Shown piece by piece: positions 1 to 64,000 of a stretch of DNA of 64,000 nt. A program made the position numbers and the translations under genes. Under the pieces are notes generated by a model that worked only from the letters and a program-made list of their open reading frames with translations, searched no databases and had not been told where the DNA came from. The stretch is taken from positions 288,001 through 352,000 of the forward strand of contig CAWHVC010000001.1 of the NCBI GenBank assembly GCA_963832745.1, in the 5' to 3' direction. The number at the start of each line of letters is the position of its first letter. Within the stretch, counting starts at the first letter, position 1. Origin of the DNA: Candidatus Bathyarchaeota archaeon. GTDB taxonomy: Archaea; Thermoproteota; Bathyarchaeia; Bathyarchaeales; Bathycorpusculaceae.

Positions 1-656
1 GCCGAGCGGTCATCAGTTAGAAAGTGCAGGTGACAACCCGCAAAATCTACGCCACTCATGCTCTGTGGGAAATAAAAGCCAACCGCCGATCCGGCAACGC
101 TGGTTAAGTTGAAGACTGCTTGGTGGCTTACTGCTTCAGACAGGGGCGGGAATGGTTGGGTTTGGAGAGATACGCTTCGGGTTTGGACGTATTCAAAGGT
201 GCCGGAGACTTTTATGGCGTAAATTGCTTCATCATCTGGCATGGCTTGGCTAATGTAGCTGGTTAATTCTGAATAGTTTAAGTTGTTAACTTGGAAAATT
301 TGGTCGGCGTCAAAAAAGGTAACAGTTGCATATGGCGTTAATGCTGAAGGGCTAATCTGAACAGGGACGCCGTCAAGTGGAACCTGATAAAAGACGCCAT
401 CTAATGCAACCATTTCACCATCTAAACCATCTAAGGTGCCTATTCCAAAGTCGCCGTGCTTTGCCAACTCGCTAAAGCTGGTTGTGCCCTCATATTTGCC
501 TGTTGAGAAAGTGTTGAACGCCGTTATTTGATAGAGTACATCCCTGTTTTCAGAGACAGCAGTGCTTGTTTTTGATAGAGTAACGTAGCATAAGCCTGCA
601 AGCATTATTACCGTGATTGCTCCTAAAGCCGCTAAAGTAACAAGTCTGCCGTGCAA
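1..656 (-). CDS. budA: Alpha-acetolactate decarboxylase with N-terminal hydrophobic segment (runs off window start)
   Basis: Manual translation of the minus strand from TTG at 656 gives ...LYQITAFNTFSTGKYEG...HGDFGIGTLDGLDGEMVALDG...GCHLHFLTDDR, the ALDC motifs. Absent from the ORF track because no stop lies in the window. Confidence 0.85.
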   Translation of the reverse strand, partial: MHGRLVTLAALGAITVIMLAGLCYVTLSKTSTAVSENRDVLYQITAFNTFSTGKYEGTTSFSELAKHGDFGIGTLDGLDGEMVALDGVFYQVPLDGVPVQISPSALTPYATVTFFDADQIFQVNNLNYSELTSYISQAMPDDEAIYAIKVSGTFEYVQTRSVSLQTQPFPPLSEAVSHQAVFNLTSVAGSAVGFYFPQSMSGVDFAGCHLHFLTDDRS

Positions 657-851
657 CTGTTTTTCGCCAACCTTTCTGTTGAATCACCGGCTATTTTTGT
701 TTTACTTATTAATGCTTCTTAATTAGGTTAAGTATCATAACATCATATTCTTGCTTTGATGTTGTAACGTCTGGGTAGTCACATGTTTTTAATTATCGGC
801 ATTCGGTAGGCTACATATTCTAAAAATAAAAAGAATGGAGGTTTATTGTAT

Positions 852-1691
852 ATGCCAATGGTTAATGTAGCAAAAGACGTCAACTTGTATGTTCAAGACT
901 GGGGCAAAGGCAAACCGATACTTCTGGTTCATGGTTGGCCTCTTAGTCACCGAATGTGGGAATACCAAGCGGCTGGCATTGTCAATCATGGTTACAGAGT
1001 TGTAGCAGTTGACCTGCGGGGTTATGGATACTCTGACAAGCCCTGGGAAGGCAACGATTACGATACTTGGGCAAACGACATAGGTAAAGTAATCAAAGAC
1101 CGAAACTTACGCGATGTAACCCTTGCAGGTTTTTCAATGGGCGGAGCCATCGCAATGCATTATGCTGCAACAGCGAACGATTCAAGAGTTTCAAAACTTG
1201 CACTTTTATCAGCGGCTGGACCCTGCTTAATCAAAAAAGCAGACAACCCCGGAGGCGTACCAAGGCAGGCATTGGATGGATTCTTGCAAGCGGAAACTCA
1301 AGACCGCGCCAAATTTAAGCATGAATTTAACAAATCATTCTTCAACAAGCCAGTAAGCCAAGAGTTAAATCACTGGTTTGAAGCTATAGGAATGCAAGTT
1401 GATTCGCATGCGAGTCTACGAGGGCTTGAAGAACTAGGCGACAGGGACATGCGGGCTGAAATTTCTGCAATAAAGATTCCTACACGCATTTTTCATGGCT
1501 TAAAAGATAAGATTGTGCCGTTTGCTGTTGCTGAGGAACAGAAAAGGCTGATTAGAGGCTCAGAAATTGTTCGGTTTGAAAATAGTGGTCACGGTTTGTT
1601 CATTGATGAGGGCGATAAACTGTTTGAAGAACTCATACGATTCCATGAGGAAGAAGTAAGCAAAAAAGTTGCAATGCAAGTCGCAGCTTAA
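852..1691 (+). CDS. Alpha/beta hydrolase, non-heme haloperoxidase-like
   Basis: HGWP oxyanion motif, GFSMGG nucleophile elbow, D..VP and GHG catalytic residues; GGAGG SD upstream. Confidence 0.85.
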   Translation: MPMVNVAKDVNLYVQDWGKGKPILLVHGWPLSHRMWEYQAAGIVNHGYRVVAVDLRGYGYSDKPWEGNDYDTWANDIGKVIKDRNLRDVTLAGFSMGGAIAMHYAATANDSRVSKLALLSAAGPCLIKKADNPGGVPRQALDGFLQAETQDRAKFKHEFNKSFFNKPVSQELNHWFEAIGMQVDSHASLRGLEELGDRDMRAEISAIKIPTRIFHGLKDKIVPFAVAEEQKRLIRGSEIVRFENSGHGLFIDEGDKLFEELIRFHEEEVSKKVAMQVAA

Positions 1692-1769
1692 AATGCAAAC
1701 AGGAACTTTACCATGTAAAATAAAAAAATAATTGTGAGGTGAAGGGCAAGCAAGCGAATTTAGGCTAGT

Positions 1770-1865
1770 TTAGCTAGTCTGAGTTTTGCTTCCTTTTGCT
1801 TTCTTTGCCTTTCTTTTCTCGTCTTTTTCTTTCTTAGTTAAGGGTTTACCTTGTTTGCTCGGCAT
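1770..1865 (-). CDS. Putative 31-aa lysine-rich small protein
   Basis: ATG at 1865 gives MPSKQGKPLTKKEKDEKRKAKKAKGSKTQTS*; an AT-rich TATA-like stretch lies upstream; below the ORF track cutoff. Confidence 0.45.
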   Translation of the reverse strand: MPSKQGKPLTKKEKDEKRKAKKAKGSKTQTS

Positions 1866-1941
1866 GGATGTTCATCTAACTTAATTTTTATGCTTGTTAG
1901 GCTTTTAATATCTTTCGAAAGATACAGGCGAACAAACGGTT

Positions 1942-2283
1942 TTAAGTATACTCTCTAAAGGTGTGACCGCATTTTGTGCAACGCATAAACTGGGTTGACG
2001 CTTCATCGCCGCCCCTTGTTTGGACCTGCCAAACGAAACATTCAGTGTTGCCACATTTATCACACTTCATTTTTATCGTTGCCATAGTGTTAATTTTTGA
2101 TTCTTCCTCAGATACAACTGTCATGAATGGTTGAGTTGTAGGTTGAATAACTTTGACTACTTTTGCTTGCGACCTGCTACCAGTTGCTTGTTTAGTATAG
2201 TCGCATTTTGTACAGGCGAGCACTATTTGCCCGTCAGCTTTTCGAGGTTCAAGACGACAACCACAATTTGGACAAAATTCCAT
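1942..2283 (-). CDS. tfs: Archaeal transcription factor S (TFS / RpoM-like)
   Basis: Two zinc ribbons (CPNC..CTKC, CDKC..CTKC) and the acidic hairpin QTRGGDE. Confidence 0.9.
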   Translation of the reverse strand: MEFCPNCGCRLEPRKADGQIVLACTKCDYTKQATGSRSQAKVVKVIQPTTQPFMTVVSEEESKINTMATIKMKCDKCGNTECFVWQVQTRGGDEASTQFMRCTKCGHTFREYT

Positions 2284-2458
2284 AACTTAAAGAACCCTCT
2301 TTATACAATAGTTAATTTCAACATAAACTCAAAGATAGGATATAAGCGTTTTTTATTTTTAACCTAAAAATCTGGAGAGTAACCTTCAATTTTGTAGAAA
2401 AAGCAAATTAACAAGCACCTGATTTAACAGGTACAGATATTATTTTGGGGTTAGCGTC

Positions 2459-3112
2459 ATGGGACACGAAGCCAACACTATCACAAGCGAATGGCAAACA
2501 GTTGAGCATGCCTTAGCATACTTGGCAAGAGCAGACAAACTGCCACACCGTACTGAAGCAGAAAAGGTCTTGCTGGAACAGATGCCACCCTACGCAAAAC
2601 GTGTGCTGGATTTGGGAACTGGAAACGGAAGAATAATGTCGTTAATACGGTTAAGCAAGCCTGATGTGGAAGGAATAGCGCTTGATTTTTCTGATACAAT
2701 GCTCAAACAGGCAAAGCAAAAATTTGAGAGTGATCCAAAAGTTAAAGTTTTCAAACATGATTTAAGCGTTCCATTGCCAAAAGAGCTGGGTTGTTTTGAT
2801 GCTGTTGTTTCAAGCTTGGCAATTCATCACTTGGAGCATCCGCGGAAAAAAGCGCTTTACGCAGAAATTTTTAATATGCTTAACCCCGCTGGATTCTTCT
2901 GTAATTTGGAGCATGTTGCACCTGCAACAGAAAATTTGCACTTAAAATTTCTTAAAGCGTCTGGTTTATCTTTGCAGAATGAAGATCCGTCTAACAAGTT
3001 GCTTGATGTGCGCATTCAACTTGATTGGCTGCGGGAGATAGGGTTTATCGATGTAGACTGCTACTGGAAATGGCTTGAAATTGCAGCGCTTGCAGGATTT
3101 AAGGCACAATAA
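2459..3112 (+). CDS. Class I SAM-dependent methyltransferase
   Basis: VLDLGTGNG motif I; FDAVVSSLAIHHL. Confidence 0.85.
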   Translation: MGHEANTITSEWQTVEHALAYLARADKLPHRTEAEKVLLEQMPPYAKRVLDLGTGNGRIMSLIRLSKPDVEGIALDFSDTMLKQAKQKFESDPKVKVFKHDLSVPLPKELGCFDAVVSSLAIHHLEHPRKKALYAEIFNMLNPAGFFCNLEHVAPATENLHLKFLKASGLSLQNEDPSNKLLDVRIQLDWLREIGFIDVDCYWKWLEIAALAGFKAQ

Positions 3113-3207
3113 TTAGCCCTTACACGTTTTCAAGCCTGAATCTCATCAGAAAACGATAAATTCTTCAAAAACAAATCTAGTTTTGTATATTTTGGAGGCT
3201 TTTTGAA

Positions 3208-3696
3208 ATGTCATCAAGTAACGGGCAGTATGACATGAATCATTGGCTTTCACGGCTAACAGCTTACATAATTGACGGCATTATAACAGGCATCATCGCG
3301 GCAGCAATTTGGTTTCCATTAACCTTCATAGACGGCTTTGCAGGGTCTTACTTCGTCGAAAACTGGGCTTGGCTTGGCTACTCCCTCATCTGGGGCGCAA
3401 TTCAAGTCGTTTATTTTACCATCCTTGAAACTCAATGGGGAACATCAATAGGCAAACGGTTTCTAGGCTTCCAAGTTCAACAAACAAACGGCGCCAAACT
3501 AACCACCGGAAAAGCGTTAATCCGCAACCTAAGCAAAATCCTCTGGCCTTTACTGATACTTGACTGCATCATAAGCGCTTTTAGTACAGGGGCAGACAAA
3601 CGTCAAAAATTCAGTGACCGCATAGCCCAAACGACAGTCATCTTAATAACCCACGCGTTCGTAACCCCGCCGCCACTTAAAACATTACCAACATAG
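3208..3696 (+). CDS. RDD family membrane protein
   Basis: R..AYIID, TSIGKRFLG, RN..K and Q...DRIA.T motifs. Confidence 0.85.
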   Translation: MSSSNGQYDMNHWLSRLTAYIIDGIITGIIAAAIWFPLTFIDGFAGSYFVENWAWLGYSLIWGAIQVVYFTILETQWGTSIGKRFLGFQVQQTNGAKLTTGKALIRNLSKILWPLLILDCIISAFSTGADKRQKFSDRIAQTTVILITHAFVTPPPLKTLPT

Positions 3697-3863
3697 AATC
3701 AACCTGCATTTCTTTCCTTATTTTTTAAAAAAAGAAGTCTGCACTTTTTTCTATTTCGGAGAATGTGATTCAGGAATCGAGAGTTATAAAAATTCTAAGA
3801 GGACGGTCCTAATAATAAAAAAACAAGCCAAAGCTTGTTAAAAATTATTATCTGGATCTTTCA

Positions 3864-5276
3864 TTAGTTTCGATTATGTTGTCTTCTTTTTAGCAAAATC
3901 GTTGTAACAACCACACTACCCATTACAGCTAAGGCGGAGACTGTGACTATAATTGTCAAGTATTGGTCAATTCTAAAGGTGCTGCTTGTTGTCAGGGTTG
4001 AGGCGGGTGTTGGCGAGGTTATGTTGGCTACTTGCGGCATCTGCGTAGGAGATGGAGTTTGAGACTGATTTGGGCGAGGCGTGGGTGTTGTAGCGACTAC
4101 TGACGGTTTAGGGGTAGTTCGGATTATCGGTTGCTCAATTGACGAGGAAGGAGTTGGCGCTGGCGCTAAATAATTGATTCTGTAAGCATCACCTGGCTTA
4201 ATTGTTCCGAACACGAAATCGCTTCTAGGATGGACCGTTAAAAAGTTCCAGCGGTTATCGACACTTGTCACTGTTTGATTTTTTATAACATTCCAGTTTA
4301 CGCCATCAATACTCGACACAACACGTGAAATGCCGTTTAGATTCTCTGCACAGTTAGCAAAAACCAGTGAATCACCAATATTGGTGGCTGAAATAAATGG
4401 CATATAACCGTCACTGGGAGGAGAATACACGGTTTGCGTGTCGAACTGGTTGTTTGAGCCGTCATCATAAAACCTTTGAATCGTACACAACCTATTGGGA
4501 AAATCTTGACCAATGTATACATAGTTACCGTTAAAAGCCAATGCCAAATAGACTGTTCCCACGTTATCGTTTCTTTTGACCACAAGGCTCCAGCTGGCGC
4601 CGCCGTCTTTGCTACGCAAGATTCTTGCCGCGTCCGGTGTACTGCCTTCACCGATGATAACGTACAAGTAATGATTGGCAGGGTTAAATTTGATTGCGTG
4701 AAAATGAAAAACGCCAAAGTTGCCGACGCGTACCCAGTTAGCGCCTCCATCCACGCTTTTTAGCAGGTAGGGTACGGCTTTACCACTTGTATAAGTTACA
4801 GCGTACAAGCTGCCAACGTCATCTTCAGTCATTGAAATATAGAATGACTCATTAGTTGTTCCATTAGTTTTAAGAACCTGTGCAAAAGAAGCGCCTCCAT
4901 CAGTGGAACGAAAAAGGCCGCCTGTACCGCCTGCGCTGACAAAAATGTTGTCTCTTGAATCAACAAAAACGGTCCAGACAAGTCCGCCATAAATGTTGCC
5001 TGCCTCAAGAGTTCCAGGCATCTTATAGACCAGTTGGAAGCTGCCGCCATTATCGGTGCTTTTCCATACACCAAAGTTTTTGTCTCCCGCCCAAAGCACC
5101 CCTTTGGAATCCACATCGTTGGCTGTAAAGCTGCAGTTGGTTAAGGGAGTTACTTGAAGTTCTGCTGAAGCCAAAGGCATATGGTAAAAAATCAGGCTTG
5201 AGGTTAAAATCATGCTGATAAGGAGGCACCAGAAAAACGGTTTAACAGGCAATGTCTTGAAAAATTTTTTGTTCAT
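3864..5276 (-). CDS. Cell-surface BNR/Asp-box (sialidase-like) beta-propeller protein with P/T linker and C-terminal TM
   Basis: Signal peptide; repeated S.DGG..F/W Asp-boxes; Pro/Thr-rich stalk; TM followed by a basic tail. Confidence 0.8.
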   Translation of the reverse strand: MNKKFFKTLPVKPFFWCLLISMILTSSLIFYHMPLASAELQVTPLTNCSFTANDVDSKGVLWAGDKNFGVWKSTDNGGSFQLVYKMPGTLEAGNIYGGLVWTVFVDSRDNIFVSAGGTGGLFRSTDGGASFAQVLKTNGTTNESFYISMTEDDVGSLYAVTYTSGKAVPYLLKSVDGGANWVRVGNFGVFHFHAIKFNPANHYLYVIIGEGSTPDAARILRSKDGGASWSLVVKRNDNVGTVYLALAFNGNYVYIGQDFPNRLCTIQRFYDDGSNNQFDTQTVYSPPSDGYMPFISATNIGDSLVFANCAENLNGISRVVSSIDGVNWNVIKNQTVTSVDNRWNFLTVHPRSDFVFGTIKPGDAYRINYLAPAPTPSSSIEQPIIRTTPKPSVVATTPTPRPNQSQTPSPTQMPQVANITSPTPASTLTTSSTFRIDQYLTIIVTVSALAVMGSVVVTTILLKRRQHNRN

Positions 5277-5454
5277 AACTTTAACCCTTGGACGTTTGGT
5301 TGGTTAGTCTGCAGGTCTTGTTAATTTTAGAAGAAGAGTTTAACTGGTGAATTCGAAAGTGCGCTGTATCTAATTGGGGCAAAAGAATGTAAAAGACTAC
5401 CACTAGTATGATACAGTTTTTGTATAAAAGCGTTTTATTTTACAAAAAAGAAGA

Positions 5455-5787
5455 TTATTGGGTGTTAACTGTTTTTAGCCATTCAGAAAACTGTTTTTCG
5501 TTTAAGCCTCTGCCGGAGCCTGCGTCAAGCCTGCTTTTCATTTCGCCGTTCTCAAACAGTATCAGGGTTGGTACTGCGTCAACGTCGTACTCGTCCCAAA
5601 GGGGGCTATCATAATCATCCATGTTAACGCGGACGATAAGGTCAACTTTGCAGTTGGAAATGTTTGCGTTGAATGCTTTAGCGAACCTTTGGCAGAAGGG
5701 GCACCATGAAGAAGAAAACAGGGCTAAAACACGTTTGTTTTGGTTAAGCTGCTTAGTTAATTCAGCTTTATTGTTTACTTCTAACAT
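5455..5787 (-). CDS. Thioredoxin family protein
   Basis: WCPFC active site and cis-Pro VPT motif. Confidence 0.85.
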   Translation of the reverse strand: MLEVNNKAELTKQLNQNKRVLALFSSSWCPFCQRFAKAFNANISNCKVDLIVRVNMDDYDSPLWDEYDVDAVPTLILFENGEMKSRLDAGSGRGLNEKQFSEWLKTVNTQ

Positions 5788-5896
5788 AATCCGTCCAGTT
5801 TACACGGTGAAAAAGACTTTTTATAGTTGTCGCTTTTCAGCGGCTCCTACTGCAATAAGCTATAAGCAACAAAACCCTTTTAGGCAATGAAATAAA

Positions 5897-6613
5897 ATGG
5901 CGCCAAAACCCTATCGACGCGGCTACCCCGTCGCGGTCCTTGCAGGAATAGAACAAACCCAAGCGGCAATATGGAAAATCTACAGCAACGTCGCCAAACT
6001 TGATATCACCATCCGCCTTGAAGGCAACCGGTCTGACACCAAAGCACTATACAGTTTTCATGAAGCCATAGTCAACGCTCTACGGCCAACACTTAAAGAA
6101 GGCGTAAAAAGCATCATAATCGCAGCGCCACAAAAAACCAGTTACAGCCAAGAATTTCTTGGTCACGTAAAAGGGCATCACGCTTGGCTTTTCTCAGGTG
6201 CCAATAAAGCAACCTTTAAGCAAATCACAGGTTCAGCAACTACGCCTGCCCAAGTCAGCGCCTTAACCAGTTCCGCAGGGTTTAAACAGTCAATTAGTGA
6301 CTCGACACTTGAAGAAACTGAAAACATTAGGGAAGTTCTCGAAAAGCGTCTCAACACAGCGGACCAGCTTGTGCTGTTTTCTCTGGAGGAAGCCGAAGAC
6401 GCTATTTACAGCCCCGATGTGCCTGGGAAACCTAAACCTGAATATCTGCTGTTAACTGACAATTACCTTGCCAAAGACCGACGCAAAGGCAGATTAAACC
6501 GATTAATGCAGATTGCGCAGAACAAAAAAGTTAAAACTCGAATTGTGAACGGTGAATCCCCTGCGGGGGCACGATTGAACCAGCTTGGCGGATTAGTTTG
6601 CTTGTTAAAGTAG
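5897..6613 (+). CDS. Pelota/eRF1-like protein (middle and C-terminal domains only)
   Basis: IIIAAP in the RNase H-like domain; C-terminal ESPAGARLNQLGGLVCLL resembles the pelota/eRF1 domain 3 signature; no N-terminal domain. Confidence 0.65.
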   Translation: MAPKPYRRGYPVAVLAGIEQTQAAIWKIYSNVAKLDITIRLEGNRSDTKALYSFHEAIVNALRPTLKEGVKSIIIAAPQKTSYSQEFLGHVKGHHAWLFSGANKATFKQITGSATTPAQVSALTSSAGFKQSISDSTLEETENIREVLEKRLNTADQLVLFSLEEAEDAIYSPDVPGKPKPEYLLLTDNYLAKDRRKGRLNRLMQIAQNKKVKTRIVNGESPAGARLNQLGGLVCLLK

Positions 6614-7336
6614 CCCTGCCTGCTTTAAACTGGCAACGCTTATTTTTCCTGTGTGTAAAGCCGTAGCCAACAGCACACCTGAAATGCCTAACTTCTTTAG
6701 CTCCAACAAATCAGCGATGTCACGTATGCCTCCACCCACGTAAACGCTGTCTTCCAGAATGGCCAACGCTTCCTTGATAAAGTCCACGTTAACTCCTTCG
6801 CCGCTGCCTACCCGAGCCAAATCCAACAAGACAAAATCCAAAACACCCATCGACCTGAACTCCTCAAGAAGCTTTAGCGCATCGTTTGCACCATAATAAT
6901 TGGGTTGTGTCAGCACCATGCCTTCTTTCATGTCGAGGCTGACAATCACATTGTTTGCGCCAAGCTGCTGAACAGCCTCTTTGATGAAACCTTGTGTTTT
7001 AAGGGTTTCAGTGCCGATAATGATTTTTGTGACGCCGCTGCTTTTGAGCGCCTTTGCTGTTTGGGTATCGGTTACTCCAGCATCAACCAGTAGTTTAAGC
7101 CCTGTCCTGCTTGCAATGCGGCTGTAAACTGTAAGGTCACGCCTTTCGTTCAGTATAGCATCGAGGTCAGCAAGATAAAGCTCACTAAACCCAAGCGTTT
7201 TAAAAGCTACGGCCACTTCGAGGGGGTCAACAGAGGCGGTTAAGATACTTTTCAGCGGTTGATACTCGTCCCGTTTTCCCCTGACCGCATGCACAGCGGC
7301 ACCGTTAAGAACGTCGATAACCGGAATAATCTTCAA
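6605..7336 (-). CDS. HisA/HisF-related TIM-barrel protein of C1-cofactor biosynthesis clusters (Orf17-like)
   Basis: KIIPVIDV..G.AVHAVRG.R..Y.PL, LY.ADLDAI, LDLARVGSGEG, VGGGIR; divergent from mfnB. TTG start at 7336. Confidence 0.8.
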   Translation of the reverse strand: MKIIPVIDVLNGAAVHAVRGKRDEYQPLKSILTASVDPLEVAVAFKTLGFSELYLADLDAILNERRDLTVYSRIASRTGLKLLVDAGVTDTQTAKALKSSGVTKIIIGTETLKTQGFIKEAVQQLGANNVIVSLDMKEGMVLTQPNYYGANDALKLLEEFRSMGVLDFVLLDLARVGSGEGVNVDFIKEALAILEDSVYVGGGIRDIADLLELKKLGISGVLLATALHTGKISVASLKQAGLL

Positions 7337-7437
7337 ACTTGCAGCCCCCTTGACAATTAAGGGGGTCATATAAAAAAAGGTAGCCGTGGCATCGCAAAAG
7401 TTTAAAGCCATAAAAAACGGGTTCATTATGACCCAAA

Positions 7438-8166
7438 GTGAAGTTGTTAATAAGCCCCCAAAACACGCAGGAAGCCAAGGAAGCCATAGCAGGCGGTGCC
7501 GACATTATTGACGTTAAAAACCCCAAAGAGGGGCCATTGGGCGCTAATTTTCCGTGGGTCATCAAAGAAATTAAACAGCTCATCCCAGAAGGGGTTGCGT
7601 TGAGTTGCACGTTGGGTGAGGCGGCGACTTTGCCGGGGTCAATGGCTTTGGCAGCTTACGGTGCTGCTTCATTAGGTGTTGATTATGTTAAAGCGGGGCT
7701 TAGCGGAGTACAAACGGTTCAACAAGCAGTAAACCTGCTTGGAAGCATTGTTCGGGCAGCGAAAATGTGCAATCCAAAAATTAAAGTGGTCGCAGCAGGT
7801 TACGGCGACTACCTTAGAGCAGACTCGATTGAACCCCAACTTGTTGTGCACGCTGCGTTTGTAGCCAAAGCTGATTTAGCCATGCTTGACACTGCAGTAA
7901 AAGATGACAAAAACTTATTCGATTTTCAGTCACCCCAACAGCTTCAGGCTTTTGTTAACGCCGCACATGAGCATGGTTTAGGCGCTGCGTTGGCGGGTTC
8001 ACTTCGGGCGCAGGAACTACCGATTGTTTACGGGTTAGGCACGGATTTTGTTGGGTTGCGTGGGGCAGCCTGTTCAAACAACAACCGTAACACCGGACAC
8101 ATTACCAACGAACGTGTTAGCGAACTTGTGGAGATTATTAGGCAAGCCTCGAAGGAGAGGACATAA
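7438..8166 (+). CDS. mfnB: (5-formylfuran-3-yl)methyl phosphate synthase
   Basis: LLISP...EA..A..GGADIIDVKNP.EG.LGANFPWVI, YVK.GL, MLDTAVKD, ALAGSL, GLRGAAC. Confidence 0.92.
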   Translation: MKLLISPQNTQEAKEAIAGGADIIDVKNPKEGPLGANFPWVIKEIKQLIPEGVALSCTLGEAATLPGSMALAAYGAASLGVDYVKAGLSGVQTVQQAVNLLGSIVRAAKMCNPKIKVVAAGYGDYLRADSIEPQLVVHAAFVAKADLAMLDTAVKDDKNLFDFQSPQQLQAFVNAAHEHGLGAALAGSLRAQELPIVYGLGTDFVGLRGAACSNNNRNTGHITNERVSELVEIIRQASKERT

Positions 8167-8167
8167 C

Positions 8168-9304
8168 CTGCAAACTAAAGGTCTGAGCAGAAAAACCATT
8201 TTAGACCAGCTTAAACACGCTTATGAAGAAGACCAAAGATATGATGACGGCAGAATCCTTTGCTCCATGTGCACCAAACCGCCGTCTTTGGCTAAAAAAG
8301 CTCACGAAATGTTCCTAAATGCTAACCTTGGCGACCCTGGATTGTTTACGGGCAGTGCAAAACTCGAAAAAGAAGTGGTCGGCATGCTGTCAGAGCTTCT
8401 TAACGGAGTTAACTCGGCGGGTTTTTTGGTTTCAGGCGGAACCGAAGCAAACCTGCTTGCCCTACTTGCAGCCCGTAACATGGCGGGGGTTGAAGCTCCA
8501 GAGGTTGTGTTGCCTGAATCTGTGCATTTTTCGTTTGAAAAAATTTGCCGTTTACTGAAAATAAAACCTGTTTATGCATGTTTGGATGACAAGTTCCGTG
8601 TTGATTGTCGCGCCATGGAGAAGCTTGTTAACAAAAACACAATTGCCATTGTTGGTTCTGCTGGATCATCGGAGCTTGGCACGGTTGACCCTATCCGTGA
8701 GCTGGCAGAAATTGGGTCTAAGCTGGGCGTATGGTTGCATGTTGATGCGGCGTTTGGCGGCTTGGTGATTCCATTTCTTAGTGACTCAAAACTCGAGTTT
8801 GATTTTCGATTAGATGGTGTACAATCCATAACTGTTGACCCACACAAGATGGGGCTAGCACCAGTTCCGGCAGGTGGCATTCTCTTTCGAAATACCAAAG
8901 CACTCAACTACATCAAAACAGAAACACCCTACTTAACGAACGGTGCTCAATACACGTTTGTCGGCACAAGAACCGGCGCTTCAGCAGCGGCAACCTGGGC
9001 AGTCTTCAAAAGTTTGGGCAGAGAAGGCTTCCAGAAAAACGTTAATGAATGCATGCGAAACACCAAACGTCTCTGCAAGGGCGTAGAAACGTTAGGTTTT
9101 AGGTTGCTTGCTGCGCCGACACTTAACATTCTCGCTTTCCGTTCTAGTAACACGAAGGTTTTGGCTGACCGCCTGAGCCATTGCGGTTGGTTTATTTCCT
9201 ACGTACCACGCCTTGACTGCATCCGAATCGTAGTGATGCCCCACATAAAACGCAAGCATATAGACGCTTTTCTGGCCGATTTAAGCCGATTAACAAACGC
9301 ATAA
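8168..9304 (+). CDS. mfnA: L-tyrosine/L-aspartate decarboxylase (PLP-dependent)
   Basis: ILCSMCT.P, NLGDPGLF, SGGTEAN, HVDAAFGG, DPHK (PLP lysine). Probable CTG start at 8168. Confidence 0.9.
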   Translation: MQTKGLSRKTILDQLKHAYEEDQRYDDGRILCSMCTKPPSLAKKAHEMFLNANLGDPGLFTGSAKLEKEVVGMLSELLNGVNSAGFLVSGGTEANLLALLAARNMAGVEAPEVVLPESVHFSFEKICRLLKIKPVYACLDDKFRVDCRAMEKLVNKNTIAIVGSAGSSELGTVDPIRELAEIGSKLGVWLHVDAAFGGLVIPFLSDSKLEFDFRLDGVQSITVDPHKMGLAPVPAGGILFRNTKALNYIKTETPYLTNGAQYTFVGTRTGASAAATWAVFKSLGREGFQKNVNECMRNTKRLCKGVETLGFRLLAAPTLNILAFRSSNTKVLADRLSHCGWFISYVPRLDCIRIVVMPHIKRKHIDAFLADLSRLTNA

Positions 9305-9353
9305 AGAAAAAGGTTTAAACTCTGCACCCCTTCATGGTTGTTAGGGTATTTAT

Positions 9354-10565
9354 TTGAATGTTTTAATCTATGAACATGCGTGCGGAGGAGGCTATGCTGA
9401 AGGGGCAGTCTCTCCAGGAATTTTAGCGGAGGGCTTTGGCATGCTTCGTTCATGCGTCTCCAACCTAAAAGCAGCAGGTTACGAAGTCACGGTTATACTT
9501 GACGAGGGTCTATCGAGACTGAACCCGCCAATTCAAGCCGACTGCATTATTCCGATTTTCAATTTTAAAGAGGCGCAACAAGCAATCTTGAAAGCCTGCG
9601 TAGACATCGACGCTGCCTACGTCATCGCGCCTGAAACCGGTGGAACACTACATGCGTTGGTCGAGTTTATTGAACAGAACGGTGTACCTCTGCTTAACAG
9701 CCGTTCAAACGCTATTCGTACAGTTTCCGACAAAGCTGCTCTGTACGAGACCCTTAAAGCTAACAAATTAAAAACGCCCAAAACTGTCCGAATTAATGTT
9801 GGCCGATACGTTAAGGAATCAATATTGAGCAAGTTCGAGTTTCCAGTTGTCTTTAAACCCGTTGACGGCGTAGGCTGCAGCGGTTTAAGCATTGTAAAGG
9901 AGGCATCGCAGGTTGATGGCGCCATAGAGAAGATTGATGCCGAACTTGCAAGCGAAACTTTCATGGTCCAAGAATATCTTGAAGGCGAAACTGTAAGCGT
10001 CAGCATGCTTTGCACTGGCACCAAATCCCTGCCGGTCAGCCTTAACCAGCAAAATGTTACACTTTCTACTCCTGATGCGGCTTCCTGCTATGTCGGTGGC
10101 TGCACACCTTTTGAGCATGAAATGAAAAAGAAAGCCTTCAAAACCGCTGAGAAGGTTATAAGCTGCTTTCCAGGGCTCAAAGGCTATGTTGGTGTTGATT
10201 TAATTTTGACAGAGAAGGGCCCAGTAGTAGTTGATGTTAACCCACGGTTGACAACCTCGTTCATTGGGTTAAGCCGCGTTGCAAGCTTCAATTTTGGTGA
10301 TGCCATCGCTAAAGCTGCACTTAAAAACGATTTGCCCAGCAAAGCAGCCCTTTCCGGGTACGCTTGCTTTACTAAAATTGAAACTCCCAAAGCCGACCTT
10401 GACGTTTTAGGCAAACTGTATGAACTGGCTGGTGTAGTTTCTCCGCCTTTCCCAGTACAGGACAGCGAGGTAGGTTGCGCTTTAGTTTCAGTAGAGGGTA
10501 ACTCTTTGGCTGAAGCATGCGTTTTGCTCGAAGAAGCTAAAAAGCGCGTGTTAGACATTATTTAA
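9354..10565 (+). CDS. mfnD: Tyramine--L-glutamate ligase (ATP-grasp)
   Basis: EG.GML, IAPE..G.L, KP.DG.GC.G, LN.Q, GYVGVD, NPRLTTS; lies in the mfn cluster. Confidence 0.82.
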   Translation: MNVLIYEHACGGGYAEGAVSPGILAEGFGMLRSCVSNLKAAGYEVTVILDEGLSRLNPPIQADCIIPIFNFKEAQQAILKACVDIDAAYVIAPETGGTLHALVEFIEQNGVPLLNSRSNAIRTVSDKAALYETLKANKLKTPKTVRINVGRYVKESILSKFEFPVVFKPVDGVGCSGLSIVKEASQVDGAIEKIDAELASETFMVQEYLEGETVSVSMLCTGTKSLPVSLNQQNVTLSTPDAASCYVGGCTPFEHEMKKKAFKTAEKVISCFPGLKGYVGVDLILTEKGPVVVDVNPRLTTSFIGLSRVASFNFGDAIAKAALKNDLPSKAALSGYACFTKIETPKADLDVLGKLYELAGVVSPPFPVQDSEVGCALVSVEGNSLAEACVLLEEAKKRVLDII

Positions 10566-10568
10566 CTG

Positions 10569-11639
10569 GTGAATGCAGTTTTGGTTACTGTGTTGGGGTT
10601 AGATATTGGTGGCGCTAACACTAAAGCCGCTTATGTTCAAACTCAAAACGGTGCGATTAAAGAGGTTAAGATTGAAGTAGAATATTTTCCGGTTTGGAAG
10701 GAACCGCAAAACCTCACCGAAATTCTATGCAAACTTAAAGCGGGGGTTTTCGGGGGTAAACTTGATGCATTGGGCGTAACAATGACTGCAGAACTTTCTG
10801 ATGCATACAAAACTAAACATGAAGGCGTAACGCACATTTTGGGCTGTGTTAAAGATGCTTTTTCTGATGTGCCCAATTACGTTTTAAACACCGATGCCAA
10901 GTTAGTAACCCCAAAAGAAGCCACTGAAGCACCGCTAGAAGTTGCTGCTGCCAATTGGGCTGCGACAGGCTGGCTTGTTTCTCAATACTTTGAAAACTGC
11001 GTCGTTGTTGACATTGGCAGCACAAGTACCAGCATCATCCCGGTGACCTCGGGCAAGATTTCAGCAGAAGGCAAAACCGACCTCGACAAACTCATCTGTG
11101 GAGAATTGGTTTACACTGGCAGTTTACGTACGAATTTGGCGGCTATTGTGCAGTCTGTCCCAGTTAAAGGCTCCGTTGCCATGGTTTCCTCAGAATTGTT
11201 TGCATTAAGCGGCGACGTTCACCTTATTCTTGGCAACGTCACCAGCGAGCAATACACGAGCGAGACTGCGGATGGCAAAGGAAGAAGTCGCCGAGAAGCC
11301 TTCACACGTCTTGCACGACTGGTCTGCGCCGACACTGAAATGCTAACCGAAAAAGAACTTGCCACAATAGCTCAATACATTTACGAAAAACAAGTCCAGC
11401 AGGTAACAGCGGGTTTAAGCCAAGTCTATAAACGCGCCAAAAAGGCGGCGTCAACTAAGGTGCCTGTTTTGGTTGCAGGTTTGGGAAAAGATTTTCTAGC
11501 CCATAAAGCCGCTGAGCGGATTGGAGTTGATGTGGTAATGGATTTAGGTGACTTGCTGCCAAAAGGGGTTTCGTTGGCTGTTCCAGCGGTGGGCGTTGCG
11601 TTGATGGCTGCTAAACGTGTTGAGGGCGAAAAATCATGA
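10569..11639 (+). CDS. mfnF: Hydantoinase/oxoprolinase-family methanofuran synthesis protein
   Basis: GLDIGGANTK, TMTAELSD, AAANW, DIGSTST, GELVYTG..RT, TADG. Confidence 0.88.
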   Translation: MNAVLVTVLGLDIGGANTKAAYVQTQNGAIKEVKIEVEYFPVWKEPQNLTEILCKLKAGVFGGKLDALGVTMTAELSDAYKTKHEGVTHILGCVKDAFSDVPNYVLNTDAKLVTPKEATEAPLEVAAANWAATGWLVSQYFENCVVVDIGSTSTSIIPVTSGKISAEGKTDLDKLICGELVYTGSLRTNLAAIVQSVPVKGSVAMVSSELFALSGDVHLILGNVTSEQYTSETADGKGRSRREAFTRLARLVCADTEMLTEKELATIAQYIYEKQVQQVTAGLSQVYKRAKKAASTKVPVLVAGLGKDFLAHKAAERIGVDVVMDLGDLLPKGVSLAVPAVGVALMAAKRVEGEKS

Positions 11640-12313
11640 CCGTTGTGGTTGTAAAGGTTGGTGGTAGCCTGTCTCAGGACCCTGAAAAGTTAAGAGCATT
11701 ATGTAGAAGGTTAAACCAGCTTGCCAAGACCCAGCGGATTGTGGTGGTTCCGGGCGGGGGAGAGTTTGCGGATTGTGTTCGTGCGTTGGATAAGCGGTTT
11801 GCTTTATCGGCGGCGGTGGCGCATCATATGGCGATTTTGGGCATGGATCAGTATGGCTTGCTACTTTCAGACTTAATACCCAATTGTCAAGTGGTGAACA
11901 GTTTAGAAGAAGTTAAAAACGTCAGTGTTGGACGGGTAGTAGTGTTTTTGCCTTCTACGTTTATGTTTTTTGATGACGGTTTGCCGAATTCTTGGGAAGT
12001 AACCTCGGATTCGATTGCAGCATACATTGCAGGTAAACTAAAAGCAGAACAAATATTACTAATGAAAGATGTAGGCGGAATATACACTGATGACCCAAAA
12101 AAGAATCCACAAGCAAAGCTGCTTGAGAAACTAACAGTAGTGGAACTTTCTAAGTTGAAGGGGAAAACCTGTGTGGATGCTTACCTGCCTAAGCTACTTG
12201 AAACGTTACAGCTTGATTGCTATGTCTTGAATGGTTTTCATACAGAAAATATTGAAGGTGTTTTAGGAAGGCAAAAGACGGCTGGCACAGTTATTTGGCG
12301 CGAATTTTTATAG
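11636..12313 (+). CDS. mfnE: Amino-acid-kinase family [5-(aminomethyl)furan-3-yl]methyl phosphate kinase
   Basis: KVGGSL, VPGGG.FAD.VR, H.MAILGMDQYG, LP.SW.VTSDSIA; ATGA overlap with mfnF. Confidence 0.85.
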   Translation: MTVVVVKVGGSLSQDPEKLRALCRRLNQLAKTQRIVVVPGGGEFADCVRALDKRFALSAAVAHHMAILGMDQYGLLLSDLIPNCQVVNSLEEVKNVSVGRVVVFLPSTFMFFDDGLPNSWEVTSDSIAAYIAGKLKAEQILLMKDVGGIYTDDPKKNPQAKLLEKLTVVELSKLKGKTCVDAYLPKLLETLQLDCYVLNGFHTENIEGVLGRQKTAGTVIWREFL

Positions 12314-12335
12314 GACTCGCTGCCCATTTTCAATT

Positions 12336-13181
12336 ATGGAATCTTCTGTTGTTGCTGTAGTAAAAGGTTCGCGTGGTCATGAACCAGTTTTTAAAGCTCT
12401 TGATATAGTTGATTACAAGAAAGTTTTAACCGGCTATAGCACGGTGCTTGTTAAGGTCAATTTTATCTGTGATAAAACTTGGGACACCGGAGCCACCACT
12501 GACCCGCTTGTCGTGGAAGCAATCATTATGAAACTTAAGGAGTTGCCAGTAAAAATTATAGTTGTCGAATCTGATGCGTCCATCACAAACGCGGACAAGG
12601 CCTTTGAAGCAACTGGCATGAAGGAAATGTGTATACGTAACGGGGTTGAATGGCTAAACCTGCGGCATGTTGAGGACAAGGTTAAACTGAAAATTCCAAA
12701 CGGCGAAACCCTAAAAGACATAACCGTGCCAAAACTCGTCACTGAATCCGCCGTAATCAGCGCCGCCAAACTAAAAACCCACATGGCAACCACAGTCACG
12801 TTAGGCATGAAAAACATGTTTGGCCTGTTGCCTGACAAGTTCAAAATGAAATATCACGCCAGAGGCATAAGTGATGTCATTTTAGACATAAACACTATAC
12901 TTAAACCCACATTAACAGTTGTTGACGGTTTTGTCGGCATGGAGGGACGCGGTCCAACAGACGGCGAACCAGTGCAAATGGATTTGATAATTGCTGGAAC
13001 TGACCCGGTTGCGACCGACGCGGCGTGCTGCAAAATCATGGGCATAGACCCAACTCAGGTCAAGCATATACGGAAAGCTGCTGAGAAAGGTTTGGGAAAA
13101 CTTGAAGCTGAAGTTGTCGGTGAAAAAGTAGAAGCTGTTGCAAAGCCGTTCAAAAAAGCCAAAGCCGATAAGAAAAAATAG
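12336..13181 (+). CDS. DUF362 family protein
   Basis: VKVN, ATT.P.VV, KLKTH...VTLGMKN.FG, DG..GMEG.GP..G, D.VA.D. Confidence 0.85.
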   Translation: MESSVVAVVKGSRGHEPVFKALDIVDYKKVLTGYSTVLVKVNFICDKTWDTGATTDPLVVEAIIMKLKELPVKIIVVESDASITNADKAFEATGMKEMCIRNGVEWLNLRHVEDKVKLKIPNGETLKDITVPKLVTESAVISAAKLKTHMATTVTLGMKNMFGLLPDKFKMKYHARGISDVILDINTILKPTLTVVDGFVGMEGRGPTDGEPVQMDLIIAGTDPVATDAACCKIMGIDPTQVKHIRKAAEKGLGKLEAEVVGEKVEAVAKPFKKAKADKKK

Positions 13182-13185
13182 CCAA

Positions 13186-13276
13186 CCTATTTGGTTCCTA
13201 TTAGAAATTGTATGCAGAAACCTATAGAGGGTAGGTTGGATAGGCTGAAAAACTGCTCATTAATACGTTGAATTCA
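13186..13276 (+). repeat. Dispersed intergenic repeat, copy A
   Basis: Aligns by eye with 51654-51745 and the reverse complement of 55884-55946 (CCTATTAGA..TATGCA..AGAGGGGTAGG..TGAAAA..CATTAATAYGTTGAA). Confidence 0.75.
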
Positions 13277-13325
13277 AAGGTCCGTATACAAAAGCATCAC
13301 CCAAACATAGAAAAAACGGGGCAGG

Positions 13326-14141
13326 TCAAAGTTTTTTGTATACAAGCGTCAACAAGAAAAAAGCAACCAACACAAACACGATAACCCCAGCTGTAACTAC
13401 GTTAAACATTGCAGAAACCATGATTCCGACTGCCGTACTTAATGTGCTAAAAAGTACAGTTGCCAATAACGTCCGCTTAAATGAAAAGTTCAGTTTTAGA
13501 GCACAGAGCCCAGGAATTACCAGAAGCGCGACTACAAGGATAGTGCCGATAACTTTTATTGATAAAACGATTGTAACAGCTATCAGTAAATCGAAAATTA
13601 CCGTTAAATGCTTTGTCGGTATGCCCATTATACGTGAATCTTCTTCATCGAAAACCATAGAGAGCAATTCACGTCTGAAGAAACCGATAAACAGCAGAAC
13701 AAAAGCGCTTAAAACTGAAACCAGCATCAAATCTGAAAAATCAATAGTTAGTATTGACCCGAACAGATAATTGAATAATTCAACGTTGAACCCGCCTGCA
13801 ATGCTTATTGCTATTAAACCCGTTGAGAAGCCTAAAGCCAACATTACGGCTACGGCGGAATCGGAGGTTGCAATCTTTTTTCGACGCATGTAAGAAATGG
13901 CAAAAACTGCTAAAATTGAAACGCCTAAAGCAGTAAGTAAAGGATTAATCCCCACTAGAAGCCCTATAGCTATGCCGCCAAACGCGGTGTGCGAAAGTCC
14001 ATCGCCAATCATGGCTTCCTTCTTTAAAATCAAAAACAACCCAACTAAACCACAGACTATTGCAACGATGATACCGCCGATTAGGGCGTTCTGGAAGAAT
14101 TGGTACCCAAAAAGGTTAAACAGGTTAGCGCTCGTTAGCAA
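13326..14141 (-). CDS. znuB: Zn/Mn ABC transporter permease (ZnuB-like)
   Basis: GDGLSHTAFGG, YLFGSIL, FDEE...G motifs; multiple TM segments. Confidence 0.88.
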   Translation of the reverse strand: MLTSANLFNLFGYQFFQNALIGGIIVAIVCGLVGLFLILKKEAMIGDGLSHTAFGGIAIGLLVGINPLLTALGVSILAVFAISYMRRKKIATSDSAVAVMLALGFSTGLIAISIAGGFNVELFNYLFGSILTIDFSDLMLVSVLSAFVLLFIGFFRRELLSMVFDEEDSRIMGIPTKHLTVIFDLLIAVTIVLSIKVIGTILVVALLVIPGLCALKLNFSFKRTLLATVLFSTLSTAVGIMVSAMFNVVTAGVIVFVLVAFFLLTLVYKKL

Positions 14142-14916
14142 AAACTCCTTCACAGTTATGTCTATGGAATACAAAATGGAAATGTTCACCGTATGCACGT
14201 TTAAGCAACATATTAGCGTCTAATTCTTGATTTATCGAGGCAATTTCGACTTTTCTGTTGATGCACATTACTTTTGACATTCGGCAGAAAACCGTTGCTA
14301 AATCGTGAGTTACAATTAGAATAGTTGTTTGACGTTCAATGTTTAGATCGCTTAGTTTTTTGTAGAATTTTTCTTGCGCATTCGAGTCCACTCCGACGAT
14401 TGGTTCGTCCAGCAAGATTAACTCGGGATTATGAGTCAAGGCTTTAGCGACAAACATCCGCTGTTTCTGTCCACCCGATAACTGACCAATACGCCTGTTT
14501 GCAACATCGCTTAAACCCATAAATTCAAGGTTTTCATCCACATTTTTCCAATCTTCACGCGTGAATTGCCTACCCAATTTGCCTTTTTTTATGCAACCCA
14601 GCGAGACAAGCTCTCGAACCGTTAAAGGAAACTGCTCTTCAAAACTCGTTGCATGCTGGGAGATATAAGCCACTTTTTCCCATGCCGAAAACTTGGAAAT
14701 ATCCACACCAAAAAGCCGTATGGAACCAGTTACGGTCGGTAAAAAGTTGAGAATTGCGCTTAAAAGGGTGGTTTTTCCGCCGCCGTTGGGTCCAACTACG
14801 CCTATATAGTCGCCTTTGGTAATCGAGAAATTTGCGCCTTCGATTACTGGTGTCCCGTTACGGTTAACGCCAAGGTTTTCTGCTTCTAAAATAGGGGTGG
14901 CTTGCTGCATGTTCAA
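14125..14916 (-). CDS. znuC: Zn/Mn ABC transporter ATPase (ZnuC-like)
   Basis: GPNGGGKTT, LSGGQKQR, LLDEP, His-rich C-terminal tail HFHFVFHRH. Confidence 0.88.
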   Translation of the reverse strand: MNMQQATPILEAENLGVNRNGTPVIEGANFSITKGDYIGVVGPNGGGKTTLLSAILNFLPTVTGSIRLFGVDISKFSAWEKVAYISQHATSFEEQFPLTVRELVSLGCIKKGKLGRQFTREDWKNVDENLEFMGLSDVANRRIGQLSGGQKQRMFVAKALTHNPELILLDEPIVGVDSNAQEKFYKKLSDLNIERQTTILIVTHDLATVFCRMSKVMCINRKVEIASINQELDANMLLKRAYGEHFHFVFHRHNCEGVFANER

Positions 14917-14964
14917 TTTTCCGTCCTAACCCATTTTACCTTGCGCTTAATTAACTAGCACCAT

Positions 14965-15906
14965 TTAGGTTGCCTCTAAACCGGTTTGTAGGTTGGTAAG
15001 ATTTGTCTGCATTTGTGCCAAGTAATCCATGTTGTCTGTGGGGCCTAGCATTAGATACAAGTTAAGGACAGTTACGGTTTGACCTGTTTGTGTTTGAACT
15101 TCTGTTTTTATTGTTTGAATGTACTCACTTGAATATACGGGGTCAACGTAGAGAACGTAGATGTGGTGTTGCTCCATTTTTTCGACAATACCGGCTATGG
15201 TTGCAACGCTGGGTTGCTCGTCAGCTGATAAACCGATTACCCCATGTTGAGTAAACCCGTATCGGTAAGCCAAATATCCGAAGGCTTCATGAGAAGTGAA
15301 GATGTAGCTTTTGCTGGCGTTAGAAAGGGTAGACGAGTACTCTGTGTCTAATTGGTCAAGTCTTTGCTCCAGGTTGAGCCATCTTTGGGTGTAGTAATCT
15401 TCATGTTGCGGGTCCACTGTAACTAATGAGTTGTAAATATTTTCAGCCTGTTGTTTAGCCATGTAGGGACTAACCCACGTGTGAGGGTCATAGACTCCAT
15501 GTTCTTCGCCTGCATCGTTGTCTTGGTTTGCCACAAGGGATAACCCTGCGGTAGACTCAACGATTGTGCGATTATCGGCGTTTGACAAAGCTGGCAAAAC
15601 GTCATCTTCCATCCAGGGGTCTAAACCTGCGCCGTTGTAGATGATTATGTTTGCGTCTTCAGCAGCCATTATGTGTGATGCGGAGGGTTCCCAACCGTGG
15701 ATTTCAGTGTTGTTGGGGATTAGTTGTGTTATTTCAATTTGGTCTCCGCCGATTTCTTGAGCAAGGTATGTTAGGGGGTAAAAAGTGGTGACTATTTTTA
15801 GTTTGGTTGATGCTTGAGGGGTGTTCATCGTGTATGCGATTATGGAGATTGAGAGTATTGTTATGAGCGTGATGCTTGTTAGGAAGACTTTTTGGTTACG
15901 GTTCAT
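14965..15906 (-). CDS. znuA: Zn/Mn ABC transporter substrate-binding protein (ZnuA/AdcA-like)
   Basis: EIHGWEP, DPHTW, HEAFGY ligand motifs; N-terminal TM anchor. Confidence 0.88.
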   Translation of the reverse strand: MNRNQKVFLTSITLITILSISIIAYTMNTPQASTKLKIVTTFYPLTYLAQEIGGDQIEITQLIPNNTEIHGWEPSASHIMAAEDANIIIYNGAGLDPWMEDDVLPALSNADNRTIVESTAGLSLVANQDNDAGEEHGVYDPHTWVSPYMAKQQAENIYNSLVTVDPQHEDYYTQRWLNLEQRLDQLDTEYSSTLSNASKSYIFTSHEAFGYLAYRYGFTQHGVIGLSADEQPSVATIAGIVEKMEQHHIYVLYVDPVYSSEYIQTIKTEVQTQTGQTVTVLNLYLMLGPTDNMDYLAQMQTNLTNLQTGLEAT

Positions 15907-16029
15907 AACCTGTTTTCAACAAGCTAATTATTAAAGTTATTTAAAAATTTATTAACAATTGAGCACTTTAACCCAAAAGTTACTAAAAATTATTAATACA
16001 ACAACCCAACAATAACAACATGAACCAGT

Positions 16030-16437
16030 ATGACAGTAATCAGCCTATCTATCCCAGACAAACTAATCACACAAATCGATCAAACAATGAAAGAAAAAGG
16101 ATACGCAAGCAGATCTGAAATCGCACGCCAAGCCCTAAGACTATACTTAACAGAAGACCTAAAAATCGAAGACGTCAACGGTGAAGCTGTAGCCACAGTA
16201 ACCCTAATCTATAAAGAAAACGCAGACAGACGACGACTACTTGAAACCCAACACTTACACAGCGGATTAGTCTCAACCTTCCTTCACACTCACATACATG
16301 AAGGGTTCTGCATGGAAGTAATAATCCTAAAAGGACACGCCTCACTGATAAGAAAATTTATTGATAATCTTCGACAAAATGAGCAGATTATGCAAATAAA
16401 AGTTTCAGTCATAAATCAAGAACAAACAATACAATAA
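16030..16437 (+). CDS. NikR-family ribbon-helix-helix metalloregulator
   Basis: VISLSIP..L...D......GY.SRSE; metal site QH...H.H....C.E; divergent from znuA. Confidence 0.85.
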   Translation: MTVISLSIPDKLITQIDQTMKEKGYASRSEIARQALRLYLTEDLKIEDVNGEAVATVTLIYKENADRRRLLETQHLHSGLVSTFLHTHIHEGFCMEVIILKGHASLIRKFIDNLRQNEQIMQIKVSVINQEQTIQ

Positions 16438-16481
16438 AAAAAGAAAAAGCTACAAATTGTAGCCTGTTTTTTCTCGAAATT

Positions 16482-19297
16482 TTAGGGCTTCCGTCTTCTG
16501 TTCGCCAAATACTTTCCGATTTCTAATGCACTAAACACTATGCCAGCCATTAATGCAGCGATTACCCAATCGACTAGTTGAGGTGCAGTTACATCGAACA
16601 GTGCCTGTACTGCAGGAACATAGAGTACTACAAGCTGCAACGCGAACGAGGACAGTATTGCATACCAGAGATACTTGTTTTTGAACACGCCAACCTTGAT
16701 TACTGGATGTTTAAGCGACCGAGATGACAATGCAATAGCTAATTCGATAAGCACCATTCCAGTCATTAATTGTGTTCGTGCTTCAAGCAGATTATATTGT
16801 CCAAGCCATGGTTGATGCGCAAAGTATGCCGTCAACAACAGGATTGTTGTCAGTATTGGCGTTGCCACCAAGAAAGTTTTGACGTCTCTTGAGAATATGC
16901 TTTCTTTTGGATGACGAGGCTTACGTTCCATCAGGTCAGGGTCACCGGGATCAACGCCTAAAGCAATGGCAGGCAAACCGTCAGTCACCAAGTTAATCCA
17001 TAGAATCTGCACAGCCGTCAAAGCTATTGCTGCACTATTAATGGAGTCAATACCTTCCTGTGTTGAGTTCAGCCCCGGAACCAGAAACGCTGCTAAATAA
17101 GGCACTGCAACAACAGCTATGAACATTACCAAGATTTCCATAATATTGCATTGCAGCAGGAATGTTAGGTATTTCTTGATGTTATCGTAGATTTCACGGC
17201 CTTCTTTAACGGCTTTAACTATACTTGCAAAATTGTCGTCAGCAAGAATCATTGAAGCGGCTTCTTTGCTTACTTCCGTGCCAGTGATACCCATGGCAAT
17301 GCCGATATCCGCTTTTTTGAGCGCAGGAGCATCGTTCACGCCGTCGCCGGTCATTGCAACAATCTGTCCTTTTTCCTTCCAAGCCTTAACAATTCTGACT
17401 TTATGTTCAGGCGCAACACGCGCGTAAATAACAATTTTTTCCACAATATCCGCAAGCTGTTGGTCAGTCATTTGCTCAAGTTCAGCGCCAGTTAAAACTT
17501 TACCGTCAGGGTCTTCTTCGCCAATCAAGTTTAGCTCTTTTGCGACAGCGGTTGCAGTAAGTTTGTGGTCACCAGTAATCATTACAACACGTATGCCGGC
17601 TTTTCTACATGTTTCAATTGCATCCTTAACTTCTGGACGGGGCGGATCAATCATGCCCATTATACCCGCAAAGATGAAGTCTTCTTCTATCGTTTCGTCA
17701 AAGCTTGTCATGTCTTGAGGCAATTCACGGTACGCAAAACCGAGGTTTCTTAGGGCCTGTAAAGCCATGCTTTCAATAACTTTTTGCAGGTCTGAACGTT
17801 GGTTTTTCGTTAATTTCATTATTTTGCCGTTTAGTTTTATGCTACTGCATTTTTCGATGACAATTTCAGGTGCGCCTTTCATGTAGGCTACTTTTTTGTT
17901 GTCAAACTGGTGTATCGTGGTCATGCGTTTGCGTTCACTGCTAAACGGTATTTCACCGATTCGAGGTTCCAGTTTATCAAGCTCTTGTTTCGAAACGTCA
18001 GCTTTGGCAGCTGCAACTATAAGAGCGCCTTCAGTTGGGTCACCTTTAACTTTCCAATTGTTACTTTTTTCGTCCCTGTCAAGTGCAGAGTCATTGCATA
18101 GGCTGGATATTTTTAGGAGTTCAAGGAGTTGCTCGTCAGGGGTTATGGCTTTGTTATCGATTTCGAATTGGCCTTTTGGCGCATATCCTATGCCAGTCAC
18201 TTTGACGGCAGTATTATTAATGTAAATACGTTGTACTGTCATTTCGCCTTTTGTCAGGGTACCAGTTTTGTCGCTGCAAATTACACTGGTGCTACCTAAG
18301 GTTTCTACAGCGGGAAACGCTTTACAACCGCGTTGACTTTGGTCATTCTGTACATGCCAATTGCAAGGGCTCCAGTAACGATTGCTGGGAGAGCTTCAGG
18401 CACTGCTGCAACAGCGAGGCTTACTGCCCAAAGAATCATTTCGACAAGGTCACGCTGCTCAACAACAACACCCACAACTGCAACACTAGCAGCAATCACG
18501 ATAGCCAACAGACCAATCCATTTACCGACGGAAGCCAAACGTTTTTCAAGCGGCGTTTCTTCAACTTCGGTTGTTTGGACCATTTGCGCAATTTTGCCAA
18601 ACTCTGTTTTCATGCCTGTTTCAGTAACAAGTGCTTTTGCTCTGCCGTAAGCGATGGCTGTTCCAGTGTAAATCATGTTGTGCCGATCGTTTAATTGGGC
18701 TTTTTCAGAAATTGCCGCGGTGCTTTTGTCTACGGCTGCGGATTCACCTGTTAGAGCAGCCTCTTCAACTTTAAGGGTATGAGCTTCTATAAGCCGTGAA
18801 TCAGCAGGCACTTTGTCACCTGCATAGAGAAGCAGTATATCGCCGGGCACAATTTGGCTTGCTTGAATGGTGGTTTCTTTTCCCTCTCGAATTACAAGGG
18901 CAGTTGGTGAAGTCATTTTTTTGAGGGCTTCAACAGCTTTTTCGCTTCGATATTCTTGTGTGAAACCTAAGATTGCGCTTGCAAAAACGATGATGAGGAT
19001 AATGGCGGCGTCAACTTGTTCGCCAACAGCGATAGAGAGACCTGTTGCAATTAATAGTATTATCATGAGAACGTCGGTAAATTGTGAGAGGAAGAGTTTG
19101 ATTGGGGATTTCCCTTTTTCTTTTTTCAACTCGTTTGAACCGTATTTTGCTAGGCGTGTTTGGACGTCCTGCGTGGTTATTCCTTGGTTTTCTTTAACTT
19201 GAAGTTCTGTTAAAGATTCTTCAACTGTTAAAGCATGCCATGGCTTGGTGTTTGAGATTTTGTGGTCTCTCCTTTGCATTTTTTTCTTTTTTAGCAA
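16482..19297 (-). pseudogene. Cation-translocating P-type ATPase (type IIA, Ca2+-like) interrupted by a 1-nt frameshift near 18315
   Basis: N half has LTGES and VPEALP; the bridging frame reads PAVETLGSTSVICSDKTGTLT (18251-18312); C half has KGAPE, DPPR, MITGD, TGDGVND. May be an intact gene with a sequencing error. Confidence 0.85.
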
Positions 19298-19403
19298 TGA
19301 TTAACGGGCTTCTTTAACGTGATTATAAGCCTTGTTGTTGCTAAATTATTTGGATAATGAGGGGCAATAGTTAAATGATTTTTGTCACTAATACTTTTTT
19401 TTA

Positions 19404-20231
19404 GTGGTGAATAAGGTGAAGAATATTGGAATTCAAAAAGCACTTGAAACATTAGGCCTAACCGAATACGAAGCAAAAGCATACATCAGCTTAGTTGAAA
19501 AAGGAACATCAAACGCTGGAGACTTAAGCACATTATCTGAGATACCGCACTCAAAAATATATGAAGTCCTAATGCGCTTGGAAAAAAGAAAACTCTTAGA
19601 AACCCAAAAAGGAAGACCCATACTATTCAAAGCCGTAAAACCCTCCACAGCATTAGAAGGAATAGAAACCCAACTAAAAAACGATTTAGAAAAAGAATTA
19701 ACCGAAAAAAGAGCCACCTTAGAAAACAGTTACAAAAAAAGATTCACCGAAATAACTGAAGCTCAAAAAACCGTTTTAGAAGAACTTGAAACCCTTTACG
19801 AAACAAAAGAAACCGCTGAACCATCAGAAGACATTGTTTGGACAATCCAAGGAAAAACTAACCTAAACACCCAAGCAAAAGACATCATCCTTTACGCGAC
19901 AAACGAAGTACGACTAAGACTTCCCCATGATGACTTTACAGAGTTTGAATCAATAGTGAAAACTGCATACTCAAAAGGCGTAAAAATCCAGTTACTCGTT
20001 CACCGATTAACTCCGAGCGCACGCAGATTGGAAAAAAACGCTGAAATCTTCCTCGAAGAATCACCACTTCCAACAAACTACGGTATAATTATCGCCGACA
20101 ACAAAAAAGGCATGTTCATATCAGAAAATTATGCCCACGGATTCAAGACTTCAGGCAAAAGCGTACTAATGGTTCTCACACACTTTTACGACCATGAACT
20201 GGAAGAGTCAATCAAAATAAAAAATAAATAA
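19404..20231 (+). CDS. TrmB family transcriptional regulator
   Basis: LGLTEYEAKAY..L, IP.SKIY.VL..L, GRP..F.A..P. Confidence 0.88.
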   Translation: MVNKVKNIGIQKALETLGLTEYEAKAYISLVEKGTSNAGDLSTLSEIPHSKIYEVLMRLEKRKLLETQKGRPILFKAVKPSTALEGIETQLKNDLEKELTEKRATLENSYKKRFTEITEAQKTVLEELETLYETKETAEPSEDIVWTIQGKTNLNTQAKDIILYATNEVRLRLPHDDFTEFESIVKTAYSKGVKIQLLVHRLTPSARRLEKNAEIFLEESPLPTNYGIIIADNKKGMFISENYAHGFKTSGKSVLMVLTHFYDHELEESIKIKNK

Positions 20232-20246
20232 AAAAGGAAAGCCGTT

Positions 20247-21002
20247 TTAGGCGTTATCGCTTGTCATTTTCTTTTTAAAAACTTCAACAGCCAGAGAAAA
20301 AGCTACAACCGCATACAAGCTAACAGTCAGCAGGGGCAATGCAAAATTGGCAAAGGTTAAAGCGTTTAAACTTAGAGCAGTTCGGGCTGCTAATACTGAT
20401 GGATAAAATGGAAAAATGCTGTACACTGTACTCAGTGTTGTTCCAGCCTCAATGGGCATCCATGCGCCACTCATGAATCCTGCGAGGGTAATGACTATTG
20501 AAGTTATTCCTGGAGCCGATTTATCGCTAAAAACGCTTCCGAAAAGTATCCCTACCCCAATAAAGAAAAACACTGCTGGAAAAACTGTTACGATGCTAAA
20601 AACAATACCAAGAGTGTTAAGTGCTGACCCAGTGAGTAGACCCATTATTGAAGCTGCAACGAAGCACGCAACTGCTTGCCCTAATGCAATAAGTAAACCC
20701 GGAATCGAATACCCAATTACGAAATCTACTGTTGTCATGGGTGAAGTGTAAAGTCTGCTTAGCAGAGAGGTTGTTCGATCTTTTGAAACCAGCAGCGCCA
20801 TATAAAGCATAACAAACGCAAAAGAGAAAACAGCGATACCCGGCGTCAATATTTCCAACGAAAACCAATAAGCTGTTTCCGAATAAAACACTACATAAAA
20901 AACTATAAGCATCACTATCGGAAGACCCAGCGAGAACACATAACTTAATGGGTCTCTAAGAATTTCTTTGATATTGCGTGAAGCAAATACAAATGCTCTC
21001 AT
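20247..21002 (-). CDS. ABC-2 type exporter permease
   Basis: RNIKEILRDP, RL.TSP, SGAW.P; six TM segments. Confidence 0.85.
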   Translation of the reverse strand: MRAFVFASRNIKEILRDPLSYVFSLGLPIVMLIVFYVVFYSETAYWFSLEILTPGIAVFSFAFVMLYMALLVSKDRTTSLLSRLYTSPMTTVDFVIGYSIPGLLIALGQAVACFVAASIMGLLTGSALNTLGIVFSIVTVFPAVFFFIGVGILFGSVFSDKSAPGITSIVITLAGFMSGAWMPIEAGTTLSTVYSIFPFYPSVLAARTALSLNALTFANFALPLLTVSLYAVVAFSLAVEVFKKKMTSDNA

Positions 21003-21730
21003 GCAATAACCGCCTCAGTAGCAAATTTGATGAAGGCATCTTCAAACGTTTCTTTACCAGAAATCGCAATTAACTCCTTGGGTGTCCCCATAGCCTTGAG
21101 TTTACCGTTTGATAAGATACCTATTTGGTCAGAAAGAGCTTCAGCTTCTTCCATGTAATGAGTTGTTAGAATTATTGTGACTTTTCCTTTTAGATGCAAT
21201 ATTAAAGTCCATAATTCGCGGCGTGCGAGCACATCAAGACCTGATGTTGGTTCATCAAGGAACAAGATTTGAGGGTCTGAAATTAACGCCATAGCAATAC
21301 TTAATCTTCGTTGCCAGCCACCTGACAAAGTTTTTGCTTTTTCTTTTTCAATACTGGAAAGACCTAATTTTGAAATAATTTGGGCAGTTTTTTCTTGAAC
21401 CTCTATTTTATTCAGTCCATATATGGCCGCGATTAATTCGAGGTTTTCTTTAACTGAAAGGTTTGGTGCTACAGCAGTTTCTTGAGGGGACATATTTGTG
21501 ATTTCTTTTACTTTTTGGGGGTTTGTAAGGATACTGTAACCCATTATTGTTGCGTCGCCTGATGTAGGGATTGTCAGGCATGAAAGCATTTTTATGGTTG
21601 TAGTTTTTCCTGCACCGTTAACGCCGAGTAGGGCAAATATTTGGCCCTGATTAATAGCCAGATTTAATGAATCAACGGCGATTTTTGAGCCATATTTTTT
21701 ATGGAGATTTTTTGTTTGGATACCAATCAT
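20999..21730 (-). CDS. ABC exporter ATP-binding protein
   Basis: GVNGAGKTT, LSGGWQRR, LDEPT, TTHYMEEAE. Confidence 0.9.
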   Translation of the reverse strand: MIGIQTKNLHKKYGSKIAVDSLNLAINQGQIFALLGVNGAGKTTTIKMLSCLTIPTSGDATIMGYSILTNPQKVKEITNMSPQETAVAPNLSVKENLELIAAIYGLNKIEVQEKTAQIISKLGLSSIEKEKAKTLSGGWQRRLSIAMALISDPQILFLDEPTSGLDVLARRELWTLILHLKGKVTIILTTHYMEEAEALSDQIGILSNGKLKAMGTPKELIAISGKETFEDAFIKFATEAVIA

Positions 21731-21960
21731 TTTTTCTCACCATCACCCATTACGCTAGAAAAGACCTTTGTTAATTCGGTACTTGTGATTATGGCAAGTC
21801 CTTGTTTTTCATCACCAACTAACAAAAGTGAATCTCCTGGGTTTATGTTGAAAATAGTGCGAGCTTTTTTTGGAATTACGATTTGGCCTTTTTCGCCTAC
21901 TTTAACTAATCCGAATATGTGTTTTCCCTTTGGTGCACTCATCAGAATTTCTTCCAACAA
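21727..21960 (-). CDS. AbrB/MazE/SpoVT family DNA-binding protein
   Basis: VKVGEKGQIVIPK.AR..F.I.PGD; leads the ABC operon via an ATGA overlap. Confidence 0.88.
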   Translation of the reverse strand: MLEEILMSAPKGKHIFGLVKVGEKGQIVIPKKARTIFNINPGDSLLLVGDEKQGLAIITSTELTKVFSSVMGDGEKK

Positions 21961-22082
21961 CTAAGTAATTAAATGCATATAAGTAGGTTTTGTATAACTT
22001 TTCATACTTTTCTAACAAAAACAAAATGCGTGAAAAAATATTAATGAAAAAAACAAAAAAATACGTAATGATTTTTAAAAAA

Positions 22083-22691
22083 TTAACATTTTTTAGCTAC
22101 ACAGATAAAGTAGCTTTCATCATCCCTTTCAAAAATAACCGTGAGACCATTTTCTTTCATCATTTGTTTAAGCAGTTCCATACTGGGCAGGAAATCGTTC
22201 TCAATCTCCACACCGCCTTCCATGTGTACACCGTTAATTTTTTTAGCTGAATCAGAATGAGCTACTACAAAATGTCCACCCTTCTTTAGAGTAGTATATA
22301 ACGTTTTTATTGCTAAAGGTTGGTCAAGAAAGTGAGGAAAACAGGAGTAGCAAACTACCAAGTCAAACTCACAATCAAAGGGCAAGTCATAAACATCAGA
22401 GACCAAAAATGAAATCAACGGATGCTCTTTTTTCGGATATTTTGTACGCGCCACTTCAATCATTTTTTCAGAGTAGTCTACGGCGACAACCTTGCCATTT
22501 ATTAGGTGTTGCTCGTAGAAGGGAATCATTATACCCGTTCCGGTGCCGACATCCAGTATCTTATCGCTGCTTTTGATTTCTAACAAGTTAGTAATATATT
22601 GAATTTTTTCCAGATTATGAACGGTGATTTTGTCCCATTTTTCTGCTCGCTCATTAAAGAAGTCCTTTTGTTTTGGATTGTGCATTTTCAT
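22083..22691 (-). CDS. Class I SAM-dependent methyltransferase
   Basis: ILDVGTGTG, D.S..M, YSCFPHF; last gene of the Fe/B12-type ABC operon. Confidence 0.85.
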   Translation of the reverse strand: MKMHNPKQKDFFNERAEKWDKITVHNLEKIQYITNLLEIKSSDKILDVGTGTGIMIPFYEQHLINGKVVAVDYSEKMIEVARTKYPKKEHPLISFLVSDVYDLPFDCEFDLVVCYSCFPHFLDQPLAIKTLYTTLKKGGHFVVAHSDSAKKINGVHMEGGVEIENDFLPSMELLKQMMKENGLTVIFERDDESYFICVAKKC

Positions 22692-22710
22692 TTCAAATAT
22701 TTGTCTCCAT

Positions 22711-23464
22711 TTATATTGGTATAACTATAGGTATACCTCGAACACTTTCAACAAAAGCATCAACGTTGTATACCTGCTTGATGTTTGCGGGGGTTATTAC
22801 TTCATGACCGCCCACTGCGTAAACTACCCCATCTTTCATTAAGATGAACTTGTCGGAATGTCTGATAGCCAAGTTGAGGTCATGAATAACCATGATTGCA
22901 GCCATATGATTCTTTTTGACAATGTTCTGAATTAAATGCATGATCATATGTTGGTTTGATAGGTCCAAATTGCTTGTGGGTTCATCTAAAAGAATTACTT
23001 TCGGTTGTTGCACCAAAACTCTGGCTATTTGGACTAACTGGTATTCTCCACCACTAATCTCGTCGACATATTTTAGTGATAACCCGTCCAAACCGAGCAA
23101 ATGGAGAACTCTTCCAGCCAATCTAACGTCTCTCTCAGAGGCATCCCATTCAAAATGCGGTTTTCTACCTAAAAGTACTGAATCAAACACTGTAGTTTGG
23201 GATGTCTCACTTTTTTGTGCTACGTATCCAATATTTTTGGCGATGTCTCGCTTGCTCATTTGGTAAATTTCAGCATCATTAATAGAAACTGAACCAGCTT
23301 GTGGGGTGAGAACCTTGCCTATACATTTTAGCAGAGTTGTTTTTCCGACACCGTTAGGTCCTAGAACAGATATTACATCATCCGCGGTTAACTTTGAAAG
23401 ACACGCCGTCTAGAACCCGTTTGCTACGGTAAGAGAAGTTGATGCCGTTTACTTCGAAGAACAT
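22711..23464 (-). pseudogene. Fe-siderophore/cobalamin-type ABC ATPase with a 1-nt insertion near 23385
   Basis: ATG at 23464 reads MFFEVNGINFSYRSKRVLDGVSFKVNRG*; the shifted frame continues DVISVLGPNGVGKTTLLKC into ORF 22711-23259 (ISGGE, LLDEPT, HDLNLA). Confidence 0.8.
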
Positions 23465-24588
23465 TACTTACGATACCTCCTGATTAGCAGGTATATAAAT
23501 AGGGGCCCTCCAAGCATTGAAGTGATTATACCCACAGGTATAACTGAAGGATAAAGAATGACTTGACCAACCCCATCAGCCAAGATTAAGATAATAGCAC
23601 CAATTATAATCGAGAGAGGTATTAGGTATCGGTGGTCACTTCCAATAATCATTCGAGCGATATGTGGCGCAAGAAGACCTATGAAAGCAATAATGCCAAA
23701 GAAGGAAACAATAATGGATGATAGAATGGACGTTAAAATCATGCCTACGATTCGTTCGCGTTCTGTATTTACGCCCAAACCTTTTGCCGTATCTTCGCCA
23801 GCGTCTAAGGCGTTATAATCCCATCTCTTGTAGAAAAAGTAAAGCGCCACTGGCAATAACACCAGAAGAATCAATGAGTTCCATGACCAAGTTGCTTTCC
23901 CTAAATCCCCAAAAGTCCAAGCAACAATATTGCCCAATTGAGAGTCAGTCGCTATATATTGCATAAATGATAAGCCAGCAGAGAACATTACGTTGATGGC
24001 GACACCGGCGAGTATAATGGTCTCGGCGCTTACCCGGGTAAGTTTTGTTAGAAGCAATATGGAACCTGTAGCAAGCAATGAGAACACAAATGCGCAGATG
24101 GTGGTAACATAGGGGTTACTGATAGAAACTATGGAAGTCATGGCACTGCCAGCACCGAGAAAAATAATGCCAAAAGAGGCACCAAACGCAGCGGCGCTAG
24201 AAATACCTAAAGTAAACGGTGAAGCCAAAGGATTACGCAAGATGCACTGCATTACTACGCCAGCAACAGCTAAACCTGCACCAGCAAGTAAAGCGCCAAC
24301 AATTCTAACCATGCGAATATTCCATATGACACCACCCACACCGTGGGTATCAAAGGTAAAGATTGATTTCATAACGTCTACAAAAGAAATGTTAATAGGT
24401 CCACTCTGGGCAGCGATAATTACGCATACAACCAGCAGCAGTAAACCAGCGAGCATGAACAGAAGCTTCCGTTTTATGAAACCCTTGTAGGCTTTTGAGG
24501 TTTGGTTGCTTTCTTGTTCGTTGTCTTCGTAAATGTCAAATGCTTCGTGTTGGTTTTGATCGTGCGCTACCTGGTTTTCAGTCGTTAT
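23464..24588 (-). CDS. FecCD/BtuC family ABC permease
   Basis: IWNIR..R, GAGLA..G.VMQ..LRNPLASP, FIGL..PH, PVG..T...G.P. Probable ATA start at 24588. Confidence 0.88.
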   Translation of the reverse strand: MTTENQVAHDQNQHEAFDIYEDNEQESNQTSKAYKGFIKRKLLFMLAGLLLLVVCVIIAAQSGPINISFVDVMKSIFTFDTHGVGGVIWNIRMVRIVGALLAGAGLAVAGVVMQCILRNPLASPFTLGISSAAAFGASFGIIFLGAGSAMTSIVSISNPYVTTICAFVFSLLATGSILLLTKLTRVSAETIILAGVAINVMFSAGLSFMQYIATDSQLGNIVAWTFGDLGKATWSWNSLILLVLLPVALYFFYKRWDYNALDAGEDTAKGLGVNTERERIVGMILTSILSSIIVSFFGIIAFIGLLAPHIARMIIGSDHRYLIPLSIIIGAIILILADGVGQVILYPSVIPVGIITSMLGGPLFIYLLIRRYRK

Positions 24589-24626
24589 TTTACACCGCCA
24601 AAAAAAGGAAAAATGTGGAATTTTTT

Positions 24627-25733
24627 TTAAGAAACGAATTGGATAATGACTGGACCGCATCCGTTGCCTGTTTGGCCTGCTGCTATTTGGGAGTAGGTTA
24701 TTGTTGTTCCAGGGTAGAACAGGTTTATGATTTCGTTGGCTTTGTCTTGGAAATTCCATGAATATTGGTCACCATTCATTGTGGCTGCTACGTAGTAGAC
24801 GTTTATCAATTGGTTTTCCCAATTGGTGCCATAGCATTTGTAAACCAATGTTGAATAGATGTTGTCATTTTTTATTGCTGAAACGCTGTCTAAGCCAGTA
24901 TTTGTATTTATGTATTCAGTAATCGAGTTTATTGAATCGTTTAAACCGATACTATCTATGAATATGTAGTCGGGGTTTGCAGCGATGAGGGTTTCTAAGG
25001 TAATTGTGTATGGTTGACCATTATCTGCTGGTTCAATAGCGTTGGGTATATTGGAGTAATCGAATGGCAGATAGTTACCAGAGCCTTTCAAGAATGATGC
25101 TCCACCGTAATAGAACATGCCACATGCATATGCTTTTTCAGAGGAGGATGTGGAGGCCGCAGATGTTATGCTGGTAATCATTTGTTCAATGCCATTATTG
25201 AGTTCAGTTGCCCTGTTTTGTTCACCAAGTAATGTTCCCAAAGAAGTTATCTGTTCATAGAAAGCGTCTCCGAATTCAAGATTGGCGTTAATTACATACA
25301 CTGGAATGTTAGTTTGCGATTGCAGGTTGTCTGCAGCGGCTACATCTTCGGCCGTTGAAGTAATGATTATGCTGGGGTTTAAGTTCAATATTGCTTCGGC
25401 GGTTGGTGCTACTTGTGGCAGATTTGAGAATTTTTCTTTGTTCATTAGATAATATGTCTGGTCGTCTCGTGTGTTGAATGTTCCTGCAGCTTCGATTGCT
25501 TGGACTTTGTCAACGGCGTCAAAGTAGGAAACTAATCGTAGGGAGCATGCGCCCACACAATAGATGGAGTCTATTTTTTGTGGAACATTTACTGTTCTGC
25601 CTAAAGCATCAGTGACTGTTAATTCGGCACCTTGATTGTTACCCTGACTTAATGTAAGGCTGTAAACAACCCCTATGGCTGCGACTAGAATTATTACTGC
25701 TGCCACGATTGCGAAGATTTTGTTTTTTCCCAT
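24627..25733 (-). CDS. Fe/B12-type (BtuF/FhuD class) ABC substrate-binding protein
   Basis: N-terminal TM anchor, VTDALGR.V.VP, E.IL.LNP, ETL...NPDYIFID. Confidence 0.85.
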   Translation of the reverse strand: MGKNKIFAIVAAVIILVAAIGVVYSLTLSQGNNQGAELTVTDALGRTVNVPQKIDSIYCVGACSLRLVSYFDAVDKVQAIEAAGTFNTRDDQTYYLMNKEKFSNLPQVAPTAEAILNLNPSIIITSTAEDVAAADNLQSQTNIPVYVINANLEFGDAFYEQITSLGTLLGEQNRATELNNGIEQMITSITSAASTSSSEKAYACGMFYYGGASFLKGSGNYLPFDYSNIPNAIEPADNGQPYTITLETLIAANPDYIFIDSIGLNDSINSITEYINTNTGLDSVSAIKNDNIYSTLVYKCYGTNWENQLINVYYVAATMNGDQYSWNFQDKANEIINLFYPGTTITYSQIAAGQTGNGCGPVIIQFVS

Positions 25734-25760
25734 GTGAAATACTTCCATTGAATAACAAGA

Positions 25761-25790
25761 CGTATTACATTTTTATAATTTAGTAATACG
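25761..25790. promoter_or_regulatory. Palindromic operator CGTATTAC-N14-GTAATACG (NikR-type GTATTA-N16-TAATAC)
   Basis: Perfect 8-bp inverted repeat ~30 bp upstream of the substrate-binding gene start; half-site and spacing match the E. coli NikR operator GTATGA-N16-TCATAC. Confidence 0.7.
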
Positions 25791-25929
25791 GAAGAGTTAA
25801 TAAATTTTCTGGGACAAAAAAAGAAGTAAATCTATCAAACACTTGCCAGTTAAAAAAACCAGTAAACAACAAAATAAATAAAAAAATATACCACAAAATA
25901 ACTCAACAAACTACGATGTAAAATTTTAA

Positions 25930-26007
25930 TGGTGGGCCGAACCGGATTCGGACCGGCGACCTTCTGCACGTCAAGCAGATGTCCTAACCAGGCTAGACGA
26001 CCGGCCC
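25930..26007 (-). tRNA. tRNA-Val(GAC), CCA encoded
   Basis: GGGCCGG acceptor; anticodon arm TCTGC-TTGACGT-GCAGA; T-loop reads TCCGAAT; 3' ACCA. Confidence 0.92.
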
Positions 26008-26242
26008 ACTTTTCTGCGATATTGCTAATGTGACTTCGTGCTGGTATTAAACCGTTTTCCTTCTAATACACAAGTTATCGACGGATTGCATGGTTAAACC
26101 CTTAAGTAAATTACCCTAAACCAACAAAGAAACGAAATACCGTAAAACCAGCCACTTTTGGAATATATCGTGAATGGGAATTCACTACTTAAATACGAAT
26201 TATAACCTATAATTTAGAATCAGGAGAAAGGAGAAGGCAATC

Positions 26243-26599
26243 GTGTTTCACGTTCATGTTAGGACATTCCCTAGTTCAGCGCTCATCTTAGCCGGTTCAA
26301 TGGACTGGTTAACCACCGTGTTAGGATTAAACTTTTTCGGAGCTGCTGAAGCAAATCCATTCATTTCAGGAATTGCAAATCAAAATATTCTGGCTTTCAC
26401 AGCAATAAAGCTTTTAACCACATTGTTTGTGGGATTGATTTTTTACCAAGCTGACAAGTGCTTGCTTAAAACTGAAGACAAGACAACCAAATCGTTCAAA
26501 TGGACGAGACTTACTTTAAAAATGGCGTATGTCGGTGCCACTGCAATGTTGATTATGGCTGTAATAAACAACATCTTAATTTTAGCAAACTTTATTTAA
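26243..26599 (+). CDS. DUF5658-like small membrane protein
   Basis: D.LTT..G....GA.EANP, K in the second TM, C-terminal NN motif. Confidence 0.7.
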   Translation: MFHVHVRTFPSSALILAGSMDWLTTVLGLNFFGAAEANPFISGIANQNILAFTAIKLLTTLFVGLIFYQADKCLLKTEDKTTKSFKWTRLTLKMAYVGATAMLIMAVINNILILANFI

Positions 26600-26798
26600 T
26601 CAATTTTTTTCTTCCATTTTTTAGCTATTAACGGCTTAACGTAATTTTTGATTTCCCTAAAGATTAGGTAAATAGAAAAGCAAGAAACAATTATTTTAGG
26701 CAAATTATAGCTAAATTGCTTAGACCAGTAAGAACTGCTTTAAAAGTTTAATTAAACAAAAAAAGAAAAAAGGTTTTGATTTGGTTTTTTGCGATTGC

Positions 26799-29327
26799 TT
26801 ATTTCTTTCTGAGGATCAACAGACCAACAATTGCAACTACTGCAATAATTGCAATACCCATACCGATTGTGTACATTTCGTATGGTGTGTTTGCAATTTG
26901 TGTTGGTGTTGCTGTTGGTTGTGCTGCTGCGACTGTCATTGCATTTTGTGCGTATGAGCTGTAGTATGCTGCTGAGCCTGCGAATGTTGCATAGATTGTG
27001 TATTGTCCGTCAGTTGTTGGGGTAAATTCAAATGCGAAGTGACCGCTTGCATCGCTTGTTGTGTCACCGAGGTGTACTGGGTTACCGTTTGGATCAGTTG
27101 CATCGATTGAGATTGCGACACCTGTTGCGCTCATTGGTTGTGAGAATTGCTTGTATACGTAAAGCATCCATTCGCTTTGGTATTGGTCTGCAACGACTGG
27201 AACACCGTTCGGGAATCTTAATTGTAGTGCGTCACTTGAAACGCCTGGTGAGTTGTCCATGATTGTTCCTTTAAGCATAACTGCTGTGTTTGCTGCAACT
27301 GCTGTATCTGGTGCTGTAAGTGTCATTGTGCTTGGACCTTTGCCGATTGCATAGATTTGTTGGTCGTATGTGTCCATTGTTGCGATGATGCTGTCACCGA
27401 TGAGTGCGCGTCCACCCCATCTTGTTTGGCGGAATAGACCATTTGCTCTCCAGACCATTGCGCCTGTTTCTGCATCAAGTGCAAAGAACGGTGCGCCTCT
27501 TGGTTTAGGATCAAGTGCAGAGTGCTCTAAGCTACCAAAGTAAATCTTACCGTCTGAAACGAATAGTGGCATGATCCACCAGTTGTTTGTTAGGTATGAT
27601 TCGTGGTATGGGTCGTTTGCTGTTACGTTCCATTTGAGGTTGCCTGTGTTGATGTCATAGCAGTATACGATACCGCCGACGGTTGCTGAGTATAGGTTGT
27701 GGTATGCAATAACACGGTCAGGACCGAATGATGCTAGTACTGTGTCACTCCATGCGTCTGCATAGACTTGTGGTGCTGTCTTCCAAAGGTATGTACCGTT
27801 TGAAAGGCTGTATGCATAGTGAACTCTGTTTTCTTTTGACCAGAAGATTGCAACATTGTCCTCTTGACTCCATTGTGCCCAGCCTGCTTGGCCGATGCTG
27901 CTAATGGTTATGCTGCCTGTTCTCCATTCAGTTGGTGCTGGATTTGCAGTGTTGAATAATAATGCGCCTTCATGGCCTGTAGCTAAGCTGAATGCCCATA
28001 ATTGAACAGTGTCGTATGATACGCTGGCTAGAATTACTTTGTCACCGACGTATGCTTTTTGGATTGTTGTGTTGCCTGTTGCTGGGAATGTTCCGGCTGC
28101 TGCTGTGTTGTATGCTGGAATTGAAACGTTCAAGTCGTATCCGCGTGCTGTTGCATCGTAGGATACACCTTGGACTTGGCTACCCCAGCTTTCTGACATG
28201 CCGACTTTGCCTTTAGTTACAACATAGCTTGAGTTCCATTGTAGTAATCTGTAATCTGGGTTTGTTGAGTTTCCGTAGTTAACGATTGAGTATTTCATGA
28301 TTTCGCCGTTTGGACCGATGTAGTTGGTTCCGCCTGGTACGTTGGTCATGTTGTATCTCAAGATACCGCTTTCAGCGTCTACACCATACCAGGTGGTACC
28401 GCTAACTAGCCATATGTATGAGAATGCACCACGGTTGTTTAGACAGTCCCAGTATAGGGTTTGTCCGATGGATATTCTACCACCGCCGAAGCCATAGTTG
28501 TTTTCCCACAGAGTTTTGCCTGTGTGTAGGTCAACTGCAACGATTGTTTGTGTTGGTGCGTTGCTGACATATCTGTTATAGTATAGAACGCCGCTAATTA
28601 TGACTGAACCTGAGAATTTGCCTTCATAAGCGTCACCGTTCTGGTAACCGTGGTCGCCAGTGTCGCCGCCTACTAGACCGCCGTTAGTGTCGCCAATTGG
28701 CATAGTCCAAAGAATGTGTGCTGTTTCTGGTGCATCATTGTATGGTGCATATAGATTTTCTGGTCTTGTTGTCCAGCTGCCAGAGATTGACCACCATTCA
28801 CGAAGTTGTGAATCAATTGGTCTTGTCCAGTATTCAGTTGGAAGTGATTGACCCGGATAGGTTGGAACTGCGTCTTGTTGTACAGTTAGGTTTAGAACTT
28901 CGCTGTCAGCTGCGCCATAGAGTCCGCCCATTTGAGTGCCGTAAGAATTGAATGTATAGTTAGTTTCTGGGAAGTGACATTGTAACTGGTAAGTGCCGAC
29001 TTTCTCTGGTGTAAAGTATTGACCGACTGTGCCGGTTGACCATGTTTTCAGTGGACCGATTGTTGTAACTTGTCCGTCTGGATCAGTGATTGTACATGTG
29101 ACGTTCCAGCCATCACCGTCAGCGGCCAGATAGTTTAGGAGACCGAAGTTAACCAAAACTTTTTGACCGACGCCGACTGGGTTTGGAATTGCGTCAACAA
29201 ATGGATAAGCTGTGATTGTGTCTGCTGCAGTAACAGTGTTTGGCAATGCAAACATTGAGACAGTAAATGACAATACCATCAATATTGCGAGTGTTGAAAG
29301 TACAGTTTTACTTTTAAAATTTTTCAA
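26799..29327 (-). CDS. Large cell-surface PQQ-like beta-propeller repeat protein
   Basis: Signal peptide, PNPVGVGQ, repeated A.D..TG...W motifs, Ig-like C-terminal domain, TM plus RKK; visibly biased codon usage. Confidence 0.85.
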   Translation of the reverse strand: MKNFKSKTVLSTLAILMVLSFTVSMFALPNTVTAADTITAYPFVDAIPNPVGVGQKVLVNFGLLNYLAADGDGWNVTCTITDPDGQVTTIGPLKTWSTGTVGQYFTPEKVGTYQLQCHFPETNYTFNSYGTQMGGLYGAADSEVLNLTVQQDAVPTYPGQSLPTEYWTRPIDSQLREWWSISGSWTTRPENLYAPYNDAPETAHILWTMPIGDTNGGLVGGDTGDHGYQNGDAYEGKFSGSVIISGVLYYNRYVSNAPTQTIVAVDLHTGKTLWENNYGFGGGRISIGQTLYWDCLNNRGAFSYIWLVSGTTWYGVDAESGILRYNMTNVPGGTNYIGPNGEIMKYSIVNYGNSTNPDYRLLQWNSSYVVTKGKVGMSESWGSQVQGVSYDATARGYDLNVSIPAYNTAAAGTFPATGNTTIQKAYVGDKVILASVSYDTVQLWAFSLATGHEGALLFNTANPAPTEWRTGSITISSIGQAGWAQWSQEDNVAIFWSKENRVHYAYSLSNGTYLWKTAPQVYADAWSDTVLASFGPDRVIAYHNLYSATVGGIVYCYDINTGNLKWNVTANDPYHESYLTNNWWIMPLFVSDGKIYFGSLEHSALDPKPRGAPFFALDAETGAMVWRANGLFRQTRWGGRALIGDSIIATMDTYDQQIYAIGKGPSTMTLTAPDTAVAANTAVMLKGTIMDNSPGVSSDALQLRFPNGVPVVADQYQSEWMLYVYKQFSQPMSATGVAISIDATDPNGNPVHLGDTTSDASGHFAFEFTPTTDGQYTIYATFAGSAAYYSSYAQNAMTVAAAQPTATPTQIANTPYEMYTIGMGIAIIAVVAIVGLLILRKK

Positions 29328-29569
29328 TTTTTTTCTTTTTCTCCATTAGTTTATATCTCAGAAAAATAACTAAATTGCTATTTAACTCTTATTGTTAATC
29401 ATTAGTTCAAGTAATCGAATCCCTCCGAGCTGAAGTATAGATTCATTAGAAAAGTAAACCAAAGGGATAACTAAACAAACAGCTACTTAAAAGAAGGCTT
29501 TTACAAACAAAAAACGATTGTAAATTAGGCATTTGATAACACAAGAGCTTAATAAGCCTTATGGCATGA

Positions 29570-29920
29570 ATGAACTGGATGGACACATTCAAACCAACAA
29601 TAGTTTGGCTTATCCTAAACAGCAAAACAGAAGAAGCCTTAACACTACTTTCAGAACATTACAACATAAAAACGCCAAAACTAAAAGTAGGTTTACCCAA
29701 AGGTCACAAAGCATTAGCATACGGCTGCTACACCTCAAAAACCGAAACAATAACCGTTCTAAACAGTGAAATGCTAAACAACCCCTTCGTCATACTTCAC
29801 GAGTTTTATCATCACCTCAGAAGCAGAGGAGTTGATAAAATCCACAGAGGCACAGAAAAAAATGCAGATAAATTCGCGTTAGATTTTATCGAGACATACA
29901 AGCTAGCAGCAAATTCATAA
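29570..29920 (+). CDS. Small HEXXH zinc metalloprotease-like protein
   Basis: ILHEFYHH followed by E..AD.FA. Confidence 0.65.
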   Translation: MNWMDTFKPTIVWLILNSKTEEALTLLSEHYNIKTPKLKVGLPKGHKALAYGCYTSKTETITVLNSEMLNNPFVILHEFYHHLRSRGVDKIHRGTEKNADKFALDFIETYKLAANS

Positions 29921-29929
29921 AACAAGCGC

Positions 29930-30322
29930 TTATTCGTCTGTAACTTGTACGGGCAATTTTTCGCCATAACAATTATAAGCTACAATGTCACGCTCGCTTT
30001 GGTAGGGAAAACCTACAATCATCATTATTCGACCATAGAAATGGTTAGCGTCAACATCTGAAGCAGATTTATTTCCTGACGGATGCGAATGAACCATACC
30101 CATAATCGAAAAATCCATCGGCAACATGTGATAAGGCAAATTAGCAAAACCATAACCGTAAGTCGCAAATGGCGGCACAAGCAGATCAGTAATGTGAATT
30201 GTGTCTTTCTTCTTTTTACCTCTTAAAATAAGCACGGTTTCTTTTGGGTAAAGCTGCTTTGCGCTTTCAAAAATCGCTTCCAGCACTTCTCGGGTTATTG
30301 AGACGGCTATAGTTTTTGCCAT
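29930..30322 (-). CDS. JAB1/MPN/Mov34 (JAMM) metalloprotease
   Basis: YP.E...ILRG and VHSHPSG...S..D JAMM motif. Confidence 0.85.
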   Translation of the reverse strand: MAKTIAVSITREVLEAIFESAKQLYPKETVLILRGKKKKDTIHITDLLVPPFATYGYGFANLPYHMLPMDFSIMGMVHSHPSGNKSASDVDANHFYGRIMMIVGFPYQSERDIVAYNCYGEKLPVQVTDE

Positions 30323-30633
30323 AGAACGCAAATCATCGTGGACGTTTATTTGTTTTTCCCAAAATGGCGTTCGGCAGTGAGAAATATCAATGCAGAACAG
30401 TCTTGTACTATTTTTTAGAACAAACGGATAACTTGCCAAATTGAAGATAAACAGGTTGTAGTTTGGGGAAGAGCAAATTAGAAAACTTTGCACTCACAAA
30501 AATAATTCAACCAACAGTCAAATTATCTAAGTTACCTAAAAAGACAGCAAAGGAATAGTATATGCTAAAATACATAATCAAACAAGCAAACACAACAGAA
30601 ATAAACCAGAAGAATGATTACTGTTAAACCGTT

Positions 30634-30718
30634 GCCGGGATGGCAGAGTGGTTAACGCGCGGGCCTTGAGAGCCCGTGGATCATCCGGTCCGCATGGGTT
30701 CGAATCCCATTCCCGGCG
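30634..30718 (+). tRNA. tRNA-Ser(TGA)
   Basis: GCCGGGA/TCCCGGC acceptor; anticodon arm CGGGC-CTTGAGA-GCCCG; long variable arm; GGTTCGAATCC. Confidence 0.93.
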
Positions 30719-30736
30719 CCTAATTGTTCCAAACAA

Positions 30737-31258
30737 TTAATGTTTTTGTTGCTTTATCTTCTGTGTTAAAGCCAAAAGCCCCTTGATTATTTCTTTGGGA
30801 TTAGGAGGATTGCCAGGGATTTTTAGATCAACACTAAAAACTTTATCTGCACAGCCCAATACAGCGTAAGATTCGTTAAGGATTCCCGTTCCACATGCAT
30901 CGTCGCCGACTGCTACCACAAATTTGGGGTTTGGCATGGCGTCGTAGGTTTTTTTGACAGCGATTTCCATATTACGGGTGATTGCTCCAGTTACAATGAG
31001 AACGTCTGCGTGTCTTGGCGAGGCAACAAAGGTGATGCCGAAACGTTCAACGTCGTAATATGGCGTGGAAAGATTGTTTAGTTCGATTTCTGTGGCGTTG
31101 TCGCTTCCGCTATCGAGTTCACGGATTGCAAGGCTTTTACCGATGCAGCGGTCAACGTGACGTTTGAGTTCTATTCCTAAGGCTTCAAATTCGGCGTCTC
31201 GGAAAAGGATTGGTTCAGTTTTTTTCTTTTTGAAGACGACGGTTAAGTTTTTTGCCAT
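30737..31258 (-). CDS. Ehr/HycG/NuoB-like small subunit lacking the Fe-S cysteines
   Basis: PYYDVERFGI.FVASPRHAD is present, but the ligand positions read GSDNATEIE, GDDAC and IPGNPP instead of GSCNxCE, GxC and PGCPP. Confidence 0.85.
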   Translation of the reverse strand: MAKNLTVVFKKKKTEPILFRDAEFEALGIELKRHVDRCIGKSLAIRELDSGSDNATEIELNNLSTPYYDVERFGITFVASPRHADVLIVTGAITRNMEIAVKKTYDAMPNPKFVVAVGDDACGTGILNESYAVLGCADKVFSVDLKIPGNPPNPKEIIKGLLALTQKIKQQKH

Positions 31259-31270
31259 GTCATGTTTCTC

Positions 31271-32854
31271 CTATAGGTCGGTTCCAGCATAGGATAAGTT
31301 CATGCTTTTGTTGATTAATGGAAAATCGGGCACGATGTTGCCCAATACAGCGTGTTCGATGGCTTGCCAGTTGCAGAAAGATGCTGTTCTAACTTTATAA
31401 CGGTCGATTACACCGTTTTTTATGTACACCCAATGGATACTTTGGCCACGAGCACATTCAACCAACGCTAAAGCATACCCGTCACACATCTGATGCGCCG
31501 TCAAAACTTCACCAACTTTTAGGTGATTAATCAAATCCTGAATCATCTTTACCGAGTCAAGGGTTTCTTGCGCTTTTAGCTCGAATCTGGAAAGCACATC
31601 GCCATTTTGCTGTGTTCGGCCTTTGAGGTTCATTTCGCCGTAGAGTCCATAGGGGTGATTTATGCGGGTGTCTATCATCCGTCCTGATGCCCTTGCGATT
31701 GGACCTGTAATGTGCAGGGGTGCAAGCAGTTCTGGTTTTACTATGCCTGTTGTTTCAAAGCGGTCGATTAAAGAAAAGTACGTGTTGTCGAGTTCTTTTG
31801 CGGTTTTCAGGCGTTTGCAAAAGCCATGCAGGTATGTATTGAGGTTTTTGAGGGTCTGTTCAGGAACATCTTTGGTTAACCCACCGATAGTAATGATACC
31901 CTTTAGGAACCTTGAGCCGGTAAGTGCCTCATTAAACCGCAATATTTCTTCTCGAAGGATAAAGAATGAGCTAGCACCAGCTGGGTAAGCTACATCCACT
32001 ATCATGCCAGCCAAATCACCCAAATAAGAGTAAACACGTTCAAGCTCTAAAAAGATGGTACGCAACTGCAAAGCCCGCAAAGGCACAGAAATACCTGAAA
32101 TCTTTTCTATAGCCCTACAAAAAACAAAAGCGTTTGCAACTGTTTCATCGCCACTTATGGTTTCAGCGATTTTAACGCATTCCAGCGGCGTTTTGCCTTC
32201 AGCAAGCTTCTCGAGACCACGATGCTTGTAAAACATTCGTACTTCTAAATTGAAAATTGTCTCTCCGATTACGCTGAAACGGAAATGCCCCGGTTCAATG
32301 ATTCCAGCATGCACTGGACCCACGGGGATTTGATAAACACCCTCACCCTCAACCTTTTTGAAAACATAAACTTCTTGAGCGGTGCTGTTTGGAGGTCGGG
32401 TTTGAAGTGAACCATTTTTGAAAGACTTCAGCAGTGGATGGAAATCTTTAGGGTAAGTTTCGTGCAGGAACAGTTTGCGTTTGTCGTAGGCGTCATTAAA
32501 TTCTATGCCGAAACCATCAGTGACTTCGCGTTCGTACCAACAGGCTGAAGCGTAAACTTTGGCAATTGATGGGGCGTAGTTGCTGTCAAGGCGTATTTGG
32601 AGAATAGGGATTTCTTTGAAGCCAGCTTTTTCAAAAGCGTAAAGCAGCGTAAAGCCTTCTTGATTGCAAAAGTTTTGGACACAGAACAGGGCAATGAGTT
32701 CATAACCGTTTTCGGAAAGTTGCTTGATTGTTTCGAATAACTGGGCAGTTTCCACTTGCAGATAGAGTTCATTGTTTAACCCGTTAACTATGGCCTGGTT
32801 TGTTCCAAAGATTCTTTCAAATTCGGTCATTTGCGTCGGGAAAGTTTGCGGCAT
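31271..32854 (-). CDS. Ehr/HycE-like large subunit (NuoCD-like fusion) without NiFe ligands
   Basis: YEREV.D.FG, VGPVHAGIIEPGHFRF, Y.HRG.EK; ETISGD replaces the N-terminal CxxC and DFPLINKSMNLSYAGTDL replaces DPCxxC. Confidence 0.88.
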   Translation of the reverse strand: MPQTFPTQMTEFERIFGTNQAIVNGLNNELYLQVETAQLFETIKQLSENGYELIALFCVQNFCNQEGFTLLYAFEKAGFKEIPILQIRLDSNYAPSIAKVYASACWYEREVTDGFGIEFNDAYDKRKLFLHETYPKDFHPLLKSFKNGSLQTRPPNSTAQEVYVFKKVEGEGVYQIPVGPVHAGIIEPGHFRFSVIGETIFNLEVRMFYKHRGLEKLAEGKTPLECVKIAETISGDETVANAFVFCRAIEKISGISVPLRALQLRTIFLELERVYSYLGDLAGMIVDVAYPAGASSFFILREEILRFNEALTGSRFLKGIITIGGLTKDVPEQTLKNLNTYLHGFCKRLKTAKELDNTYFSLIDRFETTGIVKPELLAPLHITGPIARASGRMIDTRINHPYGLYGEMNLKGRTQQNGDVLSRFELKAQETLDSVKMIQDLINHLKVGEVLTAHQMCDGYALALVECARGQSIHWVYIKNGVIDRYKVRTASFCNWQAIEHAVLGNIVPDFPLINKSMNLSYAGTDL

Positions 32855-32861
32855 GCCATAT

Positions 32862-34334
32862 TCACCTTATACCTAGCTCCATCACGATTGTTGAGAGCAA
32901 ATCTGTTAACTGCTGAGGGAAAAAGACGCCCAAAACAAAGACTATGACAAGCAAAACCGCGATGGGCAGCTTCATGGCAAGTGAAGCCTTGAATTGTTTG
33001 GTTTCGCCAGAATCCTTTCGAGTTAAGATTTTTAAAAGAAATATTCCAAAGGCTGCGGCTACAAAAAGAAAAATGAACAATAAACTCAGCGTTAAAATTG
33101 GCGAAAGAATTGTTGATTGAATCAGAATCGAAATTTTTGCTAAGAAAATCGCTGATAATGGCATGCCTATTATTGCTACGCCACCCAAGATTAGGCTCCA
33201 TGATGCGAAGGGTTGTAGTTTAAGGGCGTTTTTGATGTTTTCCAATCGCACGCCTCCAAATTGGTGGTGCATGATACCTGAAGAAAGAAAAAGAGACCCT
33301 TTGGTGAATGCGTGAGCTAACACGTAGAAAAGTGTCCAGAAAATCGCCACAGGTGTTCCAAGTCCAATGCCGACAAGCAAGAATCCCATGTTTTCAACGG
33401 TTGAGTAAGCTATTACCTTTTTCAGGTTTACTTGGGTTAGCATCGTTAAAGCCGCAATAAGCATACTAATGACTCCAAAAGCAATCAGGAAGACTGAAAC
33501 TTTGAATCCAATTGAAGTTTGTGCTGCAATGGCATACATGCGGATAATGCCATAAACCCCAACACTTGTAATGCTGCCCGAAAGGATAGCGCTGACTGGT
33601 GCAGGAGCCTTTGAGTGTGCACTTGGAAGCCATGCATGGAAGGGAACGACACCACTTTTTGCTGCAAATCCAACGAATGTAAAGATGAATGCTGCGAAAA
33701 CTATGGCTGGTGAAAGCGTTGAAGCGACACCCATTAGTGTGCTCCAGTTAAGTGTACCGACGCCCAATGAGTTTTCGGTTAAGGTGAATAAAAGTATAAG
33801 ACCAATGAAGGCGAACAGCATACATGTTGAAGTTATAAAAATATACTTCAATGTGGCACCGATGTTTTTAACAGCATTAAGTATCACGATGAGGATGCCT
33901 GAAAAAGCGGTCGTCAACTCTGCAAGTATCCAGAACAAGGCCAGATTGTTAGAGAAGAAAGTGAAGGTTATTTCCACTAGAAGCAGGTTCAACGCAACAT
34001 AGAAAAATTTTAGATTGCCGCGGTCCATTTCGCCTATTTCGATTGAGCCTTCAATGTATCCTCGTGCATATACGGCTGCAGCTAGAAACAGCACAGCTGA
34101 AATAAGGACTTCGTAGATACACAAATGGTCCATGAAGAAGTAGCCGCTTCCCACTGAATAGTTGGGAACTTGGGTGAAGCCTAAACTATAAAGCCCCAAA
34201 AGTAGGAAGCTCGCTGGAAGAATAATGGCAAGAAAATTGATGGTTTTATGCGATTTAGCTATAATTGTTAATAGTACAATTACAAGGCCCAGTACACCGT
34301 AAAGTGTAAAGATGGTTTCTGTTGAAAGAATCAT
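32862..34334 (-). CDS. hyfF: HyfF-like antiporter-type membrane subunit
   Basis: FW..AE.TT, KY, K.G..PFH.WLP.AHS.AP.P.SA, K..IAYST.ENMG, H...K..LF. Confidence 0.85.
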   Translation of the reverse strand: MILSTETIFTLYGVLGLVIVLLTIIAKSHKTINFLAIILPASFLLLGLYSLGFTQVPNYSVGSGYFFMDHLCIYEVLISAVLFLAAAVYARGYIEGSIEIGEMDRGNLKFFYVALNLLLVEITFTFFSNNLALFWILAELTTAFSGILIVILNAVKNIGATLKYIFITSTCMLFAFIGLILLFTLTENSLGVGTLNWSTLMGVASTLSPAIVFAAFIFTFVGFAAKSGVVPFHAWLPSAHSKAPAPVSAILSGSITSVGVYGIIRMYAIAAQTSIGFKVSVFLIAFGVISMLIAALTMLTQVNLKKVIAYSTVENMGFLLVGIGLGTPVAIFWTLFYVLAHAFTKGSLFLSSGIMHHQFGGVRLENIKNALKLQPFASWSLILGGVAIIGMPLSAIFLAKISILIQSTILSPILTLSLLFIFLFVAAAFGIFLLKILTRKDSGETKQFKASLAMKLPIAVLLVIVFVLGVFFPQQLTDLLSTIVMELGIR

Positions 34335-35071
34335 TTCGTTTTATCCCCCGTTACTTTCTCTAAATCTGCTTCAGCTACTTCATCATCCTCATCATCACCG
34401 AAAACTCGCCAACCGTTTTGAAACGGATTTAATCGTGAATGAAACTCTTCAATTGAGGAGTCAATGCCAAAGGCAAGTATAGCCGCTAAAAGCGTCAAGA
34501 TGATTAAATCTATGACTATTAAAATTTCAACCATCAAAGGTAACTCAGTCAAAAAGAGACCAAAAAGCAGGACACCATTTTCCATGGTTAGGTAACCGAC
34601 GATGTTTGTGATTGTTTGTTTACGGGTGAAAATAACCAGCATCCCAATGAAGAGCAAAGATACACCGATTGTTGCACCGACAAAGAATAGGCCACTTAAC
34701 TCTAAGGGAGCTAAAAGAGGCGTGAATGCAACGTAAACAAAGAGTATGATTATAATGCTCACAATAAGGGATTGATTGGGTGAAAGGAAGTGAAATTGGG
34801 CGTCTCGTTTAACATTTAATTTTTTGAGGATGTGTCTCATGAATTTTGGGATTATCAGGGTTTTGCTGGCGATTGTAAGTATCGCAAGAATTAAAGGTGT
34901 ATAGCTGCCGCTATCAATAAAGAACAAAAATGCAATCAACGCTAAAAGGAATGATTGAAGCGCATATGTTTTTACAAGCGACATAATGTCTCGTTTAACG
35001 ATTATTATAGCAGCGGTCACCAGAACCAGAACGATAAGTAACTGCGCCACGTTTTCAATTGCGGGAATCAT
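34331..35071 (-). CDS. hyfE: HyfE-like membrane subunit
   Basis: YALQS, K..IIP, GYLTMENG, ELP..VE....D. Confidence 0.82.
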   Translation of the reverse strand: MIPAIENVAQLLIVLVLVTAAIIIVKRDIMSLVKTYALQSFLLALIAFLFFIDSGSYTPLILAILTIASKTLIIPKFMRHILKKLNVKRDAQFHFLSPNQSLIVSIIIILFVYVAFTPLLAPLELSGLFFVGATIGVSLLFIGMLVIFTRKQTITNIVGYLTMENGVLLFGLFLTELPLMVEILIVIDLIILTLLAAILAFGIDSSIEEFHSRLNPFQNGWRVFGDDEDDEVAEADLEKVTGDKTK

Positions 35072-36013
35072 TTAAGCAAAAACCTCGATTATTATGGTTA
35101 TCACTGCAAGGAACAGCGCCAAAGCAAAAAGCGCTGGAAGATGGAACAAACGGGATTTTGCACATGCCGACTCGAAAAGCCCAATGAAAACCGCGAGAAC
35201 TACGGCTTTTATAAGAAATGCTGCTAACGCGACAAGAATTGACGCTGCTGAGAAGTCGGAGGTTAATCCCCATGGAATCAGCGTGTTAATCAGCAGAGCC
35301 ATGAGCAGCATCTGTTTCATTGCACTGGAAAGCTCCATGAGTGCCAAGTTTTTGCCTGACTGTTCAAGAAGCATGGCTTCGTGAATCATAGTGAGTTCAA
35401 GATGGGTTTCGGGGTTATCTACTGGGACTCTTGAGGATTCAACGATTATTATGATGAATATGGAGATGGCTATGAGGATGAGGACTGGGTCTACAAGGAA
35501 GCTGGAGTTTAGGGCGCCTCGAAAAATGTCAGGAATGCTTGTTGTTTTAAACATAATTGCTAATGCCGCGAAGACCACGATCGTGATTGGCTCGATAAGG
35601 GCTGACATTGCCATTTCCCGTGAACTGCCCATGCCGCCAAACGCGCTGCCGGCGTCAAGCCCAGAGAGTGCCATAAAAAACTTTGCCAAAGCCAGCAGGT
35701 AGATGAATAGGATGATGTTTCCGATGAGGTCTGTTGGTTGCGGTATGAAAAGCAGGGGAACAAAAAGGCTGGCTGTAACTAGGGCAGCGATGTTAATGAG
35801 CGGTGTTGCCTTCATTATCCACGACGAGTTTTGTGAGTAAACGGTTTCTTTTTTGAAGAGCTTTGCCAAATTATAGTATGTTTGAAGTAGTGGTGGCCCT
35901 TTTCTTCGCTGTGTGACTGCTTTTACTTTTTTGATTAAACTGATGAATAACGGCGAAAGTAGCAGGGTGAATAGAATATTTAGTATTCCGTAAATTAGTA
36001 AGTCAAAACTCAT
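35072..36013 (-). CDS. hyfC: HyfC/HycD (NuoH-like) membrane subunit
   Basis: Q.R.GPP..Q.Y..L.KL, LD.GS.FG.MGSSRE, E..R.PVDNP.THLELTMIHEAM.LE.SG. Confidence 0.88.
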   Translation of the reverse strand: MSFDLLIYGILNILFTLLLSPLFISLIKKVKAVTQRRKGPPLLQTYYNLAKLFKKETVYSQNSSWIMKATPLINIAALVTASLFVPLLFIPQPTDLIGNIILFIYLLALAKFFMALSGLDAGSAFGGMGSSREMAMSALIEPITIVVFAALAIMFKTTSIPDIFRGALNSSFLVDPVLILIAISIFIIIIVESSRVPVDNPETHLELTMIHEAMLLEQSGKNLALMELSSAMKQMLLMALLINTLIPWGLTSDFSAASILVALAAFLIKAVVLAVFIGLFESACAKSRLFHLPALFALALFLAVITIIIEVFA

Positions 36014-37950
36014 GCAAACCACCAAATCAACAGTAAAAAGATAACAATCGTTATGAAAGCGTACGCGATATGCAGGTCAATGTCGCCACGTTGGAGAGCA
36101 TTGACTTTTAGGGAAACTTTTTTGATAAAATTAGCTACAGGCAGGTAGAGATATTCTTCAAAGAACTTCATCAGTTTAAGCTCAGCCTTACCGCTTTTGA
36201 AGACCGCTTGATTATTATCGTAATATTCTCGTTCGCTTTTCTTTTCCGTACGAAAAATCGATTTTAGGATTGTTACGATTGGTTCGGAGAAGCCTGAAGC
36301 TGAATACTCCATCAGATGAGTCTGAGTTGTGATGCCGCAACCCCATGTCTCTGAAAGCCGCTCCATTTTGCATGCTCTCTGCCTTAATGCAGCCCAAGCA
36401 AATACGTAAAAAACTGCAAGCGCCGAACCAATCAGAAGCATGTTTGGCAACTGTAGGGAGTATCCGAGTATTTGGAAGATTTGGTAAGAGAAAACGCCCA
36501 AACCGACACATAAAACGGCCAGTATCGCTGGCCCGATAAGCATGGAGCGAGGGGCTTCTTTGGCGGCTTTGGCTTTTTGTGAACGTGGCAACGCAAGGAA
36601 AGAGATTCCGAAGGCTTTTACGAAACATGCCGCTGCAAGAGCACTTGTGAAAGCGAACACGGCAAGGGCAACAATGAGAAGCAGAACGAGGAACGGGTTG
36701 CCTAAAGCAGGGGATTGGAAGAATACTTGAAAAATCATTAACTCGCTTACGAAACCGTTGAAAGGGGGCAAGGCGGAGATGGAGATTGCCCCGACCAGAA
36801 ACAGCAGTGCAGTGTGGGGCATTGGTTTGATTAAGCCACCCATTTCTTCAATGTTTTTTGTTTCCGTAGAGTTTACTACGGCGCCTGTTGCCATGAATAG
36901 CAGGCTTTTGAAGGCTGCATGGTTAAATGAATGGAAGAGCGCACCTAATAGTGCAATCAACGCTATGCTTGGGAGACCGTAAACGGTGAAGATTGTGTAT
37001 AAGCCGACGCCTACAAGGATTACGCCAACGTTTTCGATGCTTGAGTAAGCGAGCATCTTCTTGAGATCATGCTCCTTCAACGCATAAATGACGCTTAACA
37101 ATGCGGAGGTGATACCCATTGCAAGAATCAGCAGGCCCCACCATGACTCCAAAGGCAACAAGATGAGAAACCTGATTAAACCGTAAATGGCGACTTTAAT
37201 CATAACTCCCGACATGAGCGCGGAAATGTTTGATGGGCTTGCTGGATGGGCGTATGGGAGCCATTTGTGGAATGGGATTATGCCTGCTTTTATGCCGAAC
37301 CCCAAAAATAGGAAGACAAAAGCGATTGAAGTGATCAGGGGCTGCGCTGTTATGGGTTGGATGTTGAAGGTACCTGTGGTTACGTACAAGAACAGGAACG
37401 CAAAGAACAAGAAAACAGTGCTCAGATTGGTCATTACGAAGTAGAACATGCCTGCTTTGAGAGTTTCCTTCTTTTCATATTCTACCATGACTAAAAGGAA
37501 AGAGGTTAATGCCATTGTTTCCCAGAAAAACAAAAAAGAAAACATCGATGAAGAAGAAACAACAAGAACCATCGAAACAATAAACAAATTCATTAAGAAT
37601 ACAAGAAGATTTTTTCTGCCCTCACTATGTATATGCTCAACATACTGGATTGAATAAATTTGAACCGCCAAAGATACAATAGATACCAACGCGATGAAAA
37701 ACGCTGAGAGCTTATCGATAAAGAATGAGAACTCGAAGGGCGGCGTAATCCGGTAAGTCTGTGTCGTTACCGTTGTGTTTGTAAGGATGATTTCTGCGGC
37801 AAACGCGAGCAGGACAATGCTGGAAAAACAGCCCAGCAGGAACGATGCTTGTCTTGGCAGTTTGTTATTTTTCATTTTTATTGTTGCCAGGGGCGTTAAT
37901 GCGCCGAGTATAAACACGGCTAAACCAACAGGAAATAGGGTTTCAAGCAT
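36010..37950 (-). CDS. hyfB: HyfB-like antiporter-type membrane subunit
   Basis: FLFFWE, GFGIKAG..PFH.WLP.AHP..PS.ISALMSG, LAYSS.EN.G, NHA.FK.LLF, PPFNGF.SE, TW.CG. Confidence 0.88.
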   Translation of the reverse strand: MLETLFPVGLAVFILGALTPLATIKMKNNKLPRQASFLLGCFSSIVLLAFAAEIILTNTTVTTQTYRITPPFEFSFFIDKLSAFFIALVSIVSLAVQIYSIQYVEHIHSEGRKNLLVFLMNLFIVSMVLVVSSSSMFSFLFFWETMALTSFLLVMVEYEKKETLKAGMFYFVMTNLSTVFLFFAFLFLYVTTGTFNIQPITAQPLITSIAFVFLFLGFGIKAGIIPFHKWLPYAHPASPSNISALMSGVMIKVAIYGLIRFLILLPLESWWGLLILAMGITSALLSVIYALKEHDLKKMLAYSSIENVGVILVGVGLYTIFTVYGLPSIALIALLGALFHSFNHAAFKSLLFMATGAVVNSTETKNIEEMGGLIKPMPHTALLFLVGAISISALPPFNGFVSELMIFQVFFQSPALGNPFLVLLLIVALAVFAFTSALAAACFVKAFGISFLALPRSQKAKAAKEAPRSMLIGPAILAVLCVGLGVFSYQIFQILGYSLQLPNMLLIGSALAVFYVFAWAALRQRACKMERLSETWGCGITTQTHLMEYSASGFSEPIVTILKSIFRTEKKSEREYYDNNQAVFKSGKAELKLMKFFEEYLYLPVANFIKKVSLKVNALQRGDIDLHIAYAFITIVIFLLLIWWFA

Positions 37951-38356
37951 AACCTATTCCACTTTAGAGTAAGCCCAGTTTTGCCTTGTCAGCTGCAAAT
38001 AAGAAAAGCATTATTTCGTTAACAATATTCAATCTTGCGTTGAGGTTGGCTTTGATTTTGGTGCCAACGGTGCCATCGATTAGCTGATTATTCATTAAGG
38101 TCGCGCCATCCAACCTCACAGTCCGCTAAAAAAGCTTTACGGAACAAGACAAGCCATTTTATTATCACTCAAACACTAGACCAAAATAACGTTTGTGCAG
38201 TGAAAAAATTTTCAATTTATGCATTTAATCTACGAAAATATTATACTGTTTAAGTATATACAAATGGTTTTCTAAACAGTTAAAAAATAGTAAGAAACAA
38301 GAATACTTGCCCCAAACAGCTAAAACACTCACAAGGCAAATGGATGAGAAAAACGA

Positions 38357-39220
38357 TTAGCCTAGCTCAAACGTTGTTACACCAAAAATTTTTTCCAAAG
38401 GCAACTTGGGTGCAGCTTTCGTGTACATTCTTACCGTACTAAAAACCGGCGTCATACCATGTGATTTTGCAAGCTTAACACCTGCAATGTTTGGTTCGGG
38501 AACATCCAAAAATACTTGCTCGTTTGGGACGGTAGAGGCTAAACTTGAAAGCAGTAACTCAGCAGTCTCAGCGTCTTCGGCAAATAAGGGTCCAATCTTG
38601 TGACCTCGGAAACATTTGCGAATTACACCATAACCCTTGATAGCTGCAGAGTCAGGCTCCTGTACCGTTAGGGCGTGAGCATCTTTTTGATAAAGCCAGC
38701 ATTCCAAAAATCTCAACCGTTTAGCAGGGAAAAACTTGGAATCAAAAACGGCAACTCTGTCTAAATCGCTTTTCTTTATTGGAACACAATTTTTTGAACT
38801 TGCACCGTTGAAGACGCCTGCATATCTGGTGTTGCTGTAAGCAGTTTTAAAACCAGCTTGCTCGTAACGGCTTTGCATGTTAACAACGCCGTCTATACCC
38901 AAGTTTAGGTTTTGGCTTTTGCTTAGGACAAATTGCTGAAGTGCAGTACCCACGCCTTGTCCTCGAAAATCAGGCATTACAATGTAAAAACCGGCAAAAG
39001 CAAAATTTTTTGAGTATTTTACTATAGAGACTGTGCCTAAAATTTTTTCGTCAAGTTTTGCCGCGTAGAAACCTGTGGGGTCAGTATGGTAGAAGCATTC
39101 TGCATCGTGGATTCCAGGGTCCCAGCTTTCGATTTTTGCCCAGTAGATGGCGGTTTCAACTTCTGCCTGAGTCATTTGGGTTATTGTTAGATGCTTGAGC
39201 GTTGAAGCGTCATTGTTCAT
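38357..39220 (-). CDS. GNAT family acetyltransferase (tandem GNAT, YitH-like)
   Basis: E.W.PG..D, FRGQG.G, LDG-like IDGV, KIGPLFA, G.TTFELG. Confidence 0.85.
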   Translation of the reverse strand: MNNDASTLKHLTITQMTQAEVETAIYWAKIESWDPGIHDAECFYHTDPTGFYAAKLDEKILGTVSIVKYSKNFAFAGFYIVMPDFRGQGVGTALQQFVLSKSQNLNLGIDGVVNMQSRYEQAGFKTAYSNTRYAGVFNGASSKNCVPIKKSDLDRVAVFDSKFFPAKRLRFLECWLYQKDAHALTVQEPDSAAIKGYGVIRKCFRGHKIGPLFAEDAETAELLLSSLASTVPNEQVFLDVPEPNIAGVKLAKSHGMTPVFSTVRMYTKAAPKLPLEKIFGVTTFELG

Positions 39221-39283
39221 AATGTTTAATGGGTTTTTTATGTTTATAAGAATCACTCACTCGGGTTTTGATGTCCTACATTT

Positions 39284-39877
39284 TTATTTTAGGGGGTCTG
39301 TTGGAAGAATAATTTTTTGGTGTACCTCATTTAGAACATCTGCAACGGCTAGGTAGATGGCGCTTGATCCACAGATAACGCCTTCAATTCCTGTTAAATT
39401 GTTTAAAGTAAAGCTTCCAAATAGTACGGGGTTATCCAAGAAACTTGTTATTGATAACATAAAGAACAGTACAGCCGTAGTCACAAAGACTACTTGAAGA
39501 GTTTTTGTAGCCTTCAAAGTGCCGTAAGCCATAGCAAGCGTAAAGATCGCCCATAACAGAAAATATGCACCCAAAGAATTTGTTGACGGCGATTGGAGTC
39601 CAGTAAATATGGTTGTTTCTGGCAGTAGAATCAGCATTACTAAGGACCACCAAAATAGTCCATATGAAGTAAATACTACGGTGCCGAAAGTGTTGCCTCG
39701 ACGGTACTCCATTAAACCTGCAATTATCTGCGCTAAACCACCATAAGCTAAACCCATAGAAAGAATCATAGTGTCAAGTTGAAAAGCGCCTGCATTATGG
39801 AGATTCAAAAGCACAGTTGTTATACCAAAACCGAGTAGTCCCAAAGGTGCAGGGTTTGCAAGTTTTTGTGTACTTAT
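39284..39877 (-). CDS. satP: Acetate uptake transporter (GPR1/FUN34/SatP family)
   Basis: KLANPAPLGLLGF signature upstream of the annotated ORF start, YGG..Q..AG, NTFG...F.SYG.FW. Apparent ATA start at 39877. Confidence 0.88.
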   Translation of the reverse strand: MSTQKLANPAPLGLLGFGITTVLLNLHNAGAFQLDTMILSMGLAYGGLAQIIAGLMEYRRGNTFGTVVFTSYGLFWWSLVMLILLPETTIFTGLQSPSTNSLGAYFLLWAIFTLAMAYGTLKATKTLQVVFVTTAVLFFMLSITSFLDNPVLFGSFTLNNLTGIEGVICGSSAIYLAVADVLNEVHQKIILPTDPLK

Positions 39878-40060
39878 TTTTGCTTCCCCCTTACGAAAAA
39901 ATGTTGTTATCTATGAATTGGGGTTTAAAATGGATTAAAATATGTTGTGAAAGCTTGCGTGAAACAACAAAAAATTCGCGGTTAGGGTTAAGATTCTGAA
40001 TTCATAAGCGATTAATAAGAAAACGTACGAATGCTAACGTAACACACGGATGTTATTAAC

Positions 40061-41563
40061 ATGACAACTGACGAAGCTTCAGAAAAAAGAATTAGCGAGT
40101 ACAAAAAAAGACTCGAAGAGTTGGAAAGAGAAAACCAAAAACTCCGCGCAGTAAATCAGGAATTGGCTAAATCACAAATTGCCGTCCTTGAAGATGCAAT
40201 ACAGGGAGCTAAGGACATAGTTGCAAACAATGAAGAAACCATTAAAAACGGCAAAAAAATGGTTGAACTAACAAGTACTGTAGAAAAATCCGTTCAAGAA
40301 GTAGCAAAGCTGGCGCTTGAAACAACCAGTACAATCGACAAGGTTGCAAGCGCTGCTAAAAACGTTGGAGAAGTCGCAAGTAAAGTTTACACTGAAGCGG
40401 ACAACGCAAATAAAGAAACCGCCAAAGTTTTAGAAATGGGCAAACAGGCTGCGAACGTTTCCAACCAAATGGCAATCGGTATGCAACAAGTAAGCACTGC
40501 ATCACAGCAGGTTTCAACTGGCGCTCAAAAGCTTGCGGATCTTTCACAAAACGCTGCGAGAAGCACTGAAGCTTTAAAGAAAGTAATGGATGACGCGGGC
40601 ATAATCGCTAAAGAAGCGTCAAACGTTACTGGGGAAGCGTTGAAGAAGTCAAAAGAAGCAAACGAGAAAAGCCAAAAAGGTCTTCAGGCAATTGAAAACA
40701 TTAAAACTAACATTATCAAGGTTTCTGATGCAGTAACGTCTATGGTTAGCTCAATTGATCAAGTTGGGCAAATGGCTAACTCTGTTTCAGACATTGCGGG
40801 TCAAACTAACATGCTTGCACTTAATGCTGCTATTGAAGCTGCAAGAGCAGGCGAGGCAGGAAGAGGATTTGCAGTTGTCGCTGACGCCGTAAAAGGTTTA
40901 GCAGGTCAATCTAAAGTAGCAGCCCAATCATCAATCAGTCTTGTTAAGAACATTAAAGACGCTGGTAGTCAAACTAGCAGCATCTCAGGCCAATCACAAG
41001 TGGGCGCTCAAGAAGGAGCCACAGTTGTTTTAGCTGCTATAAAAGAGTCTGAAGGCATCGCCATTATAATGGATGTTATGAATGGAAAAGTAAACAACCT
41101 TGCATATGGCGTCGAAAAAGGTCTTCAGGAAATCAACGCGGTTACAAGAACCATCGAGGAAGTTGCAAGCATCGCGGAAGAAAGCTCATCAGCATCACAA
41201 GAGGCGTCATCAGCCACTGAAGAACAGACAGCAGCAGCTCAACAGATGGCAAGCATCGCCCGAGATGTTTCTTCAGTAGCTGAAGGAGTAGAAAAATCAA
41301 CAAAGAGAGTACTTGTAAACGCTGAGGAAGTAGCAAGACTCGCCGATAACGTAAGTACCGACGCAGCCATCGTTGAAAAGTCCGCTAAAGAAATTGAAAC
41401 GTACGCTGAGACAGTGGCTTTTACCACAAGTGAAGTGGGAGAAAACGCTCATTCAGTAGTTACTGCCGCTGAAGAAACAAACGTTAACCTGCAAAAACTC
41501 ATCGATAAAAGAACAGCTATACTTAACGATTTAATGCAAAAATACAACGTAAAAAAAGATTAG
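40061..41563 (+). CDS. Soluble methyl-accepting chemotaxis protein
   Basis: [30 protein letters not shown] signalling tip; no TM segments. Confidence 0.9.
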
Positions 41564-41572
41564 GCGAACAAT

Positions 41573-42031
41573 ATGGCGAAATCTGTTCATAACGGCGACT
41601 TTCAAATTGTCAACTTCACCGTAGACAACATAAACTATGGGGTACCAGTTGAGCAAGTACGTGAAGTCCGAGACATGCAAGCAGTAACTCCTGTTCCAGG
41701 AGCCCCAGCGTATGTTGAAGGCGTAACTAACTTACGTGGACAAATCATTACCGTTTTTGATCTGCGTAAACGTTTAGGGCTTGCTGAAAAGAAAGGCTCA
41801 GGCGAAAAAATCTTGATAATTGACTTGGACAAATCAGCAGTAGGCGTCGTGGTTGATGCAGTAACTGAAGTTTCGACGATCCGAGAAGCGGATGTTGAAA
41901 AAAATATTGAAGTTACATCTGCACTTGGCGACTTCATTTTGGGCGTTGGAAAACAGAATGACCAGTTAGCGGTCATTTTGGATATTTCTAAAATCGTGCT
42001 TAAAACCAAAACGCAAGAATTGCCCAATTAA
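41573..42031 (+). CDS. cheW: Chemotaxis adaptor CheW
   Basis: V.EV......VPGAP.YVEGV.NLRGQII.V.DLR, G.VVD.V. Confidence 0.92.
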   Translation: MAKSVHNGDFQIVNFTVDNINYGVPVEQVREVRDMQAVTPVPGAPAYVEGVTNLRGQIITVFDLRKRLGLAEKKGSGEKILIIDLDKSAVGVVVDAVTEVSTIREADVEKNIEVTSALGDFILGVGKQNDQLAVILDISKIVLKTKTQELPN

Positions 42032-42040
42032 CCTTCTTTT

Positions 42041-42394
42041 TTAAGAATCATAAATTTTATCACATACAGCACTTAACACATTTTTGGAATGCCTTATTGT
42101 TTCCATAGCAACGTGGCCTTTCTCGGTTAGTTTATAAACTGTTTTCCGCCCGTCAGTTTCACCATAAATCAAACCTTTTCGCTCAATAGCATAAAGTGTA
42201 GAATAGACTGTGCCTGGACTCATTGACTCTGAAAACTTGAGGTTAACTAAATCAATAATGTCATATCCACTGATGGATTCACGTTTTGACATTTCCATCA
42301 AAATGATGACGTTAAGAAATTCTCGGATAATTCTTGTTTTTATTGCCTCTAACGTGTATTCCGCAGGTAAAATGGCGTTTTGAAGGTTCGTCAA
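42041..42394 (-). CDS. PadR family transcriptional regulator
   Basis: SGYDI, SPGTVYS.L..IER.GLI, RK.VY.LT.KG. Confidence 0.85.
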   Translation of the reverse strand: MTNLQNAILPAEYTLEAIKTRIIREFLNVIILMEMSKRESISGYDIIDLVNLKFSESMSPGTVYSTLYAIERKGLIYGETDGRKTVYKLTEKGHVAMETIRHSKNVLSAVCDKIYDS

Positions 42395-42568
42395 GCAATC
42401 AAGCGTCCTTTGGTAACAGGTGAATTATTTAACGCGGAGCGCTTTTAAAGTTATCGTGCGATAACTTGTTTGAAAGAAAAGTTTTTGAATCCTGCCCGAA
42501 TATGTTAAGAATAGATATTTTTGAAATAAACTGGATTTATTTCAAAAAAAATGAGTTGAAAATTGGGT

Positions 42569-43189
42569 TTAATAGTAGTAAGTCAATGTTACGGTGCCAT
42601 TGTTTGCTTCATTGCTGATATTACCAAGTTGAATGTCTATCGTGCCGGGAAGAATCGGGAAGTATGCCGTTCCATCGACGCCGACGGTGATTGTTTGATT
42701 GTAGTTTAATCCTGCATATGTGTAAGCTGCGTTAATGTAAGTACTGTTAGAAGATGATTGAACCTTTACTTCAACGTAACCTGCATAACCCAAAGTATCA
42801 TTCCAAAGGATAGTTGTTGTGTTTGCATCTTGAGTAAAAGATTGGCTATCTAATATTATTGCTGAATCGTTAAGGGCAAGAATGCTGGCGTAATTGCTGT
42901 TTTCGTCGGTTAATTCTGCTAGCTGCGTTTCGTAATCGGAGACTGAACTGTTAAGGGTGTTTAGCTGATTTTGGAGTATAGTTACTTTCGCGTTAAGGTT
43001 GGAAATTGTGGTTGTTTGTTCGGCTACTTGGTTTTCCAGGTCTGACATGTTTGTGCTGTCGAAAACTGTTCCATTTGCGACTGCCGCGGCTAAACCGGCT
43101 GCAAGTATAATGCAGACTACACCTAAAGCGAGTGCTATGTTTCTGTCAACAACTTTTCCGTTATTTGTTTCTGTCATTTTAGAGGTCAC
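42569..43189 (-). CDS. Membrane-anchored coiled-coil exported protein
   Basis: N-terminal TM, heptad coiled coil, beta-rich C-terminal domain. Confidence 0.7.
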   Translation of the reverse strand: MTSKMTETNNGKVVDRNIALALGVVCIILAAGLAAAVANGTVFDSTNMSDLENQVAEQTTTISNLNAKVTILQNQLNTLNSSVSDYETQLAELTDENSNYASILALNDSAIILDSQSFTQDANTTTILWNDTLGYAGYVEVKVQSSSNSTYINAAYTYAGLNYNQTITVGVDGTAYFPILPGTIDIQLGNISNEANNGTVTLTYYY

Positions 43190-43284
43190 TTTATTTTTCG
43201 TGTTTGTTTCTGCTATGGATAGGGATTTTTCTAAATGCCAGAGCAGTTGATGTAAAAATCAAAACCGTGTATTAAGCGGTTTTT

Positions 43285-43312
43285 CCCAAATTGACCCCTA
43301 GTTAAACCCAAA
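43285..43312 (-). promoter_or_regulatory. Direct-repeat box (TTTGGG-N5-CTAGGG-GTCAA-TTTGGG) upstream of TATA-like TTAATA
   Basis: The same architecture occurs at 44203-44230 and 44953-44980. Confidence 0.65.
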
Positions 43313-43329
43313 ATATTAAAAAAAGAAGT

Positions 43330-43779
43330 TTAGTATTTTACGCTCAAATATAGCAGTACCGATAAAGCTGCAAACTCGAACAGGTCAGGCAAGACTATGA
43401 ATGGACCTAAACCCATCGGAAAGAAATGGAAGATGCTTGCTGTAAACGGACTTGAAAACAAATCTTTTAATAGAAATGCAAACCCGAAGATAAGCAGAGC
43501 AAAGGAGAATTCTGATTTTGTTTTTTTGTAGACGCTAATGAACGTAATTAGTAGGACAATTAATAATGCAACGTTTAAAGTTGAGACGATCGCATGTGCA
43601 ATGTAGAAGAATTCAAAATCGTAATAGAAGAAGGCTTGTCCTCCAGGGGGCTGTCTTTGTTCAACCGGCGTATAGAGTATGGATGCTGCCCAAAAAGCTG
43701 CAAACAAGCCAACCAATATAAGAATTGGAAGAAGTAATCCAATCTTGAATTTTATGTCACTTTTCATCTTGGTTTCCAC
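43330..43779 (-). CDS. Multi-TM membrane protein co-transcribed with the wHTH regulator
   Basis: About four TM helices; N..LL..L...F...Y....S.F...L..F and P..FE..AL..L.Y motifs. Confidence 0.7.
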   Translation of the reverse strand: METKMKSDIKFKIGLLLPILILVGLFAAFWAASILYTPVEQRQPPGGQAFFYYDFEFFYIAHAIVSTLNVALLIVLLITFISVYKKTKSEFSFALLIFGFAFLLKDLFSSPFTASIFHFFPMGLGPFIVLPDLFEFAALSVLLYLSVKY

Positions 43780-43798
43780 TTTTGCCTTGCCCCTTTTT

Positions 43799-44101
43799 CT
43801 ACTTTTTCCCTATTTTGCTGCTAATCTCCTCAAACAGGTTGTAATTGTCCTCCATCACTTGAGAAAGAAAATATGTTGCACCATATCGATCGCCGATTGA
43901 CGTGATCAAACGGTTTTTCTCCAGAACTTCCAAGTGGTGACGCATTGTTTTGTAATCCATGTTTAGCAACGTCGCAAGTTGGTTAGCATTTTGGGGTTTA
44001 TTTTTAAGGGCTTCAAAAATTTTTGCCCTAGTCGGCCCGCCGCGAGTGCCTGCGATTAACCATCCAAGCAGATACTTTAGTGAACGGGCGTTGCTAGACA
44101 T
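43799..44101 (-). CDS. ArsR-like winged helix-turn-helix regulator
   Basis: WLIAGTRGGPTR..I, P.NANQLA..L..DYKT.RHHL.VL, YG..YF. Confidence 0.85.
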   Translation of the reverse strand: MSSNARSLKYLLGWLIAGTRGGPTRAKIFEALKNKPQNANQLATLLNMDYKTMRHHLEVLEKNRLITSIGDRYGATYFLSQVMEDNYNLFEEISSKIGKK

Positions 44102-44202
44102 TTTTTAACATCCTGTATAGGAAATCTTTGTTTCAACTTATTCTGATTAAGGTAATAAATGTCACCTTTTTTGTTTGTGTTATCTAGGCTTTTATGGCAA
44201 AA

Positions 44203-44230
44203 TTAGGAGTCAATTTGGGCTAAATATTGA
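44203..44230 (+). promoter_or_regulatory. Direct-repeat box (TTAGGA-GTCAA-TTTGGG-CTAAA-TATTGA) upstream of TTAATA
   Basis: Matches the boxes at 43285 and 44953; TTAATA at 44239. Confidence 0.65.
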
Positions 44231-44285
44231 AAAATGCCTTAATAATTTTCTGCGAACCCAGCTTTGTTTATGGAGGTGAACAAGC

Positions 44286-44834
44286 ATAGACACAAAAACA
44301 AAAGCGTTGACTTTAATTTCAGTGTTAGTTTTAGCCGCAGCCGCTACAACCCTGTTAGTTACAAATCAACTCAACGTTAACGCCGACACCAACAGCACAA
44401 GCACAGTAACCTCAGACGATTCAGCAACAAATACAAGCACAACCACAACAGTAGCTGACGACAATGCCAGTCAATACTTCTGCTTTGGTCATGGACGAAT
44501 GGGATTGATGACCATACAAGTAGAACATGGATTCGGAGGTCATGGACAGGTTCAAGTAAGCGATGAATTCAAAGAAAACGTCACCAGCATTGCGAGTGCT
44601 GATTCAGACGTACAAGACCTACTAAATAACGGATACAACGTGACCGCAGTAACTCCGATACTACAAAGCACTGTTGACGGAAACGGATACGTAACCACTA
44701 GAGCTTCAACTGCAATCCTCACCTTAACCAAAGACGACACAAACAGTTATGGCAGAGCACAGGTACTTGTTAACATTGACCAAGCCACAGTAACAAAAAT
44801 CTACACTGAAACAAGAACCCTAATAGAGAAGTAA
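44286..44834 (+). CDS. Exported hypothetical protein with Ser/Thr-rich linker
   Basis: Signal peptide, S/T-rich stretch, Gly/His patch, QVS.EF..NV..IA..D.DVQ.LL..GYN domain. Perfect SD GGAGGTGA followed by in-frame ATA at 44286. Confidence 0.7.
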   Translation: MDTKTKALTLISVLVLAAAATTLLVTNQLNVNADTNSTSTVTSDDSATNTSTTTTVADDNASQYFCFGHGRMGLMTIQVEHGFGGHGQVQVSDEFKENVTSIASADSDVQDLLNNGYNVTAVTPILQSTVDGNGYVTTRASTAILTLTKDDTNSYGRAQVLVNIDQATVTKIYTETRTLIEK

Positions 44835-44952
44835 CTTTAACCCAACCAATTTTTCTCTTCTTTCTCCATTATTCCCTTTAAAGTTCTTCTCTTTTTTTCA
44901 AAAAAATATTTCACGTAAACATTATGCGTTCTTTGCCGAGTTAAGGTTTGGA

Positions 44953-44980
44953 TTTGGGTTCAATTTGGGTATTATTTTGA
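44953..44980 (+). promoter_or_regulatory. Direct-repeat box (TTTGGG-TTCAA-TTTGGG-TATTA-TTTTGA) upstream of TTTAATA
   Basis: Matches the boxes at 43285 and 44203; TATA-like element at ~44987. Confidence 0.65.
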
Positions 44981-45019
44981 AATTAATTTAATAGCAAACC
45001 TGACCTTCAAGGGTCTTCA

Positions 45020-45125
45020 TGGCAGCCGAGAAGGTAAAAAACCCGTGTAAAGTTGCCGCAGACTCTCACCGTTTGAGTTTTGTGGCGTCGAACAAGCATC
45101 CTCCTCAGCACCTTCTCGGTTGCCA
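45020..45125 (+). ncRNA. Candidate structured 5' leader RNA
   Basis: Closing stem TGGCAGCCGAGAAGGT / ACCTTCTCGGTTGCCA (16 bp, one G-U) encloses an inner stem GCCGCAGACTC / GAGTTTTGTGGC with G-U pairs; lies between the promoter and the ABC permease start. Confidence 0.5.
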
Positions 45126-45156
45126 AACTTCAACCTAAAATATATGGTGACCATTT

Positions 45157-46602
45157 TTGGGCGTACTAAACAGAGCTGTAAGAAATATTTCAAGAAGAAA
45201 AATTCGTGCTTCACTTGTAATAATTGCGTTGGCTTTTTCTATGGCCATTTTAATCTCGATACCTGCTGGAGTTATGGCTAATCAGGATGTTGCTCAATCT
45301 TTAAGCGACAACCTGAGTAGAACAATAACAGAGACAGGAGCATCCATTAATCAAACATTAACCCAGATAGATTGTACTTCGGAGCTTTCAGGATACGGTT
45401 TTAGACCTGCTGAATCAACAGGCAACTATAATCAAAGTGATAGACCCATGCCTTCTGGAGGATTTGGAGGCTCTGGTTTTGATCCAAGCCAGTTCGGTGG
45501 AGGTGGAATACCGGGACAATTTGGCGGCGGCTCCTTTGGCGGTGGTGAAGCTAATCCGATGAATCAGAGCTTGTATGACGATGTTTCAAGCATTAGTGGT
45601 GTTGCTGCTGTAGCACCCATTTTAGATGCGACTCAAGGTCAAAATGTAACTCAGGAGTTCATGGGCAGAAGCTTCACAAGAATCGTAGCGGATTACGTAA
45701 TTGAAGGCATACCACTGACTGAGGACCTCGTTAACTACAACATTTTACCAACTAATATTACAGAGGGCAGAAACCTGCAAGCTGGCGATAGCGGCGTAGT
45801 TGTTTTAAGTGAAAACAACACAGCATACTTCAACGCTGGCGTAGGCGATACAATATCAATTCTAGGTGAATCCTTCACTGTAGTAGGTATTCATGGGACA
45901 TCAGGCGTTTCAGACATCACTACGCTATACATGAACCTAACGGATGCTCAAACAATAACCAACAACACCGGTTACATAACAACATTAAGAGTGTTCGCCA
46001 CAGACAGTTCAGTAGTGTCACAAGTAGCAAGTGACATCAGCGCATTACACAGCGAATTAAACGTTCAAACAGCTCAAAGCACTCTGGAACGAATGCAAAG
46101 CCTGCAATCAAGCCAAACTACCGCAATAGAAAACGCTGAAGCATCACTTGCCCAAAGCCAAAGCACAGCCATTCAAGAAATCATCGTGGTAGTTCTCGCA
46201 ACTAGCTTAATCGTCCTATTCGTAATGCTCTACACTGTTCGTGAACGTACCAAAGAAATTGGCACACTCAAAGCAATCGGTTTCAGCAACCGCACTGTAA
46301 TGAGGCAATTTGTTTTAGAAGGCATCCTGTTGAGCGTTATCGCTGGAGCCATAGGCATTGCTATTGGAACATTCCTTGCGCCAACGCTATCTTCGCTACT
46401 ATTGCCAGCAATAAGCTCAGGAGCAACAGGAGCAGCTAGCCAATTCAGTCAAGCCACAATCCAAACCGCCGCGGTTTCGGTTACTCCGGAGTTGATGTTG
46501 CTTGTTTTCGGCTTCTCAATACTGCTTGGAACACTTGGCAGTTTGTATCCAGCTTGGAGAGCAGCAAAAATTAGACCAGCAGAGGCGATGAGATATGAGT
46601 GA
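45157..46602 (+). CDS. MacB/FtsX-like ABC transporter permease
   Basis: A.RNI.RRK.R, large extracellular loop with GR.L, V.ERTKEIG.LKAIG, YPAWRA....P.EA.RYE. Confidence 0.88.
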   Translation: MGVLNRAVRNISRRKIRASLVIIALAFSMAILISIPAGVMANQDVAQSLSDNLSRTITETGASINQTLTQIDCTSELSGYGFRPAESTGNYNQSDRPMPSGGFGGSGFDPSQFGGGGIPGQFGGGSFGGGEANPMNQSLYDDVSSISGVAAVAPILDATQGQNVTQEFMGRSFTRIVADYVIEGIPLTEDLVNYNILPTNITEGRNLQAGDSGVVVLSENNTAYFNAGVGDTISILGESFTVVGIHGTSGVSDITTLYMNLTDAQTITNNTGYITTLRVFATDSSVVSQVASDISALHSELNVQTAQSTLERMQSLQSSQTTAIENAEASLAQSQSTAIQEIIVVVLATSLIVLFVMLYTVRERTKEIGTLKAIGFSNRTVMRQFVLEGILLSVIAGAIGIAIGTFLAPTLSSLLLPAISSGATGAASQFSQATIQTAAVSVTPELMLLVFGFSILLGTLGSLYPAWRAAKIRPAEAMRYE

Positions 46603-47359
46603 GATAGCATTAAAAATTGAAAAACTAACAAAAAGTTACATGCTTGGCAAACGTGAAGTCCAAGCGTTAACTAACCTTAATTTGGAAGTTAAAAAAGGTG
46701 AATTCGTATCCATCATGGGACCTTCCGGTTCAGGAAAAACCACACTGCTAAACGTTATTGGATGCATAGATAAAGCAACCAAAGGAAATGTAGTTTTAGA
46801 CGGCGTCGAAATTGACAAAATGCCTGAGAATGAACTCTACAAAATTCGCAGAGACAAAATGGGATTCATCTTCCAATCTTTCAACCTATTGCCGTACCTC
46901 AACGCCAGAGAAAACGTAGAATTACCAATGGAGCTAAAAACCTCATCTAAAGAGGCCAGAAGCAAAAGAGCAAGCGAACTGTTGGCGTTAGTTGGACTTT
47001 CCGGAAGAGAAAGCCATCGCCCACAAAGGTTAAGCCAAGGAGAACAACAACGCGTCGCCATCGCACGTGCACTCGCCAACGACCCAGCAATCATCTTAGC
47101 AGACGAACCTACAGGCAACTTAGATATTCAAAACAAGCAAGACATCATTAAACTGCTTGCAAACCTAAACATCAAACAGAAAACCACAATCATCATGGTT
47201 ACCCATGACAGTCAAGTTGCTTCTCACACTGAAAGAGTAGTCTTTCTTAAAGACGGCAAAATCTCAAAAGAAAGAGAAGGCCTACTGCTAAACAGGAAAC
47301 GTGAGGGTCAATTAAAACCCTATAAAGTAGAACAAGGAAAAGTGAAAGAAAATGTCTGA
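46595..47359 (+). CDS. MacB/LolD-like ABC ATPase
   Basis: GPSGSGKTT, GFIFQSFNL, LSQGEQQRVAIARAL, ADEPTGNLD, VTHD. Confidence 0.9.
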   Translation: MSEIALKIEKLTKSYMLGKREVQALTNLNLEVKKGEFVSIMGPSGSGKTTLLNVIGCIDKATKGNVVLDGVEIDKMPENELYKIRRDKMGFIFQSFNLLPYLNARENVELPMELKTSSKEARSKRASELLALVGLSGRESHRPQRLSQGEQQRVAIARALANDPAIILADEPTGNLDIQNKQDIIKLLANLNIKQKTTIIMVTHDSQVASHTERVVFLKDGKISKEREGLLLNRKREGQLKPYKVEQGKVKENV

Positions 47360-48740
47360 AACCCCTGAAAACCAAAACGCAGAAACAACGCAACCAATCG
47401 ATGAAGACCCAGCGGAACAAGCGACACATGCACCTGTTCAAGAAAACGAGTCGCCACAAAAAGCTTCAACGCCATCCTCTCAAGAATATTCACCTTTTTG
47501 GCCAACTGAGGAGCAGTCTCCTCCGCCACCGCCCCCGTCTTCGCCGTCTTCTTTATCACAACCTCATCAACATAAACATAGAAACACCAAAATAGTCATG
47601 GTAGCGCTTCTTGCTATTTGTTTGCTTGCTGGAAGTTTTATCGGGTACGCCTTAACCTATTCGACGCTTGACGGCAAAATTAATGACCTACAGTCTCAAC
47701 TGCAGTATTATCAGTCAAACGGGCAAACAGGCAATGTTGACACAGTTTCCAGCCTGAACTATACAGGTTCACTAGCCAGCTTGTATCAGAACGTTAAAGC
47801 TTCCGTTGTGGTTGTTCAGGACCTTGTGCCGCAATATAACATGTTTGGGTTCCTTGCCGGTTACGGTATCCAGCAGGGATCTGGTTTTGTAACCAGCGTC
47901 AACGGGCAACAAGTAATCGTGACAAACAATCACGTAATCGACACTGCAACAAACATTACTGTAACCTTTGCGGATGGCACCAGTTACACTGCAGAAGTTT
48001 TAGGCTCTGACGCAAATGCGGACCTTGCCGTTTTAAGCGTAGATTCATTACCCAGCGGCGTGCAGTCCCTAACAATGGTCAGTTCATCAACTTTAAACGT
48101 AGGAGACACCGTCGTCGCGGTAGGTTCACCGTACGGGCTTTCAGGAACCTTAACAACAGGCATCATCAGTGCGCTTGGAAGAACAATCGTTGAAGGAAGC
48201 AGCACAACAGGCATCGCCATCCCAGATACTATTCAAACAAGCACAGAAATCAACCCTGGAAACTCTGGAGGCCCACTCATCAACCTGCAAGGGCAAGTCG
48301 TAGGCATAACCACCGCGGCAGTCAGCGACTCACAGGGCTTAGGCTTCGCAATCCCATCAGACACAATTATACGCGAAATCGTCTCGCTCGTCAACACCGG
48401 TTCATACACTCAGCATCCATCATTAAACGCTCAAGGAACTGACATGAACCTACAAATCGCGCAAGCAATGGGAACCGATGTCACCTATGGATGGCTGGTA
48501 GAATCAACGCAACAAAACAGTGCACTTAAAGGCGGCACAACCCAAGCAACCATTCTCGGTGACCACGTAATCATCGGCGGAGACATCATAATCGGCGCAG
48601 GCAACAAAGTAATAACCAACTCAGATGATCTACTTACGTACTTGGAACAGAATACGTTGCCAGGGCAAAACGTAGATTTCACGGTGATTCGAGATGGACA
48701 GCAGCAGACTGTAACGGTGGAAATCGGCAGCCTAAGCTAA
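47352..48740 (+). CDS. htrA: HtrA/DegP-like membrane-anchored serine protease with PDZ domain
   Basis: TNNHV, DLAVL, INPGNSGGPL triad motifs; PDZ with GDII; Pro-rich N-terminus and TM. Confidence 0.88.
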   Translation: MSETPENQNAETTQPIDEDPAEQATHAPVQENESPQKASTPSSQEYSPFWPTEEQSPPPPPPSSPSSLSQPHQHKHRNTKIVMVALLAICLLAGSFIGYALTYSTLDGKINDLQSQLQYYQSNGQTGNVDTVSSLNYTGSLASLYQNVKASVVVVQDLVPQYNMFGFLAGYGIQQGSGFVTSVNGQQVIVTNNHVIDTATNITVTFADGTSYTAEVLGSDANADLAVLSVDSLPSGVQSLTMVSSSTLNVGDTVVAVGSPYGLSGTLTTGIISALGRTIVEGSSTTGIAIPDTIQTSTEINPGNSGGPLINLQGQVVGITTAAVSDSQGLGFAIPSDTIIREIVSLVNTGSYTQHPSLNAQGTDMNLQIAQAMGTDVTYGWLVESTQQNSALKGGTTQATILGDHVIIGGDIIIGAGNKVITNSDDLLTYLEQNTLPGQNVDFTVIRDGQQQTVTVEIGSLS

Positions 48741-48849
48741 AACCAATCCACATTTCTTTTTATTTTTTAATTTAGAATTTGCTTGGAACGGTAGATGCTA
48801 ATGTTAAATTTTAAACCAAAAGCATATTGAAAACCGGTGATAAAAAAAA

Positions 48850-49371
48850 TTAATTCGGGGATAAGAAGCTTTCAATGTCCGCAATAAACTTCAGTGACTC
48901 TTCTTCTATCTGCCGGGTTAAAGCTTCTAAATTGCTGAAATCAGCGTTTTCAACCAAAACATGCTCAACGATTGAGTCAACACCGTTAAGGCTTAACGGA
49001 ACCTTGTACTTGTTGTAGTTTGCTTCTTTGAAGAGTTTCCAGTATTTTGCTTGAATAGTCTTGTTGTATCCTGCGAGCCAAATCTCGAATCTAAAAGCAT
49101 CATGTACAAACAGGAGTACAACTTTGAGTTTTTGTTGCTTCAAAGCTTTAGGAAAGAAGTAAAAATATGAATAATCCATTTGTCCTGGTTGAACGTTTCC
49201 TGAAACAAAAAAGTCAGGATACTTCTTTTCAAAATGCAGCCGTAAGTCGTCAAGGTAACCCATCAGCCCCTTGTAAGCCGTTTTAATGGTTTGCTTTGCC
49301 AGCTGATTTCTGTACTCTTTTAAGCCATTTAGAAAACCAAGCGGTGTTTCTGTTGTATCTTTAGCGTTCAA
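48850..49371 (-). CDS. Conserved hypothetical protein (DUF7000-like)
   Basis: AY.GLM.Y...LR..F...YP, G.MDY.YF, FEIWL.G.N...Q..YW. Confidence 0.65.
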   Translation of the reverse strand: MNAKDTTETPLGFLNGLKEYRNQLAKQTIKTAYKGLMGYLDDLRLHFEKKYPDFFVSGNVQPGQMDYSYFYFFPKALKQQKLKVVLLFVHDAFRFEIWLAGYNKTIQAKYWKLFKEANYNKYKVPLSLNGVDSIVEHVLVENADFSNLEALTRQIEEESLKFIADIESFLSPN

Positions 49372-49526
49372 TTTTTTCCCTAAAAGCTTTATGCGTCGAA
49401 CTAATTATAAACTTTTAACGTTAGATGGGCGCGTAAAGGTTTATTGACTAAACTTTTGCTTGAATTAGCGTATCCTTATATGCACCCAAAGCAGCCTATA
49501 TATAAATTCATAAAGAAGGTAAAGCC

Positions 49527-50246
49527 ATGTCCGCATTTGCAAGGCCAGGAGCATATGACTATAACGCAACAGTCTTTTCGCCAGATGGGCGTCTATATCA
49601 GGTTGAATACGCAATGGAGCTTGTCAACCGTGGAGCCACCATTTTAGGCATAAAATGTCCAGATGGCGTAGTATTAGCTTCAGAAGAAAACGCTGAAGCC
49701 CTTGAAAAGACAGACCATTCATTAAAAATCTTCTCGATAGATGACCACATTGGAGCTGCCATCGTAGGCTTAGGCAGTGACGCAAGAGTCTTAATTCAAA
49801 AAGCCCGTGAGGACGCCCAAAGCAACAAGTTAACCTATGATGAACCAGCCGACGTGGAAGTAATAACAAAAAGCGGCAGCGACCTACAACAAGTATACAC
49901 TCAACACGGTGGCGGTCGCCCATTCGGAACCGCTTTAATAATTGGCGGCGTTGACAGGACTGGACCACGTGTTTTCTGCACACATCCAAGCGGCACATAC
50001 AAAGCTTACAAAGCGGTGTCACTTGGCGCTGGAAGGGAAACTGTACAGGCACAGCTACCAGAGAATTATAAAGAAAACATGAGTCTTGACGAAACATTGA
50101 AACTTGCGGTTAAATGCCTCAAAAACTCTATGCAGGCAAGGCAAATGCCGGTTAAACTGACATTGGCAGTTATTTCAGCGGCTACAAAGAAAATGAAGCT
50201 GTTAACGGAAGCTGAAACTGAAAGCCTCATCAAAGAGGCACAATAA
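49527..50246 (+). CDS. psmA: Proteasome subunit alpha
   Basis: YD...TVFSPDGRLYQVEYA, KIF.IDDHIG, DAR.L, RPFG, PSG. Confidence 0.92.
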   Translation: MSAFARPGAYDYNATVFSPDGRLYQVEYAMELVNRGATILGIKCPDGVVLASEENAEALEKTDHSLKIFSIDDHIGAAIVGLGSDARVLIQKAREDAQSNKLTYDEPADVEVITKSGSDLQQVYTQHGGGRPFGTALIIGGVDRTGPRVFCTHPSGTYKAYKAVSLGAGRETVQAQLPENYKENMSLDETLKLAVKCLKNSMQARQMPVKLTLAVISAATKKMKLLTEAETESLIKEAQ

Positions 50247-50303
50247 ACCCTTTTTCAAACTTAAACTAGTTTTTTTGCCTATGCAACATTTATAAATTTT
50301 TTA

Positions 50304-51475
50304 TCAACGTTTTTTTAAAAGAAAAATTACCAAACAAGCAACCACCACAACAATCAAAGCAAGAATTATCCAAATATAGGGTTCAATATTCCAAGAACCA
50401 TTAGCAACTTGGGAACCTGGAGTTGGCGTCGACAAAGTACCGTAACCAAGCGGTGTATATTGTTCATTAACGTTTAAAGCAGTTGAAGTTGAAGATGGAT
50501 CAAAACCGCCTATCGCATACAAAGTATCGTTCACGACTGCTACCCCAAAATCTTCTCGGATGTAGGCATAGCTGTACCATTTGCCCAAGCGTCAGTTTTA
50601 AGATCGTAAACTTGATTGAGAGACAACCTATAAGCTACCTCAGCTTTCAACCCTATAACATATAGCCGTTGAGGCGCATTAGCACCAGCAGTAACTCCAA
50701 CACCAGTTCCTTCCAAACCGATCGGACCATCACTGCCATAAGTAACACTGTTAGTTTCAGGGTCAAAAATCATTAATTGCTGTAATGAGTGAGAAGGAAT
50801 AGCTCCCATGTCATGCGAGCCAGTAGCAATTATTTTGCCATCAACAACCACTGAGTATCTTGGCGTTGGCATATACCCATTGTTTGACCATAAATTACTG
50901 GCGATATCATAAACGTAAATGGAACCTGCGCCCATAACGTAAATTTTGCCGTCTATTGCTTGGGCAGAAATCTGCATAGCCTCAACAGGCAAAGATGCTT
51001 TGGTTTCCCAAGTATCAGCAGCCGTATCATAAACCTCCAAGACATTAACCATCGTATAACCCTTAAAACCAGATGGATAACCAACATCATACACACCAGT
51101 TGCCCCACCTATGCAGTAGATTTTGCCCTGATAAGCAGCAACTGCAAAATAAGCCCTTGCAGTCGGCATAGAAGCCTTATAAACCCAAGAATCACTAACA
51201 GGGTCATACTGCTCATTAACCCCCAACACATCAGTAAGAGAATGATAACTTGAGCCAGTACCGCCAATAGCATAAATTTTGTTATCCACAGCCACAACAC
51301 CCAAACCAGAACGCGCCACATGCATCGACGCCTTAACAGCCCAAGAATCCTCAACAACCCCAAAAGCAAACACTGGCTTAAGAAAAACAGCAAACAAAGA
51401 CACAAACAACAACAAAACCAACAACACAACAATAGACTTGTTTGATGCCAGCAGCTTTTTGCTTGTTGCTTTCAC
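50304..51475 (-). pseudogene. Cell-surface Kelch-repeat protein with C-terminal TM, 1-nt frameshift near 50558
   Basis: Kelch repeats (M.TAR...V.....IY.IGG); MPTS|REDFGVAVVNDTLYAIGG is restored by adding one C in TCC(C)GA. Confidence 0.8.
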
Positions 51476-51653
51476 TTGTTACATCTTCCTCTTTTGCCTA
51501 TAAACCCAAAGAACCTAATAAGTTTTAGCACAAAAAGGACAACCACAGGTTGCAAACCAAAAAGAGCAAAAAACACACAAAAAACCAAGCCCCTGCCTTA
51601 GTTAACCAAGCCTATTTGGAACATATAGGGGGTAGGCAGGGTGAAACCAGCGT

Positions 51654-51745
51654 CTATTTGTGGCCTATTAGAGACTATATGCAAATCCCTAAGAGGGGTA
51701 GGTCCGTATTGGTTGAAAATTCTCTCATTAGTATGTTGAAATTCA
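51654..51745 (+). repeat. Dispersed intergenic repeat, copy B (preceded by a partial copy at 51611-51636)
   Basis: CTATTTG..CCTATTAGA..TATGCA..CTAAGAGGGGTAGG..GGTTGAAAA..CTCATTAGTATGTTGAA matches copy A. Confidence 0.75.
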
Positions 51746-52080
51746 GTGCTAATTTGCTTATGGGTTTAATGTGTTTATTTTAAGGGTGTTTTAACGCCAA
51801 AATTGTTTAAAGGACACGTTTTGCTGCTGTTTTAGCTGTTGGAGCGTGAGAAATGCCTTAACCCCAAACAAATGGGCCATGCCAGTGCCCGAATGCATAG
51901 CGCTATTCAACGCTTTTCGCTTCTGTTCCACTAACCTTTTTTGAATTAAATTACCATTTTACAACTTTTATTGACGCTTGCCGACTTTATTTGACGCGCT
52001 CAGCAACCCTTAAGGCGCTAATTAAAAAAAACAACCCAAAACAAACACATCAATAAACAAGACAGAAGAAAAAAATCGGG

Positions 52081-52599
52081 TTAAACGATGTATCTGTCAC
52101 AGCCTTCAAAGTCTTTAACGATTTGCATGTTACCTTTAGGCGCAGCTGGCCCAACAAGAGTTCCTAACGGCAAATCTTTAAGCAGAACCCACGGCGATTT
52201 GCGTGCCAATACGGTTGCTTGATGCTCCTCACCGAAGCTTTTCTTGGCAACCTCAATAACTTGTTGCCGCACAGCCACTTCTGACATTTCACCAAGAGCA
52301 TGCAGATATTCATGCAACAAGAGGTTGTAGACGAGCGCATTAATAGTGGGTTTTGAAGGAATTTTTGTTTCAACAACATCAACGAGTGCCCGGTTTAAGA
52401 CAATGTTGTTTGTGCCGACTGGGTAATAAGCACCTAGCTGCAAGGGCAAATCATCCAAGAAAAGCATCATGTTACCACGACGTTTACGCATGGAATATTC
52501 TACTGTGCTTTTGACTATTTTCCATACTTCAGCGTAGGTTTTGGCGTTGTCTAATTCTTGCCGGAAATCTTCAGAAGCAGAGGGTTGATTTACATTCAA
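52081..52599 (-). CDS. Hypothetical HEXXH metallopeptidase-like protein
   Basis: LGAY......I.LN and LLHEYLHALG...E..V. Confidence 0.7.
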   Translation of the reverse strand: MNVNQPSASEDFRQELDNAKTYAEVWKIVKSTVEYSMRKRRGNMMLFLDDLPLQLGAYYPVGTNNIVLNRALVDVVETKIPSKPTINALVYNLLLHEYLHALGEMSEVAVRQQVIEVAKKSFGEEHQATVLARKSPWVLLKDLPLGTLVGPAAPKGNMQIVKDFEGCDRYIV

Positions 52600-52727
52600 G
52601 AATAAGCACCTTAATTACAAATTATCGTAATTAGATGCCTTTAAACTTAACCAGTAAAAAACCAAAAAACAATACGTTGATAAACAACTTTTCCCTCAAA
52701 TACAGTTAGACTTTTTGGTGAATTTTT

Positions 52728-53165
52728 ATGGCAAGCAACATTCTTGTACGCGATGTTATGACAAAAAACCCGCGGGTAGTCCGTGAAGACACAAGCATCC
52801 GTGAGGTAATAGCAACTTTTAGCAAGTATGATATCAACTCAATTATTGTTGTTCAAAACGATAAACCCGAAAAACCAGTCGGTATACTTACCACCAGAGA
52901 CGCCTTAGTCCGCGGTTTCGAATATGGATTACCCGTTGGGTCAATAACCGCTCAAATGTTAGCAACAAGCCCCGTTGTCACAGTTAACGAGCAAGCAACC
53001 GTGGAAGAAGCCGCAGATATGATGAGCCGCAATAAAATAAAACATTTACCTGTAACCAGCAACAACAAGTTGATAGGCATAATTACAGACACAGACGTCA
53101 TGTTTGCTGTCCCCTCAATGCTATCAATGATGGAAGAAGTTTGCCACCAAACAATACCCGCTTAA
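52728..53165 (+). CDS. CBS domain pair protein
   Basis: V.DVMT, VGI.T.RD, IKHLPV....LIGI.T..D. Confidence 0.88.
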   Translation: MASNILVRDVMTKNPRVVREDTSIREVIATFSKYDINSIIVVQNDKPEKPVGILTTRDALVRGFEYGLPVGSITAQMLATSPVVTVNEQATVEEAADMMSRNKIKHLPVTSNNKLIGIITDTDVMFAVPSMLSMMEEVCHQTIPA

Positions 53166-54133
53166 ACTAAAACAGGTTGTTTATGAGCTAACAAGTCTTT
53201 AACCGTAACCAGCTTAACGTCAACACGGTAGTTAATTCTGCCCCTAACCACCGCTGCAGACGCTTCACCGCTAAAACTAAAAGCCACAAAAACACCCTGC
53301 TTCGCTTTAACCTGCATAAGTGAATTCAAAAACACGTCAATCTGCACTTTACCAACATCATCCGCTTGGCTTGCAACCACTGCAGAACCATCACCTGCAA
53401 AACCGTCAATTCCCTTTCGTGCATCCAAAACGGGCGCTTCAGTACCCCGTAAACATCCAAGAACCCAACGCTTAAACTCTGACGACGTAAACAACCGCAG
53501 TTTTTCTTCAGTTAACCGCCTTTTCCTCACCACAAAAACGCCTGCAACTGAAGCAGCAGCAACTACAGCAACACCAGCCACTGGAAGGATTATGTTTGCA
53601 AAGTCAAAACTGCCAACTGCTGCTTCTGAAATGTAGCCTGTTCCGTCACAATCGGGACAAACAATAAGGGAGCCTACGCCTGAACCGTTGCATACTGGGC
53701 AAGGGATTGGTTCAGCGGTTAAGTCAAGTTGGTGAGTGAAGTAGTTTTCGTCTTTTAAATTATTAAAAGTAAGAAGTATCAGGGTGTCGCTGTTGGCTTT
53801 TAAAAGTGTACGGTTGCTTGTTTCTGTTAGAACATTTTTTTGCGTATTAATGGAAGCGGTAGCAGTGGCATAAACGTCGACGGCTTCGTTATTATGATAA
53901 CTTCGGGAAACGTTAGTTTGTGTTGGGCTTGCACCGACCTGAAGGAGCCCATAGGTTATATTCGCCTGTACTTCTCCAGACCCACCGCATCTAATGCAAT
54001 ATTGGCTAGTGATTTGTCCTGTTCCATGGCACCTGGGACATTCAACAGACGCCGCAACAACCCATGCAAAAACGGATAAAACAACCAGTACAGTTACAGC
54101 TAAAAAAACTATTTTGTGGCTAAACATTTGCAT
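53162..54133 (-). CDS. Membrane protein with extracellular DnaJ-type zinc fingers and a cytoplasmic Mrr-like nuclease-fold domain
   Basis: Signal peptide; four CxxCxGxG repeats; TM plus RKRR; C-terminal F...V......GIDG...G.FVAFSF..A pattern. Confidence 0.65.
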   Translation of the reverse strand: MQMFSHKIVFLAVTVLVVLSVFAWVVAASVECPRCHGTGQITSQYCIRCGGSGEVQANITYGLLQVGASPTQTNVSRSYHNNEAVDVYATATASINTQKNVLTETSNRTLLKANSDTLILLTFNNLKDENYFTHQLDLTAEPIPCPVCNGSGVGSLIVCPDCDGTGYISEAAVGSFDFANIILPVAGVAVVAAASVAGVFVVRKRRLTEEKLRLFTSSEFKRWVLGCLRGTEAPVLDARKGIDGFAGDGSAVVASQADDVGKVQIDVFLNSLMQVKAKQGVFVAFSFSGEASAAVVRGRINYRVDVKLVTVKDLLAHKQPVLV

Positions 54134-54258
54134 TTCAACACCAAACAGGCCATCTCAGCCTATTGACTTAATTGAAACAGTTTACATTTAAAACTTATCA
54201 AAAACCAAAAGCCACAGCTAACCATTAAAGCCTTGAAAAAAAGAAAACCAACAACCAA

Positions 54259-54441
54259 CTAAGCTTCTACAGGAGATTCACGTTTTTTGCCTGCTTCAAT
54301 AAGCTCTCGAACACGGCTTCCACCCTGCTTACCAATTTTTTTATAAAAATCTTTACCATGAGTCCTAGAAGTCTTCAGTCCACCACGACGCCCAGCATCA
54401 GAAACAGACATTTTTCCTTTAGCTTTTTCCTCTTTCGGCAT
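54259..54441 (-). CDS. KGG-motif general stress protein (GsiB/Em-like)
   Basis: MSV.DAGRRGG..T...HG..FY..IG.QGG; GGAGGTG SD. Confidence 0.85.
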   Translation of the reverse strand: MPKEEKAKGKMSVSDAGRRGGLKTSRTHGKDFYKKIGKQGGSRVRELIEAGKKRESPVEA

Positions 54442-54635
54442 CTAAAAATCCACCTCCCTTACGGTTGGGAAAAGCAGCATTTGGTGTAAGCCAAATAACG
54501 CTCTTAAACTTATGTGGTTGATGTATACCAGTAACAGCCCTTAAAACTTGAACGGTTAAGCTTATAGAGCCCCAAAAAAACCGTCAACATAAAAACCTTA
54601 TACAATCATAAACCTAAATTTTAAAGGGGCAATTA

Positions 54636-55843
54636 TTGGAGAATCAAAAACCCAACGCCCAAGCTTTTTCTGCAAACCGGTCTGCCTTAGCAGTGCTTTT
54701 TCTGGTTGTCTTTCTTGACAATTTAGGTTTCGCCATAGTTGTGCCTTACCTTTACTTTTTTGTGGTCGCTTTAGGCGGCTCACCACTCCTTTATGGAGTT
54801 CTCCTCGCGTCCTACAGTCTAATGTCCCTAATTTTTACCCCATTCATAGCAAGCCTCAGTGACAGGTTTGGAAGAAGAAAAATCCTGCTATCAGCCCTTG
54901 TAGTATCCACAGTAGCCTACTTCATTTTTGGGTCAGCTCAATCCATCTGGCTATTGTTTGTTGGCAGGATGCTTTCAGGAACTACGGGAGCCACAGTGCC
55001 TGTTGCACAAGCTTACGTTGCAGACGTAACTTTGCCTAAACAAAGACTGCGTTACCTTGGACTTTTAGGCGCTGCCGCTGGGGTAGCCTTCATTTTAGGA
55101 CCAGCAATCGGCGGAACACTAAGCAGCCTCTTCAACTACGCTGTACCATCCTACTTGGCTTCAGCACTTGCGTTTTTAAACCTGATTGCAGCATTTTTCT
55201 TGCTCCCTGAACCCCCCAGCTTCACAATAAAAGAGCAGTGTTCTCATTTTCGGCACTCCTAAAAGTTATCAAAAAACGCCCCATCATGCTACTGCTGGCA
55301 ACCTATTTCTTGTTTTTTACGGCCTTCATTTTTTTGCAGTCAACACTTTCGCCTTGGCTGCAGACAGTTTTCGGTTACGGCGCCTTTCAAACTGGTTTAG
55401 TCTTCTTCTTCATTGGTGGAATCAGTTCCATATCACAAGCAGTATTGTTACCTTCTTTAAACAAAAAATTCAGCCAACACAACCTATTCCTTTTCAGCAT
55501 TTCTCTATTTGCTTTATCACTAACATTTTTGGCGTTTATTTCTAGTTTACCCACTTTTTTGGTTGCTATCAGCCTTGTTTCTTTTGCCTTCGGGAACCAG
55601 TTCGTCATAATTAACACTTTAATCTCCACCAGTACACCTAAGGAGGCTCAAGGCAGTGCTTTGGGAATTGCATGGACAGTCGCAGGTCTTGCACAAACAA
55701 TTACGCCGATTTTTGCCACAACCACATTTACCTTTGGCGTTTCGGCAGGGTTTGTTGGGTTAGTATTTGTTTTTCCAGCAGTGATTGCTATTTTAACGGT
55801 GCCTTTGGTTTTAAGTTTCCAAAAAACATCAAGTAACAGTTGA
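54636..55843 (+). pseudogene. MFS transporter (TetA/DHA1-like) split by a frameshift near 55225-55240
   Basis: SDRFGRR motif A and G...GPAIGG motif C in the first half; six further TM segments in the second frame. Confidence 0.8.
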
Positions 55844-55883
55844 TAAAGAAAATTCAGGCTTAGCAAAAACTGCTACAGCTTTT

Positions 55884-55946
55884 TTCAACATATTAATGGT
55901 TTGAAATTCAACCATTAGCACCTACCCCTCTTAGTGTTTCGGCATT
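55884..55946 (-). repeat. Dispersed intergenic repeat, copy C (partial, inverted)
   Basis: Reverse complement ATGCCGAAACACTAAGAGGGGTAGG..TGGTTGAA..CCATTAATATGTTGAA matches copies A and B. Confidence 0.7.
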
Positions 55947-56277
55947 TATCAACATCAAAAATCATGAAACAGATGATCTTTCAAAAAGACTGTCAATAAA
56001 ATCCAGCGGTTCAAACTCAGCCAATCTACAAGTCTTAACTGGGTCTTAAAGCATCATTAAAGGGTGTTGTCAAGGCTTACACTTTCTAAATTATCCCGAG
56101 TAAGATCTTTGGAAATGATTGATTTTGAGGCAACTGAAATTCTTTAAAAATTCATGGTTAAGCAAAGGCTAACGTGTAAGAGGATTTTGGGCAAGAAAAG
56201 TAGCTTGATTTAGGGTTTCCCTGAATTAAAAAACTAAAAAAATAACATTCATTAATCATTGTTACTAGAATGTAATT

Positions 56278-56547
56278 GTGAGTTTTTTGGAATTCATTAA
56301 AGGCGTTATTGATTCTGATGCAAGATTTGGTATAGCAGTGATTCGACCAAATAGTGCAAACAAAAAATGTCGCATACGCCGAATGAGAATCGAATACTTC
56401 CTTACTAACTACGCTATTTTTCTTGTTACTCCACAGCCCTGCATGAAATGCAATAAAATCGAAACCTGCGAAGACGATTTCATTCTTCAAATAATAGAAA
56501 AATTCAATGAAAACAACAAAAACAATGAACAGTACTTTCTCTTCTAA
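56278..56547 (+). CDS. Hypothetical protein
   Basis: 89-aa ORF with CxxC...C in AT-rich DNA; no recognisable family. Confidence 0.3.
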   Translation: MSFLEFIKGVIDSDARFGIAVIRPNSANKKCRIRRMRIEYFLTNYAIFLVTPQPCMKCNKIETCEDDFILQIIEKFNENNKNNEQYFLF

Positions 56548-56629
56548 AACCTTTTTTTCGAACAGGGTCTAGTTTTAAGCAAAAACTTTTAGGCACCAAC
56601 AGACTTTACTCTAAAAATAGGCGAACGAG

Positions 56630-58561
56630 TTGTCGAAAAACCTGTCATGCATGTTCTTAATCGTCATTCTTTTAGGCGGATTAACAGTATTCACTACAGC
56701 CTTAAATGTTAACGCACAAAACAGCGAAGCTTATGGCCCAATGTCCTTTGGCGCCACAAACTATGGCGGAGAAAAAGACGATTATGCATACAGCATCCAA
56801 CAAACAAGCGACATAGGCTTAATTATGTCTGGACAAACACGGTCTTCAGGCGCAGGCGGTTCAGACTTGTGGCTCGTTAAAACAGGCATAACCCCATACT
56901 ACTTGGATGGCGTTCAAAAAGGAGTTTTTCAGGGCGAAAAATGGGAGGTAACATTTGGCGGACCTGCAGACGACGTCGCATATTGCGGTATTCAAACTGC
57001 TGAGGGCGGTTTTGCAGCTGTGGGATTTACGGCATCTTTTGGCGCTGGCGGATTAGACGTGTACATGGTTAAAACAGACGCATCAGGCAAGTTGCAGTGG
57101 AATAAAACTTTCGGAGGAACACAAGACGACTGTGCCTATTGCATAATTCAAACAGATGACGGCGGATTTCTACTTTCAGGCTACACTAATTCGGGTGGTC
57201 ACAAAAGTGCTTGGATAATTAAAACTGACATGTACGGCAATAAAATGTGGGATAAAATTCTTCAAGGAACATCAGTGAACTCAGCCATAAGCACCCAAGA
57301 TGGATATGCTTTAGCTGTTGAAAACCAAAATTCGTTTAGATTAATCAAGGTTGACTTGATGGGTGATACTGTTTTTGATAAAGTTTACTTAGTGGATAAT
57401 AAAGCTTCGACGCAAGGCATAGTTCAAGCAAATGATGGCGGCTACGCGCTTGCAGGTTGGGTAAATAGCGGTAAGGCAGGCATAGATGACGGGTTACTAG
57501 TTAAAACTGACGTTAATGGTGAAAAGCAGTGGAGCCAAACATACCACGGTTTAGGTTGCTACGCTATGGTTAAGGCATCAAATGGCGGTTACGCTTTAAC
57601 CGGTGACAGAGCATTCTTGTTAATTACTGACGCCAATGGAAACGTGCAATGGAACCAAAAATATGACTGCCAAAGCGATGATGACGTCCGCTGCTTTACC
57701 CGTATGCAATCAATCATTGAAGCAACCCCAGACCATTTTGTTATGGCAGGTGGCTATAACGCTGGTTCTAACGGTAACATGCAACTTCAATGGATTCAGG
57801 TTACTCTTAAATCTGGCCAAAAACTGGTTCCCCCTGAAACTGTGATTATTCAGCCAGAAAACAAGACATATACGGTAAGGGAGGTGCCGCTTACTTTTTA
57901 CGTTAATGAACCAACACGTTTCTTAGGTGCTTGCTTAAACGGATTCAACTTCACTATCGAAGGCAACACGACCCTCAAAAACTTGTCAAACGGGCATTAC
58001 AACATAGCAGTTTTAGTCACAGACACGGACCTTAACCATGCTGTTTCCCAAACGGTTAGCTTCACCGTTGACAGCAGTGAACCCTACGTGGAACCGAAAG
58101 TAAGTATACAATCGCCTACAAATCAAACTTATAATAACACGTCTCCAATCATTTTGGACTTTACTGTTGACCAACAAGCATACTGGGCGGTCTACAGCAT
58201 AGACGGACAAGATAACAAGACAGCTTATCCACACATGGGACTTTCACTTAACGGTGGTGTCCACACGCTAACGGTTTATGCGGGCGGTATTGCAGGCGGA
58301 CCAGCAGGATACGACACTGTAACATTAAACGTGACAGGTTACTCATGGGACTACGGTTTTAGTTATCCAACTTCAAGTAACCAATATAGTGCAGCAGTAA
58401 ACCAAATAATTCAAGCCACGGTGCAAGCGGCAACATCCGAAGAGTTTCTGATAATTGCCACAGCATTTTTAGCGTTTACAGTCGGAGTAGTAATAGTTTT
58501 ATTGGTCGTGTTAACCAAAAAAGGGTCAAAACAAAACAAGAATAACAGATTGATTCGTTAA
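56630..58561 (+). CDS. Cell-surface protein with W.KTFGG beta-propeller repeats, Ig-like domains and C-terminal TM
   Basis: Repeated QT.DGG....G and VKTD..G...W motifs; two P.I.I.SP.N.TY domains; TM plus basic tail. Confidence 0.82.
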   Translation: MSKNLSCMFLIVILLGGLTVFTTALNVNAQNSEAYGPMSFGATNYGGEKDDYAYSIQQTSDIGLIMSGQTRSSGAGGSDLWLVKTGITPYYLDGVQKGVFQGEKWEVTFGGPADDVAYCGIQTAEGGFAAVGFTASFGAGGLDVYMVKTDASGKLQWNKTFGGTQDDCAYCIIQTDDGGFLLSGYTNSGGHKSAWIIKTDMYGNKMWDKILQGTSVNSAISTQDGYALAVENQNSFRLIKVDLMGDTVFDKVYLVDNKASTQGIVQANDGGYALAGWVNSGKAGIDDGLLVKTDVNGEKQWSQTYHGLGCYAMVKASNGGYALTGDRAFLLITDANGNVQWNQKYDCQSDDDVRCFTRMQSIIEATPDHFVMAGGYNAGSNGNMQLQWIQVTLKSGQKLVPPETVIIQPENKTYTVREVPLTFYVNEPTRFLGACLNGFNFTIEGNTTLKNLSNGHYNIAVLVTDTDLNHAVSQTVSFTVDSSEPYVEPKVSIQSPTNQTYNNTSPIILDFTVDQQAYWAVYSIDGQDNKTAYPHMGLSLNGGVHTLTVYAGGIAGGPAGYDTVTLNVTGYSWDYGFSYPTSSNQYSAAVNQIIQATVQAATSEEFLIIATAFLAFTVGVVIVLLVVLTKKGSKQNKNNRLIR

Positions 58562-58618
58562 TCAAACAATTTTTGTGCCCCAATTTTTGGGTCAATCAAG
58601 CTTTTTGTATTTTACGGT

Positions 58619-59269
58619 TTAAATGTTTTGAAGGTATTTTATTAGCTTTTCAAATTCACCTGTTTTTTTCATTTGTCCATTTTGAAGCATTTCTTCTATA
58701 TTTGACTTTATGTAGAGACCTCCTGGAGGATACAGTTGACGGGCAACTAAAGTGAAAACTTTACAGTTCGCTTTTCCAATAGCCTCTTCTTTAAAGCGCC
58801 ATTTGTAAGGACCCTTCGGCGGAAGCAAAGTTTCAGAAAGAACAAGAACAACAAAATTTTTGACGTTTGTAAGTGCTTCAACCTCATTAAATTTTAACCG
58901 CAGAGACTTGTTAAGGTCTTCCCGTTTGTCATTTTCCAGAAGCCGCCCGGGAACCGCGTTATTTTTGACATCTACCACTACTTTTACATTGTCAGATGGG
59001 TAGACATTTTGATTAGGATCTACACCATTTTTTAGAAGGAGCAAGTCAGTTTTTATTTTTGAGCCTTCAATTGTTACGTCAGGGTTTAGTGTAAGGTTTA
59101 GTTTTCTTTTTAGGAGATGGTTGCGCAGTATAATTACAGTTGCAGGTCCAGATTTCTCTCGAGCGGTTTTGTCAGTTTTTTGTTTTTCAAATTCTTCACT
59201 GACCTCAAGTAGCATCTGATATTCTTCGTCATTGTTTGTTAGTAATGGTTTGGTTGAGTAATTGGTCAT
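58619..59269 (-). CDS. Hypothetical protein, possible PD-(D/E)xK nuclease fold
   Basis: TDLLLLK...VVVDVKN pattern; AT-rich; beside the tRNA 3' end. Confidence 0.5.
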   Translation of the reverse strand: MTNYSTKPLLTNNDEEYQMLLEVSEEFEKQKTDKTAREKSGPATVIILRNHLLKRKLNLTLNPDVTIEGSKIKTDLLLLKNGVDPNQNVYPSDNVKVVVDVKNNAVPGRLLENDKREDLNKSLRLKFNEVEALTNVKNFVVLVLSETLLPPKGPYKWRFKEEAIGKANCKVFTLVARQLYPPGGLYIKSNIEEMLQNGQMKKTGEFEKLIKYLQNI

Positions 59270-59446
59270 TTTTGTTGTCCTTCGAGTTTTTTAAAATATG
59301 AATATGTTTTAAAAGATTTTTCAGTATTTTTCTGCTTTTAAAAATTAAAAAATAAGAATAATATTTGACAATGGGATGTTGGTTCGTACTGCTCGTTGTT
59401 TTAATAGTTGTTCAGGTTTTTTGTAGTCGCCTCTAAAAGTTGAAAA

Positions 59447-59533
59447 TGGCGCGGGATGTGGGAATTGAACCCACGCGGCCTTTCGACCACAGACTTAGCA
59501 GGCCTGCCCCATACCAGGCTTGGGGAATCCCGC
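59447..59533 (-). tRNA. tRNA-Ser(GCT), CCA encoded
   Basis: GCGGGAT/ATCCCGC acceptor; anticodon arm CAGGC-CTGCTAA-GTCTG; variable arm GGTC-GAAA-GGCC; GGTTCAATTCC; GCCA end. Confidence 0.92.
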
Positions 59534-59740
59534 ACGCGCTAAACTGCCTGCATAACTGGTTTTAGCCAAACATATTACTGTAGCCAAATTAAACCTTTCT
59601 GACAAACAAAGCATGTAAGCTTCACTAAAACGATAACGTTCTAACCATTTTAAGTTTATCCAGACAAAAAATGCAAATGTCTTTGTTCTAAAAAAGTAAG
59701 CATTTAAAAAAAACACGCTCACATAATATTTGATGTTTGG

Positions 59741-59959
59741 ATGAGTCTTAGCGGCGCTTACAAAGACTTTATGCTTTTAGGCTTAATGGTAGGTATACCT
59801 ATTTTGGCTGTAATAGTATTTTACCAATACTTAACAACCAACCAAACAGAATACTTCTACATGGGCATAGCAATTATTTTTTTCATGGTTTTAGGCGTTA
59901 CAGCAAGATACTTTTTCCTATTTGATTACGTCAAAACATTGTTTGACAAATGGCGTTAA
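59741..59959 (+). CDS. Small two-TM membrane protein
   Basis: 72-aa ORF with two hydrophobic helices. Confidence 0.55.
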   Translation: MSLSGAYKDFMLLGLMVGIPILAVIVFYQYLTTNQTEYFYMGIAIIFFMVLGVTARYFFLFDYVKTLFDKWR

Positions 59960-60738
59960 CCAACATTTTTTGGTTTATGCAGTCTCAAAAAAGCTGCAAT
60001 CATCAATGTGTTTAAGCAAACAGCTACAACAATTGGAACCATTGTCGAAGGAAATTCTGGCGCTACAGGATCCGAAAGCGTTGTCTCTACCACGGGCAAT
60101 GTAACACCGCTATTTGTGCCTGCTGAATCAAAAAAGATTGAAGCTTCAAAGCCTTCTACTGTTGCGCCAAACCCAACTGCAAAACCTATAGAGTGCCCTT
60201 TCTTGAAAACGTAATCTACTGGAACGTTGAGCGTGTACTGGGTTGGGTCTTTGGTGAAGGGGTTTCTGGCGATAGCTATTGGACCTTCGGTGACAAAATC
60301 TATTATTTCTTTGTTGTTTTCGTCTATTTCTACAACTCCAAACCCGTAGCTTCCTCCGCTAAAAAGGCTGGTAAGCTCAAACGTGCTGCTAATGTAAGCG
60401 GTGATAGTTACGGTGCCTTTAACATGTAGGTCGCTTTGTAGGGGTTTTGCCCATATAGCTACAGCGCTGTAGTAGCTCCAACCATCACGAGTACCCGTAA
60501 TTTGGGATTGCAAAGTAACTTGTGAACCAGTTCCAGTAGGAACAACATCGTTTGCTCCGTCGTAAGCTACAAAGGAGCCGTTGTTGTCCTTCTGAATCAC
60601 TTGATGATTGTGGAAGTATAACGTTTGAGTTACGGTTTTTGTTTGAGCTTCACAGAGAGACGGTTGAGTTATGATTAGGCTGCCTAAAGATAAAATAATT
60701 AGCAGAAAAAGGGCAGTGTACCCCTTAATGTGCTTCAA
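59956..60738 (-). CDS. Exported protein with PEF-CTERM-like sorting signal
   Basis: Signal peptide; beta-rich body; APEFP followed by TM and basic residues. Confidence 0.75.
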   Translation of the reverse strand: MKHIKGYTALFLLIILSLGSLIITQPSLCEAQTKTVTQTLYFHNHQVIQKDNNGSFVAYDGANDVVPTGTGSQVTLQSQITGTRDGWSYYSAVAIWAKPLQSDLHVKGTVTITAYISSTFELTSLFSGGSYGFGVVEIDENNKEIIDFVTEGPIAIARNPFTKDPTQYTLNVPVDYVFKKGHSIGFAVGFGATVEGFEASIFFDSAGTNSGVTLPVVETTLSDPVAPEFPSTMVPIVVAVCLNTLMIAAFLRLHKPKNVG

Positions 60739-61402
60739 TTTTTTCCGGCTCCGCAGAAGTTAAATTTAACGCATTAGCAATTCGTTCTTTGTTGCCTGCA
60801 AAAGTAGAAATGTAAGCACCCAACTGATGCAGCATAATTGGCGCGATAATGCTTCCAGACAGTAAGAAACTAATTGAAGCCACTGAGTCCTCATAGGCAA
60901 GGCCTTTTGCAATAAAGTTCATGCCACCAAACATGCGTTCGCCATTTTTTTCTTTTGGAAACAACATGTGTGCACCAACGTGAGTAGCCCACCGTGCAAC
61001 CATGGCAGGAATAACGTTGAACGGAAATGGGATACCTATCATTGTAAAACCAACCAAGAAAAGAGGCAAAACTACGCCGCTCCAATGAGTTTCCGCAATT
61101 ATGCCGTCATCGCAACCGCGAAGTGAGGTGCTCCAGAAGTGCTCAAATTCTTCACGTGTTTTGATGTAGCTTAATCCTTTAATGTATAAACCATATGAAA
61201 GGCGAGTGCGGGCTAAAAGAGTTGTAACAGCCAATACCAGCGAGCCCACAAGCAACCCCATTAAGGCTGTGTCAAGCGTGAAACCCATTTGTTCAGCTGT
61301 TAAAACGCCAAACACAAGTGGCGACAACAGAATAGCAAAGCCTACCTGCCAAGAAAGGTAAATTACCGCAAAGACACGCCATTTACCTTTCGGAAACCTC
61401 AT
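60725..61402 (-). CDS. Membrane protein, degenerate CPBP (CAAX/Abi) intramembrane protease-like
   Basis: GII.AETHWSG in place of EExxxRG, HVGAH, and SGSIIAPIMLH motif-4-like segment. Confidence 0.5.
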   Translation of the reverse strand: MRFPKGKWRVFAVIYLSWQVGFAILLSPLVFGVLTAEQMGFTLDTALMGLLVGSLVLAVTTLLARTRLSYGLYIKGLSYIKTREEFEHFWSTSLRGCDDGIIAETHWSGVVLPLFLVGFTMIGIPFPFNVIPAMVARWATHVGAHMLFPKEKNGERMFGGMNFIAKGLAYEDSVASISFLLSGSIIAPIMLHQLGAYISTFAGNKERIANALNLTSAEPEKIEAH

Positions 61403-62415
61403 CTCGCATACCCAACTGTTTCAGTCTCTTCTTTAAGATTCACAGGAGTAACCGCTTCCTGAGCATTATCAACTAAACCTACAACCGCTAAAGCACCGAT
61501 TAATCCGCGTTCACCAGTGATGGGTATTGCTTTTACGCCTGCCTGATCTGCAGCTCTGAAAGCTTCGTCAACAGTTACTTGTTCTCGCTTTACCTTTCGA
61601 GCGTACGTTTTTAGGACGTCTGGGGAACGGATTTTTTCCATTACAACCATGCCAGTCTGTTTTGAAACGGTTGCTTTACGGATTAATTTTTCAAAAGAGG
61701 AAACCAAATCTTTTTCCCTCCCTGGTTTAACAGCAAATACAAGTCCAGAAGCAGCATTGTTTGTTGTTTTTGCTGGGTTCGCTGGCCAGTTAAGTGAAAG
61801 TGTTAACCGCAAAAACTTGAAATCCCTTGATGAACGATCTAAAATTGAGGCTAACTGTAGAGCCGTGGCGAACGTGGCGCCTTTTTCAGATGAGTCCGTG
61901 TCGTCAACGCCGATTACTACTTTTTTATAAAGAGGATACTCCGTTTCAAAAGCTCTGCCTTTTGGATTTGCAGGTCTTTCAGTGCAACGTATTGCACCGC
62001 TTGACCAAAGACGTATTAATTCAGGACCTCCGCCGATTCCTTTGTAGGAAACCACTACACTTTTTTCTTTAGGCTTAACCTCTGTTATAGCTAAAGGCAC
62101 GTAACTGGGTATTAGGTGAGTGTTTTCTGCTTTGCCAACTTTTAGTTGATTAATGAATAGGTCGCCAAAAATTTGGTTGGGCATTGGGTAAGCTAAATCG
62201 GTGATGCCTGCGACGCCTTGTCCACTTAAAAAATAGTTAGTTCCACCTGACACAAGCGAGGAGAACCATGTTGGGCATTTACTTACCGTTTCAACAGCAG
62301 TGCCTTCAGCATCCATTAATGCCAGGGAGCGCCATTGCTTTTTTAGGTATCTTTGTTTGAAAAATTCTTGGTGGCTTAAAAACTCGTTACCTTTTATTTT
62401 AAGGCTGGTCAACAT
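61399..62415 (-). CDS. Divergent methanogenesis marker protein 11-like (DUF1743-related) protein
   Basis: PS..P..I..V, V.Y.G.GGG, VVIGVDDTD...GAT, P.KT.N, T.S..TGM.V, G.RGLIGALA. Confidence 0.7.
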   Translation of the reverse strand: MLTSLKIKGNEFLSHQEFFKQRYLKKQWRSLALMDAEGTAVETVSKCPTWFSSLVSGGTNYFLSGQGVAGITDLAYPMPNQIFGDLFINQLKVGKAENTHLIPSYVPLAITEVKPKEKSVVVSYKGIGGGPELIRLWSSGAIRCTERPANPKGRAFETEYPLYKKVVIGVDDTDSSEKGATFATALQLASILDRSSRDFKFLRLTLSLNWPANPAKTTNNAASGLVFAVKPGREKDLVSSFEKLIRKATVSKQTGMVVMEKIRSPDVLKTYARKVKREQVTVDEAFRAADQAGVKAIPITGERGLIGALAVVGLVDNAQEAVTPVNLKEETETVGYAR

Positions 62416-62601
62416 AAAAATTCGATTCCTTCCTTTTTGAAATAAAAACTCCGCCCAAAAATTGCATGGCAAACGTTTTCACGCTTGCACCTAAAAACTA
62501 TAAAGAAAGACCCAGTAATTAAGTTTTATATAGAACAGCAATCCACTCGTATGTGCCTAAGAAGCACTTGTTTTTGGCGCACACCTTTTGAGGGAAAAGT
62601 A

Positions 62602-64000
62602 TTGTCTTTTACATCTATAGCTTTAAGAAACATTCCCAGACGTAAACTAAGAAATGCCCTAACGGTTTTAGCAATTATTTTAGGCGTTACACTTATTGTG
62701 GGTGTTAACATCGCTTTTGACAGCGTTTATGACCAATTCGGCTACACTGTTAATCAGGCGGTTGGAAACGTGGACGTTAGCGTCCGAAGTGCGATAAACA
62801 TGCCGTTTAACCAATCTGTACTCAAGACTGTAAACGAGACAGAAAACATTGCGGATTCTTATGGACGTTTAACTGGAGAAGCAAACGCCTCACAACCAAA
62901 CGGATGGGTAAGCACCACTTTAATCGGCATAAATTCAACTGCTGATTTTGACTATCTTGACACGGCAGCCACCAACATTACAGGTCAAAGAGAATTAGGC
63001 TTTAACAGTTCAGAAGCTATAGTTGATAACCGCTTAAATTACACGTTAGGACAAAAATTTAGTGTAGCGGTTCAAATTGGAAGCTACCCTGATTTTGAAG
63101 CTAAAAATTATTCTTTGACTGTTTCAGGGTTTTTCCAGTCAAACGCTTTTGAAAACCAGTACGGCGCCATTTTTGGAGACGGTTACACAGGCTACCGCAT
63201 CTACGTTGACCTAGCCAAGGCCCAAAACATGATGAATTACACGGACCAAATTAACAGTGTAAGCTTAAAACTTTCAGACACAGGACAAACCAGCGGTACC
63301 GTAAGCACGTTAAGCAACAGTTTAGGCAACGATTACATAGTTAACCCAGTCAAAGAAAGCCTGCTAAACATTGTTAATCGAGCCACATTTGGGCTTAAAA
63401 GTGGCTTGCAAATCATGTCGGTAATGGCGCTCTGCGTAGCCATAGTAATTGTCTTAAACACTATGTACATGAACATAGGTGAACGTACACATGAAATCGG
63501 AATTTTGCGGTCACAAGGCGCTTCCACGCGGCAGGTTTTCTGGATTTTCTTCTCTGAAAGCCTAATCTTGGGTATAGTAGGCGTTGCAATCGGTTTAGTA
63601 AGCGGATTGTTTGTTACAGACATTTTTAGGTACTTTACATCACGAATCTTTCAACCATTTTCGCCAGGTGTAGCGTTTAATTTCTCTTTTCCCGCAAGCA
63701 CTACTCAACATTTAATCCTCGGCGTTGTGGCGGGTTTAGCAACAGTTACTATCGGGGGAATGATTCCGTCTCTATCCGCTTGCAAAACCGATCTTATCAA
63801 CGCTCTACGGCCGTCAATGCGTAAACCAGGCAAACAGCGGACAGCGCTTAAGCTGATTCTTGGAGGGTTGCCTTTAACGATTTTTGGCGCCTTCATTTTT
63901 GTCTGGTATGACATGTTCGCCCAGTACGGTGTGGGATTGTATATTGTTTCAGCGTTAGCACCTATTGCGATGATGGGTGTTACAATGCTAACGGCTGGTT
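62602..64000 (+). CDS. MacB/FtsX-like ABC permease (runs off window end)
   Basis: From TTG at 62602: ALRNIPRRKLRNALTVLAIILGV; in frame at 63481 ERTHEIGILRSQGAS; still in frame at 63961. Confidence 0.85.
   Translation, partial: MSFTSIALRNIPRRKLRNALTVLAIILGVTLIVGVNIAFDSVYDQFGYTVNQAVGNVDVSVRSAINMPFNQSVLKTVNETENIADSYGRLTGEANASQPNGWVSTTLIGINSTADFDYLDTAATNITGQRELGFNSSEAIVDNRLNYTLGQKFSVAVQIGSYPDFEAKNYSLTVSGFFQSNAFENQYGAIFGDGYTGYRIYVDLAKAQNMMNYTDQINSVSLKLSDTGQTSGTVSTLSNSLGNDYIVNPVKESLLNIVNRATFGLKSGLQIMSVMALCVAIVIVLNTMYMNIGERTHEIGILRSQGASTRQVFWIFFSESLILGIVGVAIGLVSGLFVTDIFRYFTSRIFQPFSPGVAFNFSFPASTTQHLILGVVAGLATVTIGGMIPSLSACKTDLINALRPSMRKPGKQRTALKLILGGLPLTIFGAFIFVWYDMFAQYGVGLYIVSALAPIAMMGVTMLTAG

What the first reader, a model, noticed from the sequence alone, without database searches (positions are those of the whole stretch)
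30737..37950. Complex I/Ehr-like membrane complex with no recognisable redox cofactor site
Seen: the operon hyfB-C-E-F plus large and small subunits is intact and tightly packed. The large subunit lacks both NiFe CxxC motifs, as known for Ehr complexes. The small subunit has also replaced all four canonical [4Fe-4S] ligands of the NuoB/HycG fold: GSCNxCE is GSDNATE, GxC is GDD, PGCPP is PGNPP. These are multi-base codon changes (GAC, ACA, GAT, AAT) inside otherwise conserved motifs, so random error or decay is unlikely. No NuoI/HycF ferredoxin gene or domain is present. The antiporter-like HyfB/HyfF keep their conserved Glu/Lys/His residues. Inference: this could be a non-redox, ion-gradient-driven transporter or coupled enzyme built on the complex I scaffold, or the D/T/D/N set may bind a different metal.
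Basis: partly seen in the sequence, partly recalled or inferred. Interest (0 to 1): 0.8.

Follow-up and report, generated by a model that had tools for sequence, protein, structure and literature searches.

The report
Cofactor-free hydrogenase-like membrane complex (Ehr)
This archaeon carries an intact six-gene relative of membrane hydrogenases and respiratory complex I that has lost every metal-cofactor site yet is strongly conserved, so it probably moves ions without redox chemistry; the family (Ehr) is already known, but its job is not.

Summary
Window 30737-37950 (minus strand) is a tightly packed six-gene operon: HyfB-like, NuoH/HyfC-like, HyfE-like, HyfF-like, fused NuoC-NuoD large subunit, NuoB/HycG small subunit. 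Alignments to solved MbhJ, HycG, NDUFS7 and HycE put D53, T56, D120 and N150 at the four [4Fe-4S] cysteines. They put S234, E237, S521 and G524 at the four NiFe cysteines. No ferredoxin-type subunit is present.

This is not decay. Among the best 80 related loci, D53 is kept in 65 of 65 small subunits, D120 and N150 in 64 of 65, with both synonymous codons in use. dN/dS to the closest relative is about 0.05-0.09 for all six genes. The same genome has a separate group-4 hydrogenase cluster with all cysteines intact.

The operon belongs to the known Ehr family (ehrABCDLS of Methanospirillum hungatei, Geobacter Ehr). It occurs patchily in Bathyarchaeia, methanogens, Altiarchaeota, DPANN archaea, Dehalococcoidia and Moduliflexus. 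No seventh gene is conserved beside it.

The best reading is a redox-independent ion translocator, which is inferred and not shown. It is a new member of a known kind, and this scan has flagged the same family on other DNA at least eight times.

The parts
36010..37950 (-). ehrA/HyfB-like antiporter-type subunit (NuoL-like), 646 aa
   Evidence: Pfam Proton_antipo_M 1.9e-58 and Proton_antipo_N; NCBIfam PRK08667 870 bits, above its cut-off. E144, K221, K252, K348 and E403 are kept in at least 95% of 55 family members.
35072..36025 (-). ehrB/HyfC-like NuoH-type subunit, 317 aa (TTG start as listed)
   Evidence: Pfam NADHdh 7e-37. Loop residues R199, D203, H208, E210, E216 and E221 are kept in at least 95% of 57.
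34331..35071 (-). ehrC/HyfE-like small membrane subunit, 246 aa
   Evidence: NCBIfam PRK11492 (hydrogenase 4 membrane subunit) E 2e-16, below cut-off; no Pfam hit. E164, E182 and D188 are kept in at least 95% of 61.
32862..34334 (-). ehrD/HyfF-like antiporter-type subunit (NuoM/N-like), 490 aa
   Evidence: Pfam Proton_antipo_M 8e-45; NCBIfam PRK08676 576 bits, above its cut-off. E139, K226, H233 and K345 are kept in at least 95% of 69, and K400 in 88%.
31271..32854 (-). ehrL: fused NuoC-NuoD / HycE-like large subunit without NiFe ligands, 527 aa
   Evidence: Pfam Complex1_30kDa + Complex1_49kDa. The best solved relative is HycE 7Z0S_E, E 6e-64, with S234/E237 and S521/G524 at the four NiFe cysteines. 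S234, D236, E237, S521 and G524 are kept in 60 of 60.
30737..31258 (-). ehrS: NuoB/HycG-like small subunit without [4Fe-4S] ligands, 173 aa
   Evidence: Pfam Oxidored_q6 2e-24. D53, T56, D120 and N150 sit at the four ligand positions. D53 is kept in 65 of 65; D120, N150 and C122 in 64 of 65.
37951..38356 (-). 406-nt AT-rich spacer upstream of the operon, presumed promoter region
   Evidence: Read directly. No Rfam family matches it at gathering score. Promoter function is inferred only.

Best explanation
This is an intact ehrABCDLS-type operon: a six-subunit membrane complex descended from Hyf/Hyc-type (formate-hydrogenlyase-like) group-4 hydrogenases. SHOWN: all four NiFe ligands, all four proximal [4Fe-4S] ligands and the ferredoxin-type subunit are gone. 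The replacements are invariant in orthologues and under strong purifying selection. The charged residues of the two antiporter-like subunits, the NuoH loop and the HyfE-like subunit are kept. No partner gene is conserved next to the operon. INFERRED: with no wire for electrons, the complex cannot be driven by redox chemistry. It most likely works as a gradient-driven secondary ion translocator, exchanging a cation for protons in an Mrp-like way. One path would run through the antiporter-like subunits. The other would run through the NuoH/HyfE 'E-channel' up into the peripheral cap. That cap (EhrS + EhrL) has its former cofactor pockets lined with invariant carboxylates and polar residues: D53, E57, E59, D119, D120, N150; S234, D236, E237, S521. 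It would serve as a cytoplasmic ion or proton funnel, or as a gate, instead of a catalytic site.
For: Cofactor ligands are absent by alignment to solved structures. Only one conserved cysteine remains in EhrS (C122), and no CxxC-type motif exists in any of the six proteins. No Fer4 domain lies in or beside the operon. Orthologues keep the replacements with free synonymous codon use (also 119 of 120 database homologues carry GSDN and 107 of 120 carry PGNPP). dN/dS against locus L038 is about 0.056 (S), 0.059 (L), 0.082 (A), 0.059 (B), 0.054 (C) and 0.087 (D), with dS near saturation. Ion-path residues are invariant, and E187 in the fully conserved stretch GPVHAGIIEPGHFRFSVIGE is kept. The six-gene unit is the only conserved content in 80 loci from at least 8 phylum-level groups; the next gene cluster occurs in 16 of 80 loci. 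DPANN genomes of 0.8-0.9 Mb carry it as their only NuoB homologue. The host makes real metal enzymes elsewhere: it has a group-4 hydrogenase cluster with CxxC, GxC and GCPP motifs, NiFe motifs and a Fer4 subunit, and a group-3 type hydrogenase. The genome (99% complete) has no MrpG.
Against: No call shows transport or the absence of metal. A plain antiporter does not obviously need a roughly 700-residue peripheral cap, yet that cap is the most conserved part. The host already has four CPA-type Na+/H+ exchangers. Mrp co-occurs with the operon in 2 of 5 other carrier genomes tested, so there is no exclusivity. In Geobacter, Ehr subunits were more abundant on formate, and authors have proposed FDH-Ehr redox complexes for other Ehr clades. 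Asp-ligated Fe-S clusters exist in other proteins (recalled, not tested). No expression data could be obtained.
Confidence: 0.5

Rival explanations
1. The complex couples the membrane gradient to non-redox chemistry at the remodelled peripheral site. One example is CO2/HCO3- interconversion, as in cyanobacterial NDH-1MS (CupA) or DabAB. Another is a metal-dependent, non-redox reaction using the invariant Asp, Asn, Cys, Ser and Glu residues.
For: The former cofactor pockets are not filled at random. They carry invariant polar and acidic residues in both subunits, and the cap is more conserved than the membrane subunits (mean column identity 0.69 and 0.60 against 0.49-0.65). In Methanoregula-type loci a beta-carbonic anhydrase lies two genes upstream (cluster 11, 11 loci).
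Against: The carbonic anhydrase neighbour is confined to one lineage and is divergently oriented. No enzyme-like neighbour is conserved across lineages. Other cysteine-free clades use different residue sets at the same positions, which argues against one catalytic metal geometry.
Confidence: 0.15
2. It is still a redox enzyme. A non-cysteine-ligated cofactor sits in EhrS or EhrL, and an unlinked donor (ferredoxin, formate dehydrogenase) docks directly.
For: Published genome papers treat Ehr as ferredoxin- or formate-linked. C122 plus D53, D120 and N150 are invariant and could in principle ligate something.
Against: Three of four ligands would be Asp, Asp and Asn, and C122 is not at a ligand position. 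Some related clades have no cysteine at all in the small subunit. There is no NuoI/HycF wire, no NiFe site, and S/E at the aligned NiFe positions in place of the quinone-site residues of NuoD. No oxidoreductase gene is conserved nearby in 80 loci. Ehr expression in Nitrospira moscoviensis did not rise with H2, as one paper reports.
Confidence: 0.15
3. The complex is an accessory module that docks onto another machine, such as the A-type ATP synthase, and has no transport cycle of its own.
For: In one Woesearchaeota genome the operon follows atpA-atpB on the same strand after a 27-nt gap.
Against: This arrangement was seen in only 1 of 5 intact DPANN loci examined (L091, L126-L129). It was also the only case among 55 immediate upstream neighbours.
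Confidence: 0.07
4. It is a decaying or functionless relic of a hydrogenase operon.
For: All catalytic ligands are lost. One DPANN genome holds only a broken remnant of the small-subunit gene.
Against: All six frames are intact. dN/dS is about 0.05-0.09 at near-saturated dS. The replacement residues are invariant across archaea and bacteria. The operon has been transferred between domains and kept.
Confidence: 0.02

Closest known systems
Ehr (Ech-/energy-converting-hydrogenase-related) complexes: ehrABCDLS of Methanospirillum hungatei (Mhun_1817-1822) and the Ehr cluster of Geobacter sulfurreducens (GSU0739-45)
   Same: It is a six-gene cluster with a NuoL-like, NuoH-like, HyfE-like and second antiporter-like subunit, plus a large and a small subunit. 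The large subunit lacks the NiFe cysteines (passages read). Methanomicrobiales and Methanosarcina orthologues are 64-70% identical to the window's small subunit.
   Different: The passages I could read mention only the missing NiFe cysteines. One paper still assumes ferredoxin reduction. Here the small subunit is also shown to lack all four Fe-S ligands.
E. coli formate hydrogenlyase Hyc/Hyf (group 4a [NiFe]-hydrogenase; solved as 7Z0S)
   Same: HycE is the best solved relative of the large subunit (E 6e-64), and HycG aligns over the ligand region. The gene order matches hyfB-C-(D)-E-F-G-(H)-I. NCBIfam best hits are hydrogenase-4 subunits B, F and E.
   Different: There is no HyfA or HyfH/HycF ferredoxin subunit, no HyfD, no NiFe ligands and no Fe-S ligands. 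The hydrogenase-4 B/F/E hits are all below the equivalog cut-offs.
Pyrococcus furiosus MBH (6CFW) and respiratory complex I (NuoB/C/D/H/L/M/N)
   Same: It shares the module architecture: a NuoB-NuoD-NuoH junction plus antiporter-like subunits with the Glu/Lys/His relay.
   Different: There is no N2-type or proximal cluster and no NuoI/MbhN. No NuoA, NuoJ or NuoK genes are recognisable as such, and there is no Mrp-type Na+ module.
Mrp (Mnh/Pha) cation/proton antiporter
   Same: It is the proposed working analogue: a redox-independent multi-subunit ion exchanger built around NuoL- and NuoM/N-like subunits.
   Different: There are no MrpE, MrpF or MrpG homologues (no PF03334 match in the genome). 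This complex has a NuoH-like subunit and a large cytoplasmic cap that Mrp lacks. It is not a member of the Mrp family.

Membership tests
Ehr complex (ehrABCDLS type) | One cluster encodes homologues of the group-4 hydrogenase large and small subunits, NuoH, a HyfE-like protein and two antiporter-like subunits | tested here: met
   The same six-gene order is seen in the related loci.
Ehr complex (ehrABCDLS type) | The large subunit lacks both NiFe-binding CxxC motifs | tested here: met
   Alignment to HycE 7Z0S_E gives S234/E237 and S521/G524 at the four cysteine positions.
Ehr complex (ehrABCDLS type) | Orthology to the named Ehr proteins of Geobacter sulfurreducens or M. hungatei | not tested
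The link rests on Methanomicrobiales and Methanosarcina orthologues found and on the descriptions read.
Group 4 [NiFe]-hydrogenase | L1 and L2 CxxC motifs ligate the NiFe centre in the large subunit | tested here: not met
   The host's other cluster does meet this (RVCGIC and DPCFSC).
Group 4 [NiFe]-hydrogenase | Four cysteines ligate the proximal [4Fe-4S] in the small subunit | tested here: not met
   D53, T56, D120 and N150 sit at those positions. The paralogue P0272 has all four cysteines.
Group 4 [NiFe]-hydrogenase | A 2x[4Fe-4S] ferredoxin-type subunit (HycF/NuoI/MbhN) lies in the cluster | tested here: not met
   No Fer4 domain is found in ORFs of 26.8-42 kb. It is also absent from the conserved gene set of 80 loci.
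Respiratory complex I (Nuo/Fpo) | Cluster N2 ligands in NuoB, a NuoI subunit, and NuoA/J/K membrane subunits | tested here: not met
   The host's other cluster has NuoA-, I-, J- and K-like genes.
Mrp antiporter | MrpE, MrpF and MrpG small subunits together with MrpA and MrpD | tested here: not met
   PF03334 (MrpG) has no match in the 99%-complete genome. MrpE and MrpF were not searched separately.

The most novel reading that the evidence does not exclude
The complex-I/hydrogenase scaffold is used here, and in hundreds of anaerobe species, as a purely non-redox machine. The former NiFe and Fe-S pockets were rebuilt into an invariant carboxylate-lined chamber that loads or gates ions for the antiporter-like subunits, or carries out gradient-driven non-redox chemistry. 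That would be the first working 'complex I without electrons'.
Probability: 0.45. Interest if true: 0.75.

Novelty: new member of a known kind. Interest (0 to 1): 0.45.

Why it matters
Ehr complexes have been catalogued since the mid-2000s and occur in methanogens, nitrifiers, Geobacter, and CPR and DPANN organisms, but their function is unknown. Genome papers still draw them as hydrogenases or ferredoxin oxidoreductases. If the whole complex is cofactor-free but strongly selected, metabolic reconstructions that give it H2 or ferredoxin chemistry are wrong. In that case the coupling machinery of complex I can run, or be run by, ion gradients alone, which bears on how redox energy is passed to the antiporter modules. 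The question is testable: one paper states that homologous operons exist in the genetically tractable Methanosarcina acetivorans and M. mazei. An orthologue with the same GSDN, GDDAC and PGNPP motifs lies in the isolate record Methanosarcina sp. DH2.

Tried and rejected
1. Structure prediction of the small subunit: the job failed remotely, and new jobs were not accepted. There is therefore no model, no fold search, and no distances between the replacement residues.

2. Sequencing runs for the operon: none was listed, and no RNA holder was listed.

3. Riboswitch or regulatory RNA upstream, in the window and in six bacterial loci: only tRNAs were found at gathering score.

4. GNAT acetyltransferase as a conserved partner. 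A GNAT gene sits just upstream in the window, in L038 and in 14 Methanomicrobiales loci. The window's GNAT and the Methanoregula GNAT are not orthologous (19% identity, E 0.04). I treat this as chance.

5. It is not a general feature of this clade.

6. Mrp exclusivity: the host lacks MrpG, but 2 of 5 other carrier genomes have it. This is not informative.

7. One origin of cysteine loss. On a weakly resolved FastTree of 136 small subunits, the cysteine-poor rows need 9 changes, and at least 4 are forced by starred branches. This suggests recurrent loss, but the tree is too weak to rely on.

8. Literature. Coppi 2005 and Marreiros 2013 are not held. Searches returned no paper that I read stating that the Ehr small subunit lacks its Fe-S ligands. 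I read passages only, not whole texts or supplements.

9. Complex prediction was not used, because the small/large pairing is a textbook one.
Full report
**What is there.** On the minus strand of the window, six ORFs run head to tail from 37950 down to 30737. Junctions range from a 16-nt overlap to a 12-nt gap.

| Gene | Coordinates | Length | Family evidence |
|---|---|---|---|
| HyfB/NuoL-like antiporter subunit | 36010-37950 | 646 aa | Proton_antipo_M/N; NCBIfam PRK08667 870 bits, above cut-off |
| NuoH/HyfC-like | 35072-36025 | 317 aa | NADHdh |
| HyfE-like | 34331-35071 | 246 aa | PRK11492, E 2e-16, below cut-off |
| HyfF/NuoM-N-like antiporter subunit | 32862-34334 | 490 aa | Proton_antipo_M; PRK08676 576 bits, above cut-off |
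| Fused NuoC-NuoD large subunit | 31271-32854 | 527 aa | Complex1_30kDa + Complex1_49kDa |
| NuoB/HycG-like small subunit | 30737-31258 | 173 aa | Oxidored_q6 |

A tRNA-Ser(tga) on the other strand ends 16 nt beyond the small-subunit gene. A 406-nt AT-rich spacer precedes the first gene. Homologue names and the related loci place the organism in Bathyarchaeia. The genome is 3.02 Mb in 5 contigs and 99% complete.

**The cofactor sites.** HMMER alignments to solved chains fix the correspondence.
- MbhJ (6CFW_J) 'sgsCngCdie' and HycG (7Z0S_G) 'cggCngCeie' align with 'sgsDnaTeie'.
- Mitochondrial NDUFS7 'gsCangg' aligns with 'gdDacgt', and 'pgCpp' with 'pgNpp'.
- So D53, T56, D120 and N150 occupy the four [4Fe-4S] ligand positions.
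- The large subunit's best solved relative is HycE (7Z0S_E, E 6e-64). There 'rvCgiCgfah' aligns with 'tiSgdEtvan' and 'dpCysCtd' with 'nlSyaGtd'. S234, E237, S521 and G524 therefore stand at the NiFe ligand positions.
- No ORF of 80 aa or more between 26.8 and 42 kb has a ferredoxin-type domain.
- None of the six proteins has a conserved CxxC-type motif. The only conserved cysteine in the small subunit is C122, which is not a ligand position.

**Not decay, not error.**
- Of P0001 and its 119 best database homologues (70-90% identical), 119 of 120 have GSDN, 116 of 120 have GDDACG, and 107 of 120 have PGNPP. For PGNPP, 12 were not matched by my pattern and 1 has PGDPP.
- In the orthologues from the best 80 genomic loci, D53 is kept in 65 of 65. 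D120, N150 and C122 are each kept in 64 of 65, with both synonymous codons used about equally. Position 56 varies (T/A/P/V).
- In the large subunit S234, D236, E237, S521 and G524 are kept in 60 of 60.
- Against the closest relative (L038), dN/dS is 0.068/1.20 (small), 0.121/2.04 (large), 0.114/1.38, 0.082/1.39, 0.158/2.94 and 0.181/2.08 for the four membrane genes. The ratios are roughly 0.05-0.09, with dS near saturation.
- The same genome holds a separate group-4 hydrogenase cluster. Its small subunit has SGACNGCD, GACACSGG and PGCPP. Its large subunit has RVCGIC and DPCFSCTDR. It also has NuoA-, H-, I(Fer4)-, J-, K- and L/M/N-like genes. A Hox-type cluster is present as well. So the host makes these cofactors, and the losses are specific to this operon.

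**Ion machinery.** Across 55-69 family members the canonical charged residues are invariant or nearly so.
- HyfB-like subunit: E144, K221, H228, K229, K252, H340, H344, K348, E403.
- HyfF-like subunit: E139, K226, H233, K345, and K400 in 88%. It has no TM8 lysine.
- NuoH-like loop: R199, D203, H208, E210, E216, E221.
- HyfE-like subunit: E164, E182, D188.
- In the large subunit the stretch GPVHAGIIEPGHFRFSVIGE is fully conserved. It includes E187, which aligns with the Glu of group-4 hydrogenases that I recall as part of the proton path to the NiFe site (recalled, not tested).

**Distribution and context.**
I examined the best 80, at 63-87% identity.
- By record title these are 27 Methanomicrobiales, 21 Bathyarchaeota, 13 Methanosarcinales (including the isolate record Methanosarcina sp. 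DH2), 4 Dehalococcoidia, 2 Moduliflexota, 2 Aenigmatarchaeota, 1 Woesearchaeota, 1 Thermoplasmatota, and 9 unresolved, among them Altiarchaeota.
- All-against-all clustering of 1397 ORFs found the antiporter-like cluster in 74 loci, the large subunit in 78, the small in 69, and the NuoH-like and HyfE-like in 63 each. Many loci are cut by contig ends. The next cluster occurs in 16 loci.
- Flanks are lineage-specific. In Methanoregula they are a beta-carbonic anhydrase and a GNAT; in Methanosarcina, RibD_C and a P-type ATPase; in Bathyarchaeia, Ku and LigD.
- The operon is patchy. None of 150 other sampled Bathyarchaeia genomes, including five of the same genus, has a hit above 50% identity. The 29 best of those hits all carry four cysteines, so they are the hydrogenase paralogue.
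- In the phylum of a Woesearchaeota carrier, 6 of 251 sampled genomes have the operon's small subunit, and one of these is a broken remnant.
- A large-subunit tree puts the window in a starred Bathyarchaeia clade of 18 rows. It places Moduliflexus and Dehalococcoidia sequences among archaeal ones (quick search). This indicates transfer between domains.

**The wider family.** Among the best 150 cluster representatives at 50% identity, 135 have all four ligand columns filled.
- Of those 135, 92 have four cysteines, 16 have three, 6 have two, 4 have one, and 17 have none.
- The cysteine-free ones use varied residue sets (D/A/D/N, S/E/G/D, N/E/G/N, D/E/D/S). Several have no cysteine anywhere.
- On a weakly resolved tree they fall in at least four places.
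- A cluster-less small subunit is thus a common state of Ehr-type complexes, not a peculiarity of this window.

**What is in print.**
- Anderson et al. 2009 (passage read) describe the M. hungatei operon Mhun_1817-1822 and homologues in M. acetivorans and M. mazei. [quoted passage not shown]
- Gunsalus et al. 2016 name it ehrABCDLS and still group it with enzymes that 'likely reduce Fd'.
- Other passages read say the same: no NiFe site, function unknown.
- None of the passages I read mentions the loss of the Fe-S ligands. The two founding papers, Coppi 2005 and Marreiros 2013, are not held, so I cannot say the point is unpublished.
- This scan has noted the same family at least eight times on other genomes. 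Those notes agree with this reading but are not independent evidence.

**How it most likely works.**
- Shown: there is no canonical electron path, the ion-path residues are intact, selection is strong, and the six-gene unit is self-contained.
- Inferred: it is a redox-independent, gradient-driven ion translocator, probably exchanging a cation for protons. The remodelled, carboxylate-lined cap would act as an ion or proton funnel or a gate (confidence 0.5).
- Against a simple antiporter: the cap is the best-conserved part and has no obvious role in one. The host has four CPA exchangers. Mrp co-occurs with the operon in 2 of 5 other carriers.
- Rivals: gradient-driven non-redox chemistry at the cap (0.15); a cryptic redox enzyme with an unlinked donor (0.15); an accessory to another machine such as the ATP synthase, next to which it sits in 1 of 5 intact DPANN loci (0.07); a relic (0.02).

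**Limits.** There is no structure model, no expression data, and no biochemical data. The trees are quick or FastTree searches. Orthologue statistics cover only the best 80 of at least 595 loci.

Noticed in passing
window 30634-30720 (+); L112 10622-10705 (-): A tRNA-Ser(tga) gene lies convergently 16 nt past the end of the small-subunit gene. In a Moduliflexus locus a tRNA gene also sits about 110 nt after the small-subunit gene. This could be a chance match or a trace of tRNA-targeted insertion of the operon.
   Followed up: no
window 38357-39844 (-): Directly upstream on the same strand lie a GNAT acetyltransferase with an Acetyltransf_18 domain (299 aa) and an AceTr/SatP-type acetate uptake transporter (186 aa). 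The closest relative, L038, keeps the same GNAT. Methanoregula loci have an unrelated GNAT at the same place (19% identity).
   Followed up: partly
window 40061-42031 (+): A methyl-accepting chemotaxis protein (500 aa) and CheW (152 aa) are encoded in this Bathyarchaeia genome.
   Followed up: no
L118 (G000:C1:121000-137000), about 7371-10914: The host's genuine group-4 hydrogenase cluster shows its antiporter-like genes as split ORFs (353 + 231 aa, 223 + 341 aa). These may be frameshifts, assembly errors or natural splits.
   Followed up: no
L065 (Altiarchaeales record): Two copies of the operon's membrane genes lie on one contig about 10 kb apart. The second copy runs off the fetched stretch.
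   Followed up: no
L130 (G177:C7), about 12446-12964: A DPANN genome holds only a small-subunit remnant interrupted by a stop codon. It sits among unrelated genes with no other operon members, so it is a decayed copy.
   Followed up: partly
L091 162-5356: In a Woesearchaeota genome of about 0.9 Mb the operon follows the A-type ATP synthase atpA and atpB genes on the same strand after a 27-nt gap.
   Followed up: partly
window 26799-29327 (-): A large protein (842 aa) with PQQ-like beta-propeller and filamin/invasin-type repeats is encoded here. It is probably a surface protein.
   Followed up: no
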